Part shown: one piece after another, positions 1-64,000 of the stretch
How the letters are laid out: each line of letters starts with the position of its first letter
Numbering within the stretch: position 1 is the first letter of the stretch
Sequence record: MF402939
From: Escherichia phage OSYSP
Strand: one strand, 5' to 3'
Length of the DNA stretch: 64,000 bases
Notes under the pieces: model-generated
What the model saw: only the letters and a program-made list of their open reading frames with translations
Database searches by the model: none
Told to the model about the DNA's origin: nothing
Position numbers and translations under genes: made by a program

Positions 1-1
1 T

Positions 2-865
2 ATTGATCCACCAATTGTAGTCAGTAATATTCAAACAGTGAATAAACACGCGAATAATCTTTCTAAAGTATTCGGTACTGTTATAGTTGATGAAGTTCAC
101 CATTGTGTGGCTACAACTTTCACTAACTTCCTAGAAATATCATGTGCTCGCTATAAAATTGGACTATCCGGTACACTAAAACGAAAAGATGGTTTACAAG
201 TTATGTTCAAAGATTTCTTTGGATATAAGATATTTAGCCCGCCGGTTAATAATACTGTTGCACCTACAATCCATAGGTACTCCGTGCCTGTTGAGCTATC
301 AGGAAACCAAAACGTGCCGTGGGCATTACGTGCTAACGATGTGTATAATCATCCTGAATATCGAGAGACTATTATAAACCTAGCACATTTATATGTGAAT
401 ATGGGACATAAAGTACTCATTGTAAGTGATAGAACAGAGTTAATCCAAACAGTACTAGAAGCACTATCTCAGAGAGGAGTCACAACCTATGAGATTATTG
501 GCGCAACTCACTTAGATGACCGATTAAAAATTCAGGAAGATATAGCAAAAGGTGGGCCTTGTGTGCTTGCAGCAGCTCAAAGTATCTTCTCTGAGGGTAT
601 TTCCCTTAATGAGCTATCTTGTTTAATAATGGGAAGCCTTATTAATAATGAATCTCTCATTGAACAGCTTGCAGGCCGTGTTCAACGTATTGTCGATGGT
701 AAACTCGACCCTATTGTTGTAGATCTAATTATGAAAGGTGGCACTGGACTAAGACAGGCTTCTGGACGTATGGCAGTATATCGTAACAACGGGTGGAAAA
801 CTATTACTATGACTCCGGAGAAAGCAGTTCAATTAGCTAAAATTGCATTTGGCAACAGCTCATAA
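2..865 (+). CDS. SF2 DExH-box DNA helicase, C-terminal portion (5' end outside window)
   Basis: Frame is open from base 2 with no upstream stop; motif II VIVDEVHH, motif III SGT and motif VI QLAGRVQR; sits upstream of SbcCD-like genes as in the T5 replication module. Confidence 0.8.
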   Translation: MDPPIVVSNIQTVNKHANNLSKVFGTVIVDEVHHCVATTFTNFLEISCARYKIGLSGTLKRKDGLQVMFKDFFGYKIFSPPVNNTVAPTIHRYSVPVELSGNQNVPWALRANDVYNHPEYRETIINLAHLYVNMGHKVLIVSDRTELIQTVLEALSQRGVTTYEIIGATHLDDRLKIQEDIAKGGPCVLAAAQSIFSEGISLNELSCLIMGSLINNESLIEQLAGRVQRIVDGKLDPIVVDLIMKGGTGLRQASGRMAVYRNNGWKTITMTPEKAVQLAKIAFGNSS

Positions 866-877
866 ATGATGTATAAT
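849..877 (+). promoter_or_regulatory. Sigma70-type early promoter (TTGGCA, 17 bp spacer, TATAAT) with CATAAATTTGAGAGAG start region
   Basis: -35/-10 hexamers read directly; downstream sequence closely resembles the start region of the T5 PN25 promoter as remembered. Confidence 0.6.
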
Positions 878-950
878 ATATACATAAATTTGAGAGAGAG
901 AAAGTTTCGGATTGATAAGAAAGTCCGAAGCAGAAAAATAAAAATTTTAG

Positions 951-980
951 TTGCTAAATTCTCTCGAAATCTAGTATAAT
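951..980 (+). promoter_or_regulatory. Second copy of early promoter (TTGCTA, 18 bp spacer, TATAAT) with A-rich upstream element
   Basis: Near-duplicate of the 849-877 promoter about 100 bp downstream; GTATAATATATACATAAATT shared by both. Confidence 0.6.
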
Positions 981-1087
981 ATATACATAAATTCGAGGAG
1001 AAAACAAAAATTAAATTCTTCGATTATGAAAAGCTATACTTACTAGCTAGAGGAAATTCCGACCTAATTATTAAGCTATTCAAAAGA

Positions 1088-1372
1088 ATGCTTACGGAGC
1101 CTGATGCTCACCAATTATTGGTCGGTTCCTCATTCATTTTGAATGAATCAACAATAGTTGATAATCCAAATAAATTGTCTAATAGACAACTGGCAGAATA
1201 TCTAGGAATTTTAAGTCTACGAAATTATGCCGAATACAAGTTTACAAACGATCCTAGTTTGGACATACAATATGTTCCAGTATGGATACCACGTTTAGTA
1301 ATCGACACTAACCCACTAATCGCAATTAACAAATCGAAATTAATCTTTAAAGAGGAAATAAAATATGGCTAA
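1088..1372 (+). CDS. Hypothetical small protein (94 aa)
   Basis: ORF between the tandem promoters and the next gene; no clear Shine-Dalgarno; no recognisable motif. Confidence 0.3.
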   Translation: MLTEPDAHQLLVGSSFILNESTIVDNPNKLSNRQLAEYLGILSLRNYAEYKFTNDPSLDIQYVPVWIPRLVIDTNPLIAINKSKLIFKEEIKYG

Positions 1373-2138
1373 GTCTTGGGGCGAAACTACTGGCGGTTCT
1401 AACGATAAAATCGAATTCCTGAAGTTCAACAACGGTATCACTCGTGTTCGTATCGTTTCTGGTGTTCTTCCACGTTATGTCTATTGGCTGACTAATAAAG
1501 AGGGTAGCGTAGCTCCTTTCGAATGTCTCCGTTTTAACCGTGACAAAGAGAGTTTTGTTCGTGGTAAAGCTGATCCGGTTCATGAGATGGGCTTCTTTGA
1601 GAAAGAGCTGGATAAAGATGGTAATCGCGTTCCGCTGAAACCGAAGAAAAACTATATCGCTTTTGTTATCGACCGTTCTGATAACAAACTGAAAGTAATG
1701 GAAGTCAAAGCTACTATTCTGAAAGGCATCCAGTCTATCATGAAGCAGTTGAATCTGGCAACTCCGTTTGATATTGATATTTCTATCGAGAAAAAAGGTA
1801 AAGGTTTCGATACTGAGTATGATGTACAGCAGATTGCTGCTATGCAGTTCCAGATTAAGCTGCAAGATCCTAACAGTGCAGAATCTAAGCAATATGCTGC
1901 GGATGTAGATCTGATTGGTGAAGCTATGTGTGACGAAGATGGCGACATCATTAAGTTCGAAAAAGTTCCTTCTCTGGAACAAACTTATCCGGTTCCTACC
2001 TATGAAGAGCAGAAAGAAGCAATTCAAGCCTTCATGGAAGGTCGTGAGAATAAAGATGATGATGCCAAGTCTGGTAACAGCACTGCTGGTTCCCAGAAAG
2101 GTATTGATCACGAAGCTGCAAGCGATCTGGATGACTAA
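1365..2138 (+). CDS. Replication-module protein of uncertain function with acidic C-terminal tail (possibly DNA-binding)
   Basis: Strong RBS AAAGAGGAAAT; driven by tandem strong promoters and followed by an intrinsic terminator; ends in DLDD; position corresponds to T5 D11 region. Confidence 0.6.
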   Translation: MAKSWGETTGGSNDKIEFLKFNNGITRVRIVSGVLPRYVYWLTNKEGSVAPFECLRFNRDKESFVRGKADPVHEMGFFEKELDKDGNRVPLKPKKNYIAFVIDRSDNKLKVMEVKATILKGIQSIMKQLNLATPFDIDISIEKKGKGFDTEYDVQQIAAMQFQIKLQDPNSAESKQYAADVDLIGEAMCDEDGDIIKFEKVPSLEQTYPVPTYEEQKEAIQAFMEGRENKDDDAKSGNSTAGSQKGIDHEAASDLDD

Positions 2139-2143
2139 TAAAT

Positions 2144-2169
2144 AGAGGGGCTTCGGCCCCTTTCTTTTT
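2144..2169 (+). terminator. Rho-independent terminator
   Basis: GC hairpin GAGGGGC-TTCG-GCCCCT followed by TTTCTTTTT. Confidence 0.7.
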
Positions 2170-2174
2170 AACCA

Positions 2175-3152
2175 ATGAGAATATTATTTAGTGCTGATCA
2201 TCATATCAAACTAGGACAGGATAAAGTTCCAAAGGAATGGCAGAAGCGTCGCTTCCTGATGCTAGGAGAACGGTTAAATGATATATTCCATAATCATAAC
2301 TGTGATCTTCATATTGCTGGTGGTGATATACTTGATGTTGCCGACCCGTCGTCAGAAGAAATAGAACTGCTTGAACAGTTCATGTCAAGACTTGACCATC
2401 CAGGCAAAATCTTTACTGGAAATCATGAAATGTTAACTAAAACCATTTCGTGTCTATATCATTATGCGGGGGTTATTAATAAAGTAACTAGTGGGAAGTG
2501 GGAAGTAATTACCAAACCATATCGTTCCCCTGAATTTGATATTGTTCCGTATGATGAAATCCATAAGTCTAAGTGGAAACCATCTGAATCAAAACTATGT
2601 TTCACGCATGTTCGTGGTGAAATCCCTCCACATGTAAAACCAGAAATTGATCTAACTAAGTACAACTGTTATGATACTGTAATTGCTGGCGATTTACATT
2701 CTTATACTAATAGCCAGACTATCGGATCTACTAGACTCCTCTACCCAGGGTCTCCATTAACTACATCGTTCCATAGAGAACGCACAAAAGGTACAAATGG
2801 TTGCTTTATCATTGATACCGACACATTAAAAGTAGAATGGATTGAACTAGGTGATTTACCACAACTGATCCGTAAAACAATCGGAGCAGGTGAAGAGATG
2901 GAACCTAGTGATTATGATCGTGTAGTCTACGAAGTTACTGGTGACGTTGTTCAATTAAAGTCTATCAAAGACTCTGATTTATTAGATAAGAAGATTAACC
3001 ATCGAGTTACTAAAGATGCTAAGTTAAATCTTGTTGATCTTGATATGTTGGGCGAACTTGAACTTTACTTCCGTGAAGTCGAGAAGCTATCTCAAGGCGA
3101 CATTGATAGAATCTTGGCTAGAGCTGCGAAATATGTCAAAGATTACAATTAA
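2175..3152 (+). CDS. SbcD/Mre11-like metallophosphoesterase nuclease
   Basis: Calcineurin-like motifs ADHH, GGDILD, GNHE, GDLHS; overlaps and precedes a Rad50-like ATPase. Confidence 0.85.
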   Translation: MRILFSADHHIKLGQDKVPKEWQKRRFLMLGERLNDIFHNHNCDLHIAGGDILDVADPSSEEIELLEQFMSRLDHPGKIFTGNHEMLTKTISCLYHYAGVINKVTSGKWEVITKPYRSPEFDIVPYDEIHKSKWKPSESKLCFTHVRGEIPPHVKPEIDLTKYNCYDTVIAGDLHSYTNSQTIGSTRLLYPGSPLTTSFHRERTKGTNGCFIIDTDTLKVEWIELGDLPQLIRKTIGAGEEMEPSDYDRVVYEVTGDVVQLKSIKDSDLLDKKINHRVTKDAKLNLVDLDMLGELELYFREVEKLSQGDIDRILARAAKYVKDYN

Positions 3153-4971
3153 GACACTAAAATTTAGTAACGTTATGTCTTACGGTAAGGACATCGTAAT
3201 TCATTTCGATAAGAATCCAGTTACTCAACTAATCGGTGGCAATGGGCTAGGGAAATCTACTATCGCCACGGTTATAGAAGAGCTGTTCTATAATAAGAAC
3301 TCACGTGGTATTAAGAAAGATGCTCTGTTCTCTTGGTCTTCTCCGAAAAAAGAGTATGATATGCACGCTTACTTCTCAAAAGATGAAGATGAGTATGAAT
3401 TGCATAAAGTAGTTAAATCAACTGCTAAGGTTACACTCATTAAGAATGGAGAAGATATTAGTGGGCATACGGCAACCCAAACATATAAGATGATTGAAGA
3501 AATTATGGGGGGTGACTTTCAAACATTCACCAAACTGATTTATCAATCAGTGGGTTCTAATCTAGACTTCCTAAAAGCAACAGATGCAACACGTAAGGCT
3601 TTTCTTGTTAACTTGTTCAATCAAGAGCAATACAAAGAAATGTCAGAAACTATTAAGGCTGACCGTAAAGAAATAGCAAATACCTTAAATAATTTGCAGG
3701 GCCAGATGGCTGTAATTACGAAAATCCTTAATGGAAAAAATAATCTAGGAACTTTGCAGGAACCTGTAGAGGTGCCGGAGTTTGATGAAGAGCCATTAGC
3801 ACAAGAACTTACTGAATCGAAAATTAAGGCGGCATTAGCCAAGTCTCAAGAGGCTAATATTACTAAGTTGCGTAATTTGGACAAAGCTGTACAAGTTGCC
3901 GAACAATCTTTCGAACCTTTCAAAAATTTGCCCGCGCCCACCGACCAAAGTGAAGAGATCTCGAGTGTTACGCGTGACCTAACGATTGTGACCTCACGTG
4001 CGAGCGAAGTTAAGAAACGTTATCAGAAGTTCAAGCAAGAGGCTTCAAATACTGAATGCCCTACTTGCGGTACTCATCTGGATACAACTGCTGCCCAAAA
4101 AGCAATGGATATGGCTAGAACAGAATATGATCCTCTGTTCAAAGAGAAGCAATCTCTTGAAGCTAAGCTAGAACAGTTGAAGAAAGAACAACTTGAGTAC
4201 GTTGCGTATACTAGAGCAAAGGATGCTTTGGATAAAGCGGTGGTAGCTAGAGACGAGTTCAAAAATTCAATGAGTGATGCTTCTTTTGAAGAACTCAATG
4301 TGCAAATCCTACAGGTGCAAATCCGACAATTAGAACAGGAAATCGCTGATGGCCGCTCTAAGGTTGCAATTGCCAAAGAGCATAATGCAAATGTCGAATT
4401 AGCCAACGCAAAATATAAAGCGAAACTAGAACAGATTGAGAAAGCTGAAGCAGAAATGTCTGAGATTACTTCCAAACTTGATGGAGTAGCCGAAGCTGTA
4501 GCTGATCTTGATATTCTAATTGCTGCTTTGAAAAATCTGGTGGGATATAAACTAGAGCATAGTGTGAAAGTATTCGAAGAATTAATTAATAAATACCTTT
4601 CTATTATGACTGGAGGTAAATTCGCACTTGGATTTGAACTTGATGAAACGAAGTTACAAGTAGTAATCTTCAATGATGGAAATCGTACCAGTATGGAGAA
4701 CTGCTCTACTGGTCAGCAAAGTAGAATTAATCTAGCAACCCTGTTAGCTATTCGTATGCTGTTAACATCTATTAGTAAAGTTAATATTAATCTTCTATTC
4801 CTTGATGAAGTAATTAGCTTTATTGATACGAAAGGACTTGATACTCTCGTTGAACTATTAAATGAGGAAGAAAGTCTAAATTCTATCATTGTTTCTCATG
4901 GGCATACGCATCCATTAGCTCATAAGATTACTGTCAAAAAAGATGCAGAAGGATTTTCCTACTTAGAATAA
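3133..4971 (+). CDS. SbcC/Rad50-like ATPase with coiled coil and zinc hook
   Basis: Start taken at MSKITIK (ATG 3133) rather than the track ATG at 3031; Walker A GGNGLGKST, CPTC hook motif in a long coiled-coil region, signature-like STGQQS, Walker B LLFLDEV. Confidence 0.85.
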   Translation: MSKITIKTLKFSNVMSYGKDIVIHFDKNPVTQLIGGNGLGKSTIATVIEELFYNKNSRGIKKDALFSWSSPKKEYDMHAYFSKDEDEYELHKVVKSTAKVTLIKNGEDISGHTATQTYKMIEEIMGGDFQTFTKLIYQSVGSNLDFLKATDATRKAFLVNLFNQEQYKEMSETIKADRKEIANTLNNLQGQMAVITKILNGKNNLGTLQEPVEVPEFDEEPLAQELTESKIKAALAKSQEANITKLRNLDKAVQVAEQSFEPFKNLPAPTDQSEEISSVTRDLTIVTSRASEVKKRYQKFKQEASNTECPTCGTHLDTTAAQKAMDMARTEYDPLFKEKQSLEAKLEQLKKEQLEYVAYTRAKDALDKAVVARDEFKNSMSDASFEELNVQILQVQIRQLEQEIADGRSKVAIAKEHNANVELANAKYKAKLEQIEKAEAEMSEITSKLDGVAEAVADLDILIAALKNLVGYKLEHSVKVFEELINKYLSIMTGGKFALGFELDETKLQVVIFNDGNRTSMENCSTGQQSRINLATLLAIRMLLTSISKVNINLLFLDEVISFIDTKGLDTLVELLNEEESLNSIIVSHGHTHPLAHKITVKKDAEGFSYLE

Positions 4972-4974
4972 AAC

Positions 4975-5457
4975 ATGGCTGTAGATAGTAGAGAGAAAGG
5001 TAAACGTGGTGAATATCAGGTAAGGGATATTCTACGTGAGCGTACAGGTCTTGAGTGGGAACGTGTTCCTGGCTCTGGTGCTTTTGGCCAGAGCCACGGA
5101 CTGAAGGGTGACATCTACCTTCCACCACAAAGCGGACACATTAGTAAATACTGCTTCGAAGTTAAGTGGTATAAAGATGATAATATATCAAGTAATTTAT
5201 TTAATGTTGGTGAATCCACTCTAGAGAAGTGGTGGCAGCAGTGCTCACGTGAAGGTGAGCAGATGAACTCCAAACCTGCATTAATATTCAAAAAAGACAG
5301 AGGACAGTGGTTAATAGCTTTGGATAGCTCAGACCCGATGGTTGACAACTTAATGAGTCGTACCCATATGGTGTTAAATAAGAAAGGCATGGAAATCGTA
5401 ATCGGTTTATTTGAGCCGTGGCTACATAATGCATCTGTTGAGGACTTAATTAAATAA
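4975..5457 (+). CDS. Putative PD-(D/E)XK nuclease (possible junction resolvase)
   Basis: GD...FEVK arrangement typical of PD-(D/E)XK cores; location between SbcC-like and flap endonuclease genes. Confidence 0.55.
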   Translation: MAVDSREKGKRGEYQVRDILRERTGLEWERVPGSGAFGQSHGLKGDIYLPPQSGHISKYCFEVKWYKDDNISSNLFNVGESTLEKWWQQCSREGEQMNSKPALIFKKDRGQWLIALDSSDPMVDNLMSRTHMVLNKKGMEIVIGLFEPWLHNASVEDLIK

Positions 5458-6332
5458 TGAGTAAATCCTGGGGAAAATTTATTGAAGAAGAGGAAGCTGA
5501 AATGGCTTCCCGTCGTAACCTAATGATTGTCGATGGAACTAACTTAGGCTTTCGCTTCAAACATAACAACAGTAAAAAACCATTTGCCTCAAGTTATGTT
5601 TCCACTATTCAATCTTTAGCAAAATCCTACTCCGCAAGAACTACGATTGTTCTAGGTGATAAGGGGAAATCTGTATTTCGTCTAGAACATCTACCAGAGT
5701 ATAAAGGTAATCGTGATGAAAAGTATGCACAACGTACAGAAGAAGAGAAAGCACTGGATGAACAGTTCTTTGAGTATTTGAAAGATGCTTTCGAGTTGTG
5801 TGAAACTACATTCCCAACTTTTACCATTCGTGGTGTAGAAGCAGATGATATGGCAGCTTATATTGTTAAACTCATCGGGCATCTTTATGATCACGTTTGG
5901 TTGATTTCTACCGATGGTGACTGGGATACGTTATTAACGGATAAAGTTTCTCGATTTTCTTTTACTACACGTCGTGAGTATCATCTTCGTGATATGTATG
6001 AACATCATAATGTTGATGATGTTGAGCAGTTTATCTCCCTGAAAGCAATTATGGGTGATCTAGGGGATAATATTCGCGGCGTTGAAGGTATTGGGGCAAA
6101 ACGCGGATATAATATTATTCGTGAGTTTGGTAACGTACTAGATATTATTGATCAGCTTCCACTGCCTGGAAAACAGAAATATATACAGAATCTGAATGCA
6201 TCGGAAGAACTGCTTTTCCGAAACTTGATTCTGGTTGATTTACCGACGTATTGTGTAGATGCTATTGCTGCCGCAGGGCAAGATGTATTAGATAAATTTA
6301 CAAAAGATATTTTGGAGATTGCAGGACAATGA
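5457..6332 (+). CDS. Flap endonuclease / 5'-3' exonuclease
   Basis: 291 aa as for T5 5'-exonuclease; N-terminal MIVDGTNLGFR; H3TH-like GDLGDNIRGVEGIGAKRG. Confidence 0.9.
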   Translation: MSKSWGKFIEEEEAEMASRRNLMIVDGTNLGFRFKHNNSKKPFASSYVSTIQSLAKSYSARTTIVLGDKGKSVFRLEHLPEYKGNRDEKYAQRTEEEKALDEQFFEYLKDAFELCETTFPTFTIRGVEADDMAAYIVKLIGHLYDHVWLISTDGDWDTLLTDKVSRFSFTTRREYHLRDMYEHHNVDDVEQFISLKAIMGDLGDNIRGVEGIGAKRGYNIIREFGNVLDIIDQLPLPGKQKYIQNLNASEELLFRNLILVDLPTYCVDAIAAAGQDVLDKFTKDILEIAGQ

Positions 6333-6775
6333 TTAAAATTAAATTAACTCACCCAGATTGTATGCCTAAGATTGGTTCCGAAGATGCCGCAGGTATGGAT
6401 CTGCGAGCATTCTTTGGTACTAACCCTGCCGCAGATTTACGTGCTATTGCACCAGGCAAATCCTTAATGATTGACACCGGTGTCGCGGTGTCAATTCCGC
6501 GAGGCTGGTTCGGTTTGGTGGTTCCTCGTAGCTCTTTAGGTAAGCGCCATTTGATGATTGCAAACACCGCAGGGGTGATCGACTCAGACTATCGTGGTAC
6601 TATTAAGATGAACCTCTATAATTACGGTTCTGAAATGCAAACTCTGGAGAATTTCGAGAGACTTTGTCAGCTAGTAGTGCTACCACACTATTCAACTCGT
6701 AATTTTGAAATAGTTGACGAACTAGAGGAGACTATTCGTGGAGAAGGTGGATTTGGAAGCTCAGGAAGCAAATAA
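6329..6775 (+). CDS. dut: dUTP diphosphatase
   Basis: dUTPase motifs AAGMDLRA, PRSSLGKRH, GVIDSDYRGTI and C-terminal RGEGGFGSSG. Confidence 0.9.
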   Translation: MIKIKLTHPDCMPKIGSEDAAGMDLRAFFGTNPAADLRAIAPGKSLMIDTGVAVSIPRGWFGLVVPRSSLGKRHLMIANTAGVIDSDYRGTIKMNLYNYGSEMQTLENFERLCQLVVLPHYSTRNFEIVDELEETIRGEGGFGSSGSK

Positions 6776-6995
6776 TTTTACTGATCCTAATATGGTAGGT
6801 ATTGATACTAATATGTCGGCTTATCAGATTAAAACTGAACCAGAAAAGTATGTACTGAAAACAGACAAAGAAGGTAATGTTACTTTCTGGGATCCTGAAG
6901 GTTTTGTGGAGCTTTGTACTAATAGTGACAACGAGCATTTAAAAATACTATTAACCATTTATAATCTTGGTATTATAGAAGGTTGTAGAAGCTAG
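6738..6995 (+). CDS. Hypothetical small protein (GTG start, overlaps dut 3' end)
   Basis: ORF with GAGGAG 8 nt upstream of GTG; no motif recognised. Confidence 0.3.
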   Translation: MEKVDLEAQEANNFTDPNMVGIDTNMSAYQIKTEPEKYVLKTDKEGNVTFWDPEGFVELCTNSDNEHLKILLTIYNLGIIEGCRS

Positions 6996-7001
6996 TTATA
7001 G

Positions 7002-7040
7002 AAAAACCCCAGCGGATTTTGTCCGCTGGGGTTTCTTTTT
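7002..7040. terminator. Bidirectional rho-independent terminator between convergent dut region and tail-fibre gene
   Basis: AAAAACCCCAGCGG-loop-CCGCTGGGGTTTCTTTTT, A-run and T-run on either side. Confidence 0.8.
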
Positions 7041-7052
7041 ACTATGTATACA

Positions 7053-9962
7053 TTATGAGTTATCTGGCTTAATGAGCTCACTCACAAGTTTTTTCAGTTC
7101 GGTTAATTCTTGCTCAAGTTTGTTAACTTTATCAGCTTGATAACGAAATGCACAAGCTAAATCCGCCATAATTACGTTATTATCAAGAGCTAATGTATCG
7201 TCCGCTTTATCAACAACAATTTGACGGTCTACATATTCTTCACCTTCTTCATTAACACCTATAACATCTGCAAAAATATCCCCGCCAGGAATTAATTTTA
7301 CATATTCCGGGTCTATTTTTAGTAGGTCTTGGGCTATTAAACCAAATCGCTGGATGTTGCTTCCATTGTATTTAAACATTGTAGGCAGCCACTGCATAAC
7401 GCGATCATAGCTTTCTTTTCCATCTGTATAAATTATATCATGCTTTAAATCTCTGTCAGAGTTGGCGGCCTTTTGAAAAATGAAATTTCCACTTGATGAC
7501 CATGTAGTTATATCGTTTGATGCTGGCTGAAACTGGAAGTTACAGAAAAAATTGCCATCACCACGAAGCCTTAACGAGCAAAAAGGCCAAGCATTATTTC
7601 CCTGTGGGATAAGACCCCAAGTTGCACGAATTGGATAACCACCAGTTGATTGTGTACCCCATGAAAGTCCAGGCGCCCATCCACCATCATTGTTAGGAAT
7701 AATCTCGCCCCAAACAAGAGCATTACCCCAATAGTTAGGATCATCCCAGCCCATTTGTTGGGTTTTGCCAGTGTATTGGGCGGAATGAGTTCTGCCGTCA
7801 GGGTAAAACTTGTGCATATAGGCCTGTATCCCTGCTTGATACAATTCTATTCCAAAAGATTCAATGTGTGTGTCGCCTCTTCTGATTAAACCAGCGATAG
7901 CGTAATCGTCATACCAATTGTAACGACTTACACCAGTCCATGTGTTTATGGGTGGATTCATGGTTGAAAATAGTTGTGACGCATTGCGTTCATTCCCGTC
8001 TGCATAAATACCAGCCCCCGGAGCTAATGAGATTGATTTTGCTCCTGAAAAAGTACCATTTTCATTAAATTGATAATAGTGAAACAAGTTATTATGAAAC
8101 ACACCTATTGTATGTTTTCCTACGCCTACTTGAGTTTCGAAATAAGACTGAGAAGAACCAATATCCTCGCCTTGTGTGTTCTTTAATTTTGAATGGTATA
8201 TACCTGCGTTTGCAGTATTTGCATTTTCCGTTTCATTTTCAACATTAAGGCTTAGAAATTTTGGTGCATGTTTTTCGCCAAGTCCTATATTGTTTCTAAT
8301 ACCATTCGCATCCTTAGCACCCGTACCACCAAATTGAATACCTAGTGGTAGCCATTGATTGGTTGTAGCATCATAAACGCCCCAATGATCCCCACCATCT
8401 GGAATGGTTAGATACTTGTTTTTATTTGGGGAATATAAAACTGTTTCACCAGAAGTCTGAAACAGCCTATCAACTCCTAAATTATATCTAGCACCTTCAA
8501 GTGTATCCGCTCCAGTACCACCAGCAATAATTGATAATGGAAGAGATTCCCATGAGATACCATCACCATTTATGTTTTTCTGGAGTACAATAAGCCCATC
8601 ATCTCGCATAACAAATCTATATAATCTATTATGCGAGTATAAAAAAGTATGAACCCCATCCTGCACAAGTGAGTCTATAAGGAGCGTCTGACGAGAAGCA
8701 TTAATATCCGACAGATCTGAAAGATTATTTTCTTTTAGTAACGATTTACCAATAATACCTTCAGCTTTTCCAGCAGCCACTTCTGCACGTCCAGCGTCGG
8801 TAGATGCGCTTTGTGCGCTACTAGCAGCATTACTAGCTTGTTGCCCGGCCTCAACAGCACTGTTACCCGCTTGTGTAGCGGAAATAGCAGCGGCGTCTTT
8901 TAGCACGGTAGTTTCGGACACAGCGGCATCCTTAATTGCTTGCGTCTCGCTTACTGCACTATCCTTAATAGTCTGTGTGTCAGACTTTAATTTTTCAACA
9001 TCTGCTTTTAAAGCTGTTGTTTCACCTACAGCGGCATCCTTAATTGCTTGCGTCTCGCTTACTGCACTATCCTTAATAGTCTGTGTGTCAGACTTTAATT
9101 TTTCAACATCTGCTTTTAAAGCTGTTGTTTCACCTACAGCGCTATCTTTAATTAGTTGAGTATCTGATTTTAGTTGCTCAACATCTGATTTTAAGCCTTG
9201 AATAGTGGTTACTGACTGACTAGCTGAGGTTGCAGAACTAGCTGCGTTAGTCTCACTATCTTTGGCTTTAGTCTCACTAGTTTTAGCATTTGTTTCACTA
9301 GTTTTAGCATTTGTTTCAGAGGTTTTTGCAGCAGACGCTGATGTAGCAGCTTGTGTAGAGAATGTTTCCGCCTCATTCCTAAAACCACTGGAATCCGCAG
9401 CGGAAGCGGCAGCATTAGTCTCACTGATTTTTGCTTTATCTTCACTAATTTTTGCAACAGCAGCAGATGCAGCAGCATTAGTCTCACTGATTTTTGCTTT
9501 ATCTTCACTAGCCTTTGCATTAATTTCGCTAGTTTTAGCTTTATCTTCACTAGCCTTTGCATTAATTTCGCTAGTTTTAGCTTTATCTTCACTAGTCTTT
9601 GCATTAGTTTCGGATATTTTAGCTGCTGCAGCGGATTCTGCAGACTTATTGGCTGACGTTGCGGACTGAGTAGCAGAAGTAGCTGATTGGGTAGCCGATG
9701 CTTCAGAAGCTTCCGCGGAAATCGCAGCTTCCTGTTCAGAATTCTTAGCATTAAGCTCTGAAGTCTTAGCAGCTATTTCAGAATCTTTTGCAGCCGCAGC
9801 AGATTTAGCAGTGGCCTCTATAGAAGATACTAACTCATTAGCAGTAATAGAGCTAATAGAATTTCCAAGAGTTACTGTGTATCTAGGAAATTTACTAGCA
9901 GTAGCTTTAGTATCATCAATATTTAATATTTGTTGTACAATAATCTTAGTAGTTATTGCCAT
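7053..9962 (-). CDS. L-shaped tail fibre protein (pb1-like) with C-terminal intramolecular chaperone domain
   Basis: 969 aa; Ala/Ser/Thr/Lys-rich repeat region encoded by tandem DNA repeats; C-terminal segment resembles autocleaving chaperone domains of fibre proteins; first gene of late module as in T5. Confidence 0.75.
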   Translation of the reverse strand: MAITTKIIVQQILNIDDTKATASKFPRYTVTLGNSISSITANELVSSIEATAKSAAAAKDSEIAAKTSELNAKNSEQEAAISAEASEASATQSATSATQSATSANKSAESAAAAKISETNAKTSEDKAKTSEINAKASEDKAKTSEINAKASEDKAKISETNAAASAAVAKISEDKAKISETNAAASAADSSGFRNEAETFSTQAATSASAAKTSETNAKTSETNAKTSETKAKDSETNAASSATSASQSVTTIQGLKSDVEQLKSDTQLIKDSAVGETTALKADVEKLKSDTQTIKDSAVSETQAIKDAAVGETTALKADVEKLKSDTQTIKDSAVSETQAIKDAAVSETTVLKDAAAISATQAGNSAVEAGQQASNAASSAQSASTDAGRAEVAAGKAEGIIGKSLLKENNLSDLSDINASRQTLLIDSLVQDGVHTFLYSHNRLYRFVMRDDGLIVLQKNINGDGISWESLPLSIIAGGTGADTLEGARYNLGVDRLFQTSGETVLYSPNKNKYLTIPDGGDHWGVYDATTNQWLPLGIQFGGTGAKDANGIRNNIGLGEKHAPKFLSLNVENETENANTANAGIYHSKLKNTQGEDIGSSQSYFETQVGVGKHTIGVFHNNLFHYYQFNENGTFSGAKSISLAPGAGIYADGNERNASQLFSTMNPPINTWTGVSRYNWYDDYAIAGLIRRGDTHIESFGIELYQAGIQAYMHKFYPDGRTHSAQYTGKTQQMGWDDPNYWGNALVWGEIIPNNDGGWAPGLSWGTQSTGGYPIRATWGLIPQGNNAWPFCSLRLRGDGNFFCNFQFQPASNDITTWSSSGNFIFQKAANSDRDLKHDIIYTDGKESYDRVMQWLPTMFKYNGSNIQRFGLIAQDLLKIDPEYVKLIPGGDIFADVIGVNEEGEEYVDRQIVVDKADDTLALDNNVIMADLACAFRYQADKVNKLEQELTELKKLVSELIKPDNS

Positions 9963-10384
9963 TATCTAGTTACCCCATCACTGATAAATACTTTACCCTC
10001 CATTATACGAAAAGAACTAATAGCTGATCCTATGACGTCTCGTGTCATAATTATATCATAGTATCCTGCAAAACGTTGGCGAGGGTTATACTTATCTCTC
10101 TCTTTGGTAGCTTTTTCGCCAATATTATCTACTGCCTCTACAGGTAAACTTATAGCTATAGCACCTTGAGCAGCATCAGTAATTTTAGTAGTAAAAGATG
10201 CCAAAGTTTCCGCATTCTCATCAAGCCCGGCCTTTATAGTACCCCTTAGGGAATACCCTGTTAAGTTAACAGGGGTATTTGTAGGTGGATAAGTACTATC
10301 ATCAACATCTAAGAATTGCATCATTAGACCATAAGGTACTTTCTCATCTATCACTAAGTCTATAACTCTATTTTCAGTACTCAT
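9962..10384 (-). CDS. Tail collar-like protein (T5 p132-like)
   Basis: 140 aa, same length and position as T5 p132. Confidence 0.55.
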
Positions 10385-10390
10385 TATTTA

Positions 10391-12463
10391 TTACCTTATA
10401 TGGATATACCCACTATTTAGGTCTATCTTCATCTTGTAGTATGCCTCAGGATTTCCTGATAACGCAGCGTTCCTATCATAAATGATGTTAACACCGATCT
10501 GAGATAAGAAAGCATTTCCTGCTACAATTTTATCTGCCGTCACCGTCCCGTTAACAATCATGTTTCCGTGGAGAACCATTGCAGGGTTAACCCAACCAGA
10601 CCCGTTCCATTGCCTTGTAAATGCTGATTGTGGGGCATTACTGTTAAATTCAGTTAATACATCATATTTAACTGGAGGAGAACCGAAGTTACTTTGAAAG
10701 AAGGAATTAGCTTGTCCATCATCCCAACCACCTAAACCTGCTATACCTACAGAGTACATCCCAGGACCACGTTGTCCATCATGCCCTATAGTACCTTCAG
10801 TACCACTCCACTGAACCACATCTGACCAGCTAGTACCCTCTAATAACCTATTAGTAACTGGATCAAGTGTACCCGTAGTCGCATAGATATTTTGTGTCAT
10901 ATCTGTACGGTTAGGTGGAGTTTTTGACCAACCAGGAGGTGGATAATCTTGTTCTAGTGGTTTAGCAGGTAGAGATGTTGCTAACTTATAAACAAATACT
11001 GTCTGTTTACCTTGTAAACCAGTTTCAATATCTACGTCACCATTTGGTGTCCCAATTACTACACCACTAGAGATACGCAAGGTAGTACCATCATAACGTA
11101 TCCATTGTGTAGCGTTACCAATGTCTAATTTAGCTTTGGCAGAGGTATTATCCATACCCATCCAAATACCGGAGTTATTATCCCCCCAAGATTTACCTTG
11201 AGTGTAAATTGCTGGGTTATCCTTACCAGATAAGTTAGTCATAATAAAGTTCGCAGCATTAATATCTCTAGTAATTACTTTACCATCAACGTTAACAACA
11301 CGGTTTATAGGGTCGAAAGAAATAGGTGCTTTTCCTTCTTCATCCAGTAGACCAATGTTAATAGCACCAGTAGCTGCGTCGATTAAGAATGTCTGTCTCC
11401 AGATTTCTCCATCTTTCATGCTACCCTTAATAAAGGCATAATTAACGTCAATACCTGTCTCATTGACAAAGCTATTGTCTAGAGGAGTATCTTCATTCAA
11501 TATAAATGTTACAGGAGCTGATTCTGTTATATCTTGCTTATTTGGTCCCCAGGCAATTGATGATACCTTAAAAGTATGCTCAACTTTCCATGGGAATGAT
11601 ATAATCGTTGCAGCTCTAGCAGCCCCAACGTTTATCTTTTGAGCTTTATCCCAGCCAGTCTTAGCGTATTCTTCAGAGTTTATATAAGTAACCAGAAATT
11701 CACGGACATTAGCACCCGCACCACGTTCCCAGTCCCACTCTATTCTGACATCATATCGTTCCTTACCATCTGCAATTCGTGCAGCTTTAAAGGCAATGTT
11801 AGTAGGTGCAGTAGGTGGTACAAAATTATAAGCTACAGTGAAAACGCTAGGATATTCATAATAACCAGATGAGTCAACTGTAACACCATCTGGCATCGTA
11901 ACTTGACCAGATATTCTGATCTTATAGTCGCCAACGGGAACACCACCAAATTTGATAGTAGGTCCCAGCGCGCCTATATAGTATTTAACCCATTCACTAT
12001 CTTCTGATGCAGTACTTTTTAATTCAATAGTGCAGTAACTAGCTTCACCAGTAGTCTCTACAACAACTATTGGAGCACCAACACCAACGTCAACGGGTTC
12101 TGATTCAGATCTTGCTGCAGTAATTATTGGCTTTTCCTTTGTTCTAAAGTTAGTTTCATTAGAGAGGTTTATACCAATTTTTGCATTTAAAAGTTCTGAG
12201 TCGATAATTGAATCATAGAAAGCCCCCTGAACCTGGTAGGTGGTTGAGGGGGTTAAATTATTAATCATTACGAAGAAAGTATCTATACCGGTATAATCAC
12301 GTCTATCTATACTTTCTCCTATTTTTAACCAAAAAGATCTACCAATAACATCATAATCAGTATAAATGGAGTGCTGGACATAAGCCAAAGTATATCCAGT
12401 CATTATACTATTTAAGACCATTTTGGCTGGTGCATTATTTGAAATCATTAAATGGATGCCCAC
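10391..12463 (-). CDS. Baseplate/tail tip protein (T5 pb4-like)
   Basis: 690 aa; position and size match T5 pb4; overlaps upstream gene by 16 nt. Confidence 0.65.
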   Translation of the reverse strand: MGIHLMISNNAPAKMVLNSIMTGYTLAYVQHSIYTDYDVIGRSFWLKIGESIDRRDYTGIDTFFVMINNLTPSTTYQVQGAFYDSIIDSELLNAKIGINLSNETNFRTKEKPIITAARSESEPVDVGVGAPIVVVETTGEASYCTIELKSTASEDSEWVKYYIGALGPTIKFGGVPVGDYKIRISGQVTMPDGVTVDSSGYYEYPSVFTVAYNFVPPTAPTNIAFKAARIADGKERYDVRIEWDWERGAGANVREFLVTYINSEEYAKTGWDKAQKINVGAARAATIISFPWKVEHTFKVSSIAWGPNKQDITESAPVTFILNEDTPLDNSFVNETGIDVNYAFIKGSMKDGEIWRQTFLIDAATGAINIGLLDEEGKAPISFDPINRVVNVDGKVITRDINAANFIMTNLSGKDNPAIYTQGKSWGDNNSGIWMGMDNTSAKAKLDIGNATQWIRYDGTTLRISSGVVIGTPNGDVDIETGLQGKQTVFVYKLATSLPAKPLEQDYPPPGWSKTPPNRTDMTQNIYATTGTLDPVTNRLLEGTSWSDVVQWSGTEGTIGHDGQRGPGMYSVGIAGLGGWDDGQANSFFQSNFGSPPVKYDVLTEFNSNAPQSAFTRQWNGSGWVNPAMVLHGNMIVNGTVTADKIVAGNAFLSQIGVNIIYDRNAALSGNPEAYYKMKIDLNSGYIHIR

Positions 12464-15297
12464 TCCACAGACTGTTCTCCATCATCCCCTTCTGCCCTAA
12501 TACGAAAATACAATTTTCTATTTATACCTAGAGCACCGCTGTTCTGGAGAGCAAAGTCTGCCTTATTATATGTTAATAAATAGTCATAAGTATACTGATT
12601 TTCAATACGTACACTTCTTAACATCCTATTTTGTGAATCGTGTATTTCAAGGGTATAAAATATACTCTCTATTATATCTTCTTCAGGTATTCTATCCCAG
12701 GCTAGTTTCACATCTGGGCCAACAAACTCAGTTACATCTCCAGAAGCAGTATTAGTTACCCTAAAATTAGATACTACACTAAGGTTTTTAGCAGAGTTAA
12801 GTTCTATAGACAGAGTCACCGGGGAACTTCTTCTACCATTAATATCTACTGCCCTTATCTCAAATATAGCCAGACCTGCTGGTTCCCCAATTATTTCTTG
12901 GACCATACGTTCGTTAGGATTGGTCTCTAACTGTTGTATTATGTAAGGTTCGGCATGGCCTGAGTGCACAATAGAGTAGTAAACTACATTATTGGTTAGA
13001 CTCGGAAGCCAGGATAACTCACCATTTTTACCTATAGAGCCTACTAAACCGCCAGGAGTAGGAGTATATTTAAAGTCTCTAGGAGGAAGGACATTGTTAC
13101 TAATATCAGGAATATCATTACCGCTATTATCAACCTGCTCAGAGTTGATGAATACATCCTCTCCATACTCCTGTAAGGTAACATTTATCTTACCCTCTCT
13201 AGAGTTTTCAACCTCATCAACTAGGAAATACTTTTTGTTCCACCCGTAACGGTCATACGTGAATGCAATAGCATCATTGGGTTCAATCCCTATGAACTGG
13301 TATGGTAATGAGAAAGAAAGTGTTCTTGAGTATCTGGATTTCTTAAGTTCTCTATCCGCAAAACTTCTTGCAGTATAGTAGTTAGTAATATTAGCAAAAG
13401 ATAGTTGTAATTTTTTATCTAGGTTCTTGTCCTGTTCCTTATACTTGGAATTATAGAATGTAATAGAATTAGTTTTCCAGCTAAGGGCGGGATCTACGAT
13501 AGATGCTTGAACTGAGTTGAATTTATTTCTACCAGTAGTATCTGATAGCTCCAAATCACCGTAAGTATCTAGAAAATTAATCTCTAAGGGAGTATTAGAG
13601 TATTTTTCTACAGTAACCCTATACTGACCAGATAAATTGTTAATAGCCCCACCATAGGACTCTAACAAACCTTGCACATTTTTAAATACTGATTCAGATG
13701 TATCCAAAATAGTATTCATTTGTACTATTTGTCTATTTTCTGCTAGTGGATCAGTCCACCCAACGTATCTCCAATATGGCTGCCAAGATACCTGATAGGA
13801 TTCATCTATAATATCTAAAATAGCTGCCTCCTGTATTAATTGCTGAAGAGGGAACTGATCAATGGTAATATTAGCGCCATATCTATCAGAGGTTAAGTAA
13901 TCAAGTGTTTGCCAAATACCATTTAAACTAGTACTATTAGCAGTTACTCTACCATCAGAATGATAGACTTTTACTTTTTTACCTTGAATTTCAGCACTAA
14001 CTTCTGGAATCTCAGTCCTATTTTCATTAATAGTGAAGCGCACCACTGCGTATGCAGTATCTAGTAGCTTATATCTAGCATCCCAGTACTCCGGCCCATT
14101 GCCATTCATATTCTGAAGGTAGAATCCACGTTCTTTAGCTATATCTACTAGTACTTCAGAGGCTGTTTGATCAGATTTTCCGTGATAAGTCCAAATCCTT
14201 ATGTCACCATTTCCATCATTATACTTATACTCTTGACCATGGACGGATGGACTACTAGAAGAGGTTCCAGATGCTATCCTCTGCATTGTATCTCCTGCTA
14301 TTTTTTTAGTACCAAAGCAGGTTCTAGCGGAGCTATCATTAGCATCTACGCAGATCATAGGATTATCACCGAAGGAGAAATCAAGAAAACCATCAATCTC
14401 CCCCTCAGCAAAGGCGTATACGACATAAACTATGTTGGGATTGTGTAGTTCTGTATCAGCAAAAATAGGTATTCCAGGAATTTTTTGAACCCCATAAACC
14501 ACCGGTATGTATTTAGCAGCAAGGTTAAAATCTATATCCACTTCCTTAGTGACAGTTTCATAGTATTTTTTAAGGCTGTAGCTTCTAGATAAACCAAATA
14601 ATTTTTTCTTTGATTTTAGCTTGTATCTTTCTTCTTGAACCTGATATTTTGCTAGGATAGAGATACTTTTATTAGAGTGGAAGAAGCCGTAGTCTTCTTG
14701 ATACTCTGGTCTTTTAGCACCATTAGATGGTACTAACTGTCCAGCTACAACTTCAAGCCCCCTATGGGAAGCGTCATCAGTATATCTACCATTAACTCTA
14801 TCAAAGTCATAGAATTGGTTAGAACAATTCCAGGTAATTGTAGAGGTTCCTACTCCAGAGGTACTAATGTTATCTTTAATACCCCCTCCAGTAATCCTCC
14901 CCCTAAAATATAGTAAAGGACCATTTGTATCTGGGTCTACTGGCAGAATAGAACCATCTTCAGTAATAATTGCTTGATGAATTGATACGGTTCTATCTAA
15001 GAAGGATACACCATTTTGTACTAGTTTTAGTACTTCATCCTGAGCTGTACCAGTAATAGTAAAAGATAGACTACCAATAGATAAATCTCTATTTTGTTTA
15101 TGTGAGCTAATAGACTTAACTTTACCCGCCTGGTATAAGATGCCATTATATAGTACATCCCTAAAATAATCAGTTAAATAAATAAAAGCAGTACTAGTAC
15201 CAGTAGAGCCAGGTAACTCTAGAGAAATTAGACTAGCAGTTTTTATTCTGCTATTATTTTTTAAGTAGTTTCTAGCACTATCTAGTATTTTTTTCAT
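12448..15297 (-). CDS. Baseplate hub protein (T5 pb3-like)
   Basis: 949 aa, matching T5 pb3 length and position. Confidence 0.7.
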   Translation of the reverse strand: MKKILDSARNYLKNNSRIKTASLISLELPGSTGTSTAFIYLTDYFRDVLYNGILYQAGKVKSISSHKQNRDLSIGSLSFTITGTAQDEVLKLVQNGVSFLDRTVSIHQAIITEDGSILPVDPDTNGPLLYFRGRITGGGIKDNISTSGVGTSTITWNCSNQFYDFDRVNGRYTDDASHRGLEVVAGQLVPSNGAKRPEYQEDYGFFHSNKSISILAKYQVQEERYKLKSKKKLFGLSRSYSLKKYYETVTKEVDIDFNLAAKYIPVVYGVQKIPGIPIFADTELHNPNIVYVVYAFAEGEIDGFLDFSFGDNPMICVDANDSSARTCFGTKKIAGDTMQRIASGTSSSSPSVHGQEYKYNDGNGDIRIWTYHGKSDQTASEVLVDIAKERGFYLQNMNGNGPEYWDARYKLLDTAYAVVRFTINENRTEIPEVSAEIQGKKVKVYHSDGRVTANSTSLNGIWQTLDYLTSDRYGANITIDQFPLQQLIQEAAILDIIDESYQVSWQPYWRYVGWTDPLAENRQIVQMNTILDTSESVFKNVQGLLESYGGAINNLSGQYRVTVEKYSNTPLEINFLDTYGDLELSDTTGRNKFNSVQASIVDPALSWKTNSITFYNSKYKEQDKNLDKKLQLSFANITNYYTARSFADRELKKSRYSRTLSFSLPYQFIGIEPNDAIAFTYDRYGWNKKYFLVDEVENSREGKINVTLQEYGEDVFINSEQVDNSGNDIPDISNNVLPPRDFKYTPTPGGLVGSIGKNGELSWLPSLTNNVVYYSIVHSGHAEPYIIQQLETNPNERMVQEIIGEPAGLAIFEIRAVDINGRRSSPVTLSIELNSAKNLSVVSNFRVTNTASGDVTEFVGPDVKLAWDRIPEEDIIESIFYTLEIHDSQNRMLRSVRIENQYTYDYLLTYNKADFALQNSGALGINRKLYFRIRAEGDDGEQSVEWASI

Positions 15298-15908
15298 AAA
15301 CTTTCCCGTAAATTTAATGAGATGCCGGAATATGTTCCGTTATTATTTAATGTAGATCCGAAAGCATCACCATTCATGAGTTTTGTTCTAAACAGTATCC
15401 CATTAAATACTGGTTTTTCAGCTCCAGTAGTCGTTACAAATAAATCAGGGTATACGTTAATAGACCATGAATTACCAGATCTATTAAATGATGTTATTTT
15501 ATAAACTTTTGGGTGATTGGATAATTTAAATAAATCACCTGGTTTAGGGATGCCGGTAAGAACACCTTTTGTATCCATAGTAATATTGGAACCTTTTTGT
15601 CCTGCTGGTATATTTACTAAGTTAGTATTGCCCCTAACCCTAAAAGCCTCATACTGAGGTAATATAACATCAATGTAGCCTCCTGTCCTCTTATACTCTA
15701 GAATAAAGGAATCTAGAACACTATATTCATCAGGAAACAATTCTGGGTAAGAAATATTTATACCCCAGTACTGAGCAGATACCTTAACTTCGTTAACTTT
15801 ACCATTAGGTAACTCATCACGAATTACTGGGTCATTATCAATCAGGTTAACACTTTCGAATCCTAATCCTGAAAGTTCTGGATTCGTGTATGGGTCTGGT
15901 AATCTCAT
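15294..15908 (-). CDS. Distal tail protein (T5 pb9-like)
   Basis: 204 aa, matching T5 pb9 length and position. Confidence 0.7.
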   Translation of the reverse strand: MRLPDPYTNPELSGLGFESVNLIDNDPVIRDELPNGKVNEVKVSAQYWGINISYPELFPDEYSVLDSFILEYKRTGGYIDVILPQYEAFRVRGNTNLVNIPAGQKGSNITMDTKGVLTGIPKPGDLFKLSNHPKVYKITSFNRSGNSWSINVYPDLFVTTTGAEKPVFNGILFRTKLMNGDAFGSTLNNNGTYSGISLNLRESL

Positions 15909-16017
15909 AGTTAATTTCTCCTCTTAGATACAATTATTATAATAGTATTAGAAAATTTTATCAAGAAATTTTTATTTTTCCATATAGAAAAGGAGGACTC
16001 AAAGTCCTCCTCCAGTT

Positions 16018-19000
16018 TTAAGAATTTCCTAGTGTTTTTAGGCTAGCACCATTCTCATTCAGAGCTAGTTCTACTGCATCCCTCAGAGCACCGCTATTAC
16101 TAGAGGCGAACTCTCTAAAACTAGCAGCATCCATAGCACTAATATTCAGGATGATAGGTCTTCCTGAGATTGAATTAGAGGAATTTTTTAACTCATCATT
16201 AGGTGTAGCTTTCATAGGAATCATAGGTGTAATTACTTCTGTACCATGTTCTCCCATCTGGTAGCTAACCCCTGGGTACATATTACCACCTTCGGCACGA
16301 GGCACAAATGAATTAGCATTACCAATACCTTGATCACCACGTATATAGGATAGTTCCCCAGCGTTAGCAGACATAGATACATCAATGTTCTTCTGACGCT
16401 CTCCAAGAGTTAAATAACTAGTAGTATCCGCTCCAGAATCTGCAATACTTGACATACTAGAGGCAGAGGATGCCTGCGCTAATGCCAGAGCACCTGCTAA
16501 TCCTGCCGCTACCATCAGAGGGATAGAGAACGGGTATGGTACAGCTGTTGCTGCCTGCATAACTGCTACTGCAGTTTGGATGATAATCTGCTTCTTAGCT
16601 GCATCTTGTTGAATCTTCAGCTTTTCAGCTTCTAGCTTCTTCAATTTAGCTTTAGATGCTTCTGATTTACCATCACGTTTCTGCTCCGCTGCGATAGCTG
16701 CATCAATAGCACTAACCTGCTGACTAGTACTGTATTGAATCATAGAAGCCACAGTTTGCATACCAGAAGCAATCAAGGAAGTAGTATCTAGAGATCCCTG
16801 AGAGAACTGAATCATAGCATTAGTTAAGTTACCCATACTTTGTGCTACTGCAGTTGCTTCAGAATTTAGCTCAGATAGCTTAGAGATTGCTTGGTCATAA
16901 GAAGCCATTCTATTTTGCATATCAGCAAAATCTTTATCTTCTCCAGATAATCCCGTTGTAGGAGTGTACACAGCACCTACAGAGGATCCTACCTGTTGTT
17001 GCATTTGAGCATTACGTTGCGCCGTTAAAGCAGACATTTGAGCCCTTGTCTTAGCTATTTCAGCATTCCAGCGCATTTGCTCGTTAGCATTACCTTTGGT
17101 AAGTTCTTTCATCTGAGTATAAAAATCTAACTGCATTTCCATTTTTTGCATTTCCCCTGCCAGAGGGAACATGGAAGTTAGAGTATTTTCAAAGGCTTCT
17201 TGCCTTTTACTGGTCATTTCAGCTTGCTGATCCTGACGGAATTTCCATATTTCACGTTCAATTTGAGCTTGAGAACGTCTAGACTGTTCAGCCTCTTTCT
17301 GTTTATCAGCCTGTTTTGTATACCATTCGTACTTCTCTTTTTCAATGGTCAATTCAAGATTTAACTGTGCTAGACGATACTGAGTATCTGTCATAGTACG
17401 GTTATTTAAGAGAGCTATCTCACGATCTACACCAAGAATTTTATCTGTGTAATCCTTGACCTTCTTCTGAGCTTCCATACCCTGATTAGTAAGTTTAAGT
17501 TTCTCCAGCTGAATTTTTTCAATTTCTTTCTCAACAGCTTTATTTCCCTGGTTTGTTTGAAGAACACGGCGTAAAGCAGCTTCTTGCTCTTCTAACTGTT
17601 GGAGTTCTAAACGTCTACCAGCTTCCTGAGCCTTTTCCTTATCCTTAGTTTGATTATACACATCAGCTATTTTCTGTTGAACTGCTAACTGATTTTTAGT
17701 TTCATTACCAGTTAGTTTAACATACTCAGATAGAGCCTGAGATGCAGTTTTCATTTCAGACAGGGTGTTATAACCCAGGTTAAGGTTTTTAACATATTCA
17801 TCGGCACTCTTACCGGTACCTAAGGATAGAGATTCTATATTTTTTATAGCATCTGCCAAAGTAGCACTAGTTTTAGCAGCAGTATCTGTATTATGAGCAA
17901 CGTTCTGTATATCATTAGCTAAGTCACTAGCCGTTTTCTTAGTCTGATTGTACGCTTTCTGCTGCTCAGTTAGTCCTTTTAATACAGTAGAGTTAAAATC
18001 GTATACAGCATCAGGATCAGTAGTATCTCTCTGTAGATTAATTTGCTTCTGAAACTCTGGACTAGCCTTTGCAGCAGCGGCACCAGCAGCTTGATACGCT
18101 GATTTCCAAGCATTGAGATTCTCTGTAGAATCCTCTACTTCCTTACCAAGTCTAGTTACTTGTAGACCCATAGCTGCAGTTTCTGCTACAAATTGCTTAT
18201 TGGCCTCCGAAGCACCTGCTGCTGCAAGACCAACAGGAATACCTTCACCAACTTGACGTATAGCTAATTTTGTATAGAAATCTGCTTGTTCCATTCGTTT
18301 ATCAAACTCAGATTTTAGCTTATTACGCTTATCAAGAGATTCCTTATACATATCTAGAGCTTTATTATAGCCTTCTTCAGAAGCAGCTAAACTTAAAGCA
18401 ACAGCACCAACGTTGGTAGGGTCTATCTGTCTATTAGTTTTTTCTTGGGCCCTAGCTGCTTCAGCAGATATAGAAGCCTGAGATGTATAAAATACTGTGT
18501 TGATAGCATCAATTACTGGCCCTAAATACTTAGCAGCAGCTTGTTGTATTTTTCTTAGTGCAGCATCTGCATTAGCAGCAAATTGCTCCCACGGAGTTGC
18601 ACGTAGTACTTCATCTAGGTAGCCAAAACGCTTAGTAGATTCAGCAATTACCGCGTTAGCGTATGCTTGTTGCTTCTGGAAAGTGGTAAGACTATTAACA
18701 TTATATGTTATACCTGTGTTTGCAGCATTTAACTGTTTAACATAATCAGCGTATGCATCATTAAGACGGATGGTGACACCCAGCTCATCCAGAAGTTCGA
18801 TTTCTTGTTTAGATACGCCCTTAATTACACGGTTAAGTGCATCAGTCATATCAACGCCAAGAACAGCAGCCGCACGACGAGCTACTAAACCAAATTTATT
18901 AAGTTGTTCGGCATCAAATCCATAAGCAGATGCTGAAGATGCCTGTCTCATTGCTTCCTCAAAAGAAATAGCATATCCAGCAGCTTCTTGTAGTGATCTA

Positions 19001-19701
19001 GCAAGGGTCTGAACAGGAGTACCTGTCTGAGTACCTACTATAACACCAAATTTTTCTAGACGATTTAGCTGATCACCTAGTTTAAGTTGTTCAAATGCTG
19101 ATTGCAAAACGAAGATGTTGGAAGCAAGAGCTGCGTACATAATAGGTAGACTACCACCGATCTTAGCCATTGCCGCAAAATCACGAGTTGCACCACGTGC
19201 TGAACCAGAAGTATTACCAATAGCTCTAGAAGCTCTACCAGCGGCACCAGCAGTATCATTAAAACCCCTAGCTGTGCCACCTAATGCTCTATTAGTATCA
19301 TATAATCTATCCTGGACTTTTTCTGTTGCAGCTGCAACATCATTACCCATTGTTTTAACAGATCTAGAAACTCCATCGAATCCAATTTCTAGTTTATCTG
19401 TTACTTCAATAAGCTGGATAGCTAGGTAATCTAGTTTATCACCAATATCATTAATAGATTTGGTGATACCAGCCATACCCCTACTAGCTTGCATTTTAGT
19501 AAGACTTTTTGCTGCTCTGTCTGCTGCCCTCTCAATGGAATAAAGAGTTTTGGGCATTTTACCTAACTGCTCATTTGTTAGTTCGGAAGCAGCAGCAGCA
19601 TTTTCCAACGCATCAGATACGTTTTCAATAGACTTTGCAGTACGAGTTGCCCCCTTCTGTTTAACGTCTATTAGTAATTCTCGTATTAGCTTATCAGTCA
19701 T
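16018..19701 (-). CDS. Tail tape measure protein (T5 pb2-like)
   Basis: 1227 aa, long coiled-coil and Ala/Gln-rich regions, largest gene in the tail block. Confidence 0.85.
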   Translation of the reverse strand: MTDKLIRELLIDVKQKGATRTAKSIENVSDALENAAAASELTNEQLGKMPKTLYSIERAADRAAKSLTKMQASRGMAGITKSINDIGDKLDYLAIQLIEVTDKLEIGFDGVSRSVKTMGNDVAAATEKVQDRLYDTNRALGGTARGFNDTAGAAGRASRAIGNTSGSARGATRDFAAMAKIGGSLPIMYAALASNIFVLQSAFEQLKLGDQLNRLEKFGVIVGTQTGTPVQTLARSLQEAAGYAISFEEAMRQASSASAYGFDAEQLNKFGLVARRAAAVLGVDMTDALNRVIKGVSKQEIELLDELGVTIRLNDAYADYVKQLNAANTGITYNVNSLTTFQKQQAYANAVIAESTKRFGYLDEVLRATPWEQFAANADAALRKIQQAAAKYLGPVIDAINTVFYTSQASISAEAARAQEKTNRQIDPTNVGAVALSLAASEEGYNKALDMYKESLDKRNKLKSEFDKRMEQADFYTKLAIRQVGEGIPVGLAAAGASEANKQFVAETAAMGLQVTRLGKEVEDSTENLNAWKSAYQAAGAAAAKASPEFQKQINLQRDTTDPDAVYDFNSTVLKGLTEQQKAYNQTKKTASDLANDIQNVAHNTDTAAKTSATLADAIKNIESLSLGTGKSADEYVKNLNLGYNTLSEMKTASQALSEYVKLTGNETKNQLAVQQKIADVYNQTKDKEKAQEAGRRLELQQLEEQEAALRRVLQTNQGNKAVEKEIEKIQLEKLKLTNQGMEAQKKVKDYTDKILGVDREIALLNNRTMTDTQYRLAQLNLELTIEKEKYEWYTKQADKQKEAEQSRRSQAQIEREIWKFRQDQQAEMTSKRQEAFENTLTSMFPLAGEMQKMEMQLDFYTQMKELTKGNANEQMRWNAEIAKTRAQMSALTAQRNAQMQQQVGSSVGAVYTPTTGLSGEDKDFADMQNRMASYDQAISKLSELNSEATAVAQSMGNLTNAMIQFSQGSLDTTSLIASGMQTVASMIQYSTSQQVSAIDAAIAAEQKRDGKSEASKAKLKKLEAEKLKIQQDAAKKQIIIQTAVAVMQAATAVPYPFSIPLMVAAGLAGALALAQASSASSMSSIADSGADTTSYLTLGERQKNIDVSMSANAGELSYIRGDQGIGNANSFVPRAEGGNMYPGVSYQMGEHGTEVITPMIPMKATPNDELKNSSNSISGRPIILNISAMDAASFREFASSNSGALRDAVELALNENGASLKTLGNS

Positions 19702-19711
19702 GTTTTATTTT

Positions 19712-19749
19712 TCCCAATAAAAAAGGCTCTGGGCAAATCACCCAGAGCC
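19712..19749 (-). terminator. Rho-independent terminator immediately upstream of tape-measure start
   Basis: Hairpin GGCTCTGGG-loop-CCCAGAGCC followed on the - strand by TTTTTTATTGGG. Confidence 0.6.
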
Positions 19750-19784
19750 AAGCCTCATCGTGGAACGCCCATTGGAGGAAACTT

Positions 19785-20153
19785 TTACCGTGCACGAGAT
19801 CTAGCATGTGGCTTAACGTTAGGAATCCTTCCGTTTTGCGGTTTATGCTTCTCAGCACGCTTACGTGCAGCATCTACAGCTTTAGCATCAAATATATTGA
19901 TAATGTGTAGAACAAATTCTTTTTCTATAGGATCAGTAATCCCATAAATATCAAATAAAACACCTAATGCAGCCTTATCCTTACCTATAAAAATAGGAAA
20001 GTCACCCGGTATGAAACAGTCAATCAGACTGTTATAAATATTCATACTAATAGATACAATAGGTGGAAAATCTTCGAGTTCAACAGGCATAGCCTTTGGA
20101 TCAGGTTCTATACCCATTGACTCGCAAAGTATTAAATATTGTTGTTTAGTCAT
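19785..20153 (-). CDS. Putative tail assembly chaperone
   Basis: 122 aa ORF between tail tube-associated genes and tape measure. Confidence 0.5.
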   Translation of the reverse strand: MTKQQYLILCESMGIEPDPKAMPVELEDFPPIVSISMNIYNSLIDCFIPGDFPIFIGKDKAALGVLFDIYGITDPIEKEFVLHIINIFDAKAVDAARKRAEKHKPQNGRIPNVKPHARSRAR

Positions 20154-20214
20154 TTTAGATGCTGAGCTTTTAATACATTTGTCTGCAAAATCAGCAACAG
20201 CATCTAGGAGTTCT

Positions 20215-20619
20215 TTACGCTTTTGGGCTACGAAAAGTGTCTAAGTGGAACACTGTCTGGTTGATCCAAGAATCAAACGCAGCAGAGTTCTGCATGAGCA
20301 TTACAGCGTTATCGCGGCTAAAAGGAACTTCAGTAGCAGGATCAGCATCTGTTTCAATCAGCATCAGTTTTTCAACGTCACCAACAGTTAAGCCAGTCCA
20401 GCCTTTAATAGCTGCGTCAACAAAGGCTTCAATGAACTTATCGTCATCCTGTACCTGAATCAAAGTACCGTTAACCCATTCATCGCGTTTAGCAGAGGAA
20501 ATAACACGTTTAGAAGTAGCACGAGACATGTAGTTAAGTTCTAATTTAAAGTTCGGCATACCTGGGTAGGAAAGAGTAATAGTACGAGTATCAAGAGTAA
20601 TATCTTTTAAATTAATCAT
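20215..20619 (-). CDS. Putative tail assembly protein
   Basis: 134 aa; start overlaps stop of upstream gene. Confidence 0.5.
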   Translation of the reverse strand: MINLKDITLDTRTITLSYPGMPNFKLELNYMSRATSKRVISSAKRDEWVNGTLIQVQDDDKFIEAFVDAAIKGWTGLTVGDVEKLMLIETDADPATEVPFSRDNAVMLMQNSAAFDSWINQTVFHLDTFRSPKA

Positions 20620-21515
20620 TTTTTAATTTCTCCAAAGAAATCTATTCTCACTGGGTCTGAAGAAGCAGTAGGTATAATATCCCACTCAACTCTATACACA
20701 TCTGAGAACTCTAGGCGTTTTGTAATACGTGCTGAAGGAAAATCTATAGAAATATTATTATTTCTTATCGTTAAAGGTACATCTATCTCCGGTTCTATAT
20801 TATAAACCATATCTCCTGCAAAACGTTTTAAGTAGTACAGAGAAATGGTTGCCGAAGCATTCATTTCAGTTACATAGGCTCTTTTATTATTATAAATTTT
20901 ATTTATATCAAAAACACTCTTATCCTCTCTCCAGGAGCACTGCTGCTGGAAAGATAAAGAGGCAGAAATAAGACCGGGTAAGATGCTGCCATTAGTAGAA
21001 GCTATTACTGGGCTGTAAGACATTACTTCACCCTGTATAATAGAAGCTGCTTCTCTATACGTAGATACTTCTGAGAATTTCCCAGACTCAATACCAACAT
21101 TAAGAATTGGTATGTTCTTATCTAAAGAAAAATCTACCGTAGATACATAACAGTTTTCAAAATATACACAGTTATTATCTTTGTTTACTATATAGATATT
21201 GAACATAATAGGTTCAATATTACTACTATATAGTGGGAGTAAGAAAGTATTACCTTTTCTATCAAAACCTAACCATTCAAAGAAGTTAGCTTCAGTAAGA
21301 GTATTACTAAAATTTACTGCTAGAGAGATAGAAGAGGGGGTTTGAGCATTTATAATAGAGTCTGCATAGTTAGTTCTACGATGAACAGTCCTACGAAGAG
21401 TCTTGAATTCCTCGTAGGAAGTCTGTATATCATAGTTTGATAGGGCATCAAAATGAAATGCCCTACCATCATACTCAACTATAACTTTTGACTCTCTCAT
21501 TAGAGAGTAGTACAT
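20616..21515 (-). CDS. Tail protein (T5 p140-like)
   Basis: 299 aa immediately downstream of tail tube gene. Confidence 0.55.
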   Translation of the reverse strand: MYYSLMRESKVIVEYDGRAFHFDALSNYDIQTSYEEFKTLRRTVHRRTNYADSIINAQTPSSISLAVNFSNTLTEANFFEWLGFDRKGNTFLLPLYSSNIEPIMFNIYIVNKDNNCVYFENCYVSTVDFSLDKNIPILNVGIESGKFSEVSTYREAASIIQGEVMSYSPVIASTNGSILPGLISASLSFQQQCSWREDKSVFDINKIYNNKRAYVTEMNASATISLYYLKRFAGDMVYNIEPEIDVPLTIRNNNISIDFPSARITKRLEFSDVYRVEWDIIPTASSDPVRIDFFGEIKK

Positions 21516-21519
21516 TTAA

Positions 21520-22917
21520 TTAGCCACCTGCTGTTACAGTAATCTGTTTAGTACCTTTAACTCCAGAACCATCTTTAGCAGTAGCTTCTACAGTTACTTC
21601 ACCAGTTTTAGTGGTGTCCGCAGTTAATAGGCCAGATTCTGGATCAATTGTAGCTGCATCACCGGCAGTGATAGCCCAAGTAACTTCCTTATTCTTTGCG
21701 GAAGAAGGAGTAACTTCAACACTCATTTGAAGAGTAGCCGAGTTATTTACTGTAGTAGCATCACCAGCAGATTTAACAGTAATTGCGGTTACAGCATTAG
21801 TAGCACCATCACCATTAACAATCAAGTTATTAATAGTTGTTTTGGTATATTTACTAGAGAAGCCTAAGTAACCTTCGTCACCAGCATCCAGATCAGATGG
21901 AATAGCTTTAAACTCTACTGAAGTACCAAGTACATCATCAGTTTCAATAGTAGGAATATTAACGTGTGCTTGTTTAGCTACCAGAATAGCCGCAGGACGT
22001 TCTTCATCGTATTCACCACCAAGTACTAGAGCAATTTCGAAGCGGTTAACTACCTTCAGAGTTTTGATAAGATCTTTATACAGCTCCATAGAACCAAGAG
22101 ACTTATCATTCAGATAAGCAGTTAATGAACCAGTTAATTCAAAAGCACCAGTAAATGAACCAATTGGAATATTAACACGAGACATAATATTCGGGGTTAG
22201 GTACGTGATGTTGTTATTAATAGTGAAAGTACCACCAGTAATAGGAATATCATAAGACTTATTGGTATCCATGTCTTTGATCTTCAAGATCGTTAGTTTG
22301 TTCTTAATATAAGAACCCTGGATAGTCATATAAGTTTCATCATCAATACCTAACTCATCTGGGTCAAATGGTTGCGCATCCAGAGGAATGAGCTGATTAC
22401 CATTACCAGACCAAGTTACACGGCCAATATCTTCGATATCAACGTTAACTTCTGCCTGATTAATCTGACAGGAATCGATATAACTCCATGCTTTATCAGT
22501 CAGAATATAAATATGTAACATTGCTAACTCATGGTAGGAGTTATCTTTGAAGTTAACCATGAAGTTAGCTTCGTTATTGTGTGCCCCTGTATTACCTTCT
22601 AAGTTAATAGCTTTACCACTAGAAAGTGCATGCCATAACATATAGTCAGGAACGATTTGCTTCTGATCATCTTTATTGATATAGGGCAGGATGTAAGTAG
22701 AGAAACTCCACTCAGCCGCGTTTAAAGAGTCATTAAAACGTTTAGAACCACGAGTTGGACGCGGACCAGCTTCATTAACAGTAATATCTGTTGAGTTACT
22801 GTCCTGACCCCAAGAAATATCATCCTGAACTAGAATCTCTTGCGTGTTGGTCTTATTATGACCAGTCTTAACCGTAGACACGAAGATTCGAGTATTACGT
22901 AATAGTTGTAAAGACAT
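21520..22917 (-). CDS. Major tail tube protein (T5 pb6-like) with C-terminal Ig-like domain
   Basis: 465 aa (T5 pb6 about 464); C-terminal Thr/Ala/Gly-rich beta-type segment typical of Ig-like decorations. Confidence 0.8.
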   Translation of the reverse strand: MSLQLLRNTRIFVSTVKTGHNKTNTQEILVQDDISWGQDSNSTDITVNEAGPRPTRGSKRFNDSLNAAEWSFSTYILPYINKDDQKQIVPDYMLWHALSSGKAINLEGNTGAHNNEANFMVNFKDNSYHELAMLHIYILTDKAWSYIDSCQINQAEVNVDIEDIGRVTWSGNGNQLIPLDAQPFDPDELGIDDETYMTIQGSYIKNKLTILKIKDMDTNKSYDIPITGGTFTINNNITYLTPNIMSRVNIPIGSFTGAFELTGSLTAYLNDKSLGSMELYKDLIKTLKVVNRFEIALVLGGEYDEERPAAILVAKQAHVNIPTIETDDVLGTSVEFKAIPSDLDAGDEGYLGFSSKYTKTTINNLIVNGDGATNAVTAITVKSAGDATTVNNSATLQMSVEVTPSSAKNKEVTWAITAGDAATIDPESGLLTADTTKTGEVTVEATAKDGSGVKGTKQITVTAGG

Positions 22918-22943
22918 TTAATTATTTTCTCCTAATCTGTAAC

Positions 22944-23429
22944 TTATCTGCGAAGTGACCTACGTGGAGGCTGATACCTCACTGTTACATTTATTTCTGC
23001 TAAACCATATGGGGCCAGTAGACCCTCATCTGTACTAACTGATGTAATGCTCATATCAGTCGCCTCACATGGGAAGGTCGATCCATTAGGTTTACTAACA
23101 GTATATTCTAAATTTCCACCTGTGTCAATAACGGTTTTTATATCCGCTACGAGTTTTTCAAGTTGCTCTTGAATGTCTGTTTTCTCTTTATCATACACCA
23201 GGATAGGAAGTTCTAAAAACATCCATTGTTGACCTGAGGGAAGATACTGCCCAGTTTCAGTTCCGATATGAACTGCAACATAAGGAAACTCTCGTATCTC
23301 CTCAAACTTATAAGTTTGACGTGAGACGTTTCCATACAAGTTATTAAAATATTCATCTGGTTGAGAGCCATCCATTTGTTTGGCTATTCGGTCAACCAGA
23401 GCTTGTGCTATACTTGTTCTGTGATCCAT
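22944..23429 (-). CDS. Tail completion protein (T5 p142-like)
   Basis: 161 aa; position between connector genes and tail tube. Confidence 0.55.
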   Translation of the reverse strand: MDHRTSIAQALVDRIAKQMDGSQPDEYFNNLYGNVSRQTYKFEEIREFPYVAVHIGTETGQYLPSGQQWMFLELPILVYDKEKTDIQEQLEKLVADIKTVIDTGGNLEYTVSKPNGSTFPCEATDMSITSVSTDEGLLAPYGLAEINVTVRYQPPRRSLRR

Positions 23430-23432
23430 TTA

Positions 23433-24200
23433 TTAGGTTCCTTGATTAACCTTAATTTTGTACCTGGAGTGAATTAAGTCTCTTGCAGCTTTAGCTATCG
23501 CCTCTCCAATTAGTCTTTGGGGGTTTCTAGCACCTGGGTAGGGTCGTAATGACAATCTTCGATATGTAGATACTGCAGGATTAAATACTGAATATGGACG
23601 TACCATATAATTATATGTAACATTTAATTCAGGAGAACCTTTGCTAGTTCCAGCATCTCTAAGCATAACATCTTTAACTTTTAGAGAATTTGCAAAACGA
23701 CCTGTTCTAAATTTAAGTGGAGCTCCTGCTTTTTTCATATCCTTTATTAAGTATTCTTTAGCAACCAACTCCAGAATAACCTTCATATTACTATTTGATA
23801 CAAAACGACCAGAGGCACCTGTTACTGCACCAGAATATCCATCTTCTACGTCTCTAGGATCCCCAAAGTTTACTTGAACTCTACCAGTAGAACGTTTTTT
23901 ACCTACAGAGGATTTTTTACCAGCGGTTGCTTGAATAAGACTTTCTAAAGCACCTAAGTCTCCTGTTAGATCTAAGCTAGAAGAAACTGCTTTTAGAATA
24001 GAAGCGGTCCTAACATTAAGGAGATCTTGGGATACAGGTTTTGAGAACTTAAAAGATACCTGAGCAACAGTACCATCCCTAGTAGGATCTTTTAGTCCTG
24101 TTTCAACAGAGTATACAACAGTATTCTTATTGTTCTCGGAACGCCCAACATTATCTAGCTGCTCCTTAATAATTTGTGTAGCTAAATCAGAAAGAGACAT
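23433..24200 (-). CDS. Head-tail connector protein
   Basis: 255 aa; synteny. Confidence 0.5.
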   Translation of the reverse strand: MSLSDLATQIIKEQLDNVGRSENNKNTVVYSVETGLKDPTRDGTVAQVSFKFSKPVSQDLLNVRTASILKAVSSSLDLTGDLGALESLIQATAGKKSSVGKKRSTGRVQVNFGDPRDVEDGYSGAVTGASGRFVSNSNMKVILELVAKEYLIKDMKKAGAPLKFRTGRFANSLKVKDVMLRDAGTSKGSPELNVTYNYMVRPYSVFNPAVSTYRRLSLRPYPGARNPQRLIGEAIAKAARDLIHSRYKIKVNQGT

Positions 24201-24712
24201 TATACTCTCCTGTAAACTTCAATAATAGTACGAATATGCTCTGGAATACCAGATTTAGTATTATTAAATGTAACCGTTTCCCCACCAATTGTTTTAGCTT
24301 GACGGTAATCCTGTTTATGCCAATGATCTACTAGCATACATGCTGCAAGTTTGAGATCCTCAGGAATTGGGTTAAATCCACCTTGTGTGTACTCTACATC
24401 CATATAACCTTCTGGAGGACTAAATTTAAGAAGTATAACCCCATCAGAGTACAGCCTATATTGCTCAGGGTCTATCTCCTTATCATTAATAGTCATTTTG
24501 GTCACTGAAGTAGCCGAGGGAGAGCTTAAAAAGTATTTTTTACGAGTAGGTTTTGTATTGATTAACTGGTCTACCGCATCAGCATCATCCATACCTAAAA
24601 GGCTAGTAATCAGCGCATTGGCAGCAGTAATCATCATTTCTACTCCAGACTCTAGTTCAGGTCGTTTTAACCCGCCGTATAATCTATAGTCTTCAGCTGT
24701 GATTATTTGCAT
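24200..24712 (-). CDS. Head completion / adaptor protein
   Basis: 170 aa directly downstream of major capsid gene. Confidence 0.5.
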   Translation of the reverse strand: MQIITAEDYRLYGGLKRPELESGVEMMITAANALITSLLGMDDADAVDQLINTKPTRKKYFLSSPSATSVTKMTINDKEIDPEQYRLYSDGVILLKFSPPEGYMDVEYTQGGFNPIPEDLKLAACMLVDHWHKQDYRQAKTIGGETVTFNNTKSGIPEHIRTIIEVYRRV

Positions 24713-24770
24713 TTATTTTTCCCAATAAAAAAGAGAGCCGAAGCTCTCCTTATCGGCTGAAAAGCCTGTA

Positions 24771-26147
24771 TTAAGATGCAGCGTAAGCACCAGATACAAC
24801 GCCATTTGCAAAGTAACGTTGCAGGTTAACACGCTGAGTAACGTAGTATGCGTCACGCTGTTTACCAGCTTGGCGCTCACGTTCAACAGTAACAGCACGC
24901 TGGCGTGGCATTACGAAGTTATCTTTATAAACAATAACTGCGAACTCTGCGGAAGTAGCTTTAGCTGGGAAGTATTCTGAAACTACAACCGGCAGACCAT
25001 AAATACGACCAACCTGACCCTGCAGTTTAACAGCATCATTACCAACTTGGGCAACATCCTGCCATTCTTCATCTTCCAGCAGATCGTAGTAAGCATCCAT
25101 AGATACAATCAGTACCAGTTTGGACAGTTTCAGACCATGGCGGCCCAGTTTACGACGCAGTTTAGAGATAGTTTTAGCAGTTACCAGTACGGAACCATCA
25201 GCTTTAGCTTCAGTAATAACTTTAGCACTATCTTCACTAGCAAGAGTCAGCAGACCTTTCGGCTTACCGGAACCATCACCAGTCATGAAGGCTTCTTCAA
25301 TAGAAACAGCGTGTGCTTCAATCAGACGCTTACGAAGCAGTGGCAGCAGGGAGAAGATTGCATCTTCTTCAGTTTCATCAGTAATGAAGGATTTAGCAGC
25401 CAGTTTGTAAGTACTGAAGTGGATCTCTTTAAGAGCTCCTTTAACTTCCTCACCAGTAGTTGTATCGGTACCATAAGTAGAAGCAGCAACCCAAGTAGCT
25501 TTACCAGCATCCGGTTCAACCAGCATAGTAAGAATCTTACTGGACATCGGCAGTTCTTCGAACAGTGCGCCAACTACCAGCTCTTTCTGCAGGTCACGGA
25601 TAATACGCTGAGAGAAAATAGTTTCATAGCTTTCACTAGAAACTTCTACAGAAGAAGACTGATTCACTGCTTTCAGGTGTCTCTGACCATGCTCGGTCTC
25701 GAATACGCCTTTTTCCATTACATAAGATAACAGAACCAGTTTTTCAACTTCATCTTCAAAGTTTTCCTGAGTACCGTACAGTGCTTTAGCAACACTATCA
25801 CCAACGAAGGAACGACCTTCACGAGCTGTTAGCAGAGATTTGATTTCGTCTTGAAGACCGACAATAGTTTCCTGTTGTTTTTCTACAGTTTGTGCAAACA
25901 GTTCTGCGCTCTTCTTAGATTTCTCATCCAGAGACTTAACCAGATCCAGAGCCTCTTCCAGACGCTTACGGTCTTCACCAACAGCTTTAGAAACCAGGTC
26001 ATTCATACGAGCCAGTTCTTTTTCTTCCTGCTCTTTACGCATACGTTCAGCTTCCTGAGCTTTCTGAGCAGCGGTCAGACCTTCCAGAGATTTAGCCAGA
26101 TCACCCAGACCAAGTTCTTCTTTCAGCTTATTAATATCAATAGTCAT
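24771..26147 (-). CDS. Major capsid protein precursor (T5 pb8-like) with N-terminal scaffolding delta domain
   Basis: 458 aa as in T5 pb8; N-terminal 150 aa is a charged coiled coil; followed by HK97-fold-like body. Confidence 0.85.
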   Translation of the reverse strand: MTIDINKLKEELGLGDLAKSLEGLTAAQKAQEAERMRKEQEEKELARMNDLVSKAVGEDRKRLEEALDLVKSLDEKSKKSAELFAQTVEKQQETIVGLQDEIKSLLTAREGRSFVGDSVAKALYGTQENFEDEVEKLVLLSYVMEKGVFETEHGQRHLKAVNQSSSVEVSSESYETIFSQRIIRDLQKELVVGALFEELPMSSKILTMLVEPDAGKATWVAASTYGTDTTTGEEVKGALKEIHFSTYKLAAKSFITDETEEDAIFSLLPLLRKRLIEAHAVSIEEAFMTGDGSGKPKGLLTLASEDSAKVITEAKADGSVLVTAKTISKLRRKLGRHGLKLSKLVLIVSMDAYYDLLEDEEWQDVAQVGNDAVKLQGQVGRIYGLPVVVSEYFPAKATSAEFAVIVYKDNFVMPRQRAVTVERERQAGKQRDAYYVTQRVNLQRYFANGVVSGAYAAS

Positions 26148-26164
26148 TTTTAAATAATTCTCCG

Positions 26165-26797
26165 TTATTCTTTAACGTAGCCTAAAGCTATCGCAAGTTT
26201 TTCTAGTTCAGAAAGATTACGTTCTTGAGCTGGGACAGCTTTAGAACTTATTGCAGTAAAAGATTTACGCCATTCAGTATAATCATGACCATTCATGCTC
26301 TTAGCGAGATTGAATGTTGAGTCCTGATTACAAGGTACAGAAACTACCGAAACTTCGTATAGTTCTAAATCTTTAATAATAAATATATCAGTAGCTTCAT
26401 CCCACTCTGCATCTAGGCAGCGGAATCCGATACTAAAAGTTTTCAGTACACCGTTTTTAATTAGTGAAAAGATAGCCGGGTCAGAACTTTCATAGATCTC
26501 GCATTCGATTTCGAGACCCATTTCAGTAGGGTTAAGATCAATACACTTACCGATTGGACGACGATGATCGTGTCCGAAAAGAATAATCGGGTTTTTCATA
26601 TAGTTAGTAAGTGCATTAGATGTTTTCCACGCAGAAGCAGGAATTACATCACCAGCGCGATCTTTACTAATTGTATTAGCGAATCCACGGATTTTTACAA
26701 CGCCCTCTTTGGATTCGCTATCAATAGATTTAATATAAGCATCTAAATGAACGGGTGCTGATTTTAACTTGTTATAGTCAATAGCAGCTTGTGTCAT
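26165..26797 (-). CDS. Prohead protease (T5 pb11-like)
   Basis: 210 aa, located between decoration protein and capsid genes. Confidence 0.75.
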   Translation of the reverse strand: MTQAAIDYNKLKSAPVHLDAYIKSIDSESKEGVVKIRGFANTISKDRAGDVIPASAWKTSNALTNYMKNPIILFGHDHRRPIGKCIDLNPTEMGLEIECEIYESSDPAIFSLIKNGVLKTFSIGFRCLDAEWDEATDIFIIKDLELYEVSVVSVPCNQDSTFNLAKSMNGHDYTEWRKSFTAISSKAVPAQERNLSELEKLAIALGYVKE

Positions 26798-26800
26798 TTA

Positions 26801-27295
26801 TTAGCCTCCAGGAACAGTAGGATTAACTGTCACAGCACATGCAGTAGAATCCTTACTTACTTGCTTACTATCTGTTACAGTTACTTTATAAGAACCGGCA
26901 TCCCCAGCTGCTGCTGTAGGCTTAGTATAGGTAGCTCCTGAAGCATCCGGAATAGGAGAACCATCTTTAGTCCATGCATAAGTATATGGACCAGTACCAC
27001 CAGTTGCAGTAACAGAAAGTGTTAATGCTGCTCCCTCTTCAACTGACATGCTAGCAGTTAAATCTTTAGAAAGAGTTAACGGTGGGGCCGGTGGAGTAGG
27101 AGGAACTGCTTTACCATAAGCCTCTACAAATTTCTTCCATACTTTACGGTTAGTATGCGCAGATGAAAGCCCTAGTTCTCTACGCAGAAAAGCATAGCTA
27201 GGAACATATTTATGCGCAGCAACCGTAGCAAAGAAGATATGAGATTCTGGCAGTTTTTCACCAAAAATGGTCTTTAGACCATTATAATCAATCAT
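26801..27295 (-). CDS. Capsid decoration protein (T5 pb10-like) with Ig-like domain
   Basis: 164 aa; Pro-rich linker PPTPPAPP followed by Thr-rich beta domain. Confidence 0.7.
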   Translation of the reverse strand: MIDYNGLKTIFGEKLPESHIFFATVAAHKYVPSYAFLRRELGLSSAHTNRKVWKKFVEAYGKAVPPTPPAPPLTLSKDLTASMSVEEGAALTLSVTATGGTGPYTYAWTKDGSPIPDASGATYTKPTAAAGDAGSYKVTVTDSKQVSKDSTACAVTVNPTVPGG

Positions 27296-28509
27296 TCTTT
27301 ATCTCCCTCGGTGGAACCTTGAGGTCTACCACCTTCTTGACCAGATACACCTGTTGCAGAACCAGCAACGTTAGCAGGAATACGAATCCTATCCATCTGC
27401 TCATCATCTAAAGGTTCCAGGTTCAGCTCTAAACGAGCTTCGTTACCAGTCATAATACCATTATTAACCAATGAGGTTAAATGTTTAGCCTCAGCTTCTT
27501 TATCTGGTGTTAATGCAGCTACCTCCTTAGTATTAGGGGTAATCTTATAACCAAAAAAGAAAGTAAGAGAACTAGTCAGTTTGTTCAGCATAGGAATGAT
27601 AGTCATATAATAGAACAATTCGATGTTTGGTCGAATATTCGCATTATTACCACCATCAAGCAGTACTTGCGGAACTCCAAAGGCTAGACAAATAGATTTA
27701 TTAAATCCTTCGATGTCTTCCTTAAAGTCTAGATCTTTAAAAGAGGATATTTGGGAGTACGGTTTAGCTTTCATACCACCATCTAGAATCAGGACAGAAG
27801 ACTGACCAGTACTAGGATTATAATCGAGTTGTAATTCTTCTTGTTTACGCTCACGCAATTTCTTGTTCAGGATTTCATCCGTCTCAAGAATAAGACCAAT
27901 CACGGTTCCATTATCTAGGAATTTCTCTTTAAAGTTAAGCATCTTGGAACGCTTCTCAAGAGAATCAATAACAGTAGCAACACGAGATTGTCCAGAAATT
28001 TGAGAATTTGTGCCGCACACGTAACTGTTATCCTTTATAAAGATAATCTCATCTACGCGATAGTCTATCTGATTATTAAATATAAATTTTTTGATAAACT
28101 TATTGGCATCTGCCTCGACCTGCATAAGAGCAGCCGGGACATGGTAAAGCGATGTGCCATCCCAATAGATGTATGCACAACCTTCAAAAAGTAGGTCAGT
28201 GACTACAAGTCTACGGAATGTGCTTATATCCATGAATGGATTAGGTCGTACATTTAAGAGAGTGTCTAGAGTCTTTGTTTTGACGCCATTAGCGTACGTA
28301 ACAATATTATATTTATCTCCGACAGTATAAGAACACTCCGCCGCACTATCTATAACCATATTGGCAGTTCGATTGAGAATCTCAATCTTGCTATAGGCTT
28401 GTCCAGTGGTAAAAGGCTTACGGTTAGTGCGATGACTAACTGGTTCCATGTCTCTTATAATACGTTGACCCGGATTTAACTTTTCAGTAATCCAGCTTTT
28501 TAAACCCAT
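27292..28509 (-). CDS. Portal protein (T5 pb7-like)
   Basis: 405 aa; position between terminase and protease. Confidence 0.8.
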   Translation of the reverse strand: MGLKSWITEKLNPGQRIIRDMEPVSHRTNRKPFTTGQAYSKIEILNRTANMVIDSAAECSYTVGDKYNIVTYANGVKTKTLDTLLNVRPNPFMDISTFRRLVVTDLLFEGCAYIYWDGTSLYHVPAALMQVEADANKFIKKFIFNNQIDYRVDEIIFIKDNSYVCGTNSQISGQSRVATVIDSLEKRSKMLNFKEKFLDNGTVIGLILETDEILNKKLRERKQEELQLDYNPSTGQSSVLILDGGMKAKPYSQISSFKDLDFKEDIEGFNKSICLAFGVPQVLLDGGNNANIRPNIELFYYMTIIPMLNKLTSSLTFFFGYKITPNTKEVAALTPDKEAEAKHLTSLVNNGIMTGNEARLELNLEPLDDEQMDRIRIPANVAGSATGVSGQEGGRPQGSTEGDKE

Positions 28510-29033
28510 TATAAGAACCTTGCGAATCCTGATTTTATTTCAGTCTTGACTTGTGTCTTTTCTTGAGGATTCTGTAATTTGTCTTTCTGCTTTTGAACCC
28601 ATGCTTTCTGTTTATTAGCAGAAAATAATGGAGGTTCTTTCGTGTAAACCTTATGTAATAGTTGGTGATGGTGTACACAAAGGGTAACAGTGTCTTCTAC
28701 TAGCTCATGCCTATATCGATCATAGAATGCCGTCCTATTTGAAAGGACTGTTTCTTCGTCAGTGAAATCCAATTGGAGTTCTTTAGCAAATTTTTTAACT
28801 AGTAGAGACACCGTATGGTAATGATGAAGCTCTAATTCTTCAGCACAACCGCAGATAGCACATTGAGAGTCTTTTTTATATTGACTTTTTATTCCGTCTC
28901 TCATAAGGGATATAGCATCGCGTTTATATTTTATATTGCTTGCCATAGTGTTCTCCTCAACTGTATGAATATAGTATACATAATCGTATCGAATTTGTAA
29001 AGGGGATTTTAAAATACAGGAATGGGATACCAA
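28509..29033 (-). CDS. HNH-type endonuclease (true start probably MASNIKY near 28946)
   Basis: CAICGC...ELHHYH...LCVHHHQLLH His/Cys motifs typical of HNH; lies between portal and large terminase. Confidence 0.55.
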   Translation of the reverse strand: MVSHSCILKSPLQIRYDYVYYIHTVEENTMASNIKYKRDAISLMRDGIKSQYKKDSQCAICGCAEELELHHYHTVSLLVKKFAKELQLDFTDEETVLSNRTAFYDRYRHELVEDTVTLCVHHHQLLHKVYTKEPPLFSANKQKAWVQKQKDKLQNPQEKTQVKTEIKSGFARFL

Positions 29034-29060
29034 CTGAGTAGTATCCCATCCTATACTTAT

Positions 29061-30377
29061 TTATTTACCACGGGAAATAGAGTAAATTCCATAGCGGAGC
29101 GCATCACAAAGGTGAGAGTTAGCATCATGACGTGGTTTTTCACGTGATAATTTCTCTTCACCTTCTTGGAAGTCCCACTTATAGTTCTGCAATGCATGAA
29201 TTAGGGAGGAACATGAGGCATCTACAATAATCTTGCCCTGCTGAAATAACGCTTGCAAACATGCTAGGCCATCTAGAACAGATTTTTTAGCTGGAGCTGA
29301 TGCAATTTCATGCTCATAAGCTAAGTCCTGGCGGAACTGAGCAGCGGCAGAGTCAACAAAAATACGATCAACTTTATAACGATCTATACAGTGCTGAATA
29401 TAAGCAGCATGCTGAGCTGTAGTTTTCTCCACCTGCTGGTACTCTTCTAATACATAGTAAGTATCCGTATCGTAATGATATTTAATAGTAAGAACTGCTG
29501 TAGGATCACGATAACCAACGTCAATACCAAGCAACGTTTCGAATGCTTCATCATCTTTAAAGAAGTGGCGCATACCTTTGAGGTCTTTAACATGATCGAT
29601 AGCATTAAAAGTATCAAAGATCTGGCCTTCAAATACAGAGAAGTCAGCCTCGTATTCCTGGCGGAAGTAGTTTTTACTAACTGTACGACGTGCTTCCTCA
29701 ATGTCATTCAAATCAGCACGTGGGTTATCACGATATGTACCATGAATAGATACCCAGTTAGGCAACGTATCATCAAATCCGTAGGCGTAAAACTCTTTAA
29801 ACCAGTTACCCCCACGAGGGGTGGAAATAAATAGAGCCTTAGAATTAGGTTTATCTAGAGTAGGACGCAGCTGAACCCTGAAGGCATCACCACCCACATC
29901 GGAAATTGCCGCCTCGTCAAAGATGATAAAATCATATGAACGTCCAACTGCGGAGTCAGCCTGAGCCGCGGAAGCTAGTTTAAATAGGGAACCATTTGCC
30001 AGTTCAATCTCTTTATCTTTAGCGTTTTCACGTTCGGTTTGTAGGCCGTACTTCTTAATAAGACCACGAATCTGAGACCACCCGATATTGGCCAGTGAGT
30101 AGTTAGGGGCAACTACTAGTACCTTCACATTAGGTTCCAGCAATTTTAGGAACCCAAGAGTATATGCGATGAAGGATTTACCTACACGGCGTGATACACA
30201 CGCCGTTACAAAACGATGTCTAGGGTCCTCTAGAGCATTAATAATCGCTATTTGAGGGCCATTAGGTGTAATACCCTCTTGTGCTAGTATTCCCGAAACA
30301 GGTAGACGGAAGAAACGTTTGTCTATTCCGAAATCAATAACATCTACTGTGTTAACGTAGGGTCTTGATACTTCCAT
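29061..30377 (-). CDS. Terminase large subunit
   Basis: 438 aa; Walker A-like RRVGKSF, Walker B-like DFIIFDEAA, C-terminal nuclease-like region. Confidence 0.85.
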   Translation of the reverse strand: MEVSRPYVNTVDVIDFGIDKRFFRLPVSGILAQEGITPNGPQIAIINALEDPRHRFVTACVSRRVGKSFIAYTLGFLKLLEPNVKVLVVAPNYSLANIGWSQIRGLIKKYGLQTERENAKDKEIELANGSLFKLASAAQADSAVGRSYDFIIFDEAAISDVGGDAFRVQLRPTLDKPNSKALFISTPRGGNWFKEFYAYGFDDTLPNWVSIHGTYRDNPRADLNDIEEARRTVSKNYFRQEYEADFSVFEGQIFDTFNAIDHVKDLKGMRHFFKDDEAFETLLGIDVGYRDPTAVLTIKYHYDTDTYYVLEEYQQVEKTTAQHAAYIQHCIDRYKVDRIFVDSAAAQFRQDLAYEHEIASAPAKKSVLDGLACLQALFQQGKIIVDASCSSLIHALQNYKWDFQEGEEKLSREKPRHDANSHLCDALRYGIYSISRGK

Positions 30378-30859
30378 TACTTCTTACCTCCAGTAGCTAG
30401 GGAAGTAATTAAGTCCATGTAGTTTTGATCCCCAGCTCCAGCAATAATATTATTCTGGATGTTGGTCTGATTGGCTGGAGTACGGGCTGCTGCCTTCACT
30501 TTCTCCAGTTCTACCATCATTTTCATTTCTTCCATCTTCATCTTGTGTGCCTTCCAGAGAATGTTCATAATATCCTGGTCAGAACCCATGCCGGTTTCTT
30601 CTAGTTCCTCCAGCTTACGCTTGATAACTTCATCCAGAACACCAAATAAACGATCCCTATTACGGAAACCACTCTCCATAAAAATATCATTTAAGTAGTT
30701 CTTAACTTCACTACGATTCATAATATCTCGGAAAGCAATTTCTGACATTCCAAGACTACGTGCGGCAGAAGGCACATCGCTGCCACACTGTAAATAAGCT
30801 TCAATCACATCCATCCCCTCAGGGGACATAAGATCTGGTACTAATACATCATTTGCCAT
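30377..30859 (-). CDS. Terminase small subunit (putative)
   Basis: 160 aa directly upstream of TerL; N-terminal HTH-like [15 protein letters not shown]; Met/Glu-rich coiled coil. Confidence 0.6.
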
Positions 30860-30869
30860 ATTTCCTCCT

Positions 30870-32657
30870 TTAGGTAAGGCGTTGAACTGTTACTCTTAAT
30901 CTCGGTAGGAAAATAGCTGCAGCCTCATCAGCGTGAATAATTACGCCCAATTCAGCATTACCATTTCCTAGATTTTTAATAGTATAAATATATCCGTTTC
31001 TTCTAAATGTTAACTCATCAGGTCTACTTGCCCAAGTTTGAGTATAGCTGTATGCAGTAGTGGAGTGATAAGGGACTAAGTATCCAGGAGGTAAGGTTAA
31101 TATTTGATGGAATATTCCATCACCTTCCGTGTAACTATGCTGTCTTCTTCCTTGTACTTGCCAAGCAACACCACCATATGTGCGTATAGCTCCTCCTGCG
31201 GTATTAATATTCCCCATGATAACTTCAGTAGTTAATATTACTGTTGCGTTAGCGTTAGGCAATCCTAATCCTATGGTGGCCAAAGCTCTATAGTAGTTAC
31301 CTGCTCCAGGATATGTTGGAGTTATATCATCGCCAACGTAAGTGCTAGCAACATTATTAGGAAATAGTCTTAAGGGTACAGTACTAGGACTCCACACAGC
31401 TCCATGCTCATTACCTATAGTGTTATTACTTGAGTTTACGTACCATTGCTTACCCGCTCCGAATTTGTAAATACTAATTTGAGACTTAGCCCCTCCATAA
31501 TCTACGGGAGACCATAAAGATCCATTACTAGATCCTACAATTTCACAGCGCGCAGTAGTATCCCCGAAGGCTCCAGTGTACGCTGCGTTATTTCCAATGT
31601 ACTCCATATCTGGCCTATAGCCTAAGTTACCAAAAGCATTTTGGTTGATAAACTTATATCCAGTATTTGGTAAACTAACCCCTTTTATAGTAAAATTAGA
31701 TGGAGTTATAAGTATATCTGACCCAGTAAATGGATTACCGGATACGCCCATATTACCATTAGAGTACCTTAGATTAAGTACATACCAAATAACTTTGGTA
31801 GGTGTAATATTATAACCATCCTGCACATATACTTTCTTAGCGGCCTGTGCTGCTAGATTAGATGTTGAACCTTTACATATATAAACCTTATCAGGGTAAG
31901 TAGGAGATTGGTACAATAAGTTAACATTATCGGGTACTGTGCCTTTTTTACCTACGTAACTTCGTATATTAGAGTTACAAACGTAAAAACAATTATGCCC
32001 TCTATGGGCGGCCCCTATAGGAGCTTGCCAGTTAGGATGCCAGTAGTCAGCATTACCACCGTCTATAGGTACTGTAGACGCTCCCGCTGGAAATCCTGCT
32101 AAAGTCCATGCCCTACCTATAGCCTCACCAGCATATGCTCCTCCCGGCCTATATAAATTAAACCCGGAGGCTTGAGATATAGTACCTCCTGTACCTTGCC
32201 TAGCAATTGATTCTTCATGGCCTAAACCAGAGTTATAAATATAGGTGCCATGTGCTAAACTATTACCTGATGCAAAAGCTGACGTAAGACCTACTTCTGC
32301 ACCTGCCCTACCAATAGGCGGATCTTCAAAAAATGTAGTAAATTGACCAACTTGAGATTGAGTACCATTAAGAAAAGCCCTATGAGTACCATTAATCTCA
32401 ATAGCAGTTAGTATAACTCTACCTGGGTCATTGGATTTAATATTTATTATGTCAGAAGGCATCTGACATACAAAAAACCCATTTCCGGCATTACCTAGCC
32501 CAGCCTCGTAAGTACCATCAACTAGGACAAATGGCATATCACTATGAAAAATACTATTGGCATTTGGACTATAGTGACGATTAATGTCACCCCCAGATTC
32601 AGTATTTAAAGATAGTACGGTCTTACCATCGCTATACTTTCCAGCGAAAAAACCCAT
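30870..32657 (-). CDS. Receptor-binding tail protein (T5 pb5-like)
   Basis: 595 aa; Gly/Asn/Tyr-rich; divergent from and adjacent to a lipoprotein gene exactly as the T5 oad-llp pair. Confidence 0.7.
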
Positions 32658-32682
32658 ATAATCTCCTATTATAAAAATGTAT

Positions 32683-32711
32683 TTGCTTTTATCCCTCTAT
32701 TTTGCTATAAT
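32683..32711 (+). promoter_or_regulatory. Strong early promoter for llp (TTGCTT, 17 bp spacer, TATAAT, then AGACTCATAAATTAGA)
   Basis: Hexamers and start region read directly; strong resemblance to T5 PN25 architecture as remembered. Confidence 0.65.
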
Positions 32712-32742
32712 AGACTCATAAATTAGAAATGGAGAGATAAAT

Positions 32743-33009
32743 ATGAAAAAGTTTGTGATTGCACTAGTTGCCGCAGTTATGTTGTCTGGTTGTGCACCTG
32801 CCCCCAAACCATTTTGTACGGGATTTGTAAAATCTTTTGGCGGTGCGGGAGAGGAGCATTACGGCCTCAAGGTTCAAAAAGTTCGTATTAAGGGAGATCG
32901 CTTTCCAGTAGTACAGCTCCGTACTAAGTTTGGGTGGTGGGATCTCAGTCAGTTTGACCTTAAATACGGTGATTGTAAATTTAAACTAGAGCAATCTAAC
33001 TACCTGTAA
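32743..33009 (+). CDS. llp: Lytic-conversion lipoprotein Llp-like (receptor-blocking, superinfection exclusion)
   Basis: Signal peptide plus lipobox LSGC; 88 aa; divergent neighbour of the receptor-binding protein gene. Confidence 0.75.
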   Translation: MKKFVIALVAAVMLSGCAPAPKPFCTGFVKSFGGAGEEHYGLKVQKVRIKGDRFPVVQLRTKFGWWDLSQFDLKYGDCKFKLEQSNYL

Positions 33010-33122
33010 TTAGTATAAAGCAAAAAGACATCCAAGTAAACTAAATTTTTTATTTCTTGGACGGTATACTGGCAGAAACCACTATATAAGAAAAGTAGAA
33101 GTCCTTCTAGGAAGTCGCAAGC

Positions 33123-33314
33123 ATGGTTGGTTATGCACAAACTATAAAATATTTTAAATACCACACTTATAGGAGCATGAAAGATATGTCAAACAAAAGA
33201 AAGAGTAGGCGCGGAGAAGTGTACGATAGTTGGATTAATAGTTTTGGATTCGGAACTATCCTATTCTTTATTTTCGTAGGTTTTTGGTTAGCAGCTATGG
33301 CGGGGTGGATTTAA
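33123..33314 (+). CDS. Small membrane protein (63 aa)
   Basis: C-terminal hydrophobic helix ILFFIFVGFWLAAMAGWI; AGGAAG RBS; first gene of a four-gene overlapping operon. Confidence 0.5.
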   Translation: MVGYAQTIKYFKYHTYRSMKDMSNKRKSRRGEVYDSWINSFGFGTILFFIFVGFWLAAMAGWI

Positions 33315-33421
33315 TGGAATGGGTAATTATTGCGTTGCTAGGGATTGTGATTATTGGGCAATGTATTTTAGATAATCACTTAGCTAGAATTGAAACTTTA
33401 CTAACGGAGAAACGTAAATGA
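33314..33421 (+). CDS. Small membrane protein (35 aa)
   Basis: ATG overlaps previous stop (TAATG); hydrophobic N-terminus WVIIALLGIVIIG; not in the ORF track because under 60 aa. Confidence 0.4.
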   Translation: MEWVIIALLGIVIIGQCILDNHLARIETLLTEKRK

Positions 33422-33612
33422 TGGAAGTAGTAGCTACACTAATAGTAATACTAGTCTGGGCAACTTTCATTGTTTCTTATAACGCGTATGTTCGCCTAAA
33501 AACTCTAGAGGCCCAGGTAAAGCAGCAACAATTTGCACTAGAAAAATTAGTAGAGCTTCAACGCTGTGATAGTACCCGTATTCTGCAAATTGAGAGGGAA
33601 TTAGATGTTTAG
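33418..33612 (+). CDS. Small membrane protein (64 aa)
   Basis: ATG overlaps previous stop (ATGA); N-terminal TM helix followed by coiled-coil segment. Confidence 0.5.
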   Translation: MMEVVATLIVILVWATFIVSYNAYVRLKTLEAQVKQQQFALEKLVELQRCDSTRILQIERELDV

Positions 33613-33850
33613 TATTATAATTGCTTTTATTATCGGGATACTCACGGGAGTTTTCGGAATGACTGCGGCAATCAACAAGCATCGTAAATATATTGCGGAA
33701 GTATCGCGGGAGATTGCGGAAAGGGAGCGGAAGTTTGATGAGAAACGTGCGGAGTTCGAACGAGAGTGGTCGGACGGTTCTCGGGCGTCGCGGAAGAGAT
33801 TCCGTGAGTTCAGACCAGAATACAGGTTTGATGACCCTTCTATGCGCTAA
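33605..33850 (+). CDS. Small membrane protein with charged C-terminal tail (81 aa)
   Basis: GAGAGGG RBS; N-terminal TM helix IIIAFIIGILTGVFGM; Arg/Glu-rich C-terminus. Confidence 0.5.
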   Translation: MFSIIIAFIIGILTGVFGMTAAINKHRKYIAEVSREIAERERKFDEKRAEFEREWSDGSRASRKRFREFRPEYRFDDPSMR

Positions 33851-34002
33851 TTTGACTTTTGCCAATTTCTTTGGATTACGTACGCGTGGGTGTGTCCAGT
33901 GGCCCCCCAGATGAGAATGAGTCTCATTACCGCCTGGTACTTAGCAGGCTAATAGTCCCGGCATGTTATCATTACACACCGGGACTATTTCAACTTTAAT
34001 TA

Positions 34003-34737
34003 CTACGCAACTTTTAATTTCTCAATATATTGTTGCGGGCTGCAACTATATTCTGCGCGTTCTTCTTCGGTCATACCTTCCCAACATAATTGCAGGCGGT
34101 CGGCTAGGAACTGATAATCATTATCATCCTCAAGAGATTCATCGATAAAGGTTTCACCTATCAATGTAACCCCAATCGATAGAATATCGTTAACGGCTTG
34201 TGCGTCCAGCGTTTTAAATCCGTATGATGCCGCCGCTGATAGCACGCCTTTATGATCATCAATCATCGTGAAATCAGCGTTCGGATATAATTGTTTAAAT
34301 AACTCAAAGTAATGGCTTTTATAAATAGCGTCTTTGCTGTGGTATATTTCGCTAACTTTATCAGCCTCAAAATATTTGTGTAGTGTATCGCGGGAAAATA
34401 CACGGATATTACTATCCCCACGCCCTCGCAATCCTTGTTTACGCAAATAATAATAATCCGACTTGCTCATCAGTCGAGCGGTGCAAATAATGTTTAATGT
34501 ATTTGCGTCATTCATGCACTGGCGCATATATGTAACAAGGGGCAATAAAGTATCTTGCATTATTAAATCATGTTTGCAGGCTTCATTTTTATACTTATTT
34601 AAATCTAAATTGCCCTCGCTATCAAAGCAAGGCGCTACACGATGGAAAGAATTAATGATAGTGCCGTCCAGATCCCAAATCATGACGCGGGAAATATGCG
34701 GGAAATTACGGGTAATATTCATTTTAACTTGATTCAT
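34003..34737 (-). CDS. dmp: HAD-family 5'-deoxynucleotidase (T5 Dmp-like)
   Basis: HAD motif I IWDLDGTI near N-terminus; start chosen at MNQVK (GGAGAA RBS 9 nt upstream) giving 244 aa; the track ORF extends to 34779. Confidence 0.65.
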   Translation of the reverse strand: MNQVKMNITRNFPHISRVMIWDLDGTIINSFHRVAPCFDSEGNLDLNKYKNEACKHDLIMQDTLLPLVTYMRQCMNDANTLNIICTARLMSKSDYYYLRKQGLRGRGDSNIRVFSRDTLHKYFEADKVSEIYHSKDAIYKSHYFELFKQLYPNADFTMIDDHKGVLSAAASYGFKTLDAQAVNDILSIGVTLIGETFIDESLEDDNDYQFLADRLQLCWEGMTEEERAEYSCSPQQYIEKLKVA

Positions 34738-34817
34738 TTTGTTACGTTCTCCATTAAAGGGATTTAGTTTATCCAGCATTGCCCGCTATTTATCAGCGGG
34801 CAATAATAAATCAACTA

Positions 34818-35210
34818 TTAAAGACCATAAGCCAACGCATCAGCGATAAAACTAATATCTTCACCTGATACGCTGGAACGAATCCCCGCACAAGTATATA
34901 CTTTTGCGCTGATCAATTGATCATCGAGGCAAGCGGGGCAAGGCGCGACAACTGCAAAGGCTAGGCCGGATTTTACGGCGTCGATGATAATCGTTTCTTG
35001 TTTCACAGTATCAACATAAACACCTTTTGCTTTAATATGGCTGGTTAGTTTACCTTGCATATATGCAAAGGTAGTAACCTGCAAAGCGTCATTAAAATCT
35101 AATAGGTCATCAATAACGTGCCCCGCCTCGACGTGGTAACGTTCACCATTAGAATAAACCAGAACAATTGAGGACTGAGCGCGATCGAATGGAATATTTT
35201 GCTTTTTCAT
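34818..35210 (-). CDS. Hypothetical pre-early protein (130 aa)
   Basis: GGAG RBS; CPAC motif; no family recognised. Confidence 0.5.
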   Translation of the reverse strand: MKKQNIPFDRAQSSIVLVYSNGERYHVEAGHVIDDLLDFNDALQVTTFAYMQGKLTSHIKAKGVYVDTVKQETIIIDAVKSGLAFAVVAPCPACLDDQLISAKVYTCAGIRSSVSGEDISFIADALAYGL

Positions 35211-35248
35211 ATTTATAAAACTCCAATTAGTTTAATAATGGATTTAAT

Positions 35249-35506
35249 TTATTTGATAATAATCTGCATCTGGTACGGCGTTAATTCACCGTTTACGGGT
35301 AAATTATTATCGCTCAGCCACTCATAAAAAGCGTCATCGTCATCAAAAGGAACAATATCGTTATCACGGGAATCGACGGAAATAATACCATCCGTATTAG
35401 TTTTGGCGGCTAGGATAGGCCCGAAGCTGTAAACTTTATCAGATTCCATTTCATCCGGTGAAATGAATACTTTTTCGTCTAATGTTTTGGGAAGAGTAAC
35501 TTTCAT
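35249..35506 (-). CDS. Small acidic protein (85 aa), candidate DNA mimic
   Basis: AGGAG RBS; about 19 Asp/Glu versus 8 Lys/Arg including a DDDD run. Confidence 0.5.
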   Translation of the reverse strand: MKVTLPKTLDEKVFISPDEMESDKVYSFGPILAAKTNTDGIISVDSRDNDIVPFDDDDAFYEWLSDNNLPVNGELTPYQMQIIIK

Positions 35507-35561
35507 TTAATTTAGCTCCTATAATAGCGGCTATATTTCAAGCCGCTAGGGTATTAATTAT

Positions 35562-37226
35562 TTACGCGAAAAATTTACCGTTTTTAAAGTCGATCAAAGT
35601 GCGCTGACCGTTTGCATAGGTAATAACATGCGTTTGCGTCCAGCTTGACGCGCCAACGTTGTAACCCATGTCCAGACTACCAGCTACGCCAGCGGTATAT
35701 ACCCCGCCGTAAATGCTTGCCGTATGAGTATGCCCCGTGTTTAATTTGCCCAATTTCTTAAACTGTTTAGGATTGCCACGGCTGCCGTTAATGCCATTGT
35801 GACCGTGTACGCCGCACTCGATGCCTGCAATTTTAAATGATTGGTCAGTTGTTAGGAAAATGGCGTTAAATTCACAACCTGCAACCTTACGCAGCGCATA
35901 ATCAAGCACGTTGAAAGTATCGTCATGATCACCGATTGCCGCGTAAATTGCAGCATTTAGGCGGTGATATAGTTCCGCGTTTGCGGGATCGTCTTTAATG
36001 TTAGCATTACGATCATCAAGCCAACGGGATAGCGCTAAATCGTGGTTTGATTCCACGATGATTGTTTGAGAAAAATCGCGCTCCATTGACTCCAGCACGC
36101 GCCCCGTATCGATGAGATCATCCAGAACCTTATCACGTCCGGCGGCGTATTGTTTTGCTAGGAATACACCCGAAGCGCGGTTGTGATGGTTGCGGGATGT
36201 AAAATCATGCACGTCATGAATAAACTGATATTTAGGCTTGAGAATATCAAGCAAGCTATTTTCGCCAGCCCATGACGCAACGGCGCAATCGTCATCTAAT
36301 TTTTCGGCGTGAATATCGCCATATTGCAAGCCTAAAACATGCCCCGATGTTTCATAACATCCGGCGGGAGTGGCGCAAATATTCAAATCGTAAAACACGC
36401 CGCTTTCGTCCATCGTTTCAAGCTGGCGAACAAAAAATTCTCCGTCTTCGTCAAACTCAACAACAAGCGCACCGAAATTATGCAGCGCCTCGGCCTTTTG
36501 TCCTGCTTTCTGCTGGATGTAATTTTTTAGGGTTGCCGTTCCAGTTGAATACATACGACGCACTACTTCACCTTTTAAAGCTGGCACGCTTTCGGCGGTA
36601 ATTTTAGCGTGACCAATTGCCAGACCTTCCAGATTAAGCGCCGTTGCAGTTTCAGCGAATCCAGAAAGCGGATAATCTGCGGTTGGCAAAACGTTAATTT
36701 CAGCCATGAAAGCAAAACGGCGGTTATTTAAAAACACGTTTTTATTGCAGATATATTTGTCAAATGCGGAATCATATTTTATTCCTTCTGCACCCTCGCC
36801 ATTTTGAAAACCGTTTTTGTTATAAATAAACTTGCTAACCAGCAAATCAGCGCCGATATATTTAGCAAATTGCTCCAGTGAGGCTAAAAAGTTTTTATGC
36901 GGGAAAGTATTATTCTGAATCGACGTAATAATAAAGCGTTTACCCTGCTTTACTTCCCATTGCTCAACCGTGCTAGAAACAATCCCCGCCGCTTCTGGAC
37001 GCTCATCGTTTTTAATGGCTTTTGCTACTTTCGCCGCTTTCGGTTTAGCTGGTTTATTTGCTTCCAACCAGTCGCAGATAGCGGTCGAGTGTTTTGTTGT
37101 ATCGTAGACCGCTTTTGATATATCGTCGCAGACCTCCAGTTTAGTAGCGCGCAGACGTTTACCATAGAAATTAAAGTCAGCGGCCATTTTCAGGATAACG
37201 GTTTGTTTTTCTGCGGAAATAATCAT
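35562..37226 (-). CDS. A1: A1-like pre-early protein with metallophosphoesterase motifs
   Basis: 554 aa (T5 A1 about 556); calcineurin-like motifs GDIH, HDVHD, ESNHD, GHTH; sits beside an A2-like gene. Confidence 0.75.
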   Translation of the reverse strand: MIISAEKQTVILKMAADFNFYGKRLRATKLEVCDDISKAVYDTTKHSTAICDWLEANKPAKPKAAKVAKAIKNDERPEAAGIVSSTVEQWEVKQGKRFIITSIQNNTFPHKNFLASLEQFAKYIGADLLVSKFIYNKNGFQNGEGAEGIKYDSAFDKYICNKNVFLNNRRFAFMAEINVLPTADYPLSGFAETATALNLEGLAIGHAKITAESVPALKGEVVRRMYSTGTATLKNYIQQKAGQKAEALHNFGALVVEFDEDGEFFVRQLETMDESGVFYDLNICATPAGCYETSGHVLGLQYGDIHAEKLDDDCAVASWAGENSLLDILKPKYQFIHDVHDFTSRNHHNRASGVFLAKQYAAGRDKVLDDLIDTGRVLESMERDFSQTIIVESNHDLALSRWLDDRNANIKDDPANAELYHRLNAAIYAAIGDHDDTFNVLDYALRKVAGCEFNAIFLTTDQSFKIAGIECGVHGHNGINGSRGNPKQFKKLGKLNTGHTHTASIYGGVYTAGVAGSLDMGYNVGASSWTQTHVITYANGQRTLIDFKNGKFFA

Positions 37227-37322
37227 ATTAATAAAACTCCATTAAAGGGATTAAAAACGTTTGTTATTGGCAAATATTGCCAAATATAACGCCTTGAATA
37301 ATAGGCGTTATAATTTGCAACA

Positions 37323-37520
37323 TTAATTTAAAGGCATAAGGCTAGAACTAACACCACAAGCAACGGCGGCAATAAAACAAATCAGACCTAAACGCTTTGC
37401 CAATTTAGACTTACGTTTAAAATAATATGAGTCTAAATCATTTTGAAAATAAGCGAATAATAACGAGGCCGCCATAATAAATAAGCCTAGAATGAGGGAT
37501 TCAGTAGGGTAAAAGATCAT
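37323..37520 (-). CDS. Small membrane protein (65 aa)
   Basis: GGAG RBS; two hydrophobic helices. Confidence 0.45.
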   Translation of the reverse strand: MIFYPTESLILGLFIMAASLLFAYFQNDLDSYYFKRKSKLAKRLGLICFIAAVACGVSSSLMPLN

Positions 37521-37576
37521 TTTAAAACTCCAGTCAAAGGGAAATTATAGTGGGGAATATTCCCCACTAATTAAAT

Positions 37577-37984
37577 TTATTCGCCTGCGGCTTGTTTTAC
37601 TTCATCGGCAACGCCTAACAGTTGCGCCACGGCGTCCAGTGTTTCAAGTTTTGCACTTTCCAGACTTGCCAGATCATCGGCGTCTTTGATAATGCCGGAA
37701 TCAATAGCATGTTTAGCGATAACGCGTACATAGTGAGCTTTGCGGATTGAGCTACCGCCGCCAACTTTGCGCGGCTTATCGCTTTTCTGATACGCTTTCG
37801 CGCTGGTCAATTTTGACCGAACGGATACGGGAGAAGCCGCGCCCACTGCTTTTGCAATCTCTTTTAAACCGTAGCTATTTGCGAAATCTAAACCGTTTTC
37901 ATTGATTAACTGCTGATACATGGAAACGGCTTTTTGGGTGTTTTCTTCATTCCAAGCAAATTTTGCGGTTTTAACGTTAGTCAT
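37577..37984 (-). CDS. A2: A2-like pre-early DNA-binding protein
   Basis: 135 aa; GGAG RBS; basic central region; immediately upstream of the A1-like gene. Confidence 0.6.
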   Translation of the reverse strand: MTNVKTAKFAWNEENTQKAVSMYQQLINENGLDFANSYGLKEIAKAVGAASPVSVRSKLTSAKAYQKSDKPRKVGGGSSIRKAHYVRVIAKHAIDSGIIKDADDLASLESAKLETLDAVAQLLGVADEVKQAAGE

Positions 37985-38082
37985 GGTAAAAACTCCTATT
38001 AGTTTAATTTAAGGGATAAGATTAACATAGTGTTAATCATTATATTCCCCATATTTCAGAGGAATATAAAGTTAACACTAAA

Positions 38083-38334
38083 TTATAACACAGCTTCCCA
38101 TTTTTCGTTACGCTGTACAACCTTTACAACGTCGCCGGATTTAACGCGAACGCTAAAAACGGTTTTGCCGTTGTTACTACGTTCATTTTCAGCGTATACC
38201 GCGTCGATTGTATCAAACGGCATAAGCGCCGCACCTTTAATACGTTCGGCTTTTCCGGTTAGTTCATCCGTTTTAGTAACGAAAGGAATAAAAACGGATT
38301 GACCAATTTTAGGCGCGGTAATAACGTTTTTCAT
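38083..38334 (-). CDS. Hypothetical pre-early protein (83 aa)
   Basis: AGGAG RBS 10 nt upstream; first gene downstream of the divergent control region. Confidence 0.5.
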   Translation of the reverse strand: MKNVITAPKIGQSVFIPFVTKTDELTGKAERIKGAALMPFDTIDAVYAENERSNNGKTVFSVRVKSGDVVKVVQRNEKWEAVL

Positions 38335-38370
38335 AATATAAACTCCTAGTTATTTGGGGATTGTTCCGCA

Positions 38371-38395
38371 TTACCTGCTAGAAAGTAGCAGGTAA
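38371..38395. repeat. Perfect 10-bp-stem inverted repeat TTACCTGCTA-GAAAG-TAGCAGGTAA
   Basis: Read directly; lies 37 bp upstream of the 38083..38334 gene start; no flanking T-run. Confidence 0.6.
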
Positions 38396-39223
38396 TAAGC
38401 AACAATCCGCTCACCGCTATAATCAATTTAAAGAACTCCATGCAGGCCGCTATATCCCAGTTAGGGGGCGGGACACATTATGGTAAGTGCCGACCGTCAG
38501 ATTTTATCAAGTTATCGCTCTTATCGAACTGAGTACATCTTAAAGCCTATCGGCTAGGTTGTCAAACAATTTTTTGCAGTTTTTTATAATTCTCTTTCAA
38601 GTCAATCATAATATTTCGCCAGATCATTTCTAAACCTTGCTGGCGGCCTTTCTTGTACTGCGTGAATCGGTATTTTACCGATCTTTGCGCTACTGTCAAC
38701 AAATTTTTTGTTTTGCTGTCCAGTGCCTTGCTAGGTTTACCAGTGATCAATAAAGTTTGTTTCATATCTGCGATTCCTTATAATGTATAAGTTTACCGCC
38801 GATAGACTTTAAGATGTACCCAATTTTTAAAGAGCGCGGCGGTAAACTTCCCGCCGTGTAGTTCGTCATTGCCGCCCTACGAGATAAATAATAAGGGATT
38901 CACAAAAATGGCGCAACCTTATTTTTGTAAAGAAACGTAAAGACAAATGCCACCGGACACCGTGCGGCGACCTGGGCGCGACGCACTAAAATTAAAAGAA
39001 ACGGGCGCGCGAATACCACAAAACATAGCAGATAGGCAAGTAATTTTTTCATTTATATTTGCTTTGCCCTACTTGACAAAATCTAAAAAACTCGTGGTAG
39101 CGATAAACGAGGGTAGGCAATGCAATGGCATGGCTAAAAACTTCATCGCGTTCTAGGGCGTTTTAGGCGCATTCTAGCCTTGTTGATAACTTATCCCCAG
39201 AAGCAAAAATGAAATTTTCCTAG

Positions 39224-39633
39224 TTATCCACTTGACTTTTATTTTCCAGTGGATAACTACTTATTTTATAAAATAAATTAATTGACTTTTATTTGTTAGT
39301 ATGCGTCGGAAAGATAGCAGACTAATAATTGCTAGGATGATAATCATGCTGGTGGATTGTAACGGCTTAAATTATTAGCAGACTATTAATCACGGAAAAT
39401 CTCATTAGCCAACTAACTATTTCATGATATATAATATACTTATAAATTAAGGAGAAATAATAATTATAAGAAATAATAGCTACAGTAAATATTAACTATA
39501 AGAAACTATCGGCCTAAGTGAGAACCACTATCATTTAAGTTATCCACAACGTTATCCACAGCACAAAATGATTTGACATAATAGGCGGTGATATAAGGAC
39601 TTTTACACAGACTTATCCACAGCTTATCCTACT
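39224..39633. promoter_or_regulatory. Divergent control region with DnaA boxes: inverted pair TTATCCACT/AGTGGATAA (39224-39256), palindrome TTATTTTATAAAATAA, perfect TTATCCACA boxes at 39540, 39552 and 39613
   Basis: Exact matches to the E. coli DnaA box consensus TTATCCACA read directly; duplicated TTGACTTTTATTT on both sides of the palindrome. Confidence 0.6.
39405..39435 (+). promoter_or_regulatory. Candidate promoter for the rightward pre-early operon
   Basis: TATAAT at 39430-39435 followed by ACTTATAAATTAAGGAGA, resembling the other early promoters; -35 is weak. Confidence 0.35.
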
Positions 39634-39914
39634 GTATAAATATACAAGGTAAAAAGGTAGTGTTAACAACTGCAATCAATTTTAAGCGGCCTAAAACGCT
39701 TTCTAACGAGCTAAATGCGGTGGGGTAATATTAAAGTAAAGTCTTCACCCGTCGCCCTGGTGGCTTCACTGTGTTTTGCTCTTTATTGCACCGCTGCGCG
39801 GTTAGCATAAAACTAGGCGCTAGGCAAGGAAAATAAAAAGGTAAAATAATATTTGCCCCTAGAAAGAAAATACCTTTATCATTCACTCACCGATTAACGA
39901 GGGAGGCCGAACAA

Positions 39915-40907
39915 ATGAGGCTTTATAAACCAGATAACGCAACCGTCTTAAAAGGTGCATTGCGCAACCTGCTGGATGGTAGCAGAACAACCAGCATTAA
40001 ACATTTTGTTTTCAATATTGAAACACTTCATCGTAATTTTCTTGATGATTACGATGCTTATAATATGAATAGTTTTCTACCGTTATATAATCAAGGGGCA
40101 ACGCTTGTTTTATATAATCAGGAATCTCACTTGCTTACTAGTCGAGGGCCAGATACTGATTTTATTATAGTGAAAGGCAGTACAGTAAAAGCCTATGATG
40201 CGGGGGCGGGCTTAGAAGTTTTCACGATAGAAAATTATGAGCCTTATGATAAGGATCTTTATGACGTAGAAAATTTTCTCGATTCATTTTGGCGTTATTT
40301 ATCAATTGGGTGGAATCGATCAGATTATCACGGGTATCGTTTTGCGGCTATAATGGCTTTTGATGATAACGGTAATTTTTTGCTACCGTCGGAATTATAC
40401 CCGTATGTATATAATGATTTAATAGAGGAGGCTGGTTTTACTTTCTGGAAAGATGAAGATCAGCCTATTGACAACACGGAAAAACATGCTGTAAATTCTA
40501 ACACTCAAAGCGTTAACACTCAAACTACTGAAAATAAAGGGAAAAATACTATGACCAAGATCGCTAACATCGTTGCCGCTAATAAATCCGCTGTTGTAAA
40601 CGCTGCAAAACTGGAAGCGGGTAAAATTGCACTGACTCAAATCACGAAAGTAGCGGCTAAAAAACCGCCGTTTATTATCAAGGGTTATATTGATACGCCG
40701 ATTGGTCGGGTAGTGATTGCCAACCTGCTGAGTGTAGCGGTTGACCAGTACGCCCCGAGTAACCAGAAAGCGAAAGCGGTAGCAGGAGCGGCTATGGAAG
40801 CGGCAATGCTAGAAATGGTGCAAAGTTTTAACATCGCTGAAATGATCGATGAAATGGTAAAAGGTATCGATATTTCTACTTTCACCGTTAACAACGAAAG
40901 CGAGTAA
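39915..40907 (+). CDS. Hypothetical pre-early protein (330 aa), two-domain
   Basis: Strong RBS GAGGGAGG; N-terminal domain, Asn/Thr/Gln-rich linker, Ala/Lys-rich C-terminal domain; no family recognised. Confidence 0.6.
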   Translation: MRLYKPDNATVLKGALRNLLDGSRTTSIKHFVFNIETLHRNFLDDYDAYNMNSFLPLYNQGATLVLYNQESHLLTSRGPDTDFIIVKGSTVKAYDAGAGLEVFTIENYEPYDKDLYDVENFLDSFWRYLSIGWNRSDYHGYRFAAIMAFDDNGNFLLPSELYPYVYNDLIEEAGFTFWKDEDQPIDNTEKHAVNSNTQSVNTQTTENKGKNTMTKIANIVAANKSAVVNAAKLEAGKIALTQITKVAAKKPPFIIKGYIDTPIGRVVIANLLSVAVDQYAPSNQKAKAVAGAAMEAAMLEMVQSFNIAEMIDEMVKGIDISTFTVNNESE

Positions 40908-40971
40908 TAATATTAAGCGGGGATTGTTACCCCGCTTTAATGTTCCCTTGTTAATTAATAGGAGGCTAATT

Positions 40972-41466
40972 ATGTCAGAAGAAAAATATGGCTTCTCACT
41001 GGGAGAAGTGAGCACGGCTAAACACGATATGATCATTTTGGTCGATTGTCATACTGGCTATTGCGGAGAAGGCTGGACGGAGGAACATTTTGTTCCAGCT
41101 GGCTGTAATCTGGACGCTTTCGCTCAGGAAATGGCTGTTGATAATGCTTCTCGTTTCGGTAGCGATGGCTATGAAGACGAGGAAACTGGCGAATGGTATG
41201 AAAATGAAAACGTATACGCTAGTCTTTATCATTATCAATTAAGTAAATCCGGCGCATATGTAAACGGCGGCGATCCTATTAATTCCATCATGAGATTAAT
41301 TATTAAACATGGTGGCGTCGAGATAATTGATAACAAAGCGGTAATATACGCAAACCGATTAAAACAGCTTGTTTATATTCCTGATAATACCCGATGGGAT
41401 GAATATGCTGTTTTGCATGACGAATTGAAACGATGTTTCAATATTGAATCCTTACAAGTAGTCTAA
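40972..41466 (+). CDS. Hypothetical pre-early protein (164 aa)
   Basis: Start at MSEEKYG with RBS AGGAGG (the track ORF begins at 40924); acidic, Cys-containing. Confidence 0.55.
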   Translation: MSEEKYGFSLGEVSTAKHDMIILVDCHTGYCGEGWTEEHFVPAGCNLDAFAQEMAVDNASRFGSDGYEDEETGEWYENENVYASLYHYQLSKSGAYVNGGDPINSIMRLIIKHGGVEIIDNKAVIYANRLKQLVYIPDNTRWDEYAVLHDELKRCFNIESLQVV

Positions 41467-41571
41467 TGTAAAGTTTTGTAAAGGTCGCCTTTTATGGTGG
41501 CCTTTTTTGTTATAATGCTTTTACACCAAAACGGTGGATTGAAAATTTTCCCAAAAATTTGGAGGCTTAAA

Positions 41572-41802
41572 ATGGTTGCATACTCTTCTGCTAGTCATCT
41601 GTTTACCGCGCAAGGCTGGGTATCTAATCGCGTCATCATTCATGAAATGGTGCAGGAGTTCGGCATTGCTAAAACTTACACTACCATTCAGGAACTATAC
41701 AACGCCGATAAAATCGATCAGCAAACGGCTGGCTTTTTGCTGGATACCCTGAAGGCGGAACATTGCACCAAAAAACAAGCCGCTAAAATTGTTTTAATGT
41801 AA
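41572..41802 (+). CDS. Hypothetical pre-early protein (76 aa)
   Basis: Start at MVAYSSA with GGAGG RBS (the track ORF begins at 41494). Confidence 0.5.
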   Translation: MVAYSSASHLFTAQGWVSNRVIIHEMVQEFGIAKTYTTIQELYNADKIDQQTAGFLLDTLKAEHCTKKQAAKIVLM

Positions 41803-41848
41803 TTAATAACGGGGCGTTATTTTCGCCCCGCTAACTAGGAGAATGAAA

Positions 41849-41998
41849 ATGGTTATTTTTCGAGCTATTCTGGCAGGTATCTTGGGCGCTATTTTATCGT
41901 TGTTTGCAATAGCTTTCGGTGTTCACGCCGTTATTGTCGGCGCGGGTATCGCCGTTTTTTCTTATCTGCTGGGCTGCATGATTAGTAAAGGAGAATAA
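41849..41998 (+). CDS. Small membrane protein (49 aa)
   Basis: AGGAG RBS; two hydrophobic stretches; below the ORF-track length cutoff. Confidence 0.45.
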   Translation: MVIFRAILAGILGAILSLFAIAFGVHAVIVGAGIAVFSYLLGCMISKGE

Positions 41999-42000
41999 AA

Positions 42001-42213
42001 ATGATCCGCAACGTTTCTCTTGCTCGTTCGAAAGGCTTTAAGCTGGTGGACGTTAACACGTTCGAGCGTGAAGATTGTAAAATCGAATATGTAGCGCGGA
42101 ATAAAAACGCCTTTCGTGTTACCGAGAAAAAATTCGATAAGCGCGGCAACGTGGTCGCTGAAACGGTTAAACATTTTGCCACCTTTTACGCTGCGTTTCG
42201 TGGGGTACTATGA
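42001..42213 (+). CDS. Hypothetical pre-early protein (70 aa)
   Basis: AGGAG RBS; basic; ATG 3 nt after the previous stop. Confidence 0.5.
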   Translation: MIRNVSLARSKGFKLVDVNTFEREDCKIEYVARNKNAFRVTEKKFDKRGNVVAETVKHFATFYAAFRGVL

Positions 42214-42335
42214 AAAGCGTTATCATTATTAGCCTTGCAATGGTTGGCGGTTTTACCGCCACCTTATTTAAAAATGATCCCCTTTTACTGGGGATTTTTA
42301 TGCTTTTATCTGGCTATCTGATTGGGAGGTTATAA
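42210..42335 (+). CDS. Small membrane protein (41 aa)
   Basis: ATG overlaps previous stop (ATGA); hydrophobic throughout. Confidence 0.4.
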   Translation: MKSVIIISLAMVGGFTATLFKNDPLLLGIFMLLSGYLIGRL

Positions 42336-42336
42336 A

Positions 42337-42681
42337 ATGGTAATTTATGAAGGCAATCGTTTTGTTGCTAATTGCCGTCCTGCATTGCTAGCAAATTACT
42401 TAAATCAGCTTTCACCAGCTTATAAGGGCGTTATTAATATTTATGAGGGCAAAGTGCATTATAAGGTTAATGCGGTCGTTGCCCGTGAACTAGCGTTTCA
42501 ATTTTTGACCTTTGCATCTTGTGACGTTCAGGTTATGGGTGAGGCGTTAATTGCAGAAAATGAAGATGATTTTATTAACATTTTTCGCAAGATATGCACC
42601 GAGCGCCTGATCATGAAAGGCGCTTATATTCAATCCACTGCGGATAGTATTGAAACAGCGTTTCGAAAGGTGGCGCAATGA
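42337..42681 (+). CDS. Hypothetical pre-early protein (114 aa)
   Basis: Start at MVIYEGN with GGGAGG RBS (the track ORF begins at 42322). Confidence 0.5.
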   Translation: MVIYEGNRFVANCRPALLANYLNQLSPAYKGVINIYEGKVHYKVNAVVARELAFQFLTFASCDVQVMGEALIAENEDDFINIFRKICTERLIMKGAYIQSTADSIETAFRKVAQ

Positions 42682-42836
42682 AAAAGTTTTTAATAGCTGG
42701 CATGTTTCCGTTGTTGCCTTATGTAATTTGCTGGGCTTTATATGCTCATGGTGCTAGTGTTCCCGGTGTGGCTTCATTTGGTGTATCGGCGGGCTTTCTA
42801 GCTGGACTATTGGCAAGCGTATATTTACGCAAATAA
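42678..42836 (+). CDS. Small membrane protein (52 aa)
   Basis: ATG overlaps previous stop (ATGA); two hydrophobic helices. Confidence 0.4.
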   Translation: MKKFLIAGMFPLLPYVICWALYAHGASVPGVASFGVSAGFLAGLLASVYLRK

Positions 42837-42855
42837 TTAATAACGGAGCGTTATT

Positions 42856-43050
42856 ATGAGCAATAAAATTGTTGTAACCAAAATCAGTACAATGGTTGAT
42901 GTTTTTTACGTGCCCGATACGCCGGAGAATCGGCGAGCGGTCGAGCGTGGCGAGTATGATAAAGTGATTTATGATCACGATGGTTACTATCAACATTTGG
43001 TGGATTCCTACGGGGAGGAGGAAAAAATCACGCATCGACTACCAGACTAA
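42856..43050 (+). CDS. Hypothetical pre-early protein (64 aa)
   Basis: Last gene of the rightward operon; preceded by palindrome AATAACGGAGCGTTATT; acidic. Confidence 0.5.
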   Translation: MSNKIVVTKISTMVDVFYVPDTPENRRAVERGEYDKVIYDHDGYYQHLVDSYGEEEKITHRLPD

Positions 43051-43090
43051 TAATCACGGGGCGCAACTACCAGGGAGTGCCCCCAATTCT

Positions 43091-43113
43091 CAAATGAGAA
43101 TCATTCTCATTTG
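43091..43113. repeat. Perfect 23-bp palindrome CAAATGAGAATCATTCTCATTTG
   Basis: Read directly; same core as the 43447-43608 repeat family. Confidence 0.7.
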
Positions 43114-43128
43114 ACTGCGCCCGCGATG

Positions 43129-43187
43129 GTTAGCCTGCTAATGATTAGGGTGTTACGTGTCGCCTTGTGTGATCGTTAGCAGGCTAA
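43129..43187. repeat. 13-bp inverted repeat GTTAGCCTGCTAA / TTAGCAGGCTAAC with 33-bp spacer
   Basis: Read directly; could form a large hairpin. Confidence 0.6.
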
Positions 43188-43334
43188 CTAATTTTTAAGC
43201 CTCCTCCAATTTTGCCCTTGTTTTAGTACCCCCACCAAAATTAAACGCGTTAGAATGCGATCTAGGACGTTTTAGCGGTATACTAGAATTATTCACTACA
43301 TAGGAATACTGTATATTTATACAGTAGGATATCC

Positions 43335-43416
43335 TGTGGATAAGTCTGTTAATAACGCCTCAAAATGGCTAGGATTCTGTCAAATCAAATCGTGCTGTTA
43401 ATAAGTCTGTGGATAA
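43335..43416. promoter_or_regulatory. Two consensus DnaA boxes (TGTGGATAA) in repeated context CTGTTAATAAGTCTG
   Basis: Exact reverse-complement matches to TTATCCACA at 43335-43343 and 43408-43416. Confidence 0.55.
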
Positions 43417-43446
43417 CTTAAATAACAGTGTTTCTCACTTCCATTC

Positions 43447-43608
43447 TTAAATGAGAATCATTATCATTCGCAGTCCACTGTCTAACCGATAATCATTTCC
43501 TTTCTTAAATGAGAATCATTTCACTTTTTGAATAGTTCTCATTTCCTTTCTTAAATGAGAATAATTATCATTCGCATTCCACTTCTTAAATGATAATGAT
43601 TCTCATTC
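43447..43608. repeat. Five copies of 24-bp motif CTTAAATGAGAATCATTATCATTCG (one inverted), Fur-box-like
   Basis: Copies at 43447, 43504, 43550 and inverted at 43584, plus palindrome at 43091; core matches 15 of 19 positions of the E. coli Fur box GATAATGATAATCATTATC. Confidence 0.6.
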
Positions 43609-43637
43609 AAAGTCGCAGGGCAATTGCCCTGCGCTTT

Positions 43638-44239
43638 TGTGCAAATCCGACATTGCTCCACGGGTGTTACGTGCGGGCATGTATGTGCGAATCCGACAAT
43701 TTTTGGTAGTGTGCGAATCCGACCCTAAAAACTTTTGTGATGTGCGAATCCAACAATGAATTTTCCCAAAAACTCCAGCAATCACGAACTGCGTTCGAAT
43801 CCTGTGGGATATGTGCAAATCCGACACGGTTTTTCTAGGATTAAGATGTGCAAATCCGACAAGATTTTTGTGACTTCGATGAGAGGGTGTGTGATTGTAT
43901 AGGTTTGAGGAGAAGATGAGAGAGCGAGAAAAGTTTGGGAGGCTAGAAGGATGCGGGCGCAGGATTGGTGCGGAGCACCTGATTTGCGGGGATTTTGGGG
44001 AAGAGTTGAGATAATTTGGGAAGATTTGAGATAGGTGCAGAAAAAGTAAAATTTTATTAGCAAAATGGGGCAAAATAGCTTGACAAGTGAAAATTTCTGT
44101 GGCTCTAAAAACTCAGGCAATCATGGGCCTTCGGCCCGAAATAATGCTGCCATTTTCAAGAGATTATATGTTCCTAAAAACTTAGGCGTTTGTGCAAATC
44201 CGACCATAAATTTCTAGGAACACAATGTACAAATCCGAC
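43638..44239. repeat. Nine direct copies of 15-bp motif TGTGCRAATCCGACA
   Basis: Copies starting near 43638, 43684, 43711, 43741, 43812, 43847, 44190, 44225 and a degenerate one at 43785; motif has partial dyad symmetry. Confidence 0.65.
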
Positions 44240-44280
44240 AGTAATTTCTGGAAATGTGTTTTCAAAAAATGTCTCCTAGA

Positions 44281-44340
44281 AATAACCGCCCTCCCTATAA
44301 CCGCCCTGTATTAACCGCCCTGTATTAACCGCCTATTGCT
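44281..44340. repeat. Four tandem copies of about 14 bp AACCGCCCTNTATT
   Basis: ATAACCGCCCTCCCTATAACCGCCCTGTATTAACCGCCCTGTATTAACCGCCTATT read directly. Confidence 0.6.
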
Positions 44341-44761
44341 AGAGTTTCTAGGAATATGAAAACCGCCTGAGTTGACTAGAGAAACAGATTTAAAGTTTAA
44401 TGTAAACTCTAGAGTTAGTGCTCAACTATTCCTAGAAACTTAGGAGTCTAGAAGAAAGTGTTGTGCCATCCTAGCAGATGAGCGGCAACAGGTGTATCAT
44501 CTTGAACACAAATATTGCCTTTAAATATTTTTAGTTATTTAAAAGTAAATATACCCCCATTTCATGAGAGCTTACTCGTGGGGCGCGTGAGTATTACGGA
44601 AGACTTAGTAATTAGATCTATACTCGTGCTGTCGCAACGTATAGACGTAATACTAAGTGTAATAATCATCGCCCCTAGAGTTCAAAACAAGAGTTGTTTT
44701 TAATCTATGAGATTATTATAACATGTGCCGCAATGAGTTGTCAAGAAGATTTTGTTAATGT

Positions 44762-45118
44762 TTATACATCTCCTTCGAAATTGGTATTGGGATCGTAAAT
44801 CTTTTTGGCTCCTGTATTTAATAGGAATCGTTCTGCAAGTTGTGGGTGAATATCAAAGAACTCTGTACATCCTTCGAATCCCTTTAAATTACAGCGGTAT
44901 TTCTTAAAGTAGATATGAGCAGCGGCTTCTAGATCTCTAGGGTTATGGGTTTCATAGATTCCATACACATATAAATCGTCAAAACCTCGATAGACTATCT
45001 TATCTAAGTTTAGAGTTTGAATCCTATTATGTGGATTCATGCTAATACCGATCTTTGTTCTCTTAGGGATCTTTGTCAGATCCCTGTTCGCAAGAATATA
45101 TACTTTATATAGTGACAT
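44762..45118 (-). CDS. Possible GIY-YIG-like (T5orf172-type) domain protein
   Basis: 118 aa; N-terminal YKVYIL...KIGIS pattern reminiscent of GIY-YIG-like folds; weak assignment. Confidence 0.4.
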   Translation of the reverse strand: MSLYKVYILANRDLTKIPKRTKIGISMNPHNRIQTLNLDKIVYRGFDDLYVYGIYETHNPRDLEAAAHIYFKKYRCNLKGFEGCTEFFDIHPQLAERFLLNTGAKKIYDPNTNFEGDV

Positions 45119-45836
45119 TCTTTCTAGCCTTTAGATAGATTCCTTTAGATGCTAAATAAATATATGTAGCAAGGAATGAAGATGTAGATCCTGTTTCTTC
45201 AAGAGTAATAGATCCCTTTGCATAACGCTTGGTTCTAGGAGCCTGGTTAAGCACAAGCGCAGTGAGACTACCTAATCCTAGAGCATCCATTAGACGTTTG
45301 AAGGAGTCCTTTTCATCATGGATAGCGTATAGGATATAATCTTCCGCTGTAGTAAGTTCTATGTCACGATGATGTGCCACTGCAATCCGTGCTACTACAG
45401 CTCCAATCGTTCTATAAATATCTTCAAACGTGATACTAGTTTCAAATGCTAACGCTGGAAGATGATCGAACTTACATTTCTTAGGCGGAATGTATAATTG
45501 TTCTGGATATGCTTCTAATGCTTCTCTAGCGGATGTTTCTCTATAAGCCGGGAGAGGTTCATCAATGATAACATGGATATAGTTTCCCATGTGACCTTTA
45601 GCAGTGGGGTCTAAAGACTTGAGGAGTTTATTCATATCAACGTAAGAATAAGCAAGGTCGGCTTTTGCTGCTTTGTTATCATACTTAATCTTACCACCCT
45701 CCCATCTAGCTGGGAACATTTCGCAAACAAACATTACTGCATGTTTCTCTTCAGTGGTTAAATCAGAGAAACAGCGATGATCAGCCCCCTTAGCGAGGGC
45801 TAGAATATTCTTAAACTTTACAGCCAAATCTTTCAT
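45105..45836 (-). CDS. Hypothetical early protein (243 aa)
   Basis: Co-directional, overlapping early gene array; no motif recognised. Confidence 0.5.
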   Translation of the reverse strand: MKDLAVKFKNILALAKGADHRCFSDLTTEEKHAVMFVCEMFPARWEGGKIKYDNKAAKADLAYSYVDMNKLLKSLDPTAKGHMGNYIHVIIDEPLPAYRETSAREALEAYPEQLYIPPKKCKFDHLPALAFETSITFEDIYRTIGAVVARIAVAHHRDIELTTAEDYILYAIHDEKDSFKRLMDALGLGSLTALVLNQAPRTKRYAKGSITLEETGSTSSFLATYIYLASKGIYLKARKNVTI

Positions 45837-46456
45837 TAATTACCTCTCTTATCTTCATTAATGACAGCTCCCAACGCTTCCATAATTGCATCTTCTAAAC
45901 TTCCATGTTTACTAGGATTATTAAAATGAATAGTACAAACAGAACCCCTAGAAACTCCAGCATCCGCAGGTGCTACGCTTCGCATATCAGATTCAAAAGC
46001 TTCTTGGGTATGTTGCAACTGTACAGAAGGGCCGTAATCTTCACCAAACTTATATGACTTCGTACTACTTACCACACCCCCACAAGGAACATTGTGCATA
46101 TCCGACATTAATCTTTTATCGGAGTTATTCAGCATTGAGATTGTCCCTGACTGCCATGGATCTCTAATAGTCACTGGAGTACTAGGGCGGTTCACCTCAG
46201 TCTTCACAAGTTTGTACCCTGCATCGATTAGTGCATTAATCAGGTTATCCGCCGGGATGCGAGCCGTACCAAAAATCTTACGAGCGTTGTTGAGCCTACC
46301 TTCAAAATCTTTACATGCTTTAATATTAGTGTGTGCAAAGGTTAGCTTCATAGATTTGAACTGTACAGTGGCAGTTAAATCTTTAAAGCTATAATCCCAC
46401 GTATTCAGTTCATGATCTGGTACTACTTGAATAGATTGTTGTGCATATAAAGTCAT
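45836..46456 (-). CDS. Hypothetical early protein (206 aa)
   Basis: Co-directional early gene array; no motif recognised. Confidence 0.5.
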   Translation of the reverse strand: MTLYAQQSIQVVPDHELNTWDYSFKDLTATVQFKSMKLTFAHTNIKACKDFEGRLNNARKIFGTARIPADNLINALIDAGYKLVKTEVNRPSTPVTIRDPWQSGTISMLNNSDKRLMSDMHNVPCGGVVSSTKSYKFGEDYGPSVQLQHTQEAFESDMRSVAPADAGVSRGSVCTIHFNNPSKHGSLEDAIMEALGAVINEDKRGN

Positions 46457-46641
46457 TATTTATTCCCCAGTTTGTCTAACAGCTTATGAGCTGCTAGATT
46501 ATATTGTTTAAGTTCACGATTAAGAATTTGGTTCTCACACTTTAACTCTAAATTCTTATTATTAAGAATATTGCAGATTAGTAGAAGTGCTAGTATAACT
46601 AGCAGAGAACCTACGAGCATTAAAAGAAAAAGAGTTTCCAT
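46456..46641 (-). CDS. Small membrane protein (61 aa)
   Basis: N-terminal TM helix then coiled coil. Confidence 0.45.
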   Translation of the reverse strand: METLFLLMLVGSLLVILALLLICNILNNKNLELKCENQILNRELKQYNLAAHKLLDKLGNK

Positions 46642-46874
46642 TATTTAACTCCCATGTAACGTTTGAGATATATGATGAAGTCTTCTGCTGTATGCTCTAC
46701 GCTACCTTGAGCTACAAATAGCTTGAGGGCTTCACGTTGTAGTTTAAGAGCAGCCAACTCACCACGTAATTTTATTAGATCTTCTGCTAGTTCTCTAGCT
46801 CTACGCATAATAGCAAAAGATACAAGTACTACGATGAATAACATAACTACTAAAATAATTGCTATGATTTCCAT
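46641..46874 (-). CDS. Small membrane protein (77 aa)
   Basis: N-terminal TM helix IIAIILVVMLFIVVLVSFAI then coiled coil. Confidence 0.45.
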   Translation of the reverse strand: MEIIAIILVVMLFIVVLVSFAIMRRARELAEDLIKLRGELAALKLQREALKLFVAQGSVEHTAEDFIIYLKRYMGVK

Positions 46875-47152
46875 ATTAACATCCAGCTTTTATCACACAT
46901 TTGGGCATGATCTATCAGTTCATTCATTGATGTATTGTTATCATAAATGCACTCTAGTATATACCTTCTGTCAAATTCGTCAACCAAATATTCTACATTA
47001 TTTATTACTACTTTATACAGATCTGGGACTAGAGAGCATGTATTTGGTATGGGGCGACTGCTTAAGTCTATTTCATTATAGCCCCATGTTGTTTTAAATA
47101 GTTTGTTACTAAGTGCTGCTAATGGATTTGACCATATAATATAGCTACTCAC
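46862..47152 (-). CDS. Hypothetical early protein (96 aa)
   Basis: Overlapping gene array. Confidence 0.45.
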   Translation of the reverse strand: MSSYIIWSNPLAALSNKLFKTTWGYNEIDLSSRPIPNTCSLVPDLYKVVINNVEYLVDEFDRRYILECIYDNNTSMNELIDHAQMCDKSWMLIWKS

Positions 47153-47591
47153 TATTTATCTCCATTCTTAACTTTGAAAACTTATTATACCAAACTATAT
47201 GATTATCGTCAATTACAAATTTATGATAACATGCTGGTACGGTATAAGTTCCATAATCCGTGACACGCTGCACAACCTTGTGTACACACAGTCGACAACC
47301 ATGCCCTTCTAAATGAGATCTAGCAGTCTGCCAGTAATAACCATCATGATCTGGACAATAAATCTCGACTTGTTGCTGCATTGTTTTATAATTTACACGC
47401 TCATACCCAAAGAAAGCTCCATGAGCTGCAACGGCTTTCTTGATAAATATAAGGTTTAGTGCTTCTTGTTGAAAGTCGGGGTGTAGCTGCTTAATCTTAG
47501 TTCTATTAATAGACCCATCCGATTTTACGAATCTATTTATAGGGAAGTTGTTAGCTTCCTCGATTAATAATTCATTTACTTTTTCTCTCAT
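47145..47591 (-). CDS. Cys/His-rich hypothetical protein, possible zinc-binding nuclease
   Basis: Start moved to MREKVNE (1 nt after upstream stop); CPDHDGYY...HLEGHGCRLCVH. Confidence 0.45.
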   Translation of the reverse strand: MREKVNELLIEEANNFPINRFVKSDGSINRTKIKQLHPDFQQEALNLIFIKKAVAAHGAFFGYERVNYKTMQQQVEIYCPDHDGYYWQTARSHLEGHGCRLCVHKVVQRVTDYGTYTVPACYHKFVIDDNHIVWYNKFSKLRMEINSE

Positions 47592-47592
47592 A

Positions 47593-47796
47593 CTAAATAG
47601 TCTCACAGCTAAGGTGGAAACATTCGTAAGCATCTCCAGTAAACTCTTTATCTTGTAGTATACACTTAGCCTGGTCTTCCGGTACTCCAACATCTAATAA
47701 TTGTTGTTTACTTGGCTTTTCAGCGAATACTTTTACAAAATACTCACCATCCTGATTATACTCATTTATATCTCTAGTAAGGACATACACTTGCAT
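47593..47796 (-). CDS. Hypothetical early protein (67 aa)
   Basis: ORF followed by downstream gene start 1 nt after its stop. Confidence 0.45.
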   Translation of the reverse strand: MQVYVLTRDINEYNQDGEYFVKVFAEKPSKQQLLDVGVPEDQAKCILQDKEFTGDAYECFHLSCETI

Positions 47797-47812
47797 TTGA
47801 AGTTCCTTGAAA

Positions 47813-47844
47813 ACACAAAAGGCCAGAACAATTAAGTCCTGGCC
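47813..47844 (-). terminator. Rho-independent terminator
   Basis: Hairpin GGCCAG-loop-CTGGCC followed on the - strand by TTTTGTGTTTT. Confidence 0.6.
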
Positions 47845-47852
47845 TCCTAAAA

Positions 47853-48224
47853 TTAATGAAGTTGTTTACCACTTCTTAACATAGTGGCCGTTTCCATAAG
47901 ACCTAGCGTAGCATCACGCTTATTGATCTGTTTACCAAGTTCATCAGTACGTTTACTGATGTAAGCATTAATAGCCATATTCATAGCTGTAGCGAGATCT
48001 TCTTTGGTTATCTCTTCATCGTCTAAAGCTAATTTAGCCAAAGAATCAAATGTGCTAGAGAGTCCTATAAGATCTGAGGTTTCTCCCGCCAAAATAGGAT
48101 TAATATTATCTACTGTTACTTCTAGCATGGAGTTGACAATATCTTCACCGTCTATTAGACCAGTTTCAATATTACTCTCCCACTCCTTCATCTGCTCCAA
48201 TAATGGATTTTTCTTTTCTGTCAT
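47853..48224 (-). CDS. Hypothetical early protein (about 123 aa)
   Basis: Start placed at MTEKKNP with AGGAAA RBS; the track ORF extends to 48290. Confidence 0.45.
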   Translation of the reverse strand: MTEKKNPLLEQMKEWESNIETGLIDGEDIVNSMLEVTVDNINPILAGETSDLIGLSSTFDSLAKLALDDEEITKEDLATAMNMAINAYISKRTDELGKQINKRDATLGLMETATMLRSGKQLH

Positions 48225-48633
48225 GGTAGAGGTTTCCTGTGTCAGTCGGTAAGAAGGATGATTGCGTTTTAGGTGGATGTTGCTTAGCAATCCAGTTAAG
48301 AATCAGCACGCGACTAGGAACAATATCGGTGTTATACCAAAAATCGTGAACCCATTGACGAGCATCTTCAAACTTACCAAATTTATATGCTTTCTTAAAC
48401 AATTCAAATCCAAAACAATCTGGTGTAAAGTCTACTTCGCGATATTGAATTACTTTAGAACCAGTTAGGTCTTGGATCGCTGCATTAATTTCTGTATGCG
48501 AGAATTTTGTTTCATGAAACTTATTAAAGAATCGGTAGTTGAAGCGTCCGTTCGTTTCGACAAACAACTGGATGAAGAGATCGTTAAATTGGTTATCAAA
48601 CCAGTAATTCTGTAGTTGTTGTAGTGCTGTCAT
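48172..48633 (-). CDS. Hypothetical early protein (153 aa)
   Basis: ORF in early array; 3' end overlaps next gene. Confidence 0.45.
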   Translation of the reverse strand: MTALQQLQNYWFDNQFNDLFIQLFVETNGRFNYRFFNKFHETKFSHTEINAAIQDLTGSKVIQYREVDFTPDCFGFELFKKAYKFGKFEDARQWVHDFWYNTDIVPSRVLILNWIAKQHPPKTQSSFLPTDTGNLYHDRKEKSIIGADEGVGE

Positions 48634-48830
48634 TTACGAACTCCGTTAATTTCCACGATGATGCCTTCGTACATAAAAGGAAGTAGTTCAGAAGTGTAGA
48701 AGATATTTTCCGTTATTCCTAGATGTCGAAAAAGTATATTAAATAATGCTGTTAGAAATACAATCTGAGGCAGTAATACAAAATACTCAGTTATAATCTT
48801 TGGTGCCTGATAAACAAGACGTTTTACCAT
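48630..48830 (-). CDS. Small membrane protein (66 aa)
   Basis: Hydrophobic helix; ATGA overlap with downstream gene. Confidence 0.4.
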   Translation of the reverse strand: MVKRLVYQAPKIITEYFVLLPQIVFLTALFNILFRHLGITENIFYTSELLPFMYEGIIVEINGVRK

Positions 48831-48929
48831 TGTTTTTAAGTCTCCTTATTACTTTGGCCTGCTCCACAATAATGAAAACTGCGAGCACTAATAGTGCTAT
48901 TAGTCCCGCAGTAATTGGTACTAAATCAA

Positions 48930-49256
48930 TCATGGTAGACGCCATACGTAATTAGCTGTCTGTAGGATCTTAGGTGTGTCATTATGATACATTACTACAG
49001 ACTTTGGTGAGTAGCTATCAGCTAGTTCTTTACGAATCATTTCACACTCTTCACCAGTATCAATATTTTTAACTATCACTTTCATATTAAGTGGTGTTAA
49101 TACAGAAAGTGGTTTCCAGGAATCCTCAATTTCAATCCCTACCTTTTTCTCGATTAACATGAGAACTTCTAATGTATCATCCGGAATACTTATATTATTA
49201 TTCACAAACTGTAATATCTCATGTAAGGTATTTAATTCATTAAAATTAAGCTTCAT
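48930..49256 (-). CDS. Hypothetical early protein (108 aa)
   Basis: ORF in early array. Confidence 0.45.
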   Translation of the reverse strand: MKLNFNELNTLHEILQFVNNNISIPDDTLEVLMLIEKKVGIEIEDSWKPLSVLTPLNMKVIVKNIDTGEECEMIRKELADSYSPKSVVMYHNDTPKILQTANYVWRLP

Positions 49257-49491
49257 CTTTAAGAATGTCCTCTACCATTTCACAAGACTGTTGCAATTCA
49301 TCAGCAATACGTTTAATATCGGTTTTTGTTACTTTACCAACTAACATCACCAGTAGCATAGAAAAGATAATAAGTGGAACTGGAATAACAAATAAAGCTA
49401 CCTTAACAACATTCTTTGGTGCCCATGTGTGGTACTTGGTAACCAGTACACCAACCACAATCAAATAAAACGCTAGAATAAACATCATCAT
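49246..49491 (-). CDS. Small membrane protein (81 aa)
   Basis: Two TM helices. Confidence 0.45.
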   Translation of the reverse strand: MMMFILAFYLIVVGVLVTKYHTWAPKNVVKVALFVIPVPLIIFSMLLVMLVGKVTKTDIKRIADELQQSCEMVEDILKDEA

Positions 49492-49769
49492 TTTTTAATC
49501 TCCGTAATTATCTGAGCACGCATCACTTTATTAGGTAATTTTGTATTCCCAGCTATTGCTTCAATATTGTTTAGTTTTTCTTTTAGAATATCTGAGCGTC
49601 TCTGTGCTAGTTCAATATCTTGTTCTTGTTCTATTAAGCGGCAGTGAAGTCCACTATTAGTAGTAAGCATACTCTCTATATTTTTTCGCATGCTTACAAT
49701 ACCAATAACCCCACCAATCGCTACTAGTGTCATAAGCACTAGCAATCCAATGAGAATTTCAGTTAACAT
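49488..49769 (-). CDS. Small membrane protein (93 aa)
   Basis: N-terminal TM helix LIGLLVLMTLVAIGGVIGIV then coiled coil. Confidence 0.45.
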   Translation of the reverse strand: MLTEILIGLLVLMTLVAIGGVIGIVSMRKNIESMLTTNSGLHCRLIEQEQDIELAQRRSDILKEKLNNIEAIAGNTKLPNKVMRAQIITEIKK

Positions 49770-49932
49770 TAAATGCCCCTACATTTTTCGTTATTTGGCG
49801 TTACTTTGCAAATCTCTACGTTTAGCTCATGAAGAGACTTGTCTACTTCAGTTAAGCGTATGTTAAGAGAAACCATATTATATATTAGTATTCCTATAAG
49901 GAATGACAGTATTGAAATTGATACTCTTTCCA

Positions 49933-50202
49933 TTATTTCTTACCTTTCAGTTGCTTAACTTCACGCTCAAAAGATGCTGCACGACGTTCGGCAGTCGCTT
50001 GATGCTCTTTAGCAAAACGTGCTTCCTGTTTTGCAAGGTTGAATGTCATAGCATTCTTATTCAGAGAATCATACATCTTTTTCATTGCCGGAATAGACAT
50101 CTTCATGAGCTGACCCTCAAAACCCTGCATGTCGAGGAGAATTGCCAGAACGTTAGCCATTTCGTTTTTAGTCATGTTTTCCATTAGAATTTCCTCTCTC
50201 AT
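49933..50202 (-). CDS. Hypothetical early protein (89 aa)
   Basis: ORF in early array; helical. Confidence 0.45.
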   Translation of the reverse strand: MREEILMENMTKNEMANVLAILLDMQGFEGQLMKMSIPAMKKMYDSLNKNAMTFNLAKQEARFAKEHQATAERRAASFEREVKQLKGKK

Positions 50203-50262
50203 TAATTTATGAACTTATTATACGGAATTTTAAGGCTTAAAGCAACTGAATTTTTTAATTAC

Positions 50263-50694
50263 TTACCAATCGTTAACAACGCCGGAGAACTCAGAAGCAA
50301 AAACTTTTTCAAATTTCTCTGCAATTTCAGGATGATCTTTGCAGATCAGCTCAATACAGGCTTCTGGAGCCATTCCTTCATCTTCAGGATCACCATAGTA
50401 TTTATCCCAAAGATCATCAGGAATGATATGCTCCGCCAAATCTTGGAAAGATATTAACTGATAACGTTCTGCTTCCTCGGGGATAAGGATTTCACAAAGA
50501 TCTTTATCTATATCGCTACGATAATCCGCAATTAATAAGGCATTGCAAGCATGACATTCCCAGACCATCAAACGTTCAGAGATAGGATTAGACTTATCCT
50601 GAACGTAAGACTGGAACAAGGTTCGGAAAGTTGCCTTAACTTGTTCAAACTTATCTGCTGCTGCGAAAACTAGAGCTTTATCAACTTTGTTCAT
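50263..50694 (-). CDS. Hypothetical early protein (143 aa), acidic
   Basis: ORF in early array. Confidence 0.45.
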   Translation of the reverse strand: MNKVDKALVFAAADKFEQVKATFRTLFQSYVQDKSNPISERLMVWECHACNALLIADYRSDIDKDLCEILIPEEAERYQLISFQDLAEHIIPDDLWDKYYGDPEDEGMAPEACIELICKDHPEIAEKFEKVFASEFSGVVNDW

Positions 50695-50861
50695 TTTGAT
50701 TCCTTCTCATCAATTTATAAAGTAATTATACAGAAACTTAAGCATTTTAGCAAATAAAACTTTCAATTAAAATGCCTAATCCTGTGCCAATAGCAATACA
50801 AATGATTATAAGTATTGCTATCGCCTGTATGATTCGTTTAATAATAACCTCAGCTATATAC

Positions 50862-51455
50862 TTAGACATTTATATCGCCACGCAATACAGCAGCTACGTC
50901 TTCTCCTATTTGTAATACCTCGCCGGTAGTACAATTAACCACTCTATCGTAACTAGTAAACTTACCAGACACAATATCCTCTAGTGGAATTGGAGTTCTA
51001 CTCATTTCAAATGAGACATTAATATAACGTGGATCACGTAAAGAAGTAGTATGTACATGTCCGTGAATATTTAGTTTGCCACGAAGTTCATTAGGGTGCA
51101 AAGGGCAGTGAGATAGCCAAAACTTTTTGCCACCTCCAGTCTGTTTGCCTAGAGCTTGAATATCGTCATAAACTTCCGCTAAGTCCCTAATACTCAGTCC
51201 TTGACGCTCCGCATCATGATTACCCATAATGAGTTGATTAGGGACATTGTGGATAACCGACTTTAATTTGGCCAGACCTTCACGACCTACTGCAATATCT
51301 CCTAGCAAAATAAGTTTTGTTCGTTTACCAATATGCTTGGATAAAGTATTTAGAATATACTCATCGTGCTCTTTCATGTTCTTAAACCACGGACGGAAAC
51401 GTAGTGCTCCAGGGTGGTCTAAGTGCAAGTCTGACCAGAATTTAACCTTCATCAC
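50862..51455 (-). CDS. Calcineurin-like metallophosphoesterase
   Basis: Motifs SDLHLD, GDIAVGREG, GNHD, GHVH. Confidence 0.65.
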   Translation of the reverse strand: MMKVKFWSDLHLDHPGALRFRPWFKNMKEHDEYILNTLSKHIGKRTKLILLGDIAVGREGLAKLKSVIHNVPNQLIMGNHDAERQGLSIRDLAEVYDDIQALGKQTGGGKKFWLSHCPLHPNELRGKLNIHGHVHTTSLRDPRYINVSFEMSRTPIPLEDIVSGKFTSYDRVVNCTTGEVLQIGEDVAAVLRGDINV

Positions 51456-51739
51456 TTACTCCTTTTTTGTATTAAATTATCAATCCAGGTAGTTAATACT
51501 CTAGTTTTAAACTCCTCGGGAGTCTCTCCTTCCTTAAGGTCTACCTCATTAAGGTAGGTAGTAAGCCTTGTTTCTATCTCTATTTCAGCAGGAGAATTAA
51601 AACAAAAATTGACTGCTATTCCAGAATATATTACTCCGGTATCTCCTTTGACGAAAGCATTAACTAATGCTCTCCAACGAAGGGCATCAATACGCATTGC
51701 TCGTAATTCTTCTTGTACTTCTTTCATTCTATCATTCAT
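51452..51739 (-). CDS. Hypothetical early protein (95 aa)
   Basis: ATGA overlap with the downstream gene. Confidence 0.45.
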   Translation of the reverse strand: MNDRMKEVQEELRAMRIDALRWRALVNAFVKGDTGVIYSGIAVNFCFNSPAEIEIETRLTTYLNEVDLKEGETPEEFKTRVLTTWIDNLIQKRSK

Positions 51740-52614
51740 TAAAGAATCCTCTGTACACCACAGCTATCTTCTCGAAGCGTGGTAAATGTTGTGATTTTCC
51801 CAGTTTCATCATTAACTTGCGCAACCGTCAACTGCCCGTTGAAAACACCGCCAGTATCAAGATAAACACGGTTCTGGTATAAAATCGGGTAAGGAACCCC
51901 AGTGTGTCCGTGGAACACAAAGTCTATCCCTTTAACTTCGGGCACTTCTACCATGTATTTTTCTTTAAATCCTGCATAACGCTGGAAATACGGATGTTCC
52001 TCACCGTTTTTGGACAAGTATAAACCTATTTCTTGGATTACATCTCGATCCCATAAGTATGGCTCAACATGGTATCCAGGATGGTCATGTGGGTCTTCCT
52101 TAGCTGCTTCTACTTGTGCAATAAGGCTATCCCATACTGGGGTTTCTACTTCGTTACCGCAGTCTTTGTATGTAAAAGGTACACCACCATGAACAACACC
52201 AAACTTCTTACCACGATGTCTAACAGTTAGGAATACTGGCATTTTTTCAGCCATATCTTCGGCAATATTTTTAATGGTGTCTGCATCTAGTTCATTCATG
52301 GCCCACATACCACCATTATACATCCAATTAGCCCAATCTCCAACAATCATAAATTGATCATGATTACCACGGACACTGATAAAACGTGGATTATATAGGA
52401 ATTTGGCTAAAACTTGTAAATTTTGTGTGCCTCGGTCAATTAAGTCACCAACACATACTACACAATCTTTTTTGCTATTATATCCAGCTAATTTCAGCGC
52501 ATCTTCTAGCAAATCGTTGCATCCATGAATATCCCCAACGAAAAACAAGTTGGCCTCATCCGGCACTACTATTGTTTTATGCACATTAAATTCTTTTTTC
52601 ATAATTATTCCCAA
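51739..52614 (-). CDS. Ser/Thr protein phosphatase-like metallophosphoesterase
   Basis: Motifs GDIHGC, GDLIDRG, GNHD, HGG, GH arranged as in PPP-family phosphatases. Confidence 0.7.
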   Translation of the reverse strand: MGIIMKKEFNVHKTIVVPDEANLFFVGDIHGCNDLLEDALKLAGYNSKKDCVVCVGDLIDRGTQNLQVLAKFLYNPRFISVRGNHDQFMIVGDWANWMYNGGMWAMNELDADTIKNIAEDMAEKMPVFLTVRHRGKKFGVVHGGVPFTYKDCGNEVETPVWDSLIAQVEAAKEDPHDHPGYHVEPYLWDRDVIQEIGLYLSKNGEEHPYFQRYAGFKEKYMVEVPEVKGIDFVFHGHTGVPYPILYQNRVYLDTGGVFNGQLTVAQVNDETGKITTFTTLREDSCGVQRIL

Positions 52615-52850
52615 ATAACAGTTAAAATAGTTGTGCCATACTCATTAGATAATTGGAGAGTATAACCCTCTTTATTGAGGGCTTTTATAGCTTCATAACT
52701 AATTTCGTCACGATTAAGCTGTACAAAAGAACCTCCAATCTCTACAGAAGATACTATCCTCCGCTTAACCCATCTATACGTTTTCTTTCGGCTCTTAAGG
52801 GACGCGGCTCTATTTATCCTAGCTAAACGTTTTGCTTGCTCTGCTAACAT
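52605..52850 (-). CDS. Hypothetical early protein (81 aa)
   Basis: ORF in early array. Confidence 0.4.
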   Translation of the reverse strand: MLAEQAKRLARINRAASLKSRKKTYRWVKRRIVSSVEIGGSFVQLNRDEISYEAIKALNKEGYTLQLSNEYGTTILTVIWE

Positions 52851-52908
52851 TTAATCCTCCTATCAATCTATACAAATATTATACCAAAATTTTTAGCAAA
52901 AAGCAAGT

Positions 52909-52946
52909 AAAATAAAAGCCTGATCAGCTAAGATCAGGCTTTGTTT
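52909..52946. terminator. Bidirectional rho-independent terminator
   Basis: AGCCTGATC-loop-GATCAGGCT with A-run upstream and T-run downstream. Confidence 0.6.
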
Positions 52947-52947
52947 A

Positions 52948-53238
52948 TTAGTCTTCTGGATTATCATCCAGGAAATTTTTAATAGCTTCGTGCATAGTTT
53001 CTTTACGAAGCTGACGTCCAATCAAAATATGGTTAGCTTCTACTCGACCATTAGGTAAGCGATCTGCCAGAACTACTACAGGAACTTGGCGCACACCAAA
53101 TTTCTGCATTAATTCTGTATTATCAGTCTCTTTGTGGACTTCCAAATTATAGTCATTGACTACTTTATCAAATACTGGCTCAAACATTTTGCAAGGATTG
53201 CAAGTGGAACCTTTCAATAGATATACTAACTTACTCAT
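52948..53238 (-). CDS. Thioredoxin/glutaredoxin-fold protein
   Basis: 96 aa with CNPC (CxxC) motif near N-terminus and cis-Pro-like VPVV downstream. Confidence 0.6.
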   Translation of the reverse strand: MSKLVYLLKGSTCNPCKMFEPVFDKVVNDYNLEVHKETDNTELMQKFGVRQVPVVVLADRLPNGRVEANHILIGRQLRKETMHEAIKNFLDDNPED

Positions 53239-53662
53239 AGTTATTAATGGCCTCTAAGAAGTTTTTCATAGTTTTTACGGTTGCGGTGCTCAGATCAAGA
53301 TTTACACCCAAACACTCGGTTAATGCTTCCTGATAAGGAGCCTTTAATCTGCCTTCTGGGACTTCTACCTTCTTATATTCTTTATTTTTGACCTTTTTAA
53401 TCATAGTCTCTAGTACAAGAAGCGGTAATTTAACACCTTCAATATCAGTACCCAAAAGTTCAGTTAAAATTTTATTAAGATCAAGACGAGTTAACTTTTT
53501 GCCCTTAGACATAGATGCACCTACCTTTGTATCAATAGATTTTTCCGCTTTCTTTTCGAGCTTTTTGTACTCAGGAGAGTCATGATCACGGAGTGCAATG
53601 TTTAGCTCGTAATGTGGTATACGAAAATGTTCCGCCATTTGAGTATAGAAACGATCAGACAT
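53231..53662 (-). CDS. Hypothetical early protein (143 aa)
   Basis: ORF in early array. Confidence 0.45.
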   Translation of the reverse strand: MSDRFYTQMAEHFRIPHYELNIALRDHDSPEYKKLEKKAEKSIDTKVGASMSKGKKLTRLDLNKILTELLGTDIEGVKLPLLVLETMIKKVKNKEYKKVEVPEGRLKAPYQEALTECLGVNLDLSTATVKTMKNFLEAINNYE

Positions 53663-53737
53663 AATATATACCTCTCTTAACTAATTTATGTATATATTAT
53701 ATAATAACTAGGGCTAAAAGTCAACTACTTTTTTATC

Positions 53738-54154
53738 TTAATCTACTGCATGGATAAATCTTTTCCTAACTAGATACATAGTTATTGGGTAAATTGAGTA
53801 CATAAGTATCGGGGAGAAAAGGGTGAAATATGCTGTAACTCCCCCAGCTAACATCAAAGGTATTAATGCTAGAGTAAGGGCCATAAGAATCATGCCGAAT
53901 GAAACAGCCAAAGCTATGGATATAGGATTCTCTAGTTCCATCCATAACCAACAATATTTCGTATCTCTATGGCAATTGCATTTACAAACGCCGAATGAAC
54001 CCATAATTATATACTCTAGTCCGTGAATAACCTTTATTAATAAGCTATTTCGGGTAGTTAATGCAAGGATAGTAAAGACTATCATTAAAACGAATACTAC
54101 TAGACTTATTTTCCAGATACCTAGCAGCATCATAGTGAATAGTTCTGCAAACAT
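53738..54154 (-). CDS. Integral membrane protein (138 aa)
   Basis: Four hydrophobic helices. Confidence 0.5.
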   Translation of the reverse strand: MFAELFTMMLLGIWKISLVVFVLMIVFTILALTTRNSLLIKVIHGLEYIIMGSFGVCKCNCHRDTKYCWLWMELENPISIALAVSFGMILMALTLALIPLMLAGGVTAYFTLFSPILMYSIYPITMYLVRKRFIHAVD

Positions 54155-54195
54155 GGCTTTCTCCTATCTTCAAAAATTATTAAAGCCCCCTTTGC

Positions 54196-54220
54196 CTAAA
54201 AAGGCGGGAATATTCCCGCC
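54196..54220 (-). terminator. Rho-independent terminator after endolysin gene
   Basis: GGCGGGAAT-ATTCCCGCC hairpin followed on the - strand by TTTTTT. Confidence 0.6.
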
Positions 54221-54231
54221 TCAGTTATTAA

Positions 54232-54645
54232 TTAAACTAGTTCGACATGACCGCCATCATAGGTACCACGTTTTATTTCATCGTGATAATCTCCCGAAGC
54301 ATTCCAATCAGCACCAAAGCGAAGTTTAATGCCTAGTTCTTTACCCGCTTGTTCAAAAGCCTTTTTAACTGCCCAAAATGCTTCTAAATCATTCCAATCA
54401 ATTTTGCCATTAATGTATGGAGCAAAATCAAGGGCATCCCCAGTAATATGCTTGCTTTTACTAGGATCTTTTAAAAATGAAGTACCATTAGCAATATTCT
54501 GGGCACTTTGTGCTACTGTACGAATACCCTGTACGATCGTGAAATCATAAGGAGATAGTTCTAAAGCCCTACGAGCTACTTTTTGTAGTTCGGGCTTAAC
54601 GGTAGCTAATTGTTTTTCACTATTTTTACCAAATTTAAAACTCAT
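54232..54645 (-). CDS. Endolysin, L-alanyl-D-glutamate peptidase type
   Basis: 137 aa as for T5 endolysin; zinc-peptidase-like H...D...H residues (HITGDALDF, HVE); directly downstream of holin. Confidence 0.75.
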   Translation of the reverse strand: MSFKFGKNSEKQLATVKPELQKVARRALELSPYDFTIVQGIRTVAQSAQNIANGTSFLKDPSKSKHITGDALDFAPYINGKIDWNDLEAFWAVKKAFEQAGKELGIKLRFGADWNASGDYHDEIKRGTYDGGHVELV

Positions 54646-55325
54646 ATTGATCTACCTAAAGATCTCTGTTGTGGAGAACAGAGCTTTGCTAAATATTCCT
54701 TGAACTGTTCAGAATCAGCTGTATCTACCGGATTATCTTTCCAAGCAATACCAATGTACCCAGCATAGATATTTTTTAGATTGAAGTATGGACAAGTGTA
54801 TATGTAATTAAAAGTAACGTTTTTAAACGCAGGTATATTTAACCCCATATATTTATTTACTCTTACACTTAAATCCGATGCGTAGTTAAAGCCCTCTAAA
54901 TGACGTCTGTATAATTCAGACGTTTTATTTACCGCTTTATCGGCCAAGTCAGCCCTATCTAATTGCGCATTACTTTCCCATGCAATAATATTGGAATAAT
55001 CATTGATAGCATCTGGTTTATACTTGACTACAAAAACAGCATCTGCACCCGTCTGAGAGAAGAGAACCATGCTCTTTTCCCCCGCCACATTAGGGAAGTT
55101 ATCTATCCTCTGGGTTTGTAAATCCTGTAAAACTGCAGACGTGGAAAAGGTTTTTAAGAATGACATCACTTCACTAGTATTACTAACAAATAAGAAAATA
55201 ATGACAGCAACTAAGATAGTTAGCAGACGTTTAAGAAGCGATGCTGGGTCTTTCGCTTCTTGGAGCAGTACTGTTAATAATTGTAAGAACTTTTCCAATT
55301 TGTAACCTCCTCTAACCAGTACCAT
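54642..55325 (-). CDS. Holin (putative)
   Basis: 227 aa with one strong TM helix LLTILVAVIIFLFV; ATGA overlap with the endolysin gene. Confidence 0.6.
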   Translation of the reverse strand: MVLVRGGYKLEKFLQLLTVLLQEAKDPASLLKRLLTILVAVIIFLFVSNTSEVMSFLKTFSTSAVLQDLQTQRIDNFPNVAGEKSMVLFSQTGADAVFVVKYKPDAINDYSNIIAWESNAQLDRADLADKAVNKTSELYRRHLEGFNYASDLSVRVNKYMGLNIPAFKNVTFNYIYTCPYFNLKNIYAGYIGIAWKDNPVDTADSEQFKEYLAKLCSPQQRSLGRSI

Positions 55326-55555
55326 TATACTAATTTTGGAGGAAAATTACAATGTGTTTTTAAAGATCACTTCTGGAGCATAAAATTTTGTCGTTGTCAA
55401 GAAGAATTTTAGATAAAAGAAAAGCCAGGGTCGTTAAACCCTGGCTTAAAATTACTTACTCTTCGTTGTGCTCCTCGGATTGAGGTAACTGGGCTTTATT
55501 ATATTGCTCAGATCGATATTTTGCCAAGATTTCAATACGCTTATGGATTTCTTTG

Positions 55556-56056
55556 CTATCTAGATAGATATTTTTTGTTGTCTTTTACCATTTCGTCGAT
55601 TTCGTCTATAGAGAAGAACGGATAGTAGACATCTAGCATCATATCTTCTACGAACTTGTTGTAAGATTCATAGGCTTTCTTGATTTCTTGACCCTTCTCA
55701 CAGAATCCGCCAGAGAACGTGTGTCCCATTAGCGTAGCATGTGGATGTACTACCCATCCATGACAGGATAGGAAAATTGTGCAGTAAGCAGAAGCACTAG
55801 GACCGAGCAGGTGTCCAATAACCGTTCCACGACAGTTAGCGATTAAGTTAGATAGTTGTGCAGCAGTATCAACGTAACCACCAGGCCCATTAATCATCAG
55901 ATTAATTTCATCATCTTCACCAGCCTGCATCAGTATCATGGATAGGTCACGATACTCATCCGGTGAGCCTAATTCTTCATCAAAGAAAAAGGTATATTCG
56001 TTAGATTGGCGAACAGTGTGAAACAGGTTAGTCTTTTCTTCTTTCTTATTAGTCAT
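55556..56056 (-). CDS. ClpP-like serine protease (S14 family-like)
   Basis: INGPGG (cf. ClpP INSPGG), GPSASAY (catalytic Ser context), VVHPH (His context). Confidence 0.6.
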   Translation of the reverse strand: MTNKKEEKTNLFHTVRQSNEYTFFFDEELGSPDEYRDLSMILMQAGEDDEINLMINGPGGYVDTAAQLSNLIANCRGTVIGHLLGPSASAYCTIFLSCHGWVVHPHATLMGHTFSGGFCEKGQEIKKAYESYNKFVEDMMLDVYYPFFSIDEIDEMVKDNKKYLSR

Positions 56057-56068
56057 AGTGATCCTTAA

Positions 56069-56821
56069 TTATCCAACTAGTGGTTCTAGCTCTAAGTCAC
56101 AGAAGTGGTACACATCGGTACGAAGTGCATCAAGTCCGTTGAAGGTATTCTCAAATTTATGAGAAATGTATTTTTCAGGAATACCGCTTTCAGACGGATG
56201 ATCTGTCTCGATGCGATACTTATTAGTAATACCAGATTCAACCTTAATAAGCATGGAATCCATATCTAGAGTATTGGTTTCCATGATTAGCTCTCCCTCA
56301 TTGGGGAAACGCACATCGGTAACGATTGCGACGTCTGGGTCGTCTTTATCGATGGATTGCTCCAGAATTATGAGCCAAATGCGTTCATGCACCAGCTGCC
56401 TTCCTAACTCAGTACCTACAAGCTGTAGCATTTTTCTTGGGGAGATAAACACGCTATACAGCGCATCATCAGCTTGCCCAATTAACTGCTGAGGATCAAG
56501 GTATTTTCCTTCAAAAATCGGCCAAACGTACGAGAAGTCCTCAAACTTATCGATACCATACTTAAACCATACGTCTCTAGCTCGCTCCAATTGAGATTGT
56601 GTGACCGTAAACCATTGGTCAATCTCTTTTCCCCTGCGCTCTCCCAGAAACTCTGGAGTTACCCCGAGGATTACGGATGCAAGTTCGTAAACGGGTTTAG
56701 CAAAACTGTAACGACGGGATAAACACGTTGGGAACGTGTCATTACACCAGTCAATCATTAATTCTGCAACGGTATCTTTTCCCGCACCAGCCTCACCATG
56801 TAAACCGACTAATACTGACAT
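56069..56821 (-). CDS. Deoxynucleoside monophosphate kinase
   Basis: 250 aa; P-loop GLHGEAGAGKDT at N-terminus; same size as T5 dNMP kinase. Confidence 0.7.
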   Translation of the reverse strand: MSVLVGLHGEAGAGKDTVAELMIDWCNDTFPTCLSRRYSFAKPVYELASVILGVTPEFLGERRGKEIDQWFTVTQSQLERARDVWFKYGIDKFEDFSYVWPIFEGKYLDPQQLIGQADDALYSVFISPRKMLQLVGTELGRQLVHERIWLIILEQSIDKDDPDVAIVTDVRFPNEGELIMETNTLDMDSMLIKVESGITNKYRIETDHPSESGIPEKYISHKFENTFNGLDALRTDVYHFCDLELEPLVG

Positions 56822-57174
56822 TAATCTTTCCTATTTGTAATGGGTGGATAGTAAACTAAGCAACGTTTTTCTTGTAAATCTTGACGATAGAAGCAAACCA
56901 TACCAGTCAGTCGTGAAATGTAAGAGTAAACTGCTTCCTCGCATTTTGCTTTTGCATTCCAATCTTTGTAAGGTACAACAACTACTACGCCATCTTCGCC
57001 ATTTGTAGCTAATTTCTTTTCGAATTTGAAATCAAAGCTACACGGCTGAAGTCCTTTAGGCCAGTCAACATGGGCTTGCTTTAACTCATGTGAAGGCTCT
57101 GGTTTTATTTCTTCTGCACAGCCTGTGATTGTGATTGCGGCTGCGAGCAGTACTCCAAGTTTCCAGTTAAACAT
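56821..57174 (-). CDS. Outer-membrane lipoprotein, candidate o-spanin
   Basis: Signal peptide with lipobox ITGC; 117 aa; 5' end overlaps a TM/coiled-coil protein gene. Confidence 0.5.
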   Translation of the reverse strand: MFNWKLGVLLAAAITITGCAEEIKPEPSHELKQAHVDWPKGLQPCSFDFKFEKKLATNGEDGVVVVVPYKDWNAKAKCEEAVYSYISRLTGMVCFYRQDLQEKRCLVYYPPITNRKD

Positions 57175-57548
57175 GCTAATCTTTCCTCGAACTCCTTACT
57201 CTGCTTTTTAGCAATTAATGTAACCAATCCAGGCTTTGCAGCTATAATGTCTTGACGACTAAGTGCTTTATCAAGCTGACTAATTTTCTTGTCTAGATCT
57301 GCTTGGGAAACATTATTCATTGTGAAATACTGATTCATACGAGTTTCACGAAGTTCACTCTCAGCTTTCACATTATTAAGGGAAGTCTCTAGGGACGTAA
57401 TCTTTTTAGTAGCTACTGCAAGATCACCTGCTAGAGTCTCAACCTTATTTACTAAGTGATAAGCACCGAATCCGATACCTATCGCAAGACCAGCTCCCAG
57501 GATATACATCTTATTATCCCAAACTAAGTCTACAAACCATTTCCACAT
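57105..57548 (-). CDS. TM plus coiled-coil protein, candidate i-spanin
   Basis: N-terminal TM helix YILGAGLAIGIGFGAY then long coiled coil. Confidence 0.5.
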   Translation of the reverse strand: MWKWFVDLVWDNKMYILGAGLAIGIGFGAYHLVNKVETLAGDLAVATKKITSLETSLNNVKAESELRETRMNQYFTMNNVSQADLDKKISQLDKALSRQDIIAAKPGLVTLIAKKQSKEFEERLACLTGNLEYCSQPQSQSQAVQKK

Positions 57549-58045
57549 CAGCCTGTACTCGCAAACTCACCGTGGAGTTCTTTGAGTTTGGTATCTCGCC
57601 ATTCTATGGCCTCTTCCAAACTCTTAAGTGTTTTCGAAACTTGCTTACCATGTTTAGTGATTCTTACTTGGTAAGTCCCATTTGTTTTTCTATGAATATT
57701 TTTAACGCCTAAATGGTTATCGCTTCTTACTTTTTGATTACAAGCGTTATCAGATCTTGTAGCAGGTCTTAGATTCTCAAACCTATCATTAGTTGAGTCT
57801 TTATCCTTATGATCAACTATTTCTGGCCATTCTCCAGTATGCCATGCATAGATTAATCTATGTGTACCTATAGCTAGAGAACCATTATATAGCTCAACTA
57901 CTCTATGTCCTGTACTTTGTCTAGATCCTGCTACTGTTCCGGCGAATATCTTATTAAAGTGTTCGTCCCCTTCCCTGGGTTTCCAGATAAGATTACCATC
58001 ATCTCGGTAATCGAACATTCTTCTTAGCTCTTCCTTACTGATCAT
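57548..58045 (-). CDS. HNH homing endonuclease with AP2-like DNA-binding domain
   Basis: HRLIYAWHTGEWPEIVDHKD...NLRPATRSDN (HNH core) followed by NGTYQVRITKHGKQV (AP2-like). Confidence 0.65.
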   Translation of the reverse strand: MISKEELRRMFDYRDDGNLIWKPREGDEHFNKIFAGTVAGSRQSTGHRVVELYNGSLAIGTHRLIYAWHTGEWPEIVDHKDKDSTNDRFENLRPATRSDNACNQKVRSDNHLGVKNIHRKTNGTYQVRITKHGKQVSKTLKSLEEAIEWRDTKLKELHGEFASTG

Positions 58046-58740
58046 CTTTTCATATTCCTAAAAGAAGTAACAGTATCAAATCCATGTGCGGCTAAGCGAT
58101 CCTTATCGGAAGTGGTAATAGTATCTGGTTCACCAGTTCCTAATACGCCCCAGATATATTGCTCGATCATCTGGTGTAAACGGTATAAGTTACTTTCAAT
58201 TTCCTGCCACGGAATACCTGACTGATGGAAACGAATGTTAGTCTGAATCACGAAGTTACGAACATCATCGTTATCGTTCTTTTTAATACCTTTCACATAT
58301 GCAATCGGTACACGCAGTTCGGATAAGATACGTTCTGCTTTAGGTTTTGCTTCAGCGAGCAAATCACGCATTGTTTCACGAACATCTCCGCGACTCTTAT
58401 CCATTAAGTAAGAGCGAGCATGCAATCCCATCTCTTCCATTTTATCGAACATAGTGTCGAGGTTGAACGTTTTGAAGCTAAATGCTGGATGCCAGCAGTA
58501 CAGCTCGTGTAACCAGTAAACTTCACCTGCAACAAATAGTGGGTTTACAAAATATTCGAAATCACCACGGAAAGATAGCGAACCATCACGAAATACCTGA
58601 CGACTATGCACGATGTTCTTTTCTGCATCATCAGTTACTTTAACCAGTAGCTCTTCAGTTTTACGCTCCCAAACACGATCTGCATCAAATAAACTGTTCT
58701 GCAAATCATATACATCGGCGAATTTAGAAATGATCCTCAT
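58042..58740 (-). CDS. Hypothetical early protein (232 aa)
   Basis: ORF in early array. Confidence 0.5.
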   Translation of the reverse strand: MRIISKFADVYDLQNSLFDADRVWERKTEELLVKVTDDAEKNIVHSRQVFRDGSLSFRGDFEYFVNPLFVAGEVYWLHELYCWHPAFSFKTFNLDTMFDKMEEMGLHARSYLMDKSRGDVRETMRDLLAEAKPKAERILSELRVPIAYVKGIKKNDNDDVRNFVIQTNIRFHQSGIPWQEIESNLYRLHQMIEQYIWGVLGTGEPDTITTSDKDRLAAHGFDTVTSFRNMKR

Positions 58741-58894
58741 ATTTAATCCTCTTGCCTCAATCTATAAACATATTATACAAAAGTTTGGGCATCTAAGCAA
58801 CTAAAATTTTATTATAAAAATAGCCCAGTCGCAAAAGTGCAGGCTGGGCTTTGTCATTATTTGCTTTTGCTAGTAAGCTGACTTAGTGTCAATC

Positions 58895-59275
58895 TTATGT
58901 AATATTAGTTTCTCTAGCTTTGCGTAGTACCCCTGCATTTCTCCACAATTTGATGTCAGCAACTGTTTCTTTATACGGAGCAATGGTAGAACCAATTGGG
59001 CCAGCAACTAATAGTCCAAAGAACCCTACAATACGCATGTAGAACAAGCATTCTTTGGCTGTCATATTATTTACTGCTTTTTTCTGCTTTTCATCTTTAA
59101 ACTTCTGTTCTTGATCATCAATACGTAGATATTTAACAAACCATTCAGCAGAATGTTCGTCCAAATGTCTAATAATAGCTATCGCATATCCAGCACCGAT
59201 TAAAAACCAAGTTGCAACAAGAATTAGTAATATAGTCATATTATCTCCAGTTAGGGCTAGCAGCCACCTCACCAC
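58895..59275 (-). CDS. Membrane protein (126 aa)
   Basis: Two TM helices. Confidence 0.5.
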   Translation of the reverse strand: MVRWLLALTGDNMTILLILVATWFLIGAGYAIAIIRHLDEHSAEWFVKYLRIDDQEQKFKDEKQKKAVNNMTAKECLFYMRIVGFFGLLVAGPIGSTIAPYKETVADIKLWRNAGVLRKARETNIT

Positions 59276-59349
59276 TTACCGCACTAAGGGGCACGACTCC
59301 CTTATCCGTAACAGTTGCAGGTGACGCAACTCGGTCCTACGCGAGTTCT

Positions 59350-59634
59350 TTAAGTATTCTGCATTTCAGCTTTAAATTTTTTCATATTACGAGTTTTTCT
59401 ATAAAAGAAAAACACAGATGTTGGGCCTAGAAGAATATCCACAATAAATATCACAGATCTAGCACATCTGAGTAATGTTTTATCATCAAGAGGTGGCAGA
59501 TCTAACGGTCGAGTTTTATGTATAACGTATAATATTACATCTTTATTCTTAGAAATATAAAGATCATCAACCAAGCTGTAAATAGCAACCACAGATCCAA
59601 TGACAAACCAAAGAGCAAATGGAGAGATAATCAT
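59350..59634 (-). CDS. Small membrane protein (94 aa)
   Basis: N-terminal TM helix. Confidence 0.45.
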   Translation of the reverse strand: MIISPFALWFVIGSVVAIYSLVDDLYISKNKDVILYVIHKTRPLDLPPLDDKTLLRCARSVIFIVDILLGPTSVFFFYRKTRNMKKFKAEMQNT

Positions 59635-59927
59635 TTCAGATCCTTTTCATTAATTAGAATATTAGTAAACAGTGGAGTAACTCCTAGACTCATAGTAGGT
59701 CCAAACGTATTCATGGCTACCCATAGCTGCATAGTGATCATCCCATCTTTAATCTCTGGATCTTTATATTCTTCGATACGTTTCTTGGCAAAAGCAACTA
59801 TATCTGGATTATTTTTATTTTCCTGAATATAGTCATGCCAAAACTGAGTATTCTCACTACGTAGGAATGTTAAAACATCCTTAGTTGCTGGAATCTGCAC
59901 TGTGCTGTTGATGTTTAGTCTTTTCAC
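59631..59927 (-). CDS. Hypothetical early protein (98 aa)
   Basis: ATGA overlap with the downstream gene. Confidence 0.45.
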   Translation of the reverse strand: MKRLNINSTVQIPATKDVLTFLRSENTQFWHDYIQENKNNPDIVAFAKKRIEEYKDPEIKDGMITMQLWVAMNTFGPTMSLGVTPLFTNILINEKDLK

Positions 59928-60300
59928 GTTCTTCTCTCCGACGTTTGCGTTCTTTTATCATATGAGCTGCTACAACTTCATGGTAGTAGTCATTAATGTT
60001 ATCTTCTGGCAAGAAATGCTTAATAGTCTCTAGCTGACAAATAACTCGATGAAGATGGTTATTTGGTAGACACAATTTTATACCTGCAACAAATCCAGAG
60101 AAGCCTGGAACACTGAACATGGGTTGGGCTTCTACTCTACCTTCAGAGTTGATATTAAGCTCAATTGAGATACCCATTTTCACGCTATAAAGCTGGCAAT
60201 ATTCTCCGTTACCAGACCTTGACCAAACAGTGAAGTCCTCATCAATTTGATCTTGAATTTCTGTAATAGCAAATTTAATTCTAGGATCTAAATTATTCAT
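59881..60300 (-). CDS. Hypothetical early protein (about 139 aa)
   Basis: Start placed at MNNLDPR to remove overlap; basic C-terminus. Confidence 0.45.
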   Translation of the reverse strand: MNNLDPRIKFAITEIQDQIDEDFTVWSRSGNGEYCQLYSVKMGISIELNINSEGRVEAQPMFSVPGFSGFVAGIKLCLPNNHLHRVICQLETIKHFLPEDNINDYYHEVVAAHMIKERKRRREEREKTKHQQHSADSSN

Positions 60301-60592
60301 CTTCACCTTCAAAGTCGCAATCATAACGACAAGTAAAAGAATCAGAACTATTAGTACGTTGAGTGGTTATTTCACCGCGTTTGCTAATAGTAACGGCTGG
60401 AGTAGAGAAGTTTTTATTAGTATATATTTCTACTTTACCATTACGTTCCTTAACATCACGCACTTTACCATATTCAGTAATGATGCCGTTCTGTTGTACC
60501 CTAACATTCCCATTTTTCATAGAAACTTTGGTAGATGCCAGAGAACCGAAACTAACTGCGGAGATCATCAGTGCAATAATAAACTTATTCAT
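60293..60592 (-). CDS. Secreted small protein with C-terminal Cys pair and acidic tail
   Basis: Start at MNKFIIALMISAVSFGSLA (signal peptide); ends CRYDCDFEGEDE. Confidence 0.45.
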   Translation of the reverse strand: MNKFIIALMISAVSFGSLASTKVSMKNGNVRVQQNGIITEYGKVRDVKERNGKVEIYTNKNFSTPAVTISKRGEITTQRTNSSDSFTCRYDCDFEGEDE

Positions 60593-60866
60593 CTTCGTCC
60601 TCCCCACTACAATCACGACATACATCATAATCGTTGAGAGAACGTTCGTGAGCTTCACACCACCAAGAACAAGAATCGCAGAGGAACATTTCGGTTTTCT
60701 CCAGTGCTTGACCTAAAAGATCATCAGATTCCTCAGCAGTAATCTTCAATCCGCACACATCTGCCACACGTTCTTTAATTAAACGACCTGCTTCGTGGTA
60801 AGACATACAGGTTCCCGTAACATCATGTTCAAGAACATGAACAGCACAGTCTAGACGAGTTTTCAT
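60585..60866 (-). CDS. Cys-rich small protein with acidic tail
   Basis: CDSCSWWC ... CRDCSGEDEDE. Confidence 0.45.
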   Translation of the reverse strand: MKTRLDCAVHVLEHDVTGTCMSYHEAGRLIKERVADVCGLKITAEESDDLLGQALEKTEMFLCDSCSWWCEAHERSLNDYDVCRDCSGEDEDE

Positions 60867-60942
60867 TTCAAACCTCTCTCATCAATTTATAGATATATTA
60901 TAGCAAGAAAAGAGAGGTTTAGCAAATGAATTATTTCAGAAT

Positions 60943-61290
60943 TTAGTCATAGCACCACCATAATCCACGCTTACGCATGTCATGATCGCGATTATAGTCG
61001 TAATTTTCTGGATCTTTCATCACGCGGTGGAGTTCTTGACGATTCCCTTGACGAACCATTTTATTAGAATGCCACTTAACATTCTTACTAATAGAATTCC
61101 AGTTATAACCATCCTTTTTCTCATTACGAATGGTTGCTTCCTTCATTTCTTTTTTGATGTCGTCCCAAGATTTGGCATAAATAACACGAATCCAGTAGCC
61201 ATTTTCTTTGATGAAAGAATATTCTTGAGAGAATTGTTCTTTAGACTTCCACCACTGATCACCAGATTGTTTACGATAAGTACGGCTCAT
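60943..61290 (-). CDS. Hypothetical early protein (115 aa)
   Basis: Trp/Lys-rich ORF. Confidence 0.45.
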   Translation of the reverse strand: MSRTYRKQSGDQWWKSKEQFSQEYSFIKENGYWIRVIYAKSWDDIKKEMKEATIRNEKKDGYNWNSISKNVKWHSNKMVRQGNRQELHRVMKDPENYDYNRDHDMRKRGLWWCYD

Positions 61291-61367
61291 ATTACCTCCA
61301 TTAAGTCTTTTGAATTAACCTAATGTGGGTGAATTTTATTATACATAAATTATTTACCTGTATATAG

Positions 61368-61404
61368 AAAAACCCCAGACTACTTATTCAATAGCTGGGG
61401 TTTG
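61368..61404. terminator. Bidirectional rho-independent terminator
   Basis: AAAAACCCCAG-loop-CTGGGGTTTGTT. Confidence 0.6.
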
Positions 61405-61411
61405 TTATTAA

Positions 61412-61726
61412 TCACAGATCGGGGCGTTCATCTTCGAAACAGCCTGAGCTAATTCCTTCTCCGAATCCTACAAAGCCATCAAATTCATCATTTGAAATAT
61501 CCGTAATCATTGCTTCCATTTTCCTAATTTCCGAGGTTTTCATACCTGCTTTACTATTCTTAAAGTGTTTGCGAGGGTTCCCACACATCCAACAAGAACA
61601 GATGCAAGGAGTAGTAGTGATAATACCTAACCGTTTAGGGCTTTCTTCATGTGGGAAGACTGTCCAATACTTCTTGCGGTTGTTCTTCACACGTTGCCGA
61701 TGGTGACGTCTTAATGCTCGATCCAC
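61412..61726 (-). CDS. Cys-rich hypothetical protein (104 aa)
   Basis: PCICSCWMCGNPRKH motif; basic N-terminus. Confidence 0.45.
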   Translation of the reverse strand: MDRALRRHHRQRVKNNRKKYWTVFPHEESPKRLGIITTTPCICSCWMCGNPRKHFKNSKAGMKTSEIRKMEAMITDISNDEFDGFVGFGEGISSGCFEDERPDL

Positions 61727-61807
61727 ACATTTCTCCTAAAACTTGAGAGATAAATGGAGTTTGCTCGACTACCTTACGTAGTTCGTAGAAACCGTACCCA
61801 AACCCCA

Positions 61808-62176
61808 TTACATCGCCTGAGTAAATGTACGACTAATAACATCGTTCTGCTGTTCACGCGTCAGTGCGTTAAAACGTACAGCATACCCTGAAACACGGAT
61901 AGTTAATTGAGGGTATTTTTCAGGATGTTTCTGTGCATCCAAAAGCTGATCACGACTTAACACATTGACATTTAGGTGTTGACCCCCTTCAATTTGAGGG
62001 GCGACTTCCATCTTGACTTCACGGAAGGATTCGGGGTCAAAATGGGGTGTGATACCTTCTAGATCCTCAACCAGAACTTTCTGTTTAAGTTCGCCATTTT
62101 TAGAGTACAGTTGAATAATCTGATTATCATGAACAAGATTAATTACGCCAGACTTAAGATTTTGATATGCTTTCAT
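61808..62176 (-). CDS. Autonomous glycyl radical cofactor (GrcA/YfiD-like)
   Basis: C-terminal [11 protein letters not shown]...[24 protein letters not shown] closely matches the glycyl-radical motif region of E. coli GrcA (RVSGYAVRF). Confidence 0.8.
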
Positions 62177-62225
62177 TAGCTCTCCCCGATGTTAGAAATT
62201 GGCTCAGCTCTTTATTCTTTATAGT

Positions 62226-62420
62226 TTATAGTTTACCACGATATACAGAAACTGTCTTACCAGTTTGGTTCATAACGTATGCTACTTCATCTTCTTTTAA
62301 GAAGATTGCTTGATCTATTCCAGAAATAGCTATGCTTTTATTTCTGGGATTAAACCCTACGCTTTTACCAACATGAATCTGCTCACCACCATCAGTGGAT
62401 ATTATTTTAACGGTTAACAT
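62226..62420 (-). CDS. Hypothetical small protein (64 aa)
   Basis: ORF in early array. Confidence 0.4.
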   Translation of the reverse strand: MLTVKIISTDGGEQIHVGKSVGFNPRNKSIAISGIDQAIFLKEDEVAYVMNQTGKTVSVYRGKL

Positions 62421-62457
62421 AATTGCTCCTATATTTAGCTATCTCTAGCTCTTTTAA

Positions 62458-62534
62458 TGGTAGTTAGTAGTGGATTTGAACCACTGTAGTCGCTCCGTAT
62501 GAAGGAGGTGCATAACCACTCTGCCAACTAACTA
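62458..62534 (-). tRNA. tRNA, anticodon CAU (Met or Ile2)
   Basis: 7-bp acceptor stem TAGTTAG/CTAACTA, T-loop GGTTCAAATCC, anticodon loop TTCATAC, encoded CCA. Confidence 0.75.
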
Positions 62535-62629
62535 TTATGTTTTACTAAGCTAAGTAAGTATTCTTTATACTCTTTAGACCAATTAGCTTTTTTAAACTTT
62601 CCTGGACGCATAGTCTTAATTCCTAGATT

Positions 62630-62707
62630 TGGTACTCCGGGAGGGATTTAAACCCCCGATCTCTCGGTTATCAGCCGAGTGCTTTAGATCGCTAAGCTAC
62701 CGAAGCA
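62630..62707 (-). tRNA. tRNA-Ile (anticodon GAU)
   Basis: Anticodon stem-loop CTCGG-CTGATAA-CCGAG, T-loop GGGTTTAAATCCC, 3' CCA. Confidence 0.7.
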
Positions 62708-62914
62708 TTAACATTTTACAGCAGAACGTTTGCCATTTCTAGGTGCACCTGGAAGTCGTGCACGTTCTGCCATTCTTCGCTTAATCTTTGAAATATTTTC
62801 TAGTGTTTGTTCTTCAGGCTTAATACCTGAAACACTACACCACTGATTACCATCCCATGCGGTAATGATCATAACACCATTACTCATGATCTTTTCTGTG
62901 AAAGTAATCCTCAT
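62708..62914 (-). CDS. Hypothetical small protein between tRNA genes
   Basis: Start moved to MRITFTE to abut the upstream stop; the track ORF extends to 62935. Confidence 0.35.
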   Translation of the reverse strand: MRITFTEKIMSNGVMIITAWDGNQWCSVSGIKPEEQTLENISKIKRRMAERARLPGAPRNGKRSAVKC

Positions 62915-63207
62915 TATAGCAACTCGTCTAAGCAAGAGGTATATTTAAGTTTACCATCTTTATCTACTTTAATTTCAACTTCCGCTCGTGGTACTTGACG
63001 AACTACACCATGAATCATCTTATAGTTAATAGACTTAGACGGTTCATAATCTTTTGGGAAGACTTGCTTAACCGTTACTACCTTGTACCCATCACGCGGT
63101 GTTAACACAACAACTTGATCACCTTCTTTGATTTTCCAAGAGTTAGGAAATTCATAGGTATAGCGTTGACCACCCGTTTGGAATATAACAGAAAGATAAC
63201 GTTTCAT
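62914..63207 (-). CDS. Hypothetical small protein between tRNA genes (97 aa)
   Basis: ORF in tRNA cluster. Confidence 0.4.
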   Translation of the reverse strand: MKRYLSVIFQTGGQRYTYEFPNSWKIKEGDQVVVLTPRDGYKVVTVKQVFPKDYEPSKSINYKMIHGVVRQVPRAEVEIKVDKDGKLKYTSCLDELL

Positions 63208-63280
63208 TTGGTTTCCCTCTCATTAATTTATATAAATATTATAGCAATAAATAAGAGAGAAAGCAAATGAATTTTTAAAT

Positions 63281-63355
63281 TTGGTGCTCCCACCAGGAAT
63301 CGAACCCGGTTCAGATGCTTACAAGGCAACTGCATCGCCAGCAATGCTTTAGGAG
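63281..63355 (-). tRNA. tRNA, probably Thr (anticodon UGU, tentative)
   Basis: Acceptor stem GCTCCTA/TGGGAGC, T-arm CCGGG-TTCGATT-CCTGG, anticodon loop CTTGTAA, 3' CCA. Confidence 0.65.
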
Positions 63356-63523
63356 CGATAATCCCGTTATTTCAACGGGATTTCTTTTTCAAATACAGGG
63401 GATTTATCTGACATTACTGTCATTGCCAACTGCTGAAGAAACTCGAAAGTAAAGGCAACACGTTCTTCACCAATCTCTACTTCTACACGTTTCTTTTGTT
63501 TATCAATCTTTACTTTTAGGTTG

Positions 63524-63775
63524 TCAGCCATTAGAGGGTACAGTACTGGTAGTTGGCAATACTACAGATGGAGCAACAGTGTTTAAATGCTTTCTCCAGT
63601 CTAGGTTAAATTGTTTTCGAAACTCTTCATAAGGTTCTTCTGGATAAAAGCTAAAACCTCCTTTCTCATCATTCAAGATAACAGAGCCGTCAGTTTGTTC
63701 ATATGCTCGATATGTTTCTCCAATAATGATAACTCGCTTATCAGTACTTTTATTACGAAACTCAAAAACGTGCAT
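63524..63775 (-). CDS. Hypothetical small protein between tRNA genes (83 aa)
   Basis: ORF in tRNA cluster. Confidence 0.4.
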   Translation of the reverse strand: MHVFEFRNKSTDKRVIIIGETYRAYEQTDGSVILNDEKGGFSFYPEEPYEEFRKQFNLDWRKHLNTVAPSVVLPTTSTVPSNG

Positions 63776-63791
63776 AGTGTTTCCTTAAAGT

Positions 63792-63867
63792 TGGAGCGGC
63801 TAGAGGGAATCGAACCCTACTCAGCGAGGCTTGGAAGGCCTGCGACACAACCCGTGTGCTTAACCGC
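63792..63867 (-). tRNA. tRNA, probably Gly (anticodon UCC, tentative)
   Basis: Acceptor stem GCGGTTA/TAGCCGC, T-loop GGTTCGATTCC, anticodon loop CTTCCAA. Confidence 0.6.
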
Positions 63868-63874
63868 GATTATT

Positions 63875-63950
63875 TGGCTGGAGAAGGAGGAATCGAACCT
63901 ACCATTAACGGAGTCAAAGGCCGTTGTGCTAACCATTACACTACTCTCCA
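63875..63950 (-). tRNA. tRNA, probably Gln (anticodon UUG, tentative)
   Basis: Acceptor stem TGGAGAG/TTCTCCA, T-loop GGTTCGATTCC, anticodon loop CTTTGAC, 3' CCA. Confidence 0.6.
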
Positions 63951-63956
63951 AGTATT

Positions 63957-64000
63957 TGGCTGGGATGCCACGGATCGAACGTGGGACCTTCGGAGTCAGA
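63957..64000 (-). tRNA. tRNA, 3' portion only (truncated by window end)
   Basis: TGG (CCA complement) followed by acceptor and T-arm complement CGGATCGAACGTGGGACC. Confidence 0.5.

Follow-up and report, generated by a model that had tools for sequence, protein, structure and literature searches.

The closest described counterpart of the gene examined here is T5p041 of phage T5 (AY692264), a 600-nt gene recorded as ‘putative Clp protease', which was named T5.042 in the CRISPRi-ART re-annotation and scored there as ‘Not Fit' (that is, its knockdown had no fitness effect; PMC11879866, supplementary file 16); T5.042 is dispensable in this knockdown screen. The orthologue in phage BF23 is ORF45, and traces of the ORF45 Clp protease were reported in purified BF23 virions (PMC10644984). 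Among bacterial proteins, the points of reference are E. coli ClpP (PDB 3MT6/1TYF; MEROPS S14), the type of enzyme in which the loops of the Clp ATPases (IGF/LGF) dock into a hydrophobic pocket (PMC8182300), and Listeria monocytogenes ClpP1, which is closely paralogous to ClpP (44% identical to the E. coli protein), carries Asn172 in its triad, has a dedicated ClpP2 partner and is active only in the ClpP1/ClpP2 heterocomplex (PMC5361862). Phage head-maturation proteases (NF045542; phrog_1684 and phrog_94) form a further branch of the same superfamily. The literature searched yielded nothing on the function of phage ClpP homologues beyond a remark in the BF23 paper and the T5 knockdown table; T5 gene data are absent from the HIDEN-SEQ preprint, and the Clp-like gene is unmentioned in both papers on phage OSYSP (PMC5646388, PMC11664485).

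The locus was analysed within a stretch of 64,000 nt from Escherichia phage OSYSP (MF402939; ‘the window'). The 166-aa ORF under study is present on the minus strand, which the earlier, sequence-only reading had left unstated, and it contains the INGPGG, GPSAS and HPH motifs that had been attributed to it. The identical 166-aa sequence is deposited as ‘ATP-dependent protease [Escherichia phage OSYSP]' (YP_009791071.1/ASM63008.1), and the DNA of the region is 92–95% identical to that of >400 T5-like phage genomes (Demerecviridae), in which orthologues are labelled either ‘ATP-dependent Clp protease proteolytic subunit' or ‘ATP-dependent protease'. The gene is therefore already known, as the annotated orthologue of T5.042/T5p041 and a member of PHROG 1827 in a known phage family. 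Protein identity to the T5 product is ~96% over residues 1–161, and both genes occupy the same slot between dnk and the holin gene. The OSYSP copy differs from that of T5 by one additional A, with the result that it stops at 166 aa rather than 199 aa. In all likelihood, then, the OSYSP ORF consists of the first 161 codons of the T5-like Clp-like protease gene, frameshifted by this extra A, and the intact protein would be a serine peptidase of the ClpP fold.

Membership in the ClpP superfamily was established at several levels. The 166-aa ORF matched Pfam PF00574 (CLP_protease) with E=1.8e-7 and 31.6 bits, above the gathering score of 20.2, and the repaired 199-aa protein scored 31.4 bits against the same model, on which distant family members reached 47–56 bits. 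It also matched PHROG 1827 (‘ATP-dependent protease') over residues 1–164 with E=3.5e-77, while phmmer against the PDB hit solved ClpP chains directly (best 3q7h, E=2e-4). The ClpP likeness of the ORF is thus far above chance. The description of a phage-encoded ClpP-like protease is therefore right as far as superfamily and fold are concerned, as borne out by Pfam, PHROG 1827, the model of an orthologue and the Foldseek matches of that model (see below).

The length of the ORF is another matter. That it is shorter than bacterial ClpP had been read as a trait of the protein, yet the SP15 orthologue has 199 aa, orthologues are generally 198–199 aa long, and the 90% protein cluster (241 members) consists mostly of proteins of 198–199 aa. 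DNA alignment with SP15 revealed A6 in OSYSP against A5 in SP15, with the frame changing at codon 162 and a stop five codons on, after KYLSR (Table 1). By tblastn, the SP15 protein mapped to two OSYSP frames, namely residues 1–161 in the ORF and residues 162–199 at 55572..55459 with 100% identity, and the tblastn matches of relatives likewise ended at residue 161 of the ORF. Over the downstream 38 codons a single, synonymous nucleotide difference from SP15 was found. The ORF is therefore 166 aa long because one additional A shifts the frame and removes the last 38 codons, and shortness is not a natural trait of the protein.

Table 1. Coordinates of the Clp-like locus in the window, and of the PhoH-associated homologues in other phages.
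Feature	Position	Strand	Description and basis
166-aa ORF, ATG to TAG	55556..56056	minus	T5.042-type Clp-like protease gene up to codon 161, followed by KYLSR out of frame and TAG
Homopolymer with one additional base (frameshift site)	55571..55576		T6 on the plus strand, A6 in the gene; SP15 alignment, A5 in relatives
Rest of the gene in the other frame	55456..55572	minus	Codons 162-199, NIYLDSKEIHKRIEILAKYRSEQYNKAQLPQSEEHNEE, plus TAA (55456-55458); tblastn with the SP15 protein
Ser89 codon	55790..55792	minus	Aligned with catalytic Ser97 of E. coli ClpP (GPSAS/GQAAS); position computed from the ORF start
His112 codon	55721..55723	minus	Aligned with catalytic His122 of E. coli ClpP (MGHTF/MIHQP); position computed from the ORF start
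Asn162 codon, restored frame	55570-55572	minus	Aligned with ClpP Asp171
Intrinsic-terminator-like hairpin	55422..55447	minus	11-bp stem with 6 GC pairs and a T-tail; 8 nt past the restored stop; conserved in SP15
PhoH + Clp-like loci	L003:4198-5720, L004:4241-5621, L037:4432-6477, L038:5313-6465		Non-T5 phages

The longer run was then sought elsewhere. All 20 of the T5-like loci that were fetched and matched the local pattern carried A5. A 41-nt megablast query centred on the run, designed such that every 28-mer seed spans it, returned 0 phage records in its A6 version; because this null is ambiguous alone (BLAST applies a low-complexity filter), the A5 version was run as a control, and it returned 185 GenBank phage records, T5 among them. 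Moreover, an exact-pattern scan for the A6 sequence found none in IMG/VR, the metagenome set or the GTDB genomes. Within the collections searched, the A6 allele is confined to the OSYSP genome. The apparent ‘short ClpP' is hence the frameshifted form of a gene that carries an annotation in >400 T5-like genomes, and neither a miniaturised ClpP nor a decoy is warranted as a conclusion. Separately, shortened versions of 136–163 aa were noted in other T5-like records (P0010, P0015, P0016, P0172 and BFVD A0A482N5C1); truncated or mis-started annotations of the Clp-like gene recur in public data.

The catalytic residues were located in two alignments, the first of which combined the repaired protein, 15 homologues and E. 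coli ClpP (a sequence identical to that of PDB 3mt6), and the second of which covered 169 family sequences; 150 of these were diverse representatives, taken from the 546 (E<=1e-30) that an exhaustive profile search had returned. The column of Ser97 is Ser in 169 of 169 sequences, and that of His122 is His in 168 with one gap. In the column of Asp171, Asp (139 sequences) is accompanied by Glu (17), Asn (8), Thr (3), Ser (1) and one gap, and all eight of the Asn sequences belong to the T5 clade. Ser89, His112 and Asn162 are the same in T5 and in the restored OSYSP frame. Codon 162 overlaps the homopolymer run, so that in the OSYSP ORF as written Lys takes this place and the stop comes after four more codons; on this alignment the third triad position falls exactly at the frameshift and hence is lost in the OSYSP product.

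The motifs previously matched by eye to the ClpP active site stood up in part. INGPGG aligns with INSPGG of ClpP, and GPSAS aligns with GQAAS, the context of the catalytic Ser, but HPH aligns with L114-P115-N116 of ClpP and the catalytic His is instead His112 in MGHTF. The alignment for the triad that had been proposed as a check gave a mixed answer: Ser and His are conserved, whereas the Asp is replaced by Asn162 in the T5 clade and by Lys in the OSYSP ORF. Reserve about calling the product an active protease was therefore well placed, as the truncated allele is without the third triad residue and even the intact T5-clade orthologues are Ser-His-Asn. Asn at the third position alone is no proof of inactivity, since Listeria ClpP1 is active with Asn172.

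Structural evidence for the fold was drawn from a full-length orthologue rather than from the truncated 166-aa product. The AlphaFold2 model of P0001, a full-length orthologue with 96% identity, has a mean pLDDT of 81.5 (in most of the core, close to 90 or higher), and in a Foldseek search all of its top 50 PDB matches were ClpP (probability 1.0; TM 0.6–0.7); many phage ‘Clp protease' models were matched as well. The ClpP order of strands and helices is kept in the model, including the long handle helix (residues 123–144) and the helices that follow. Past residue 162, the model has a short strand (163–165) and a long helix (167–189). As judged from this model, the truncated product lacks the β-strand after residue 162 and the long C-terminal helix. 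The encoded OSYSP product would thus be deprived of the residue at the position of ClpP Asp171, of the next β-strand and of the long C-terminal helix. At the other end of P0001, residues 1–16 have pLDDT <50, and the 19 residues ahead of the first strand are helix-free, in a monomer model that cannot show a pore; in the alignment, this N-terminal region is unconserved and varies in length.

Despite the shared fold, the PGG motif and the aligned catalytic Ser and His, the protein departs from E. coli ClpP in several respects. Identity between the two is 16%. On the NCBIfam clpP equivalog model TIGR00493 the phage protein scored 15.2 bits against a cut-off of 308.6, and on other ClpP subfamily models 12–21 bits against cut-offs of 228–347, that is, far below the level of assignment. 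In the model of the orthologue, its N-terminus appears short and unconserved, without helix A or axial loops, and its C-terminal helix appears elongated. The residues of E. coli ClpP that form the pocket for the IGF loops of the ATPase, which we take to be Y60, Y62, F82, I90, M92, F112, L114 and L189, correspond in the alignment to N, M, N, H, L, V, H and A, respectively, so that the pocket residues are replaced, half of them by polar ones. Across the family, polar or charged residues predominate at these positions, each of which is anchored beside well-aligned motifs in an alignment at 16% identity. On the residue list assumed here, the canonical docking pocket for ClpX or ClpA is probably not conserved, and judged by sequence the phage protein is probably not a subunit of ClpXP or ClpAP. 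The routine label ‘ATP-dependent Clp protease proteolytic subunit' is thus probably misleading. The likeness to Listeria ClpP1 is restricted in a similar manner: the T5-clade protein shares its Asn at the third triad position, yet it is a distant homologue, and Listeria ClpP1 is a close ClpP paralogue with a partner of its own.

Whether the extra A is a genuine mutation or an error of the record was weighed next. If the extra A in the A5 run is real, which we take to be slightly the likelier case, the OSYSP copy of this dispensable gene would most probably be inactive; if the base arose in sequencing or assembly of the deposited genome, the true phage would have A5 and would make a normal 199-aa protein. 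The latter is a serious contender, to which we assign somewhat less than an even chance. One added base in a homopolymer is a classic type of error, Ion Torrent data were part of the OSYSP project and Sanger gap-filling was used too (PMC5646388, PMC11664485), and the A6 allele is unique across every collection searched. The downstream stretch shows no decay, its 38 codons being identical in protein to SP15 with a single synonymous nucleotide change, and the Clp-like gene is under strong purifying selection. On the other hand, the OSYSP genome was assembled de novo by SPAdes from Illumina MiSeq 2x250 reads (PMC5646388), with which 6-nt runs are rarely miscalled; a very recent mutation would likewise leave the downstream codons undecayed; and, as the gene is dispensable in T5, a real loss that occurred recently in a laboratory stock is plausible. 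Nor is the record error-ridden, as a split between frames was seen in only 3 of the 61 genes that were compared with SP15. Between a real recent loss and a record error, the balance tips slightly towards the former.

Pervasive assembly errors, considered as a separate possibility, were rejected on the same count of 3 in 61 genes. Most of the other 1-nt indels relative to SP15 are located outside the compared genes or are paired inside divergent stretches. Two further genes were found in two frames each against SP15, namely a homologue of the A1-type ‘DNA transfer protein' and an adjoining small membrane-protein gene (37230–37570, minus strand), which are homologues of SP15 gp004/gp005. In the A1 homologue, residues 1–29 are in a different frame from residues 28–584, with several 1-nt and 5-nt indels nearby. 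This split could represent real N-terminal divergence, use of another start codon or more frameshifts.

The selective regime bears on what the gene did before the extra A. Among orthologues, the median dN/dS is 0.05, and the repaired OSYSP gene differs from its orthologues by 28–40 synonymous changes and, for most relatives, by 7–10 non-synonymous ones. The low dN/dS and the few non-synonymous changes indicate that the gene was constrained, and functional, until very recently. Strong purifying selection (dN/dS ~0.05) maintains a ClpP-fold peptidase in Demerecviridae and many other large lytic phages, which poses a puzzle at the level of the family: a conserved peptidase that is nonetheless dispensable in the laboratory and that, as far as its sequence indicates, is without ClpX/ClpA features.

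For the intact protein, the favoured explanation is that of a ClpP-fold, MEROPS S14-type serine peptidase with conserved Ser89 and His112 and, in the T5 clade, Asn as the third residue. It would presumably assemble into ClpP-like rings, and would do so without canonical docking of ClpX or ClpA, because neither the residues of the hydrophobic pocket nor the N-terminal axial loops appear to be conserved. It might act as a stand-alone peptidase or depend on another partner, and would do so in early or middle infection. The traces found in BF23 virions are not accounted for by this explanation.

As to partners, gene order and analogy raise a further idea, which we regard as unlikely: the intact Ser-His-Asn protein of the T5 clade might form a partner-dependent ring (with host ClpP, or with a PhoH-like ATPase elsewhere) or might have a role in the timing of lysis. 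The idea of lysis timing derives from the conserved place of the gene directly upstream of the T-type holin gene. For PhoH, a homologue of the Clp-like gene was found downstream of a PhoH-like ATPase gene in Rheinheimera phage Barba6A, Pseudomonas phage Kremar and two IMG/VR contigs; the two genes directly adjoin in three of these four loci and are ~750 nt apart in the other (L037), with an overlap of 8 nt in Kremar. These loci suggest a recurrent pair of PhoH and Clp-like genes. Elsewhere in unrelated phages, the homologue is located among replication genes. No PhoH-like ORF was detected at E<1e-5 among all ORFs of the 64,000-nt OSYSP window. Were the host ClpP ring the partner, the phage would be able to retune host Clp proteolysis; were a PhoH-like ATPase the partner in other phages, the two would constitute an ATPase-protease pair of a new kind.

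Much less support remains for the proposal, put forward in the sequence-only reading, that the short protein itself works as a true ClpP-like subunit in mixed complexes with host ClpP, or as a decoy for the Clp machinery. The catalytic Ser and His are indeed conserved, and the dependence of the Asn-bearing Listeria ClpP1 on its heterocomplex offers an analogy; such an arrangement is conceivable for the intact T5-clade protein, and the analogy lends nothing to the truncated form. The short form is a frameshift allele of one genome, with no conserved design, and is without a core strand and helix of the ClpP fold. Furthermore, identity to host ClpP is low, the pocket and the N-terminal elements for engaging ClpX or ClpA appear not to be conserved, and interaction data were not found in the literature searched. 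We consider this proposal very unlikely, and prefer that of a frameshifted copy of an otherwise intact family member.

A still weaker case can be made for a ClpP-related head-maturation (prohead) protease. Some records give the orthologue a head-maturation label, the protein leaves traces in BF23 virions, and profile similarity is detectable, with weaker PHROG matches to ‘head maturation protease' (phrog_1684, E=7e-20; phrog_94, E=1e-12) and a match to NCBIfam Clp_rel_HeadMat (NF045542; E=2.5e-10). However, the NF045542 score of 40.6 bits is far under the cut-off of 120, and the gene is located in the early region, in a non-structural context between the dNMP kinase and holin genes and not near the portal or capsid genes. 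T5-like phages, moreover, have a separate prohead protease, which in BF23 is ORF164 and processes the major capsid protein (PMC10644984), and knockdown of T5.042 is without fitness cost, unlike what would be expected of an essential maturation protease. A role in head maturation is thus extremely improbable. Finally, programmed frameshifting or transcriptional slippage at the A6 run, giving both a 166-aa and a 199-aa product, is barely credible. A-runs can allow slippage at a low level, and the frame past the run remains intact, but every relative has A5 and one continuous ORF, the two-frame design is not conserved, A6 is short for efficient slippage, and repair of the frame requires a +1/-2 shift.

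The genomic neighbourhood fits the restored, full-length gene of the preferred reading. The order in T5-like phages is spanin(s), dNMP kinase, Clp-like gene, terminator plus promoter, T-type holin and endolysin, and it is kept in contigs where the protein is only 39–47% identical, even where the type of endolysin differs (as seen across SP15, T5 and divergent contigs). The terminator-like hairpin past the restored stop (Table 1) marks, by its sequence, what is taken as the true 3′ end of the Clp-like gene and of a spanin-dnk-clp transcription unit. The lysis cassette is thus in two parts, with the dNMP kinase and Clp-like genes standing between the spanins and the holin and endolysin genes.

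Several features around the gene were also noted. A near-consensus σ70-like promoter (TTGGCA-18-TATAAT; 11 of 12 matches) is located at 55498–55527 on the minus strand, within the last 38 codons and ~50 nt upstream of the terminator; it may have arisen by chance, or may be an internal promoter reading towards the holin gene. At 55299, just upstream of the holin TTG start that is annotated in SP15 and T5, a 1-nt T insertion was found, through which the OSYSP holin ORF reaches an ATG at 55325 and becomes 227 aa long against 218 aa. A second promoter-like site (TTGTAA-17-TATAAT; 55324–55352) overlaps this ATG, for which reason the TTG at 55298 is probably the true holin start.

On the other side, the dNMP kinase gene (56069–56821) shows 80% protein identity to SP15, against 93–99% for the flanking genes, with many compensating indels from 56117 to 56486; this segment is mosaic, and probably recombinant, and ends near the start of the Clp-like gene. 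Beyond it, the two overlapping ORFs at 56821–57548 are spanins in the annotation of relatives, and that at 56821–57174 has a lipoprotein-like signal ending in ITGC. An HNH homing-endonuclease gene follows at 57548–58045, while the second HNH gene of SP15, located there between the thioredoxin gene and gp038, is missing in OSYSP at the 53238/53241 junction; this difference is the presence/absence variation typical of homing endonucleases.

Follow-up and report, generated by a model that had tools for sequence, protein, structure and literature searches.

The two overlapping genes at 56821-57548 of Escherichia phage OSYSP very probably encode a T5-family two-component spanin, a branch of the type represented by PseT.3/PseT.2 of phage T4, as judged from their sequences. 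By analogy, the pair most likely serves to rupture the outer membrane of the host as the infection ends. The window, i.e. the whole stretch of 64,000 nucleotides analysed here (record MF402939), belongs to a T5-like phage of the Demerecviridae. The pair is an ordinary and already known one: T5-family spanins were catalogued in 2018 and are annotated in many T5-like genomes. The original prediction had read the two genes as an i-spanin followed by an o-spanin, and this reading is supported by the PHROG families of both proteins, by homology to the T4 and T5 pairs, and by the 'T5 family' of two-component spanins, with genes overlapping by 70 bp, described by Kongari et al. 2018 (PMC6139136).

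Both ORFs predicted for 56821-57548 were recovered there on the minus strand, and they overlap by 70 nt. The genes and the elements that join them are the following.

57105-57548, minus strand: putative i-spanin gene, 147 aa; T5.045 orthologue and PseT.3 homologue (from the ORF, PHROG 739 and BLASTP)
56821-57174, minus strand: putative o-spanin gene, 117-aa precursor and 98-aa mature lipoprotein; T5.044 orthologue and PseT.2 homologue
57105-57174, minus strand: overlap of the two genes, 70 nt ('overlapped' architecture)
57181-57188, minus strand: Shine-Dalgarno-like GAGGAAAG, 6 nt 5' of the o-spanin ATG and within the i-spanin gene (read from the sequence)

The gene order is that of spanins, with the i-spanin gene first and the o-spanin gene overlapping it. 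The o-spanin frame is offset by one base (+1) relative to the i-spanin frame, and the o-spanin ATG consists of bases that also belong to i-spanin codons 125-126. At the outer ends of the pair, the i-spanin ATG has one base in common with the stop TGA of the HNH gene 5' of it (TGATG), and the o-spanin TAA has one base in common with the ATG of dnk (TAATG).

The surrounding genes and predicted transcription signals are listed from the promoter of the spanin operon onwards.

about 58772-58834, minus strand: promoter-like region 5' of the spanin operon (consensus scan); the T5 record has a promoter at the equivalent place
58042-58740, minus strand: unnamed ORF, first gene of the spanin operon
57548-58045, minus strand: HNH endonuclease gene
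56069-56821, minus strand: dNMP kinase gene (dnk)
55556-56056, minus strand: ClpP-like gene
55422-55447, minus strand: terminator-like hairpin (11 pairs and a T run) that ends the spanin operon; an equivalent terminator is present in the T5 record
55324-55352, minus strand: holin-endolysin promoter (consensus scan)
54642-55298, minus strand: T-type holin gene, with its most likely start (Pfam Phage_holin_T, 1.5e-111)
54232-54645, minus strand: M15 peptidase endolysin gene (PHROG 465 endolysin, 2.2e-54)

Holin and endolysin, the lysis partners of spanins, are encoded in the same genome. According to the predicted promoters and terminator, the spanin operon and the holin-endolysin unit are transcribed separately, a point against the spanin reading. 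The distance of about 1.5 kb between the pair and the holin-endolysin cassette, with the ClpP-like and dNMP kinase genes in between, was as first described. The cassette itself had been placed at 54232-55325; both of its genes were confirmed, but TTG 55298 is the most likely start of the holin, in place of ATG 55325.

OSY-STA, a Salmonella phage (Epseptimavirus, Demerecviridae), matched positions 56000-58100 with 100% identity, and T5 matched them with 89%; over 20 kb the best identity to any record was at most about 94%. A three-way alignment showed an essentially perfect match to OSY-STA at about 55.8-58.24 kb, whereas 53.2-54.5 kb was 96-99% T5-like and only 60-83% OSY-STA-like. Since identity switches from region to region in this way, the window represents a mosaic T5-like phage.

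The pattern of sequence variation indicates that both frames are translated. In an alignment of the 728-nt region from 25 distinct T5-like sequences, variable sites at codon positions one, two and three numbered 29, 16 and 72 in the part belonging to the i-spanin gene only, and 15, 10 and 49 in the part belonging to the o-spanin gene only. For each gene, this third-position bias appears in the proposed frame alone. Hence both ORFs are real genes, and purifying selection acts on them. The overlap was no more variable (0.24) than the rest (0.31 and 0.26). The locus of GE_vB_N8, a record labelled 'UNVERIFIED', was left out, as it is riddled with frameshifts. This conservation pattern refutes the proposal that one or both ORFs are chance frames and the overlapping lipoprotein frame an artefact, to which we attach next to no probability. 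Such a proposal could draw on the RefSeq record of OSY-STA, called an identical phage, from which the o-spanin CDS is missing, and on the small number of gene-call-based database entries (5 matches). Missing annotations, however, fit the bias of gene callers against overlapping genes (PMC6139136). In addition, the o-spanin frame is preceded by the Shine-Dalgarno site, was found by tblastn in 553 phage records and has T4-like homologues.

Two features of the putative i-spanin are relevant to its assignment.

57450-57506, minus strand: single N-terminal hydrophobic (transmembrane) segment YILGAGLAIGIGFGAYHLV, codons 15-33, kept in 17 homologues
57147-57173, minus strand: C-terminal C-x7-C motif (CLTGNLEYC), codons 126-134

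The 19-residue Kyte-Doolittle mean of the hydrophobic segment reaches its maximum, 1.55, at residue 15; the value is slightly below the classic cut-off of 1.6, owing to the high Gly and Ala content of this stretch. K13 precedes this stretch, and the protein contains no second one. By analogy, we infer an N-in/C-out (type II) orientation. The N-terminal transmembrane helix claimed for this protein is thus present as one segment, residues 15-33, but the long coiled coil claimed alongside it stands only in part. A home-made heptad heuristic scored positive in windows starting at residues 27-47, i.e. covering about 27-75, and a short second run of hydrophobic residues at 3-4 spacing was seen, by inspection only, at residues 85-96. 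The coiled-coil matches of the protein in the PDB were non-significant (E 0.03-1). The periplasmic part is probably helical with one clear heptad stretch, for which 'long coiled coil' is a somewhat generous term. Candidate relationships to other proteins were rejected: non-significant matches to HA2, SAS-6 and occludin reflect coiled-coil composition only, and a weak match to FtsL (22 bits, with the cut-off at 50) reflects only the transmembrane segment and coiled-coil composition.

The residues invariant in 17 i-spanin homologues are R98, the block AAKPGLVT-x-IAKKQ (103-116), E121, A125, C126, G129 and C134, and the two cysteines are kept even where the spanin genes are separated. The C-terminal motif AC-x-TG-x4-C, to which both belong, is also present in three distant relatives (loci L037, L038 and L057) and is absent from T4-likes.

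The downstream gene had been described as encoding a lipoprotein with the lipobox ITGC and several cysteines. This description holds, with a lipobox match at C19 and four further cysteines (C45, C78, C94 and C105).

57118-57174, minus strand: predicted signal peptidase II signal peptide, residues 1-19; lipobox I-T-G-C19, with Ala20 at +2
56860-56895, minus strand: C-F-Y-R-Q-D-L-Q-E-K-R-C, codons 94-105; both cysteines align with C87 and C98 of T4 PseT.2

The N-terminus consists of MFNWKLGVLLAAAITITG followed by C19. It carries K5 in the n-region and satisfies a PROSITE-style lipobox rule (LLAAAITITG before C19). With Ala at +2, the protein lacks the Asp inner-membrane retention signal. The mature part, 98 aa long, contains 7 Pro. 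We compared 49 o-spanin homologues, comprising T5-like, Klebsiella T5-like, T4-like and metagenomic sequences; C19, W38, P39, C94, Y96, R97, L100, E102 and C105 were invariant in all of them.

T5-like phages encode small outer-membrane lipoproteins that mask receptors or exclude superinfecting phages (Decker et al. 1994, cited in PMC4342426). The lipoprotein might accordingly be a receptor-masking or superinfection-exclusion protein like T5 Llp or Cor, next to an upstream membrane protein unrelated to lysis, and the position of the gene in an early operon outside the holin-endolysin unit would agree with this. We nevertheless regard this alternative as very improbable. Of 869 start/ORF combinations with 50 aa or more, counted over the six frames of the whole window, 5 matched the lipobox rule, and only two of these five combine an ATG start with a canonical signal peptide: the o-spanin ORF and the ORF at 32743-33009. 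The latter encodes an exclusion lipoprotein of the Cor/Llp type (PHROG 1119, the Cor family, 1.8e-26), so that the exclusion role is already filled by a separate gene. The o-spanin candidate matched PHROG 812 only and no Cor or Llp family, and it is homologous to T4 PseT.2, whose spanin activity is proven (PMC6139136). The lipoprotein gene is also consistently paired with a membrane-protein gene. An i-spanin gene was found in 55 of 56 viral loci, and in all 55 it stands immediately 5' of the lipoprotein gene; at the remaining locus (L037), tblastn retrieved no i-spanin, but that place is taken by an ORF with matching features.

Spanin-specific profile searches, named in the original prediction as a check on the pair, placed both proteins in 'Rz-like spanin' families: the i-spanin candidate matched PHROG 739 (1.2e-37) and the o-spanin candidate PHROG 812 (4.2e-30). 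PseT.3 and PseT.2, taken from the T4 RefSeq record, matched the same two families (1.3e-37 and 5e-42, respectively). BLASTP aligned the i-spanin candidate directly with PseT.3 (29% identity, E 6e-7) and the o-spanin candidate with PseT.2 (29% identity, E 2e-7). These T4 alignments span the lipobox, the A-x-KPGLV motif and the C-terminal C-x-Y-R-Q-[DE]-L-x-E-x-x-C motif with both of its cysteines. Scans of both proteins against Pfam and NCBIfam gave nothing significant. Precomputed Pfam annotation assigns PF26831 to all 49 o-spanin homologues, including those 85-98% identical to the protein studied here and the T4-like o-spanins, and this entry was possibly absent from the Pfam copy that we scanned. 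The T5 proteins T5.045 and T5.044, with 96% and 91% identity to the pair, are annotated 'Rz-like spanin' in RefSeq; the original notes of the T5 record already cite T4 PseT.2 and P39504 entries. As a side observation on annotation, other records carry the o-spanin CDS in shortened form or under a wrong label.

Structure prediction for the o-spanin depended on alignment depth. An AlphaFold2 (AF2) model built from only 6 aligned sequences reached a pLDDT of 46 and was unsuitable. With the 49-sequence alignment the mean pLDDT was 80, with values of about 90 across residues 35-110. The resulting model contains a beta-hairpin (50-55 and 61-66) and, after it, a long helix (69-96), an arrangement broadly similar to the beta-alpha organisation described for PseT.2 (PMC6139136). 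Foldseek searches of BFVD retrieved T5-like and T4-like models named o-spanin, Rz1 or PseT.2, with E values ranging from 5e-4 to 9e-6. Individual matches include a Providencia phage 'o-spanin' (9e-6), the 'Rz1' of Sf25 (5e-4) and the 'PseT.2' of Acinetobacter phage 133 (8e-4). Against the PDB, Foldseek gave no meaningful match for the o-spanin model (best E 2.6), and sequence-profile searches with both proteins retrieved no resembling solved structure.

The architecture of the pair varies among its relatives. The overlap is 70 nt in 24 of 27 T5-like loci, 88 nt in Klebsiella T5-likes, 13-16 nt in the distant relatives with the AC-x-TG-x4-C motif and 4 nt in T4-likes. A homing-endonuclease gene lies between the spanin genes of Shivani and phiR201 (PMC6139136), and in three loci of our set (L030-L032) an endonuclease insert parts the two genes by a 666-nt gap.

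The steps by which the pair might act are taken from the spanin model for lambda Rz/Rz1 and T4 PseT.3/PseT.2 (PMC6139136). The 147-aa protein would span the inner membrane in an N-in/C-out orientation. The lipoprotein, 98 aa when mature, would be lipidated on C19 and carried by the Lol system to the outer membrane, where it would reside in the inner leaflet. In the periplasm, the C-terminal regions of both proteins would then bind each other, forming complexes threaded through the peptidoglycan mesh, and disulfides may tie the subunits into (homo)dimers, with o-spanin C94/C105 and, in the T5 family, also i-spanin C126/C134 as candidates. Expressed from an early operon shared with dnk, such complexes could build up harmlessly. 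Once the T-type holin has triggered and the peptidoglycan has been cleared away by the M15 endolysin, they would be free to change conformation and would fuse the inner and outer membranes, so that the last barrier to virion release would be gone.

The T4 genes pseT.3 and pseT.2 complement lambda Rz-am Rz1-am, and C87 and C98 of PseT.2 are both essential (PMC6139136). Our literature search turned up no experiment done directly on T5-family spanins, and the assignment of spanin function to the pair therefore rests on homology (about 29% identity to the T4 proteins that have been tested) and on anatomy. This negative search would also be compatible with a spanin homologue that has no activity in this phage or that the phage can do without, the outer membrane being disrupted otherwise, e.g. 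by shear or by another protein. In work on lambda, shaking of laboratory cultures hides spanin defects, which likewise counts in favour of dispensability. Against this stand the strong purifying selection on both genes in 25 genomes, the invariance of the functional residues, and the fact that both genes remain intact even where a homing-endonuclease insert parts them (L030-L032; PMC6139136). We consider a dispensable or inactive pair improbable and retain the active two-component spanin as the preferred reading.

Both proteins carry periplasmic cysteines, C126 and C134 in the i-spanin and four in the o-spanin, which are conserved within the T5-like branch. Their numbers differ between branches: T5-likes have two in the i-spanin and four in the o-spanin, whereas T4-likes have none and two, respectively. 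Because the i-spanin motif AC-x-TG-x4-C is conserved, and because an extra o-spanin pair (C45/C78) occurs beside the T4-type pair, the disulfide scheme of the T5 branch might differ from those of both lambda and T4, although we think this unlikely. If it did, a covalent link between i- and o-spanin (heterotypic) or a redox-controlled activation step could be envisaged, neither of which has been described for spanins.

The practical value of these results lies in annotation, since overlapping genes fall in a blind spot of gene callers. For T5-group phage-therapy candidates, the complete lysis set of holin, endolysin, i-spanin and o-spanin can be recorded. The conserved cysteine patterns offer a modest lead on how spanin disulfide schemes differ.

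Among known systems, lambda Rz/Rz1 shares with the pair the functional class, the topology plan (a type II inner-membrane protein and an outer-membrane lipoprotein) and the presence of periplasmic cysteines. No sequence similarity to the lambda proteins is detectable (no Pfam match at E 0.1 or better). Lambda Rz1 is wholly embedded in Rz, unstructured and proline-rich, with a mature part of 40 aa (PMC6139136), whereas here the o-spanin gene is overlapped and its 98-aa mature product has a predicted folded core. P2 LysB/LysC likewise lacks significant similarity to the pair, and the NCBIfam model phage_LysB did not match the protein from the window; the P2 pair belongs to the same 'overlapped' class (PMC6139136), in which the o-spanin gene starts within the i-spanin gene and extends past it.

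T4 PseT.3/PseT.2 is closer. It shares PHROG 739 and 812, the KPGLV motif of the i-spanin and the C-x-Y-R-x-x-L-x-E-x-x-C motif of the o-spanin, and its spanin genes also lie away from those of holin and endolysin (t and e; PMC6139136). Unlike the pair described here, the T4 genes overlap by 4 nt only ('separated' class), the T4 i-spanin has neither cysteines nor the C-terminal AC-x-TG-x4-C extension, and the T4 o-spanin is about 18 residues shorter, with two periplasmic cysteines as opposed to four. The 70-nt overlap and the two i-spanin cysteines thus place the pair in the T5 branch and not in the T4 branch.

The closest system is T5.045/T5.044 of phage T5 itself. Differences at this level are limited to point substitutions, with a DNA block that is here identical to OSY-STA rather than to T5. 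The T5 pair has the same lengths (147 and 117 aa), the same 70-nt overlap and the same cysteine pattern, and it is set among the same neighbours, a hegF-type HNH gene 5' and the dnk and ClpP-like genes 3'.

The spanin genes lie in a mosaic part of the window. In a block at about 55800-58240, the window and Salmonella phage OSY-STA are essentially identical. The flanks contrast with this block: between 53.2 and 54.5 kb the window is 96-99% T5-like but only 60-83% OSY-STA-like. Because an HNH homing-endonuclease gene (57548-58045) lies inside the block, it may represent a homing co-conversion tract that brought the spanin genes along.

Downstream of the spanin genes, sequence comparison with T5 and OSY-STA revealed a frameshift in the ClpP-like gene.

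55456-56056, minus strand: ClpP-like gene region, frameshift site around 55566-55572

The homopolymer run reads AACAAAAAAT in the window and AAC-AAAAAT in both T5 and OSY-STA; the one additional A causes the ORF to stop at 55556, giving 166 aa rather than 199 aa. The next frame still encodes an intact T5-like C-terminus. A sequencing error in the homopolymer or a recent mutation could account for the extra base; programmed slippage could too, but is less likely.

55298-55352, minus strand: holin promoter/start region, -10 box TATAATG, TTG at 55298

The original prediction started the holin at ATG 55325, a codon that falls within the -10 box of the holin promoter. The true start is likely TTG 55298, which is preceded by GAGGAGG and yields a protein of 218 aa, equal to the T5 annotation.

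A second lipoprotein gene and a tRNA cluster were also found in the window.

30870-32657, minus strand: 595-aa ORF, adjoining the lipoprotein gene in divergent orientation
32743-33009, plus strand: second lipoprotein gene, 88 aa, lipobox LSGC, PHROG 1119
62458-63950, minus strand: four-gene tRNA cluster (Met-CAT, Ile-GAT, Thr-TGT, Gln-TTG)

The lipoprotein scores 1.8e-26 against PHROG 1119, the Cor/Llp superinfection-exclusion family, and the neighbouring ORF might, judging by its position, encode the receptor-binding protein. A T5-like phage would be expected to carry such a cluster in its tRNA region.

Spanin annotation in public records has gaps. The OSY-STA RefSeq record (L002) carries no o-spanin CDS, the locus being at 3822-4106, and in Klebsiella phage vB_Kpn_K7_rec7 (L005) the o-spanin is annotated short, at 2675-2830 instead of 2501-2830. 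Many records name the o-spanin region 'i-spanin' or 'hypothetical'.

Among related phages, the arrangement of the two genes varies. In three T5-like loci (L030, L031 and L032), a 666-nt insert splits them; in Shivani and phiR201, a GIY-YIG endonuclease gene occupies that position (Kongari et al. 2018, PMC6139136). Three distant relatives (L037, L038 and L057) have overlaps of 13-16 nt and keep the C-terminal C-x-TG-x4-C motif of the i-spanin. In L057, a ClpP-like gene directly follows the o-spanin gene, an arrangement that echoes the gene order of T5.

What the first reader, a model, noticed from the sequence alone, without database searches (positions are those of the whole stretch)
61808..62176. 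Phage-encoded GrcA-like glycyl radical cofactor
The C-terminal 60 residues closely match the glycyl-radical motif region of E. coli GrcA/YfiD (RVSGYAVRF and flanking residues). Such a protein can act as a spare part for oxygen-damaged glycyl radical enzymes, suggesting adaptation to anaerobic or microaerobic infection in the gut.
Basis: partly seen in the sequence, partly recalled or inferred. Interest (0 to 1): 0.45.

Follow-up and report, generated by a model that had tools for sequence, protein, structure and literature searches.

The report
T5-type phage GrcA spare-part protein
This is the ordinary, already catalogued T5-phage copy of a small "spare part" protein (GrcA/YfiD type) that most likely lets the host's oxygen-damaged pyruvate formate-lyase work again during infection at low oxygen.

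Summary
Window 61808-62176 (minus strand) is an intact 122-aa gene with a Shine-Dalgarno site. Its last 62 residues are 77-82% identical to E. coli GrcA and to the C-termini of PflB and TdcE. They contain RVSG97YAVRF.

The window is a T5-like phage (Tequintavirus). The gene is the orthologue of T5.056 and occurs at 80% identity or more in about 434 sequenced phages. Several records already call it "autonomous glycyl radical cofactor". A homologue in T4 (vs.6/Y06I) was shown in 2001 to rescue oxygen-cleaved pyruvate formate-lyase.

The T5-type gene is under strong purifying selection (dN/dS 0.07). It is an old phage lineage, not a recent capture from the host. It has no cysteine, and neither the window nor the whole genome of a 95%-identical relative encodes an activase. 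It must therefore use host PflA and a host formate-lyase core.

That relative carries nrdD, as do about 390 other phage records. In several other phage families grcA lies beside nrdD/nrdG. This fits a role in keeping up the supply of formate, the reductant of the anaerobic ribonucleotide reductase.

Verdict: real, correctly interpreted, already known in kind, and never tested biochemically for the T5 type. Interest is low.

The parts
61808..62176 (-). grcA-like CDS (122 aa plus TAA stop), orthologue of T5.056
   Evidence: ORF. 97% identical to T5.056. PHROG 1209 matches full length, E 5e-48. All 29 T5-like alleles compared are intact and 122 aa, with dN/dS 0.069.
61811..61996 (-). C-terminal glycyl radical domain (residues 61-122), equivalent to PflB 698-759
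   Evidence: Pfam PF01228. PDB 6owr and 1h16 alignments. Foldseek of the AF2 model hits YfiD and PFL. dN/dS 0.017. 38 invariant columns across 58 phage and bacterial GrcAs.
61871..61897 (-). RVSGYAVRF motif (residues 94-102); the G97 codon GGG is at 61886-61888
   Evidence: Sequence read. Position computed. Invariant in alignments A1 and A3.
61997..62176 (-). Divergent N-terminal half (residues 1-60)
   Evidence: dN/dS 0.11, so it is constrained. BLASTP finds no match to the T4 N-terminus, and only residues 51-61 match E. coli GrcA. hhalign to jumbo/T4-like phage N-termini gives probability 69%, E 4e-5, over residues 31-61. AF2 predicts 4-5 beta strands at pLDDT 70-82, but it does the same for E. 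coli-type GrcA.
62181..62187 (-). Shine-Dalgarno sequence GGGGAGA, 4 nt before the ATG
   Evidence: Read directly from the sequence.
63212..63286 (-). Probable early promoter of the transcription unit (equivalent of T5 promoter P11)
   Evidence: 97% identical over 75 nt to the feature annotated 'promoter P11' in NC_005859. It lies upstream of a 97-aa ORF, tRNA-Ile, tRNA-Met, a 64-aa ORF, grcA and a 104-aa ORF, all on the minus strand.
61368..61400 (-). Rho-independent terminator closing the unit, downstream of the 104-aa ORF
   Evidence: 100% identical over 33 nt to the terminator annotated in the T5 record.

Best explanation
[quoted passage not shown] It is transcribed early, together with phage tRNAs, from a P11-type promoter.

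Proposed mechanism:
1. The host activase PflA (PFL-AE, radical SAM) abstracts a hydrogen from G97 in the RVSGYAV loop.
2. The C-terminal domain copies PflB residues 698-759. It docks into a host formate-lyase core (PflB, probably also TdcE) whose own glycyl radical domain has been cleaved by oxygen at Ser733-Gly734.
3. The G97 radical is passed to Cys419 of that core, and pyruvate -> acetyl-CoA + formate resumes.

The phage thereby keeps fermentative ATP and acetyl-CoA production going when an anaerobically grown host meets oxygen. It probably also keeps up the formate that its own class III ribonucleotide reductase NrdD uses as reductant.

Shown here: gene integrity, domain identity, motif, selection, absence of cysteine and of any phage activase, and presence of nrdD in relatives.
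Inferred: activation by PflA, docking to PflB, and the link to NrdD.
For: Domain and motif:
- Matches.
- 45 of the 48 residues shared by E. coli GrcA and PflB are kept.
- 82% identity to the TdcE C-terminus.

Protein properties:
- It has no cysteine, so it cannot be catalytic alone.
- Purifying selection acts on both halves: dN/dS 0.017 C-terminal, 0.11 N-terminal, across 28 distinct alleles, all intact.
- It is an old phage-adapted gene. Nucleotide identity to host grcA and pflB is 70%, third-position identity is 40-44%, and GC is 0.40 against 0.388 for the window.

Partners:
- No PflA or NrdG homologue is found in the window or anywhere in the 95%-identical JLBYU40 genome.
- The E. coli host encodes pflA and pflB.

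Precedent: T4 Y06I and E. coli YfiD restore activity to O2-cleaved PFL after activation by PFL-AE (PMC8683613; PMC12338860).

Link to NrdD:
- JLBYU40 has nrdD, 54% identical to the formate-type E. coli NrdD. About 390 phage records carry that NrdD at 80% identity or more, against about 434 for the GrcA-like protein.
- grcA is adjacent to nrdD and/or nrdG in Aeromonas phage BUCT695, in jumbo enterobacterial phages (order nrdD-grcA-nrdG), and in two 225-235 kb IMG/VR viral contigs (order nrdA-nrdB-nrdD-nrdG-grcA).
- Formate is the product of PFL and the reductant of the studied class III RNRs (PMC4390871).

Transcription: the early promoter and terminator are conserved with those annotated in T5.
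Against: - No experiment exists for any T5-type protein. Only YfiD and Y06I are validated (PMC8683613).
- The validated T4 protein has a C-terminal domain almost identical to E. coli GrcA (97% aa, 96% nt), so it is a weaker precedent for the T5-type domain, which differs from GrcA at 14 of 62 positions.
- In YfiD the N-terminal 60 residues help binding to cleaved PFL and activation. Here only about residues 31-61 are detectably homologous to other GrcAs.
- The protein scores below NCBIfam's curated GrcA cut-off: 120.6 against 170. The validated T4 Y06I also falls below it, at 153.3.
- In T5-like phages grcA and nrdD are about 25 kb apart, so the NrdD link rests on co-occurrence and on other phage families.
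Confidence: 0.8

Rival explanations
1. The protein belongs directly to the phage's class III ribonucleotide reductase system. It would be a spare glycyl radical domain for oxygen-cleaved NrdD, or a substrate of NrdG, rather than a partner of host PFL.
For: grcA sits between nrdD and an nrdG-like radical-SAM gene, overlapping the latter by 4 nt, in jumbo Salmonella phages. It lies directly after nrdD or nrdG in Aeromonas phage BUCT695 and in two 225-235 kb viral contigs. T5-like phages carry both nrdD and grcA. Reviews note that spare parts for other glycyl radical enzymes are conceivable (PMC8683613).
Against: The domain is 79-82% identical to PflB and TdcE, but BLASTP shows no alignment to the phage's own NrdD around its RRVCGYLG glycine (E 4, elsewhere in the protein). 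A domain that co-evolved with NrdD would have no reason to keep 45 of 48 PFL/GrcA-shared residues. The T4 homologue works on PFL with PFL-AE. T5-like phages have no nrdG.
Confidence: 0.06
2. It is a decoy or modulator rather than a repair part. It would soak up host PflA activity or occupy PFL to redirect pyruvate flux, or it would act on undamaged or inactive full-length PFL rather than on cleaved enzyme.
For: GrcA can restore activity to an inactive full-length PflB(G734A) in vivo (PMC12338860 and the work cited there), so cleavage is not a prerequisite. The N-terminal half is lineage-specific yet constrained, with dN/dS 0.11, which would allow an altered partner or altered regulation.
Against: All residues of the radical loop and its flanks are invariant, as expected for productive insertion and radical transfer. 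Inhibition would not need a perfect radical site. Linkage to nrdD fits production of formate, not its suppression.
Confidence: 0.08
3. It is a functionless remnant of a captured host pflB, tdcE or grcA 3' end.
For: The gene resembles only the last ~60 codons of a host gene, and GenBank labels for it are inconsistent.
Against: dN/dS is 0.069 at dS 0.38. All 29 alleles are intact and the same length. The gene has its own Shine-Dalgarno site and start codon. It is conserved in about 434 T5-like and about 1000 T4-like records. Third codon positions are saturated relative to host genes.
Confidence: 0.01

Closest known systems
Bacteriophage T5 gene T5.056 (YP_006884.1, 'putative acetyltransferase-related protein', InterPro IPR001150) and its orthologues in Tequintavirus/Epseptimavirus
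   Same: Same gene: 122 aa, 97% identical, in the same position downstream of tRNA-Ile and tRNA-Met, within the P11 early unit with the same terminator. Some records already annotate it as 'autonomous glycyl radical cofactor', for example JLBYU40, slur09 and SP33.
   Different: A few N-terminal substitutions. The window also has an extra 64-aa ORF between tRNA-Met and the gene that T5 lacks.
Bacteriophage T4 vs.6 / Y06I (experimentally validated spare part for PFL)
   Same: A small stand-alone phage protein (120 aa) that starts MKAYQ, belongs to PHROG 1209, and has the same invariant [10 protein letters not shown]...[15 protein letters not shown] core.
   Different: About 53% identity overall. 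BLASTP does not align the N-terminal halves. T4's C-terminal 62 codons are 96% nucleotide-identical to E. coli grcA, a recent exchange with the host. The T5-type domain is 70% nucleotide-identical with saturated third positions. T4 also encodes nrdG; the T5-like relative JLBYU40 does not.
E. coli GrcA/YfiD (PDB 6owr; NCBIfam TIGR04365)
   Same: Same architecture: an N-terminal ~60 residues followed by a glycyl radical domain. Identity is 77% over the last 62 residues. G97 corresponds to G102. AF2 models of the two have similar layouts.
   Different: The N-terminus matches only at residues 51-61. The score of 120.6 is below the curated cut-off of 170. Several C-terminal residues are PflB- or TdcE-like ([17 protein letters not shown]) rather than GrcA-like.
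C-terminal glycyl radical domain of E. coli PflB (residues 698-759) and TdcE
   Same: 79% (PflB) and 82% (TdcE) identity over 62 residues, including the whole radical loop.
   Different: There is no catalytic barrel and no Cys418/Cys419. The protein is 122 aa and has no cysteine. The GenBank labels 'pyruvate formate-lyase' and '2-ketobutyrate formate-lyase' are therefore misnomers.

Membership tests
GrcA/YfiD/Y06I autonomous glycyl radical cofactors | Small stand-alone protein (~120-130 aa) with its own translation signals, not the 3' end of a larger gene | tested here: met
   122-aa ORF with ATG, a GGGGAGA Shine-Dalgarno site and a TAA stop. No PFL core is encoded upstream.
GrcA/YfiD/Y06I autonomous glycyl radical cofactors | C-terminal domain that duplicates PFL residues ~698-759, including the RVSGYAV radical loop and the preceding [10 protein letters not shown] strand | tested here: met
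   PF01228 at 66.8 bits. 79% identity to PflB 699-760. The motif is invariant. Foldseek hits 6owr and 2pfl.
GrcA/YfiD/Y06I autonomous glycyl radical cofactors | No catalytic cysteine pair, so it depends on a partner core | tested here: met
   Zero cysteines in the 122 residues.
GrcA/YfiD/Y06I autonomous glycyl radical cofactors | N-terminal ~60-residue region homologous to that of YfiD, where it aids binding to cleaved PFL and activation | tested here: inconclusive
   BLASTP matches only residues 51-61 to E. coli GrcA. hhalign gives 69% probability to phage N-termini over residues 31-61, and those phage N-termini match bacterial N-termini at 96%. Residues 1-30 are unassignable apart from the MKAYQ start shared with T4.
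GrcA/YfiD/Y06I autonomous glycyl radical cofactors | Score above the NCBIfam TIGR04365 equivalog cut-off (170 bits) | tested here: not met
   120.6 bits. The validated T4 Y06I also fails at 153.3, while E. coli GrcA scores 234. The cut-off therefore defines bacterial GrcA rather than the function.
GrcA/YfiD/Y06I autonomous glycyl radical cofactors | Radical installation by PFL-AE and restoration of activity to O2-cleaved PFL | not testable with these tools
   Needs EPR and enzyme assays. Shown only for YfiD and Y06I (PMC8683613).
Short GrcA2 / GrcA3 (NCBIfam NF008341, NF038360; 78-80 aa) | Score above the curated cut-offs, and a protein consisting of the radical domain only | tested here: not met
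   90.7 against 145 bits and 116.4 against 158 bits. The window protein also has a conserved 60-residue N-terminal extension.
Pyruvate / 2-ketobutyrate formate-lyase (PflB, TdcE), as many GenBank records label it | ~760-aa ten-stranded barrel with the Cys418-Cys419 active site | tested here: not met
   TIGR01255 scores 86 bits against a cut-off of 994, matching only model positions 683-744. A tblastn query with the PflB core finds nothing else in the window.
Class III ribonucleotide reductase NrdD glycyl radical domain | RRVCGYLG loop following a Zn-ribbon (CxxC...CxxC) | tested here: not met
   No alignment to the JLBYU40 or E. coli NrdD C-terminus, and no cysteines.

The most novel reading that the evidence does not exclude
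Phage GrcA genes may not be general metabolic helpers. They may instead be a dedicated part of the phage anaerobic dNTP module. By keeping host PFL alive through oxygen pulses, they would secure formate, the reductant of the phage's own NrdD.

The support is recurrent synteny in unrelated phage families: nrdD-grcA-nrdG, nrdD-grcA, and nrdA-nrdB-nrdD-nrdG-grcA. In T5-like phages both glycyl radical proteins, NrdD and GrcA, would run entirely on host activases.

A more radical version is that the protein is activated by NrdG or serves NrdD directly. The evidence here does not exclude this, but I rate it much less likely.
Probability: 0.3. Interest if true: 0.4.

Novelty: already known. Interest (0 to 1): 0.15.

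Why it matters
The finding shows that T5-like coliphages and Salmonella phages, like T4, carry equipment for infecting fermenting hosts that meet oxygen intermittently, as in the gut. That has some relevance for phage therapy and for reading "auxiliary metabolic genes".

It adds no new kind of system. The family, its mechanism and a phage example were described in 2001, and this exact gene is in hundreds of GenBank records.

The modest added value:
- The T5-type protein is an old, divergent and untested lineage.
- Many database labels for it are wrong ("pyruvate formate-lyase", "ribonucleotide reductase subunit").
- The synteny of phage grcA with nrdD/nrdG suggests a testable link between PFL repair and formate-dependent dNTP synthesis.

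Tried and rejected
- Consensus sigma-70 and terminator scan of 61000-64000. It found nothing useful on the minus strand. The relevant promoter and terminator were recovered only by identity to the annotated T5 features.
- BLASTP of the N-terminal half against the T4 and E. coli N-termini gave no match and an 11-residue match respectively. Profile comparison was needed.
- The AF2 model predicted a folded beta N-domain, which looked like a difference from the NMR-disordered YfiD N-terminus. The control model of an E. coli-type GrcA (P0083) gave the same kind of prediction. I rejected this as a distinguishing feature.
- Foldseek against the PDB found no significant match for the N-terminal half.
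- I looked for a phage-encoded activase and found no PflA or NrdG homologue in the window or the JLBYU40 genome.
- I looked for nrdD in the window and found none. It lies beyond the window end in relatives.
- Literature searches for the T5-type protein ('T5-like' with 'pyruvate formate'; 'T5.056'; GrcA with NrdD and phage) returned nothing relevant in the held library.
- Wei et al. 2014 (PMC4246965) is not held. I therefore could not check the NrdD subtype motifs against the paper. The formate type is inferred from 54% identity to E. coli NrdD.
- I tried to check whether a T5 deletion mutant lacks the gene. I recalled the accession (AY509815) wrongly: it is a 7.7-kb record. I abandoned this.
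- Pfam scan of nine neighbouring ORFs returned only DUF7295, DUF7293 and one sub-threshold MazE-like hit.
- Rfam scan of 58000-64000 returned only the four tRNAs.

Full report
**1. What is in the sequence**

The coordinates given correspond exactly to one ORF on the minus strand, 61808..62176: ATG start, 122 codons, TAA stop. A GGGGAGA Shine-Dalgarno sequence lies 4 nt upstream of the ATG.

The product matches:
- Pfam Gly_radical (PF01228): E 2.9e-18, 66.8 bits against a gathering score of 22.2.
- The NMR structure entry of E. coli GrcA/YfiD (6owr): E 4e-30, residues 48-121.
- The last 62 residues of pyruvate formate-lyase (1h16, residues 698-759): E 4e-27.

The radical glycine is G97, codon 61886-61888.

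Over the last 62 residues the protein is identical at 48 positions to E. coli GrcA, 49 to PflB and 51 to TdcE. At the 48 positions where GrcA and PflB agree with each other it keeps 45. The three exceptions are conservative (E->D, S->A, S->A), and two of them match TdcE.

**2. What the window is**

Megablast of 60000-64000 hits 466 phage records. The best are Tequintavirus/T5-like phages of E. coli and Salmonella at 93-95.5% identity.

The gene is the orthologue of T5.056 (NC_005859 27656-28024). That record annotates it as [quoted passage not shown]. The two proteins are 97% identical.

tblastn finds the protein in 1582 phage records:
- About 434 at 80% identity or more, which are T5-like.
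- About 1000 at roughly 53% over the full length. These are T4-like phages, where the gene is vs.6.

GenBank labels for the gene range from "autonomous glycyl radical cofactor" to "pyruvate formate-lyase", "2-ketobutyrate formate-lyase", "ribonucleotide reductase subunit" and "hypothetical protein".

**3. Is it a working gene?**

I compared 29 T5-like alleles (28 distinct DNA sequences) taken from the window and IMG/VR contigs. All are intact and 122 codons long.

| Region | Pooled pairwise Nei-Gojobori dN/dS |
|---|---|
| Whole gene | 0.069 (dS 0.38) |
| C-terminal domain | 0.017 |
| N-terminal 60 residues | 0.11 |

(All.) Both halves are therefore under purifying selection.

The gene is not a recent capture from the host. 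Its C-terminal 186 nt are only 70% identical to E. coli grcA or pflB, with third-position identity of 40-44%. Its GC content (0.40) matches the window (0.388).

By contrast, the same segment of T4 vs.6 is 96% nucleotide-identical to E. coli grcA, with third positions 95% identical. T4 evidently exchanged this segment with its host recently.

**4. Anatomy**

The protein has no cysteine. It cannot carry out thiyl-radical chemistry itself and needs a partner core.

*C-terminal domain.* 38 columns are invariant across 58 phage and bacterial GrcAs. They include EGG.HLN.NV and [26 protein letters not shown]. An AlphaFold2 model (mean pLDDT 73.8) places this domain on YfiD and PFL in Foldseek.

*N-terminal half.* This is the divergent part.
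- BLASTP does not align it with the T4 N-terminus, and aligns only residues 51-61 with E. coli GrcA.
- Profile-profile comparison links residues 31-61 to the N-termini of jumbo/T4-like phage GrcAs (probability 69%, E 4e-5).
- Those phage N-termini in turn match bacterial GrcA N-termini over their full length (probability 96%, E 5.5e-9).

The protein is therefore a full-length but divergent GrcA homologue.

AlphaFold predicts a small beta-sheet for residues 1-54. A control model of an E. coli-type GrcA (P0083) gives the same kind of prediction, although NMR found that region disordered in solution (PMC8683613). I therefore draw no functional contrast from this.

**5. Transcription context**

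A 75-nt segment at 63212-63286 is 97% identical to the T5 feature annotated "promoter P11". The 33-nt terminator annotated downstream of T5.055 is 100% conserved at 61368-61400.

The gene thus lies in an early unit, all on the minus strand: P11, a 97-aa ORF, tRNA-Ile, tRNA-Met, a 64-aa ORF, grcA, a 104-aa ORF, terminator. The promoter assignment rests on the T5 record's annotation, not on an experiment here.

**6. Partners**

tblastn with E. coli PflA and NrdG finds no homologue in the window, nor in the complete genome of JLBYU40, which is 95% identical across the region.

The window has no nrdD. JLBYU40 has nrdD, 54% identical to E. coli NrdD, plus nrdA and nrdB. These lie about 25 kb beyond the grcA gene, which is past the end of the window. 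About 390 phage records carry that NrdD at 80% identity or more.

The phage NrdD C-terminus (…CPICGNH…TRRVCGYLGNPGARPF…) shows no alignment to the GrcA-like protein. The host encodes pflA and pflB.

**7. Mechanism proposed**

This follows what was established for YfiD and T4 Y06I (Wagner et al. 2001, as summarised in PMC8683613 and PMC12338860).
1. Host PflA installs a radical on G97.
2. The domain docks into an oxygen-cleaved PflB core, and probably a TdcE core.
3. The radical passes to Cys419 and pyruvate cleavage resumes.

These steps are inferred by homology. None was tested for a T5-type protein. PMC8683613 states that only YfiD and Y06I have been validated.

The T4 precedent is weaker than it looks, because its radical domain is essentially E. 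coli's own. The T5-type substitutions, however, fall almost entirely at positions where GrcA and PflB already differ from each other.

**8. A lead beyond the finding**

In other phage families the GrcA gene is physically tied to ribonucleotide reductase genes.

| Phage or contig | Arrangement |
|---|---|
| Aeromonas phage BUCT695 | nrdD, then grcA after a 10-nt gap |
| ~350-kb jumbo Salmonella phages | nrdD-grcA-nrdG, with grcA overlapping the nrdG-like radical-SAM gene by 4 nt |
| Three further jumbo contigs | nrdD and nrdG within 0.1-1.2 kb of grcA |
| Two 225-235 kb IMG/VR viral contigs | nrdA-nrdB-nrdD-nrdG-grcA |
| A 330-kb contig | nrdD, nrdG and grcA within 4 kb |
| Vibrio phage D479 | nrdA-nrdB-grcA |

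In T4-like and T5-like phages the genes are not adjacent.

Formate is both the product of PFL and the reductant of the studied class III reductases (PMC4390871). The simplest reading is that phage GrcA protects the formate supply of phage NrdD. I found no paper in the held library that makes this link for phages.

A direct role with NrdD or NrdG is a rival. The PFL-like sequence and the lack of any NrdD-like sequence argue against it.

**9. Comparison and verdict**

The gene passes the defining sequence features of the GrcA/YfiD/Y06I family: a stand-alone small protein, a PFL-type radical domain, and no catalytic cysteines.

It fails NCBIfam's curated equivalog cut-off (120.6 against 170 bits), but so does the experimentally validated T4 protein (153.3). 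Homology of the N-terminus is only partly demonstrable.

It is not a formate-lyase, not an NrdD fragment, and not one of the short GrcA2/GrcA3 forms.

The finding is real and correctly interpreted. It is already known in kind and already present, sometimes correctly named, in hundreds of database records. I score interest low (0.15). The residual value lies in the untested T5-type lineage and in the link between grcA and nrdD.

Noticed in passing
L045:3183-5830; L042 (NC_070977):34470-36947; L105 and L124 around 7400-10400; L043:1656-5372; L047:1-5366: In several unrelated phage families the GrcA-like gene lies directly beside ribonucleotide reductase genes. The arrangements seen are nrdD-grcA-nrdG in jumbo enterobacterial phages, nrdD-grcA in Aeromonas phage BUCT695, nrdA-nrdB-nrdD-nrdG-grcA in two 225-235 kb IMG/VR viral contigs, and nrdA-nrdB-grcA in Vibrio phage D479. 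This suggests a functional tie between PFL repair (formate) and anaerobic dNTP synthesis.
   Followed up: partly
L005:3175-3360 (T4 vs.6) versus L006 (E. coli grcA): The last 62 codons of T4 vs.6/Y06I are 96% nucleotide-identical to E. coli K-12 grcA, with third positions 95% identical, while its N-terminal half is phage-specific. T4's gene is therefore a recent mosaic with the host gene. The only validated phage spare part thus carries essentially the host's own radical domain.
   Followed up: partly
whole genome of JLBYU40 (L041, L001, L002, L040); window 1-64000: The T5-like phage JLBYU40 encodes two glycyl radical proteins (NrdD and GrcA) but no radical-SAM activase: tblastn finds no NrdG or PflA homologue. 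T4-like and jumbo phages do carry nrdG. Both T5-type proteins must therefore rely on host activases.
   Followed up: partly
window 62226-62420 (-): A 64-aa ORF with a good Shine-Dalgarno site lies between tRNA-Met and the grcA-like gene. It is present in JLBYU40 (JLBYU40_63) but absent from T5, where T5.056 directly follows tRNA-Met. It has no Pfam match.
   Followed up: no
window ~33000-35000: Judged by coordinates relative to JLBYU40 (window 60000 corresponds to record position 25965; record length 109776), the window runs from late structural genes straight into pre-early genes (A1/A2 region). It therefore crosses the ends of the linear T5-type genome, as in a circularised or permuted assembly with the terminal repeat collapsed.
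   Followed up: no
window 60943-61290 (-) and 63367-63531 (-): Two neighbouring conserved small ORFs belong to families known only as DUF7295 (E 1e-53) and DUF7293 (E 9e-39). The 104-aa ORF at 61412-61726, co-transcribed just downstream of grcA, is cysteine-rich (CICSCWMCGNPRKH) and has no Pfam match.
   Followed up: no
GenBank records listed: Database names for this 122-aa protein are inconsistent and often wrong: 'pyruvate formate-lyase', '2-ketobutyrate formate-lyase', 'formate-lyase', 'ribonucleotide reductase subunit', 'putative acetyltransferase-related protein', 'hypothetical protein'. One record (Citrobacter phage YZU-L1, P0033) calls a 67-aa version that starts at the internal Met56.
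   Followed up: no
models m82f402b20d43 and m284f444b9897: AlphaFold2 predicts a 4-5-stranded beta-sheet at pLDDT 70-87 for the N-terminal ~55 residues of both the T5-type protein and an E. coli-type GrcA, whereas NMR reported this region of YfiD as disordered in solution. This may be a fold adopted only on binding, or an over-confident prediction.
   Followed up: partly
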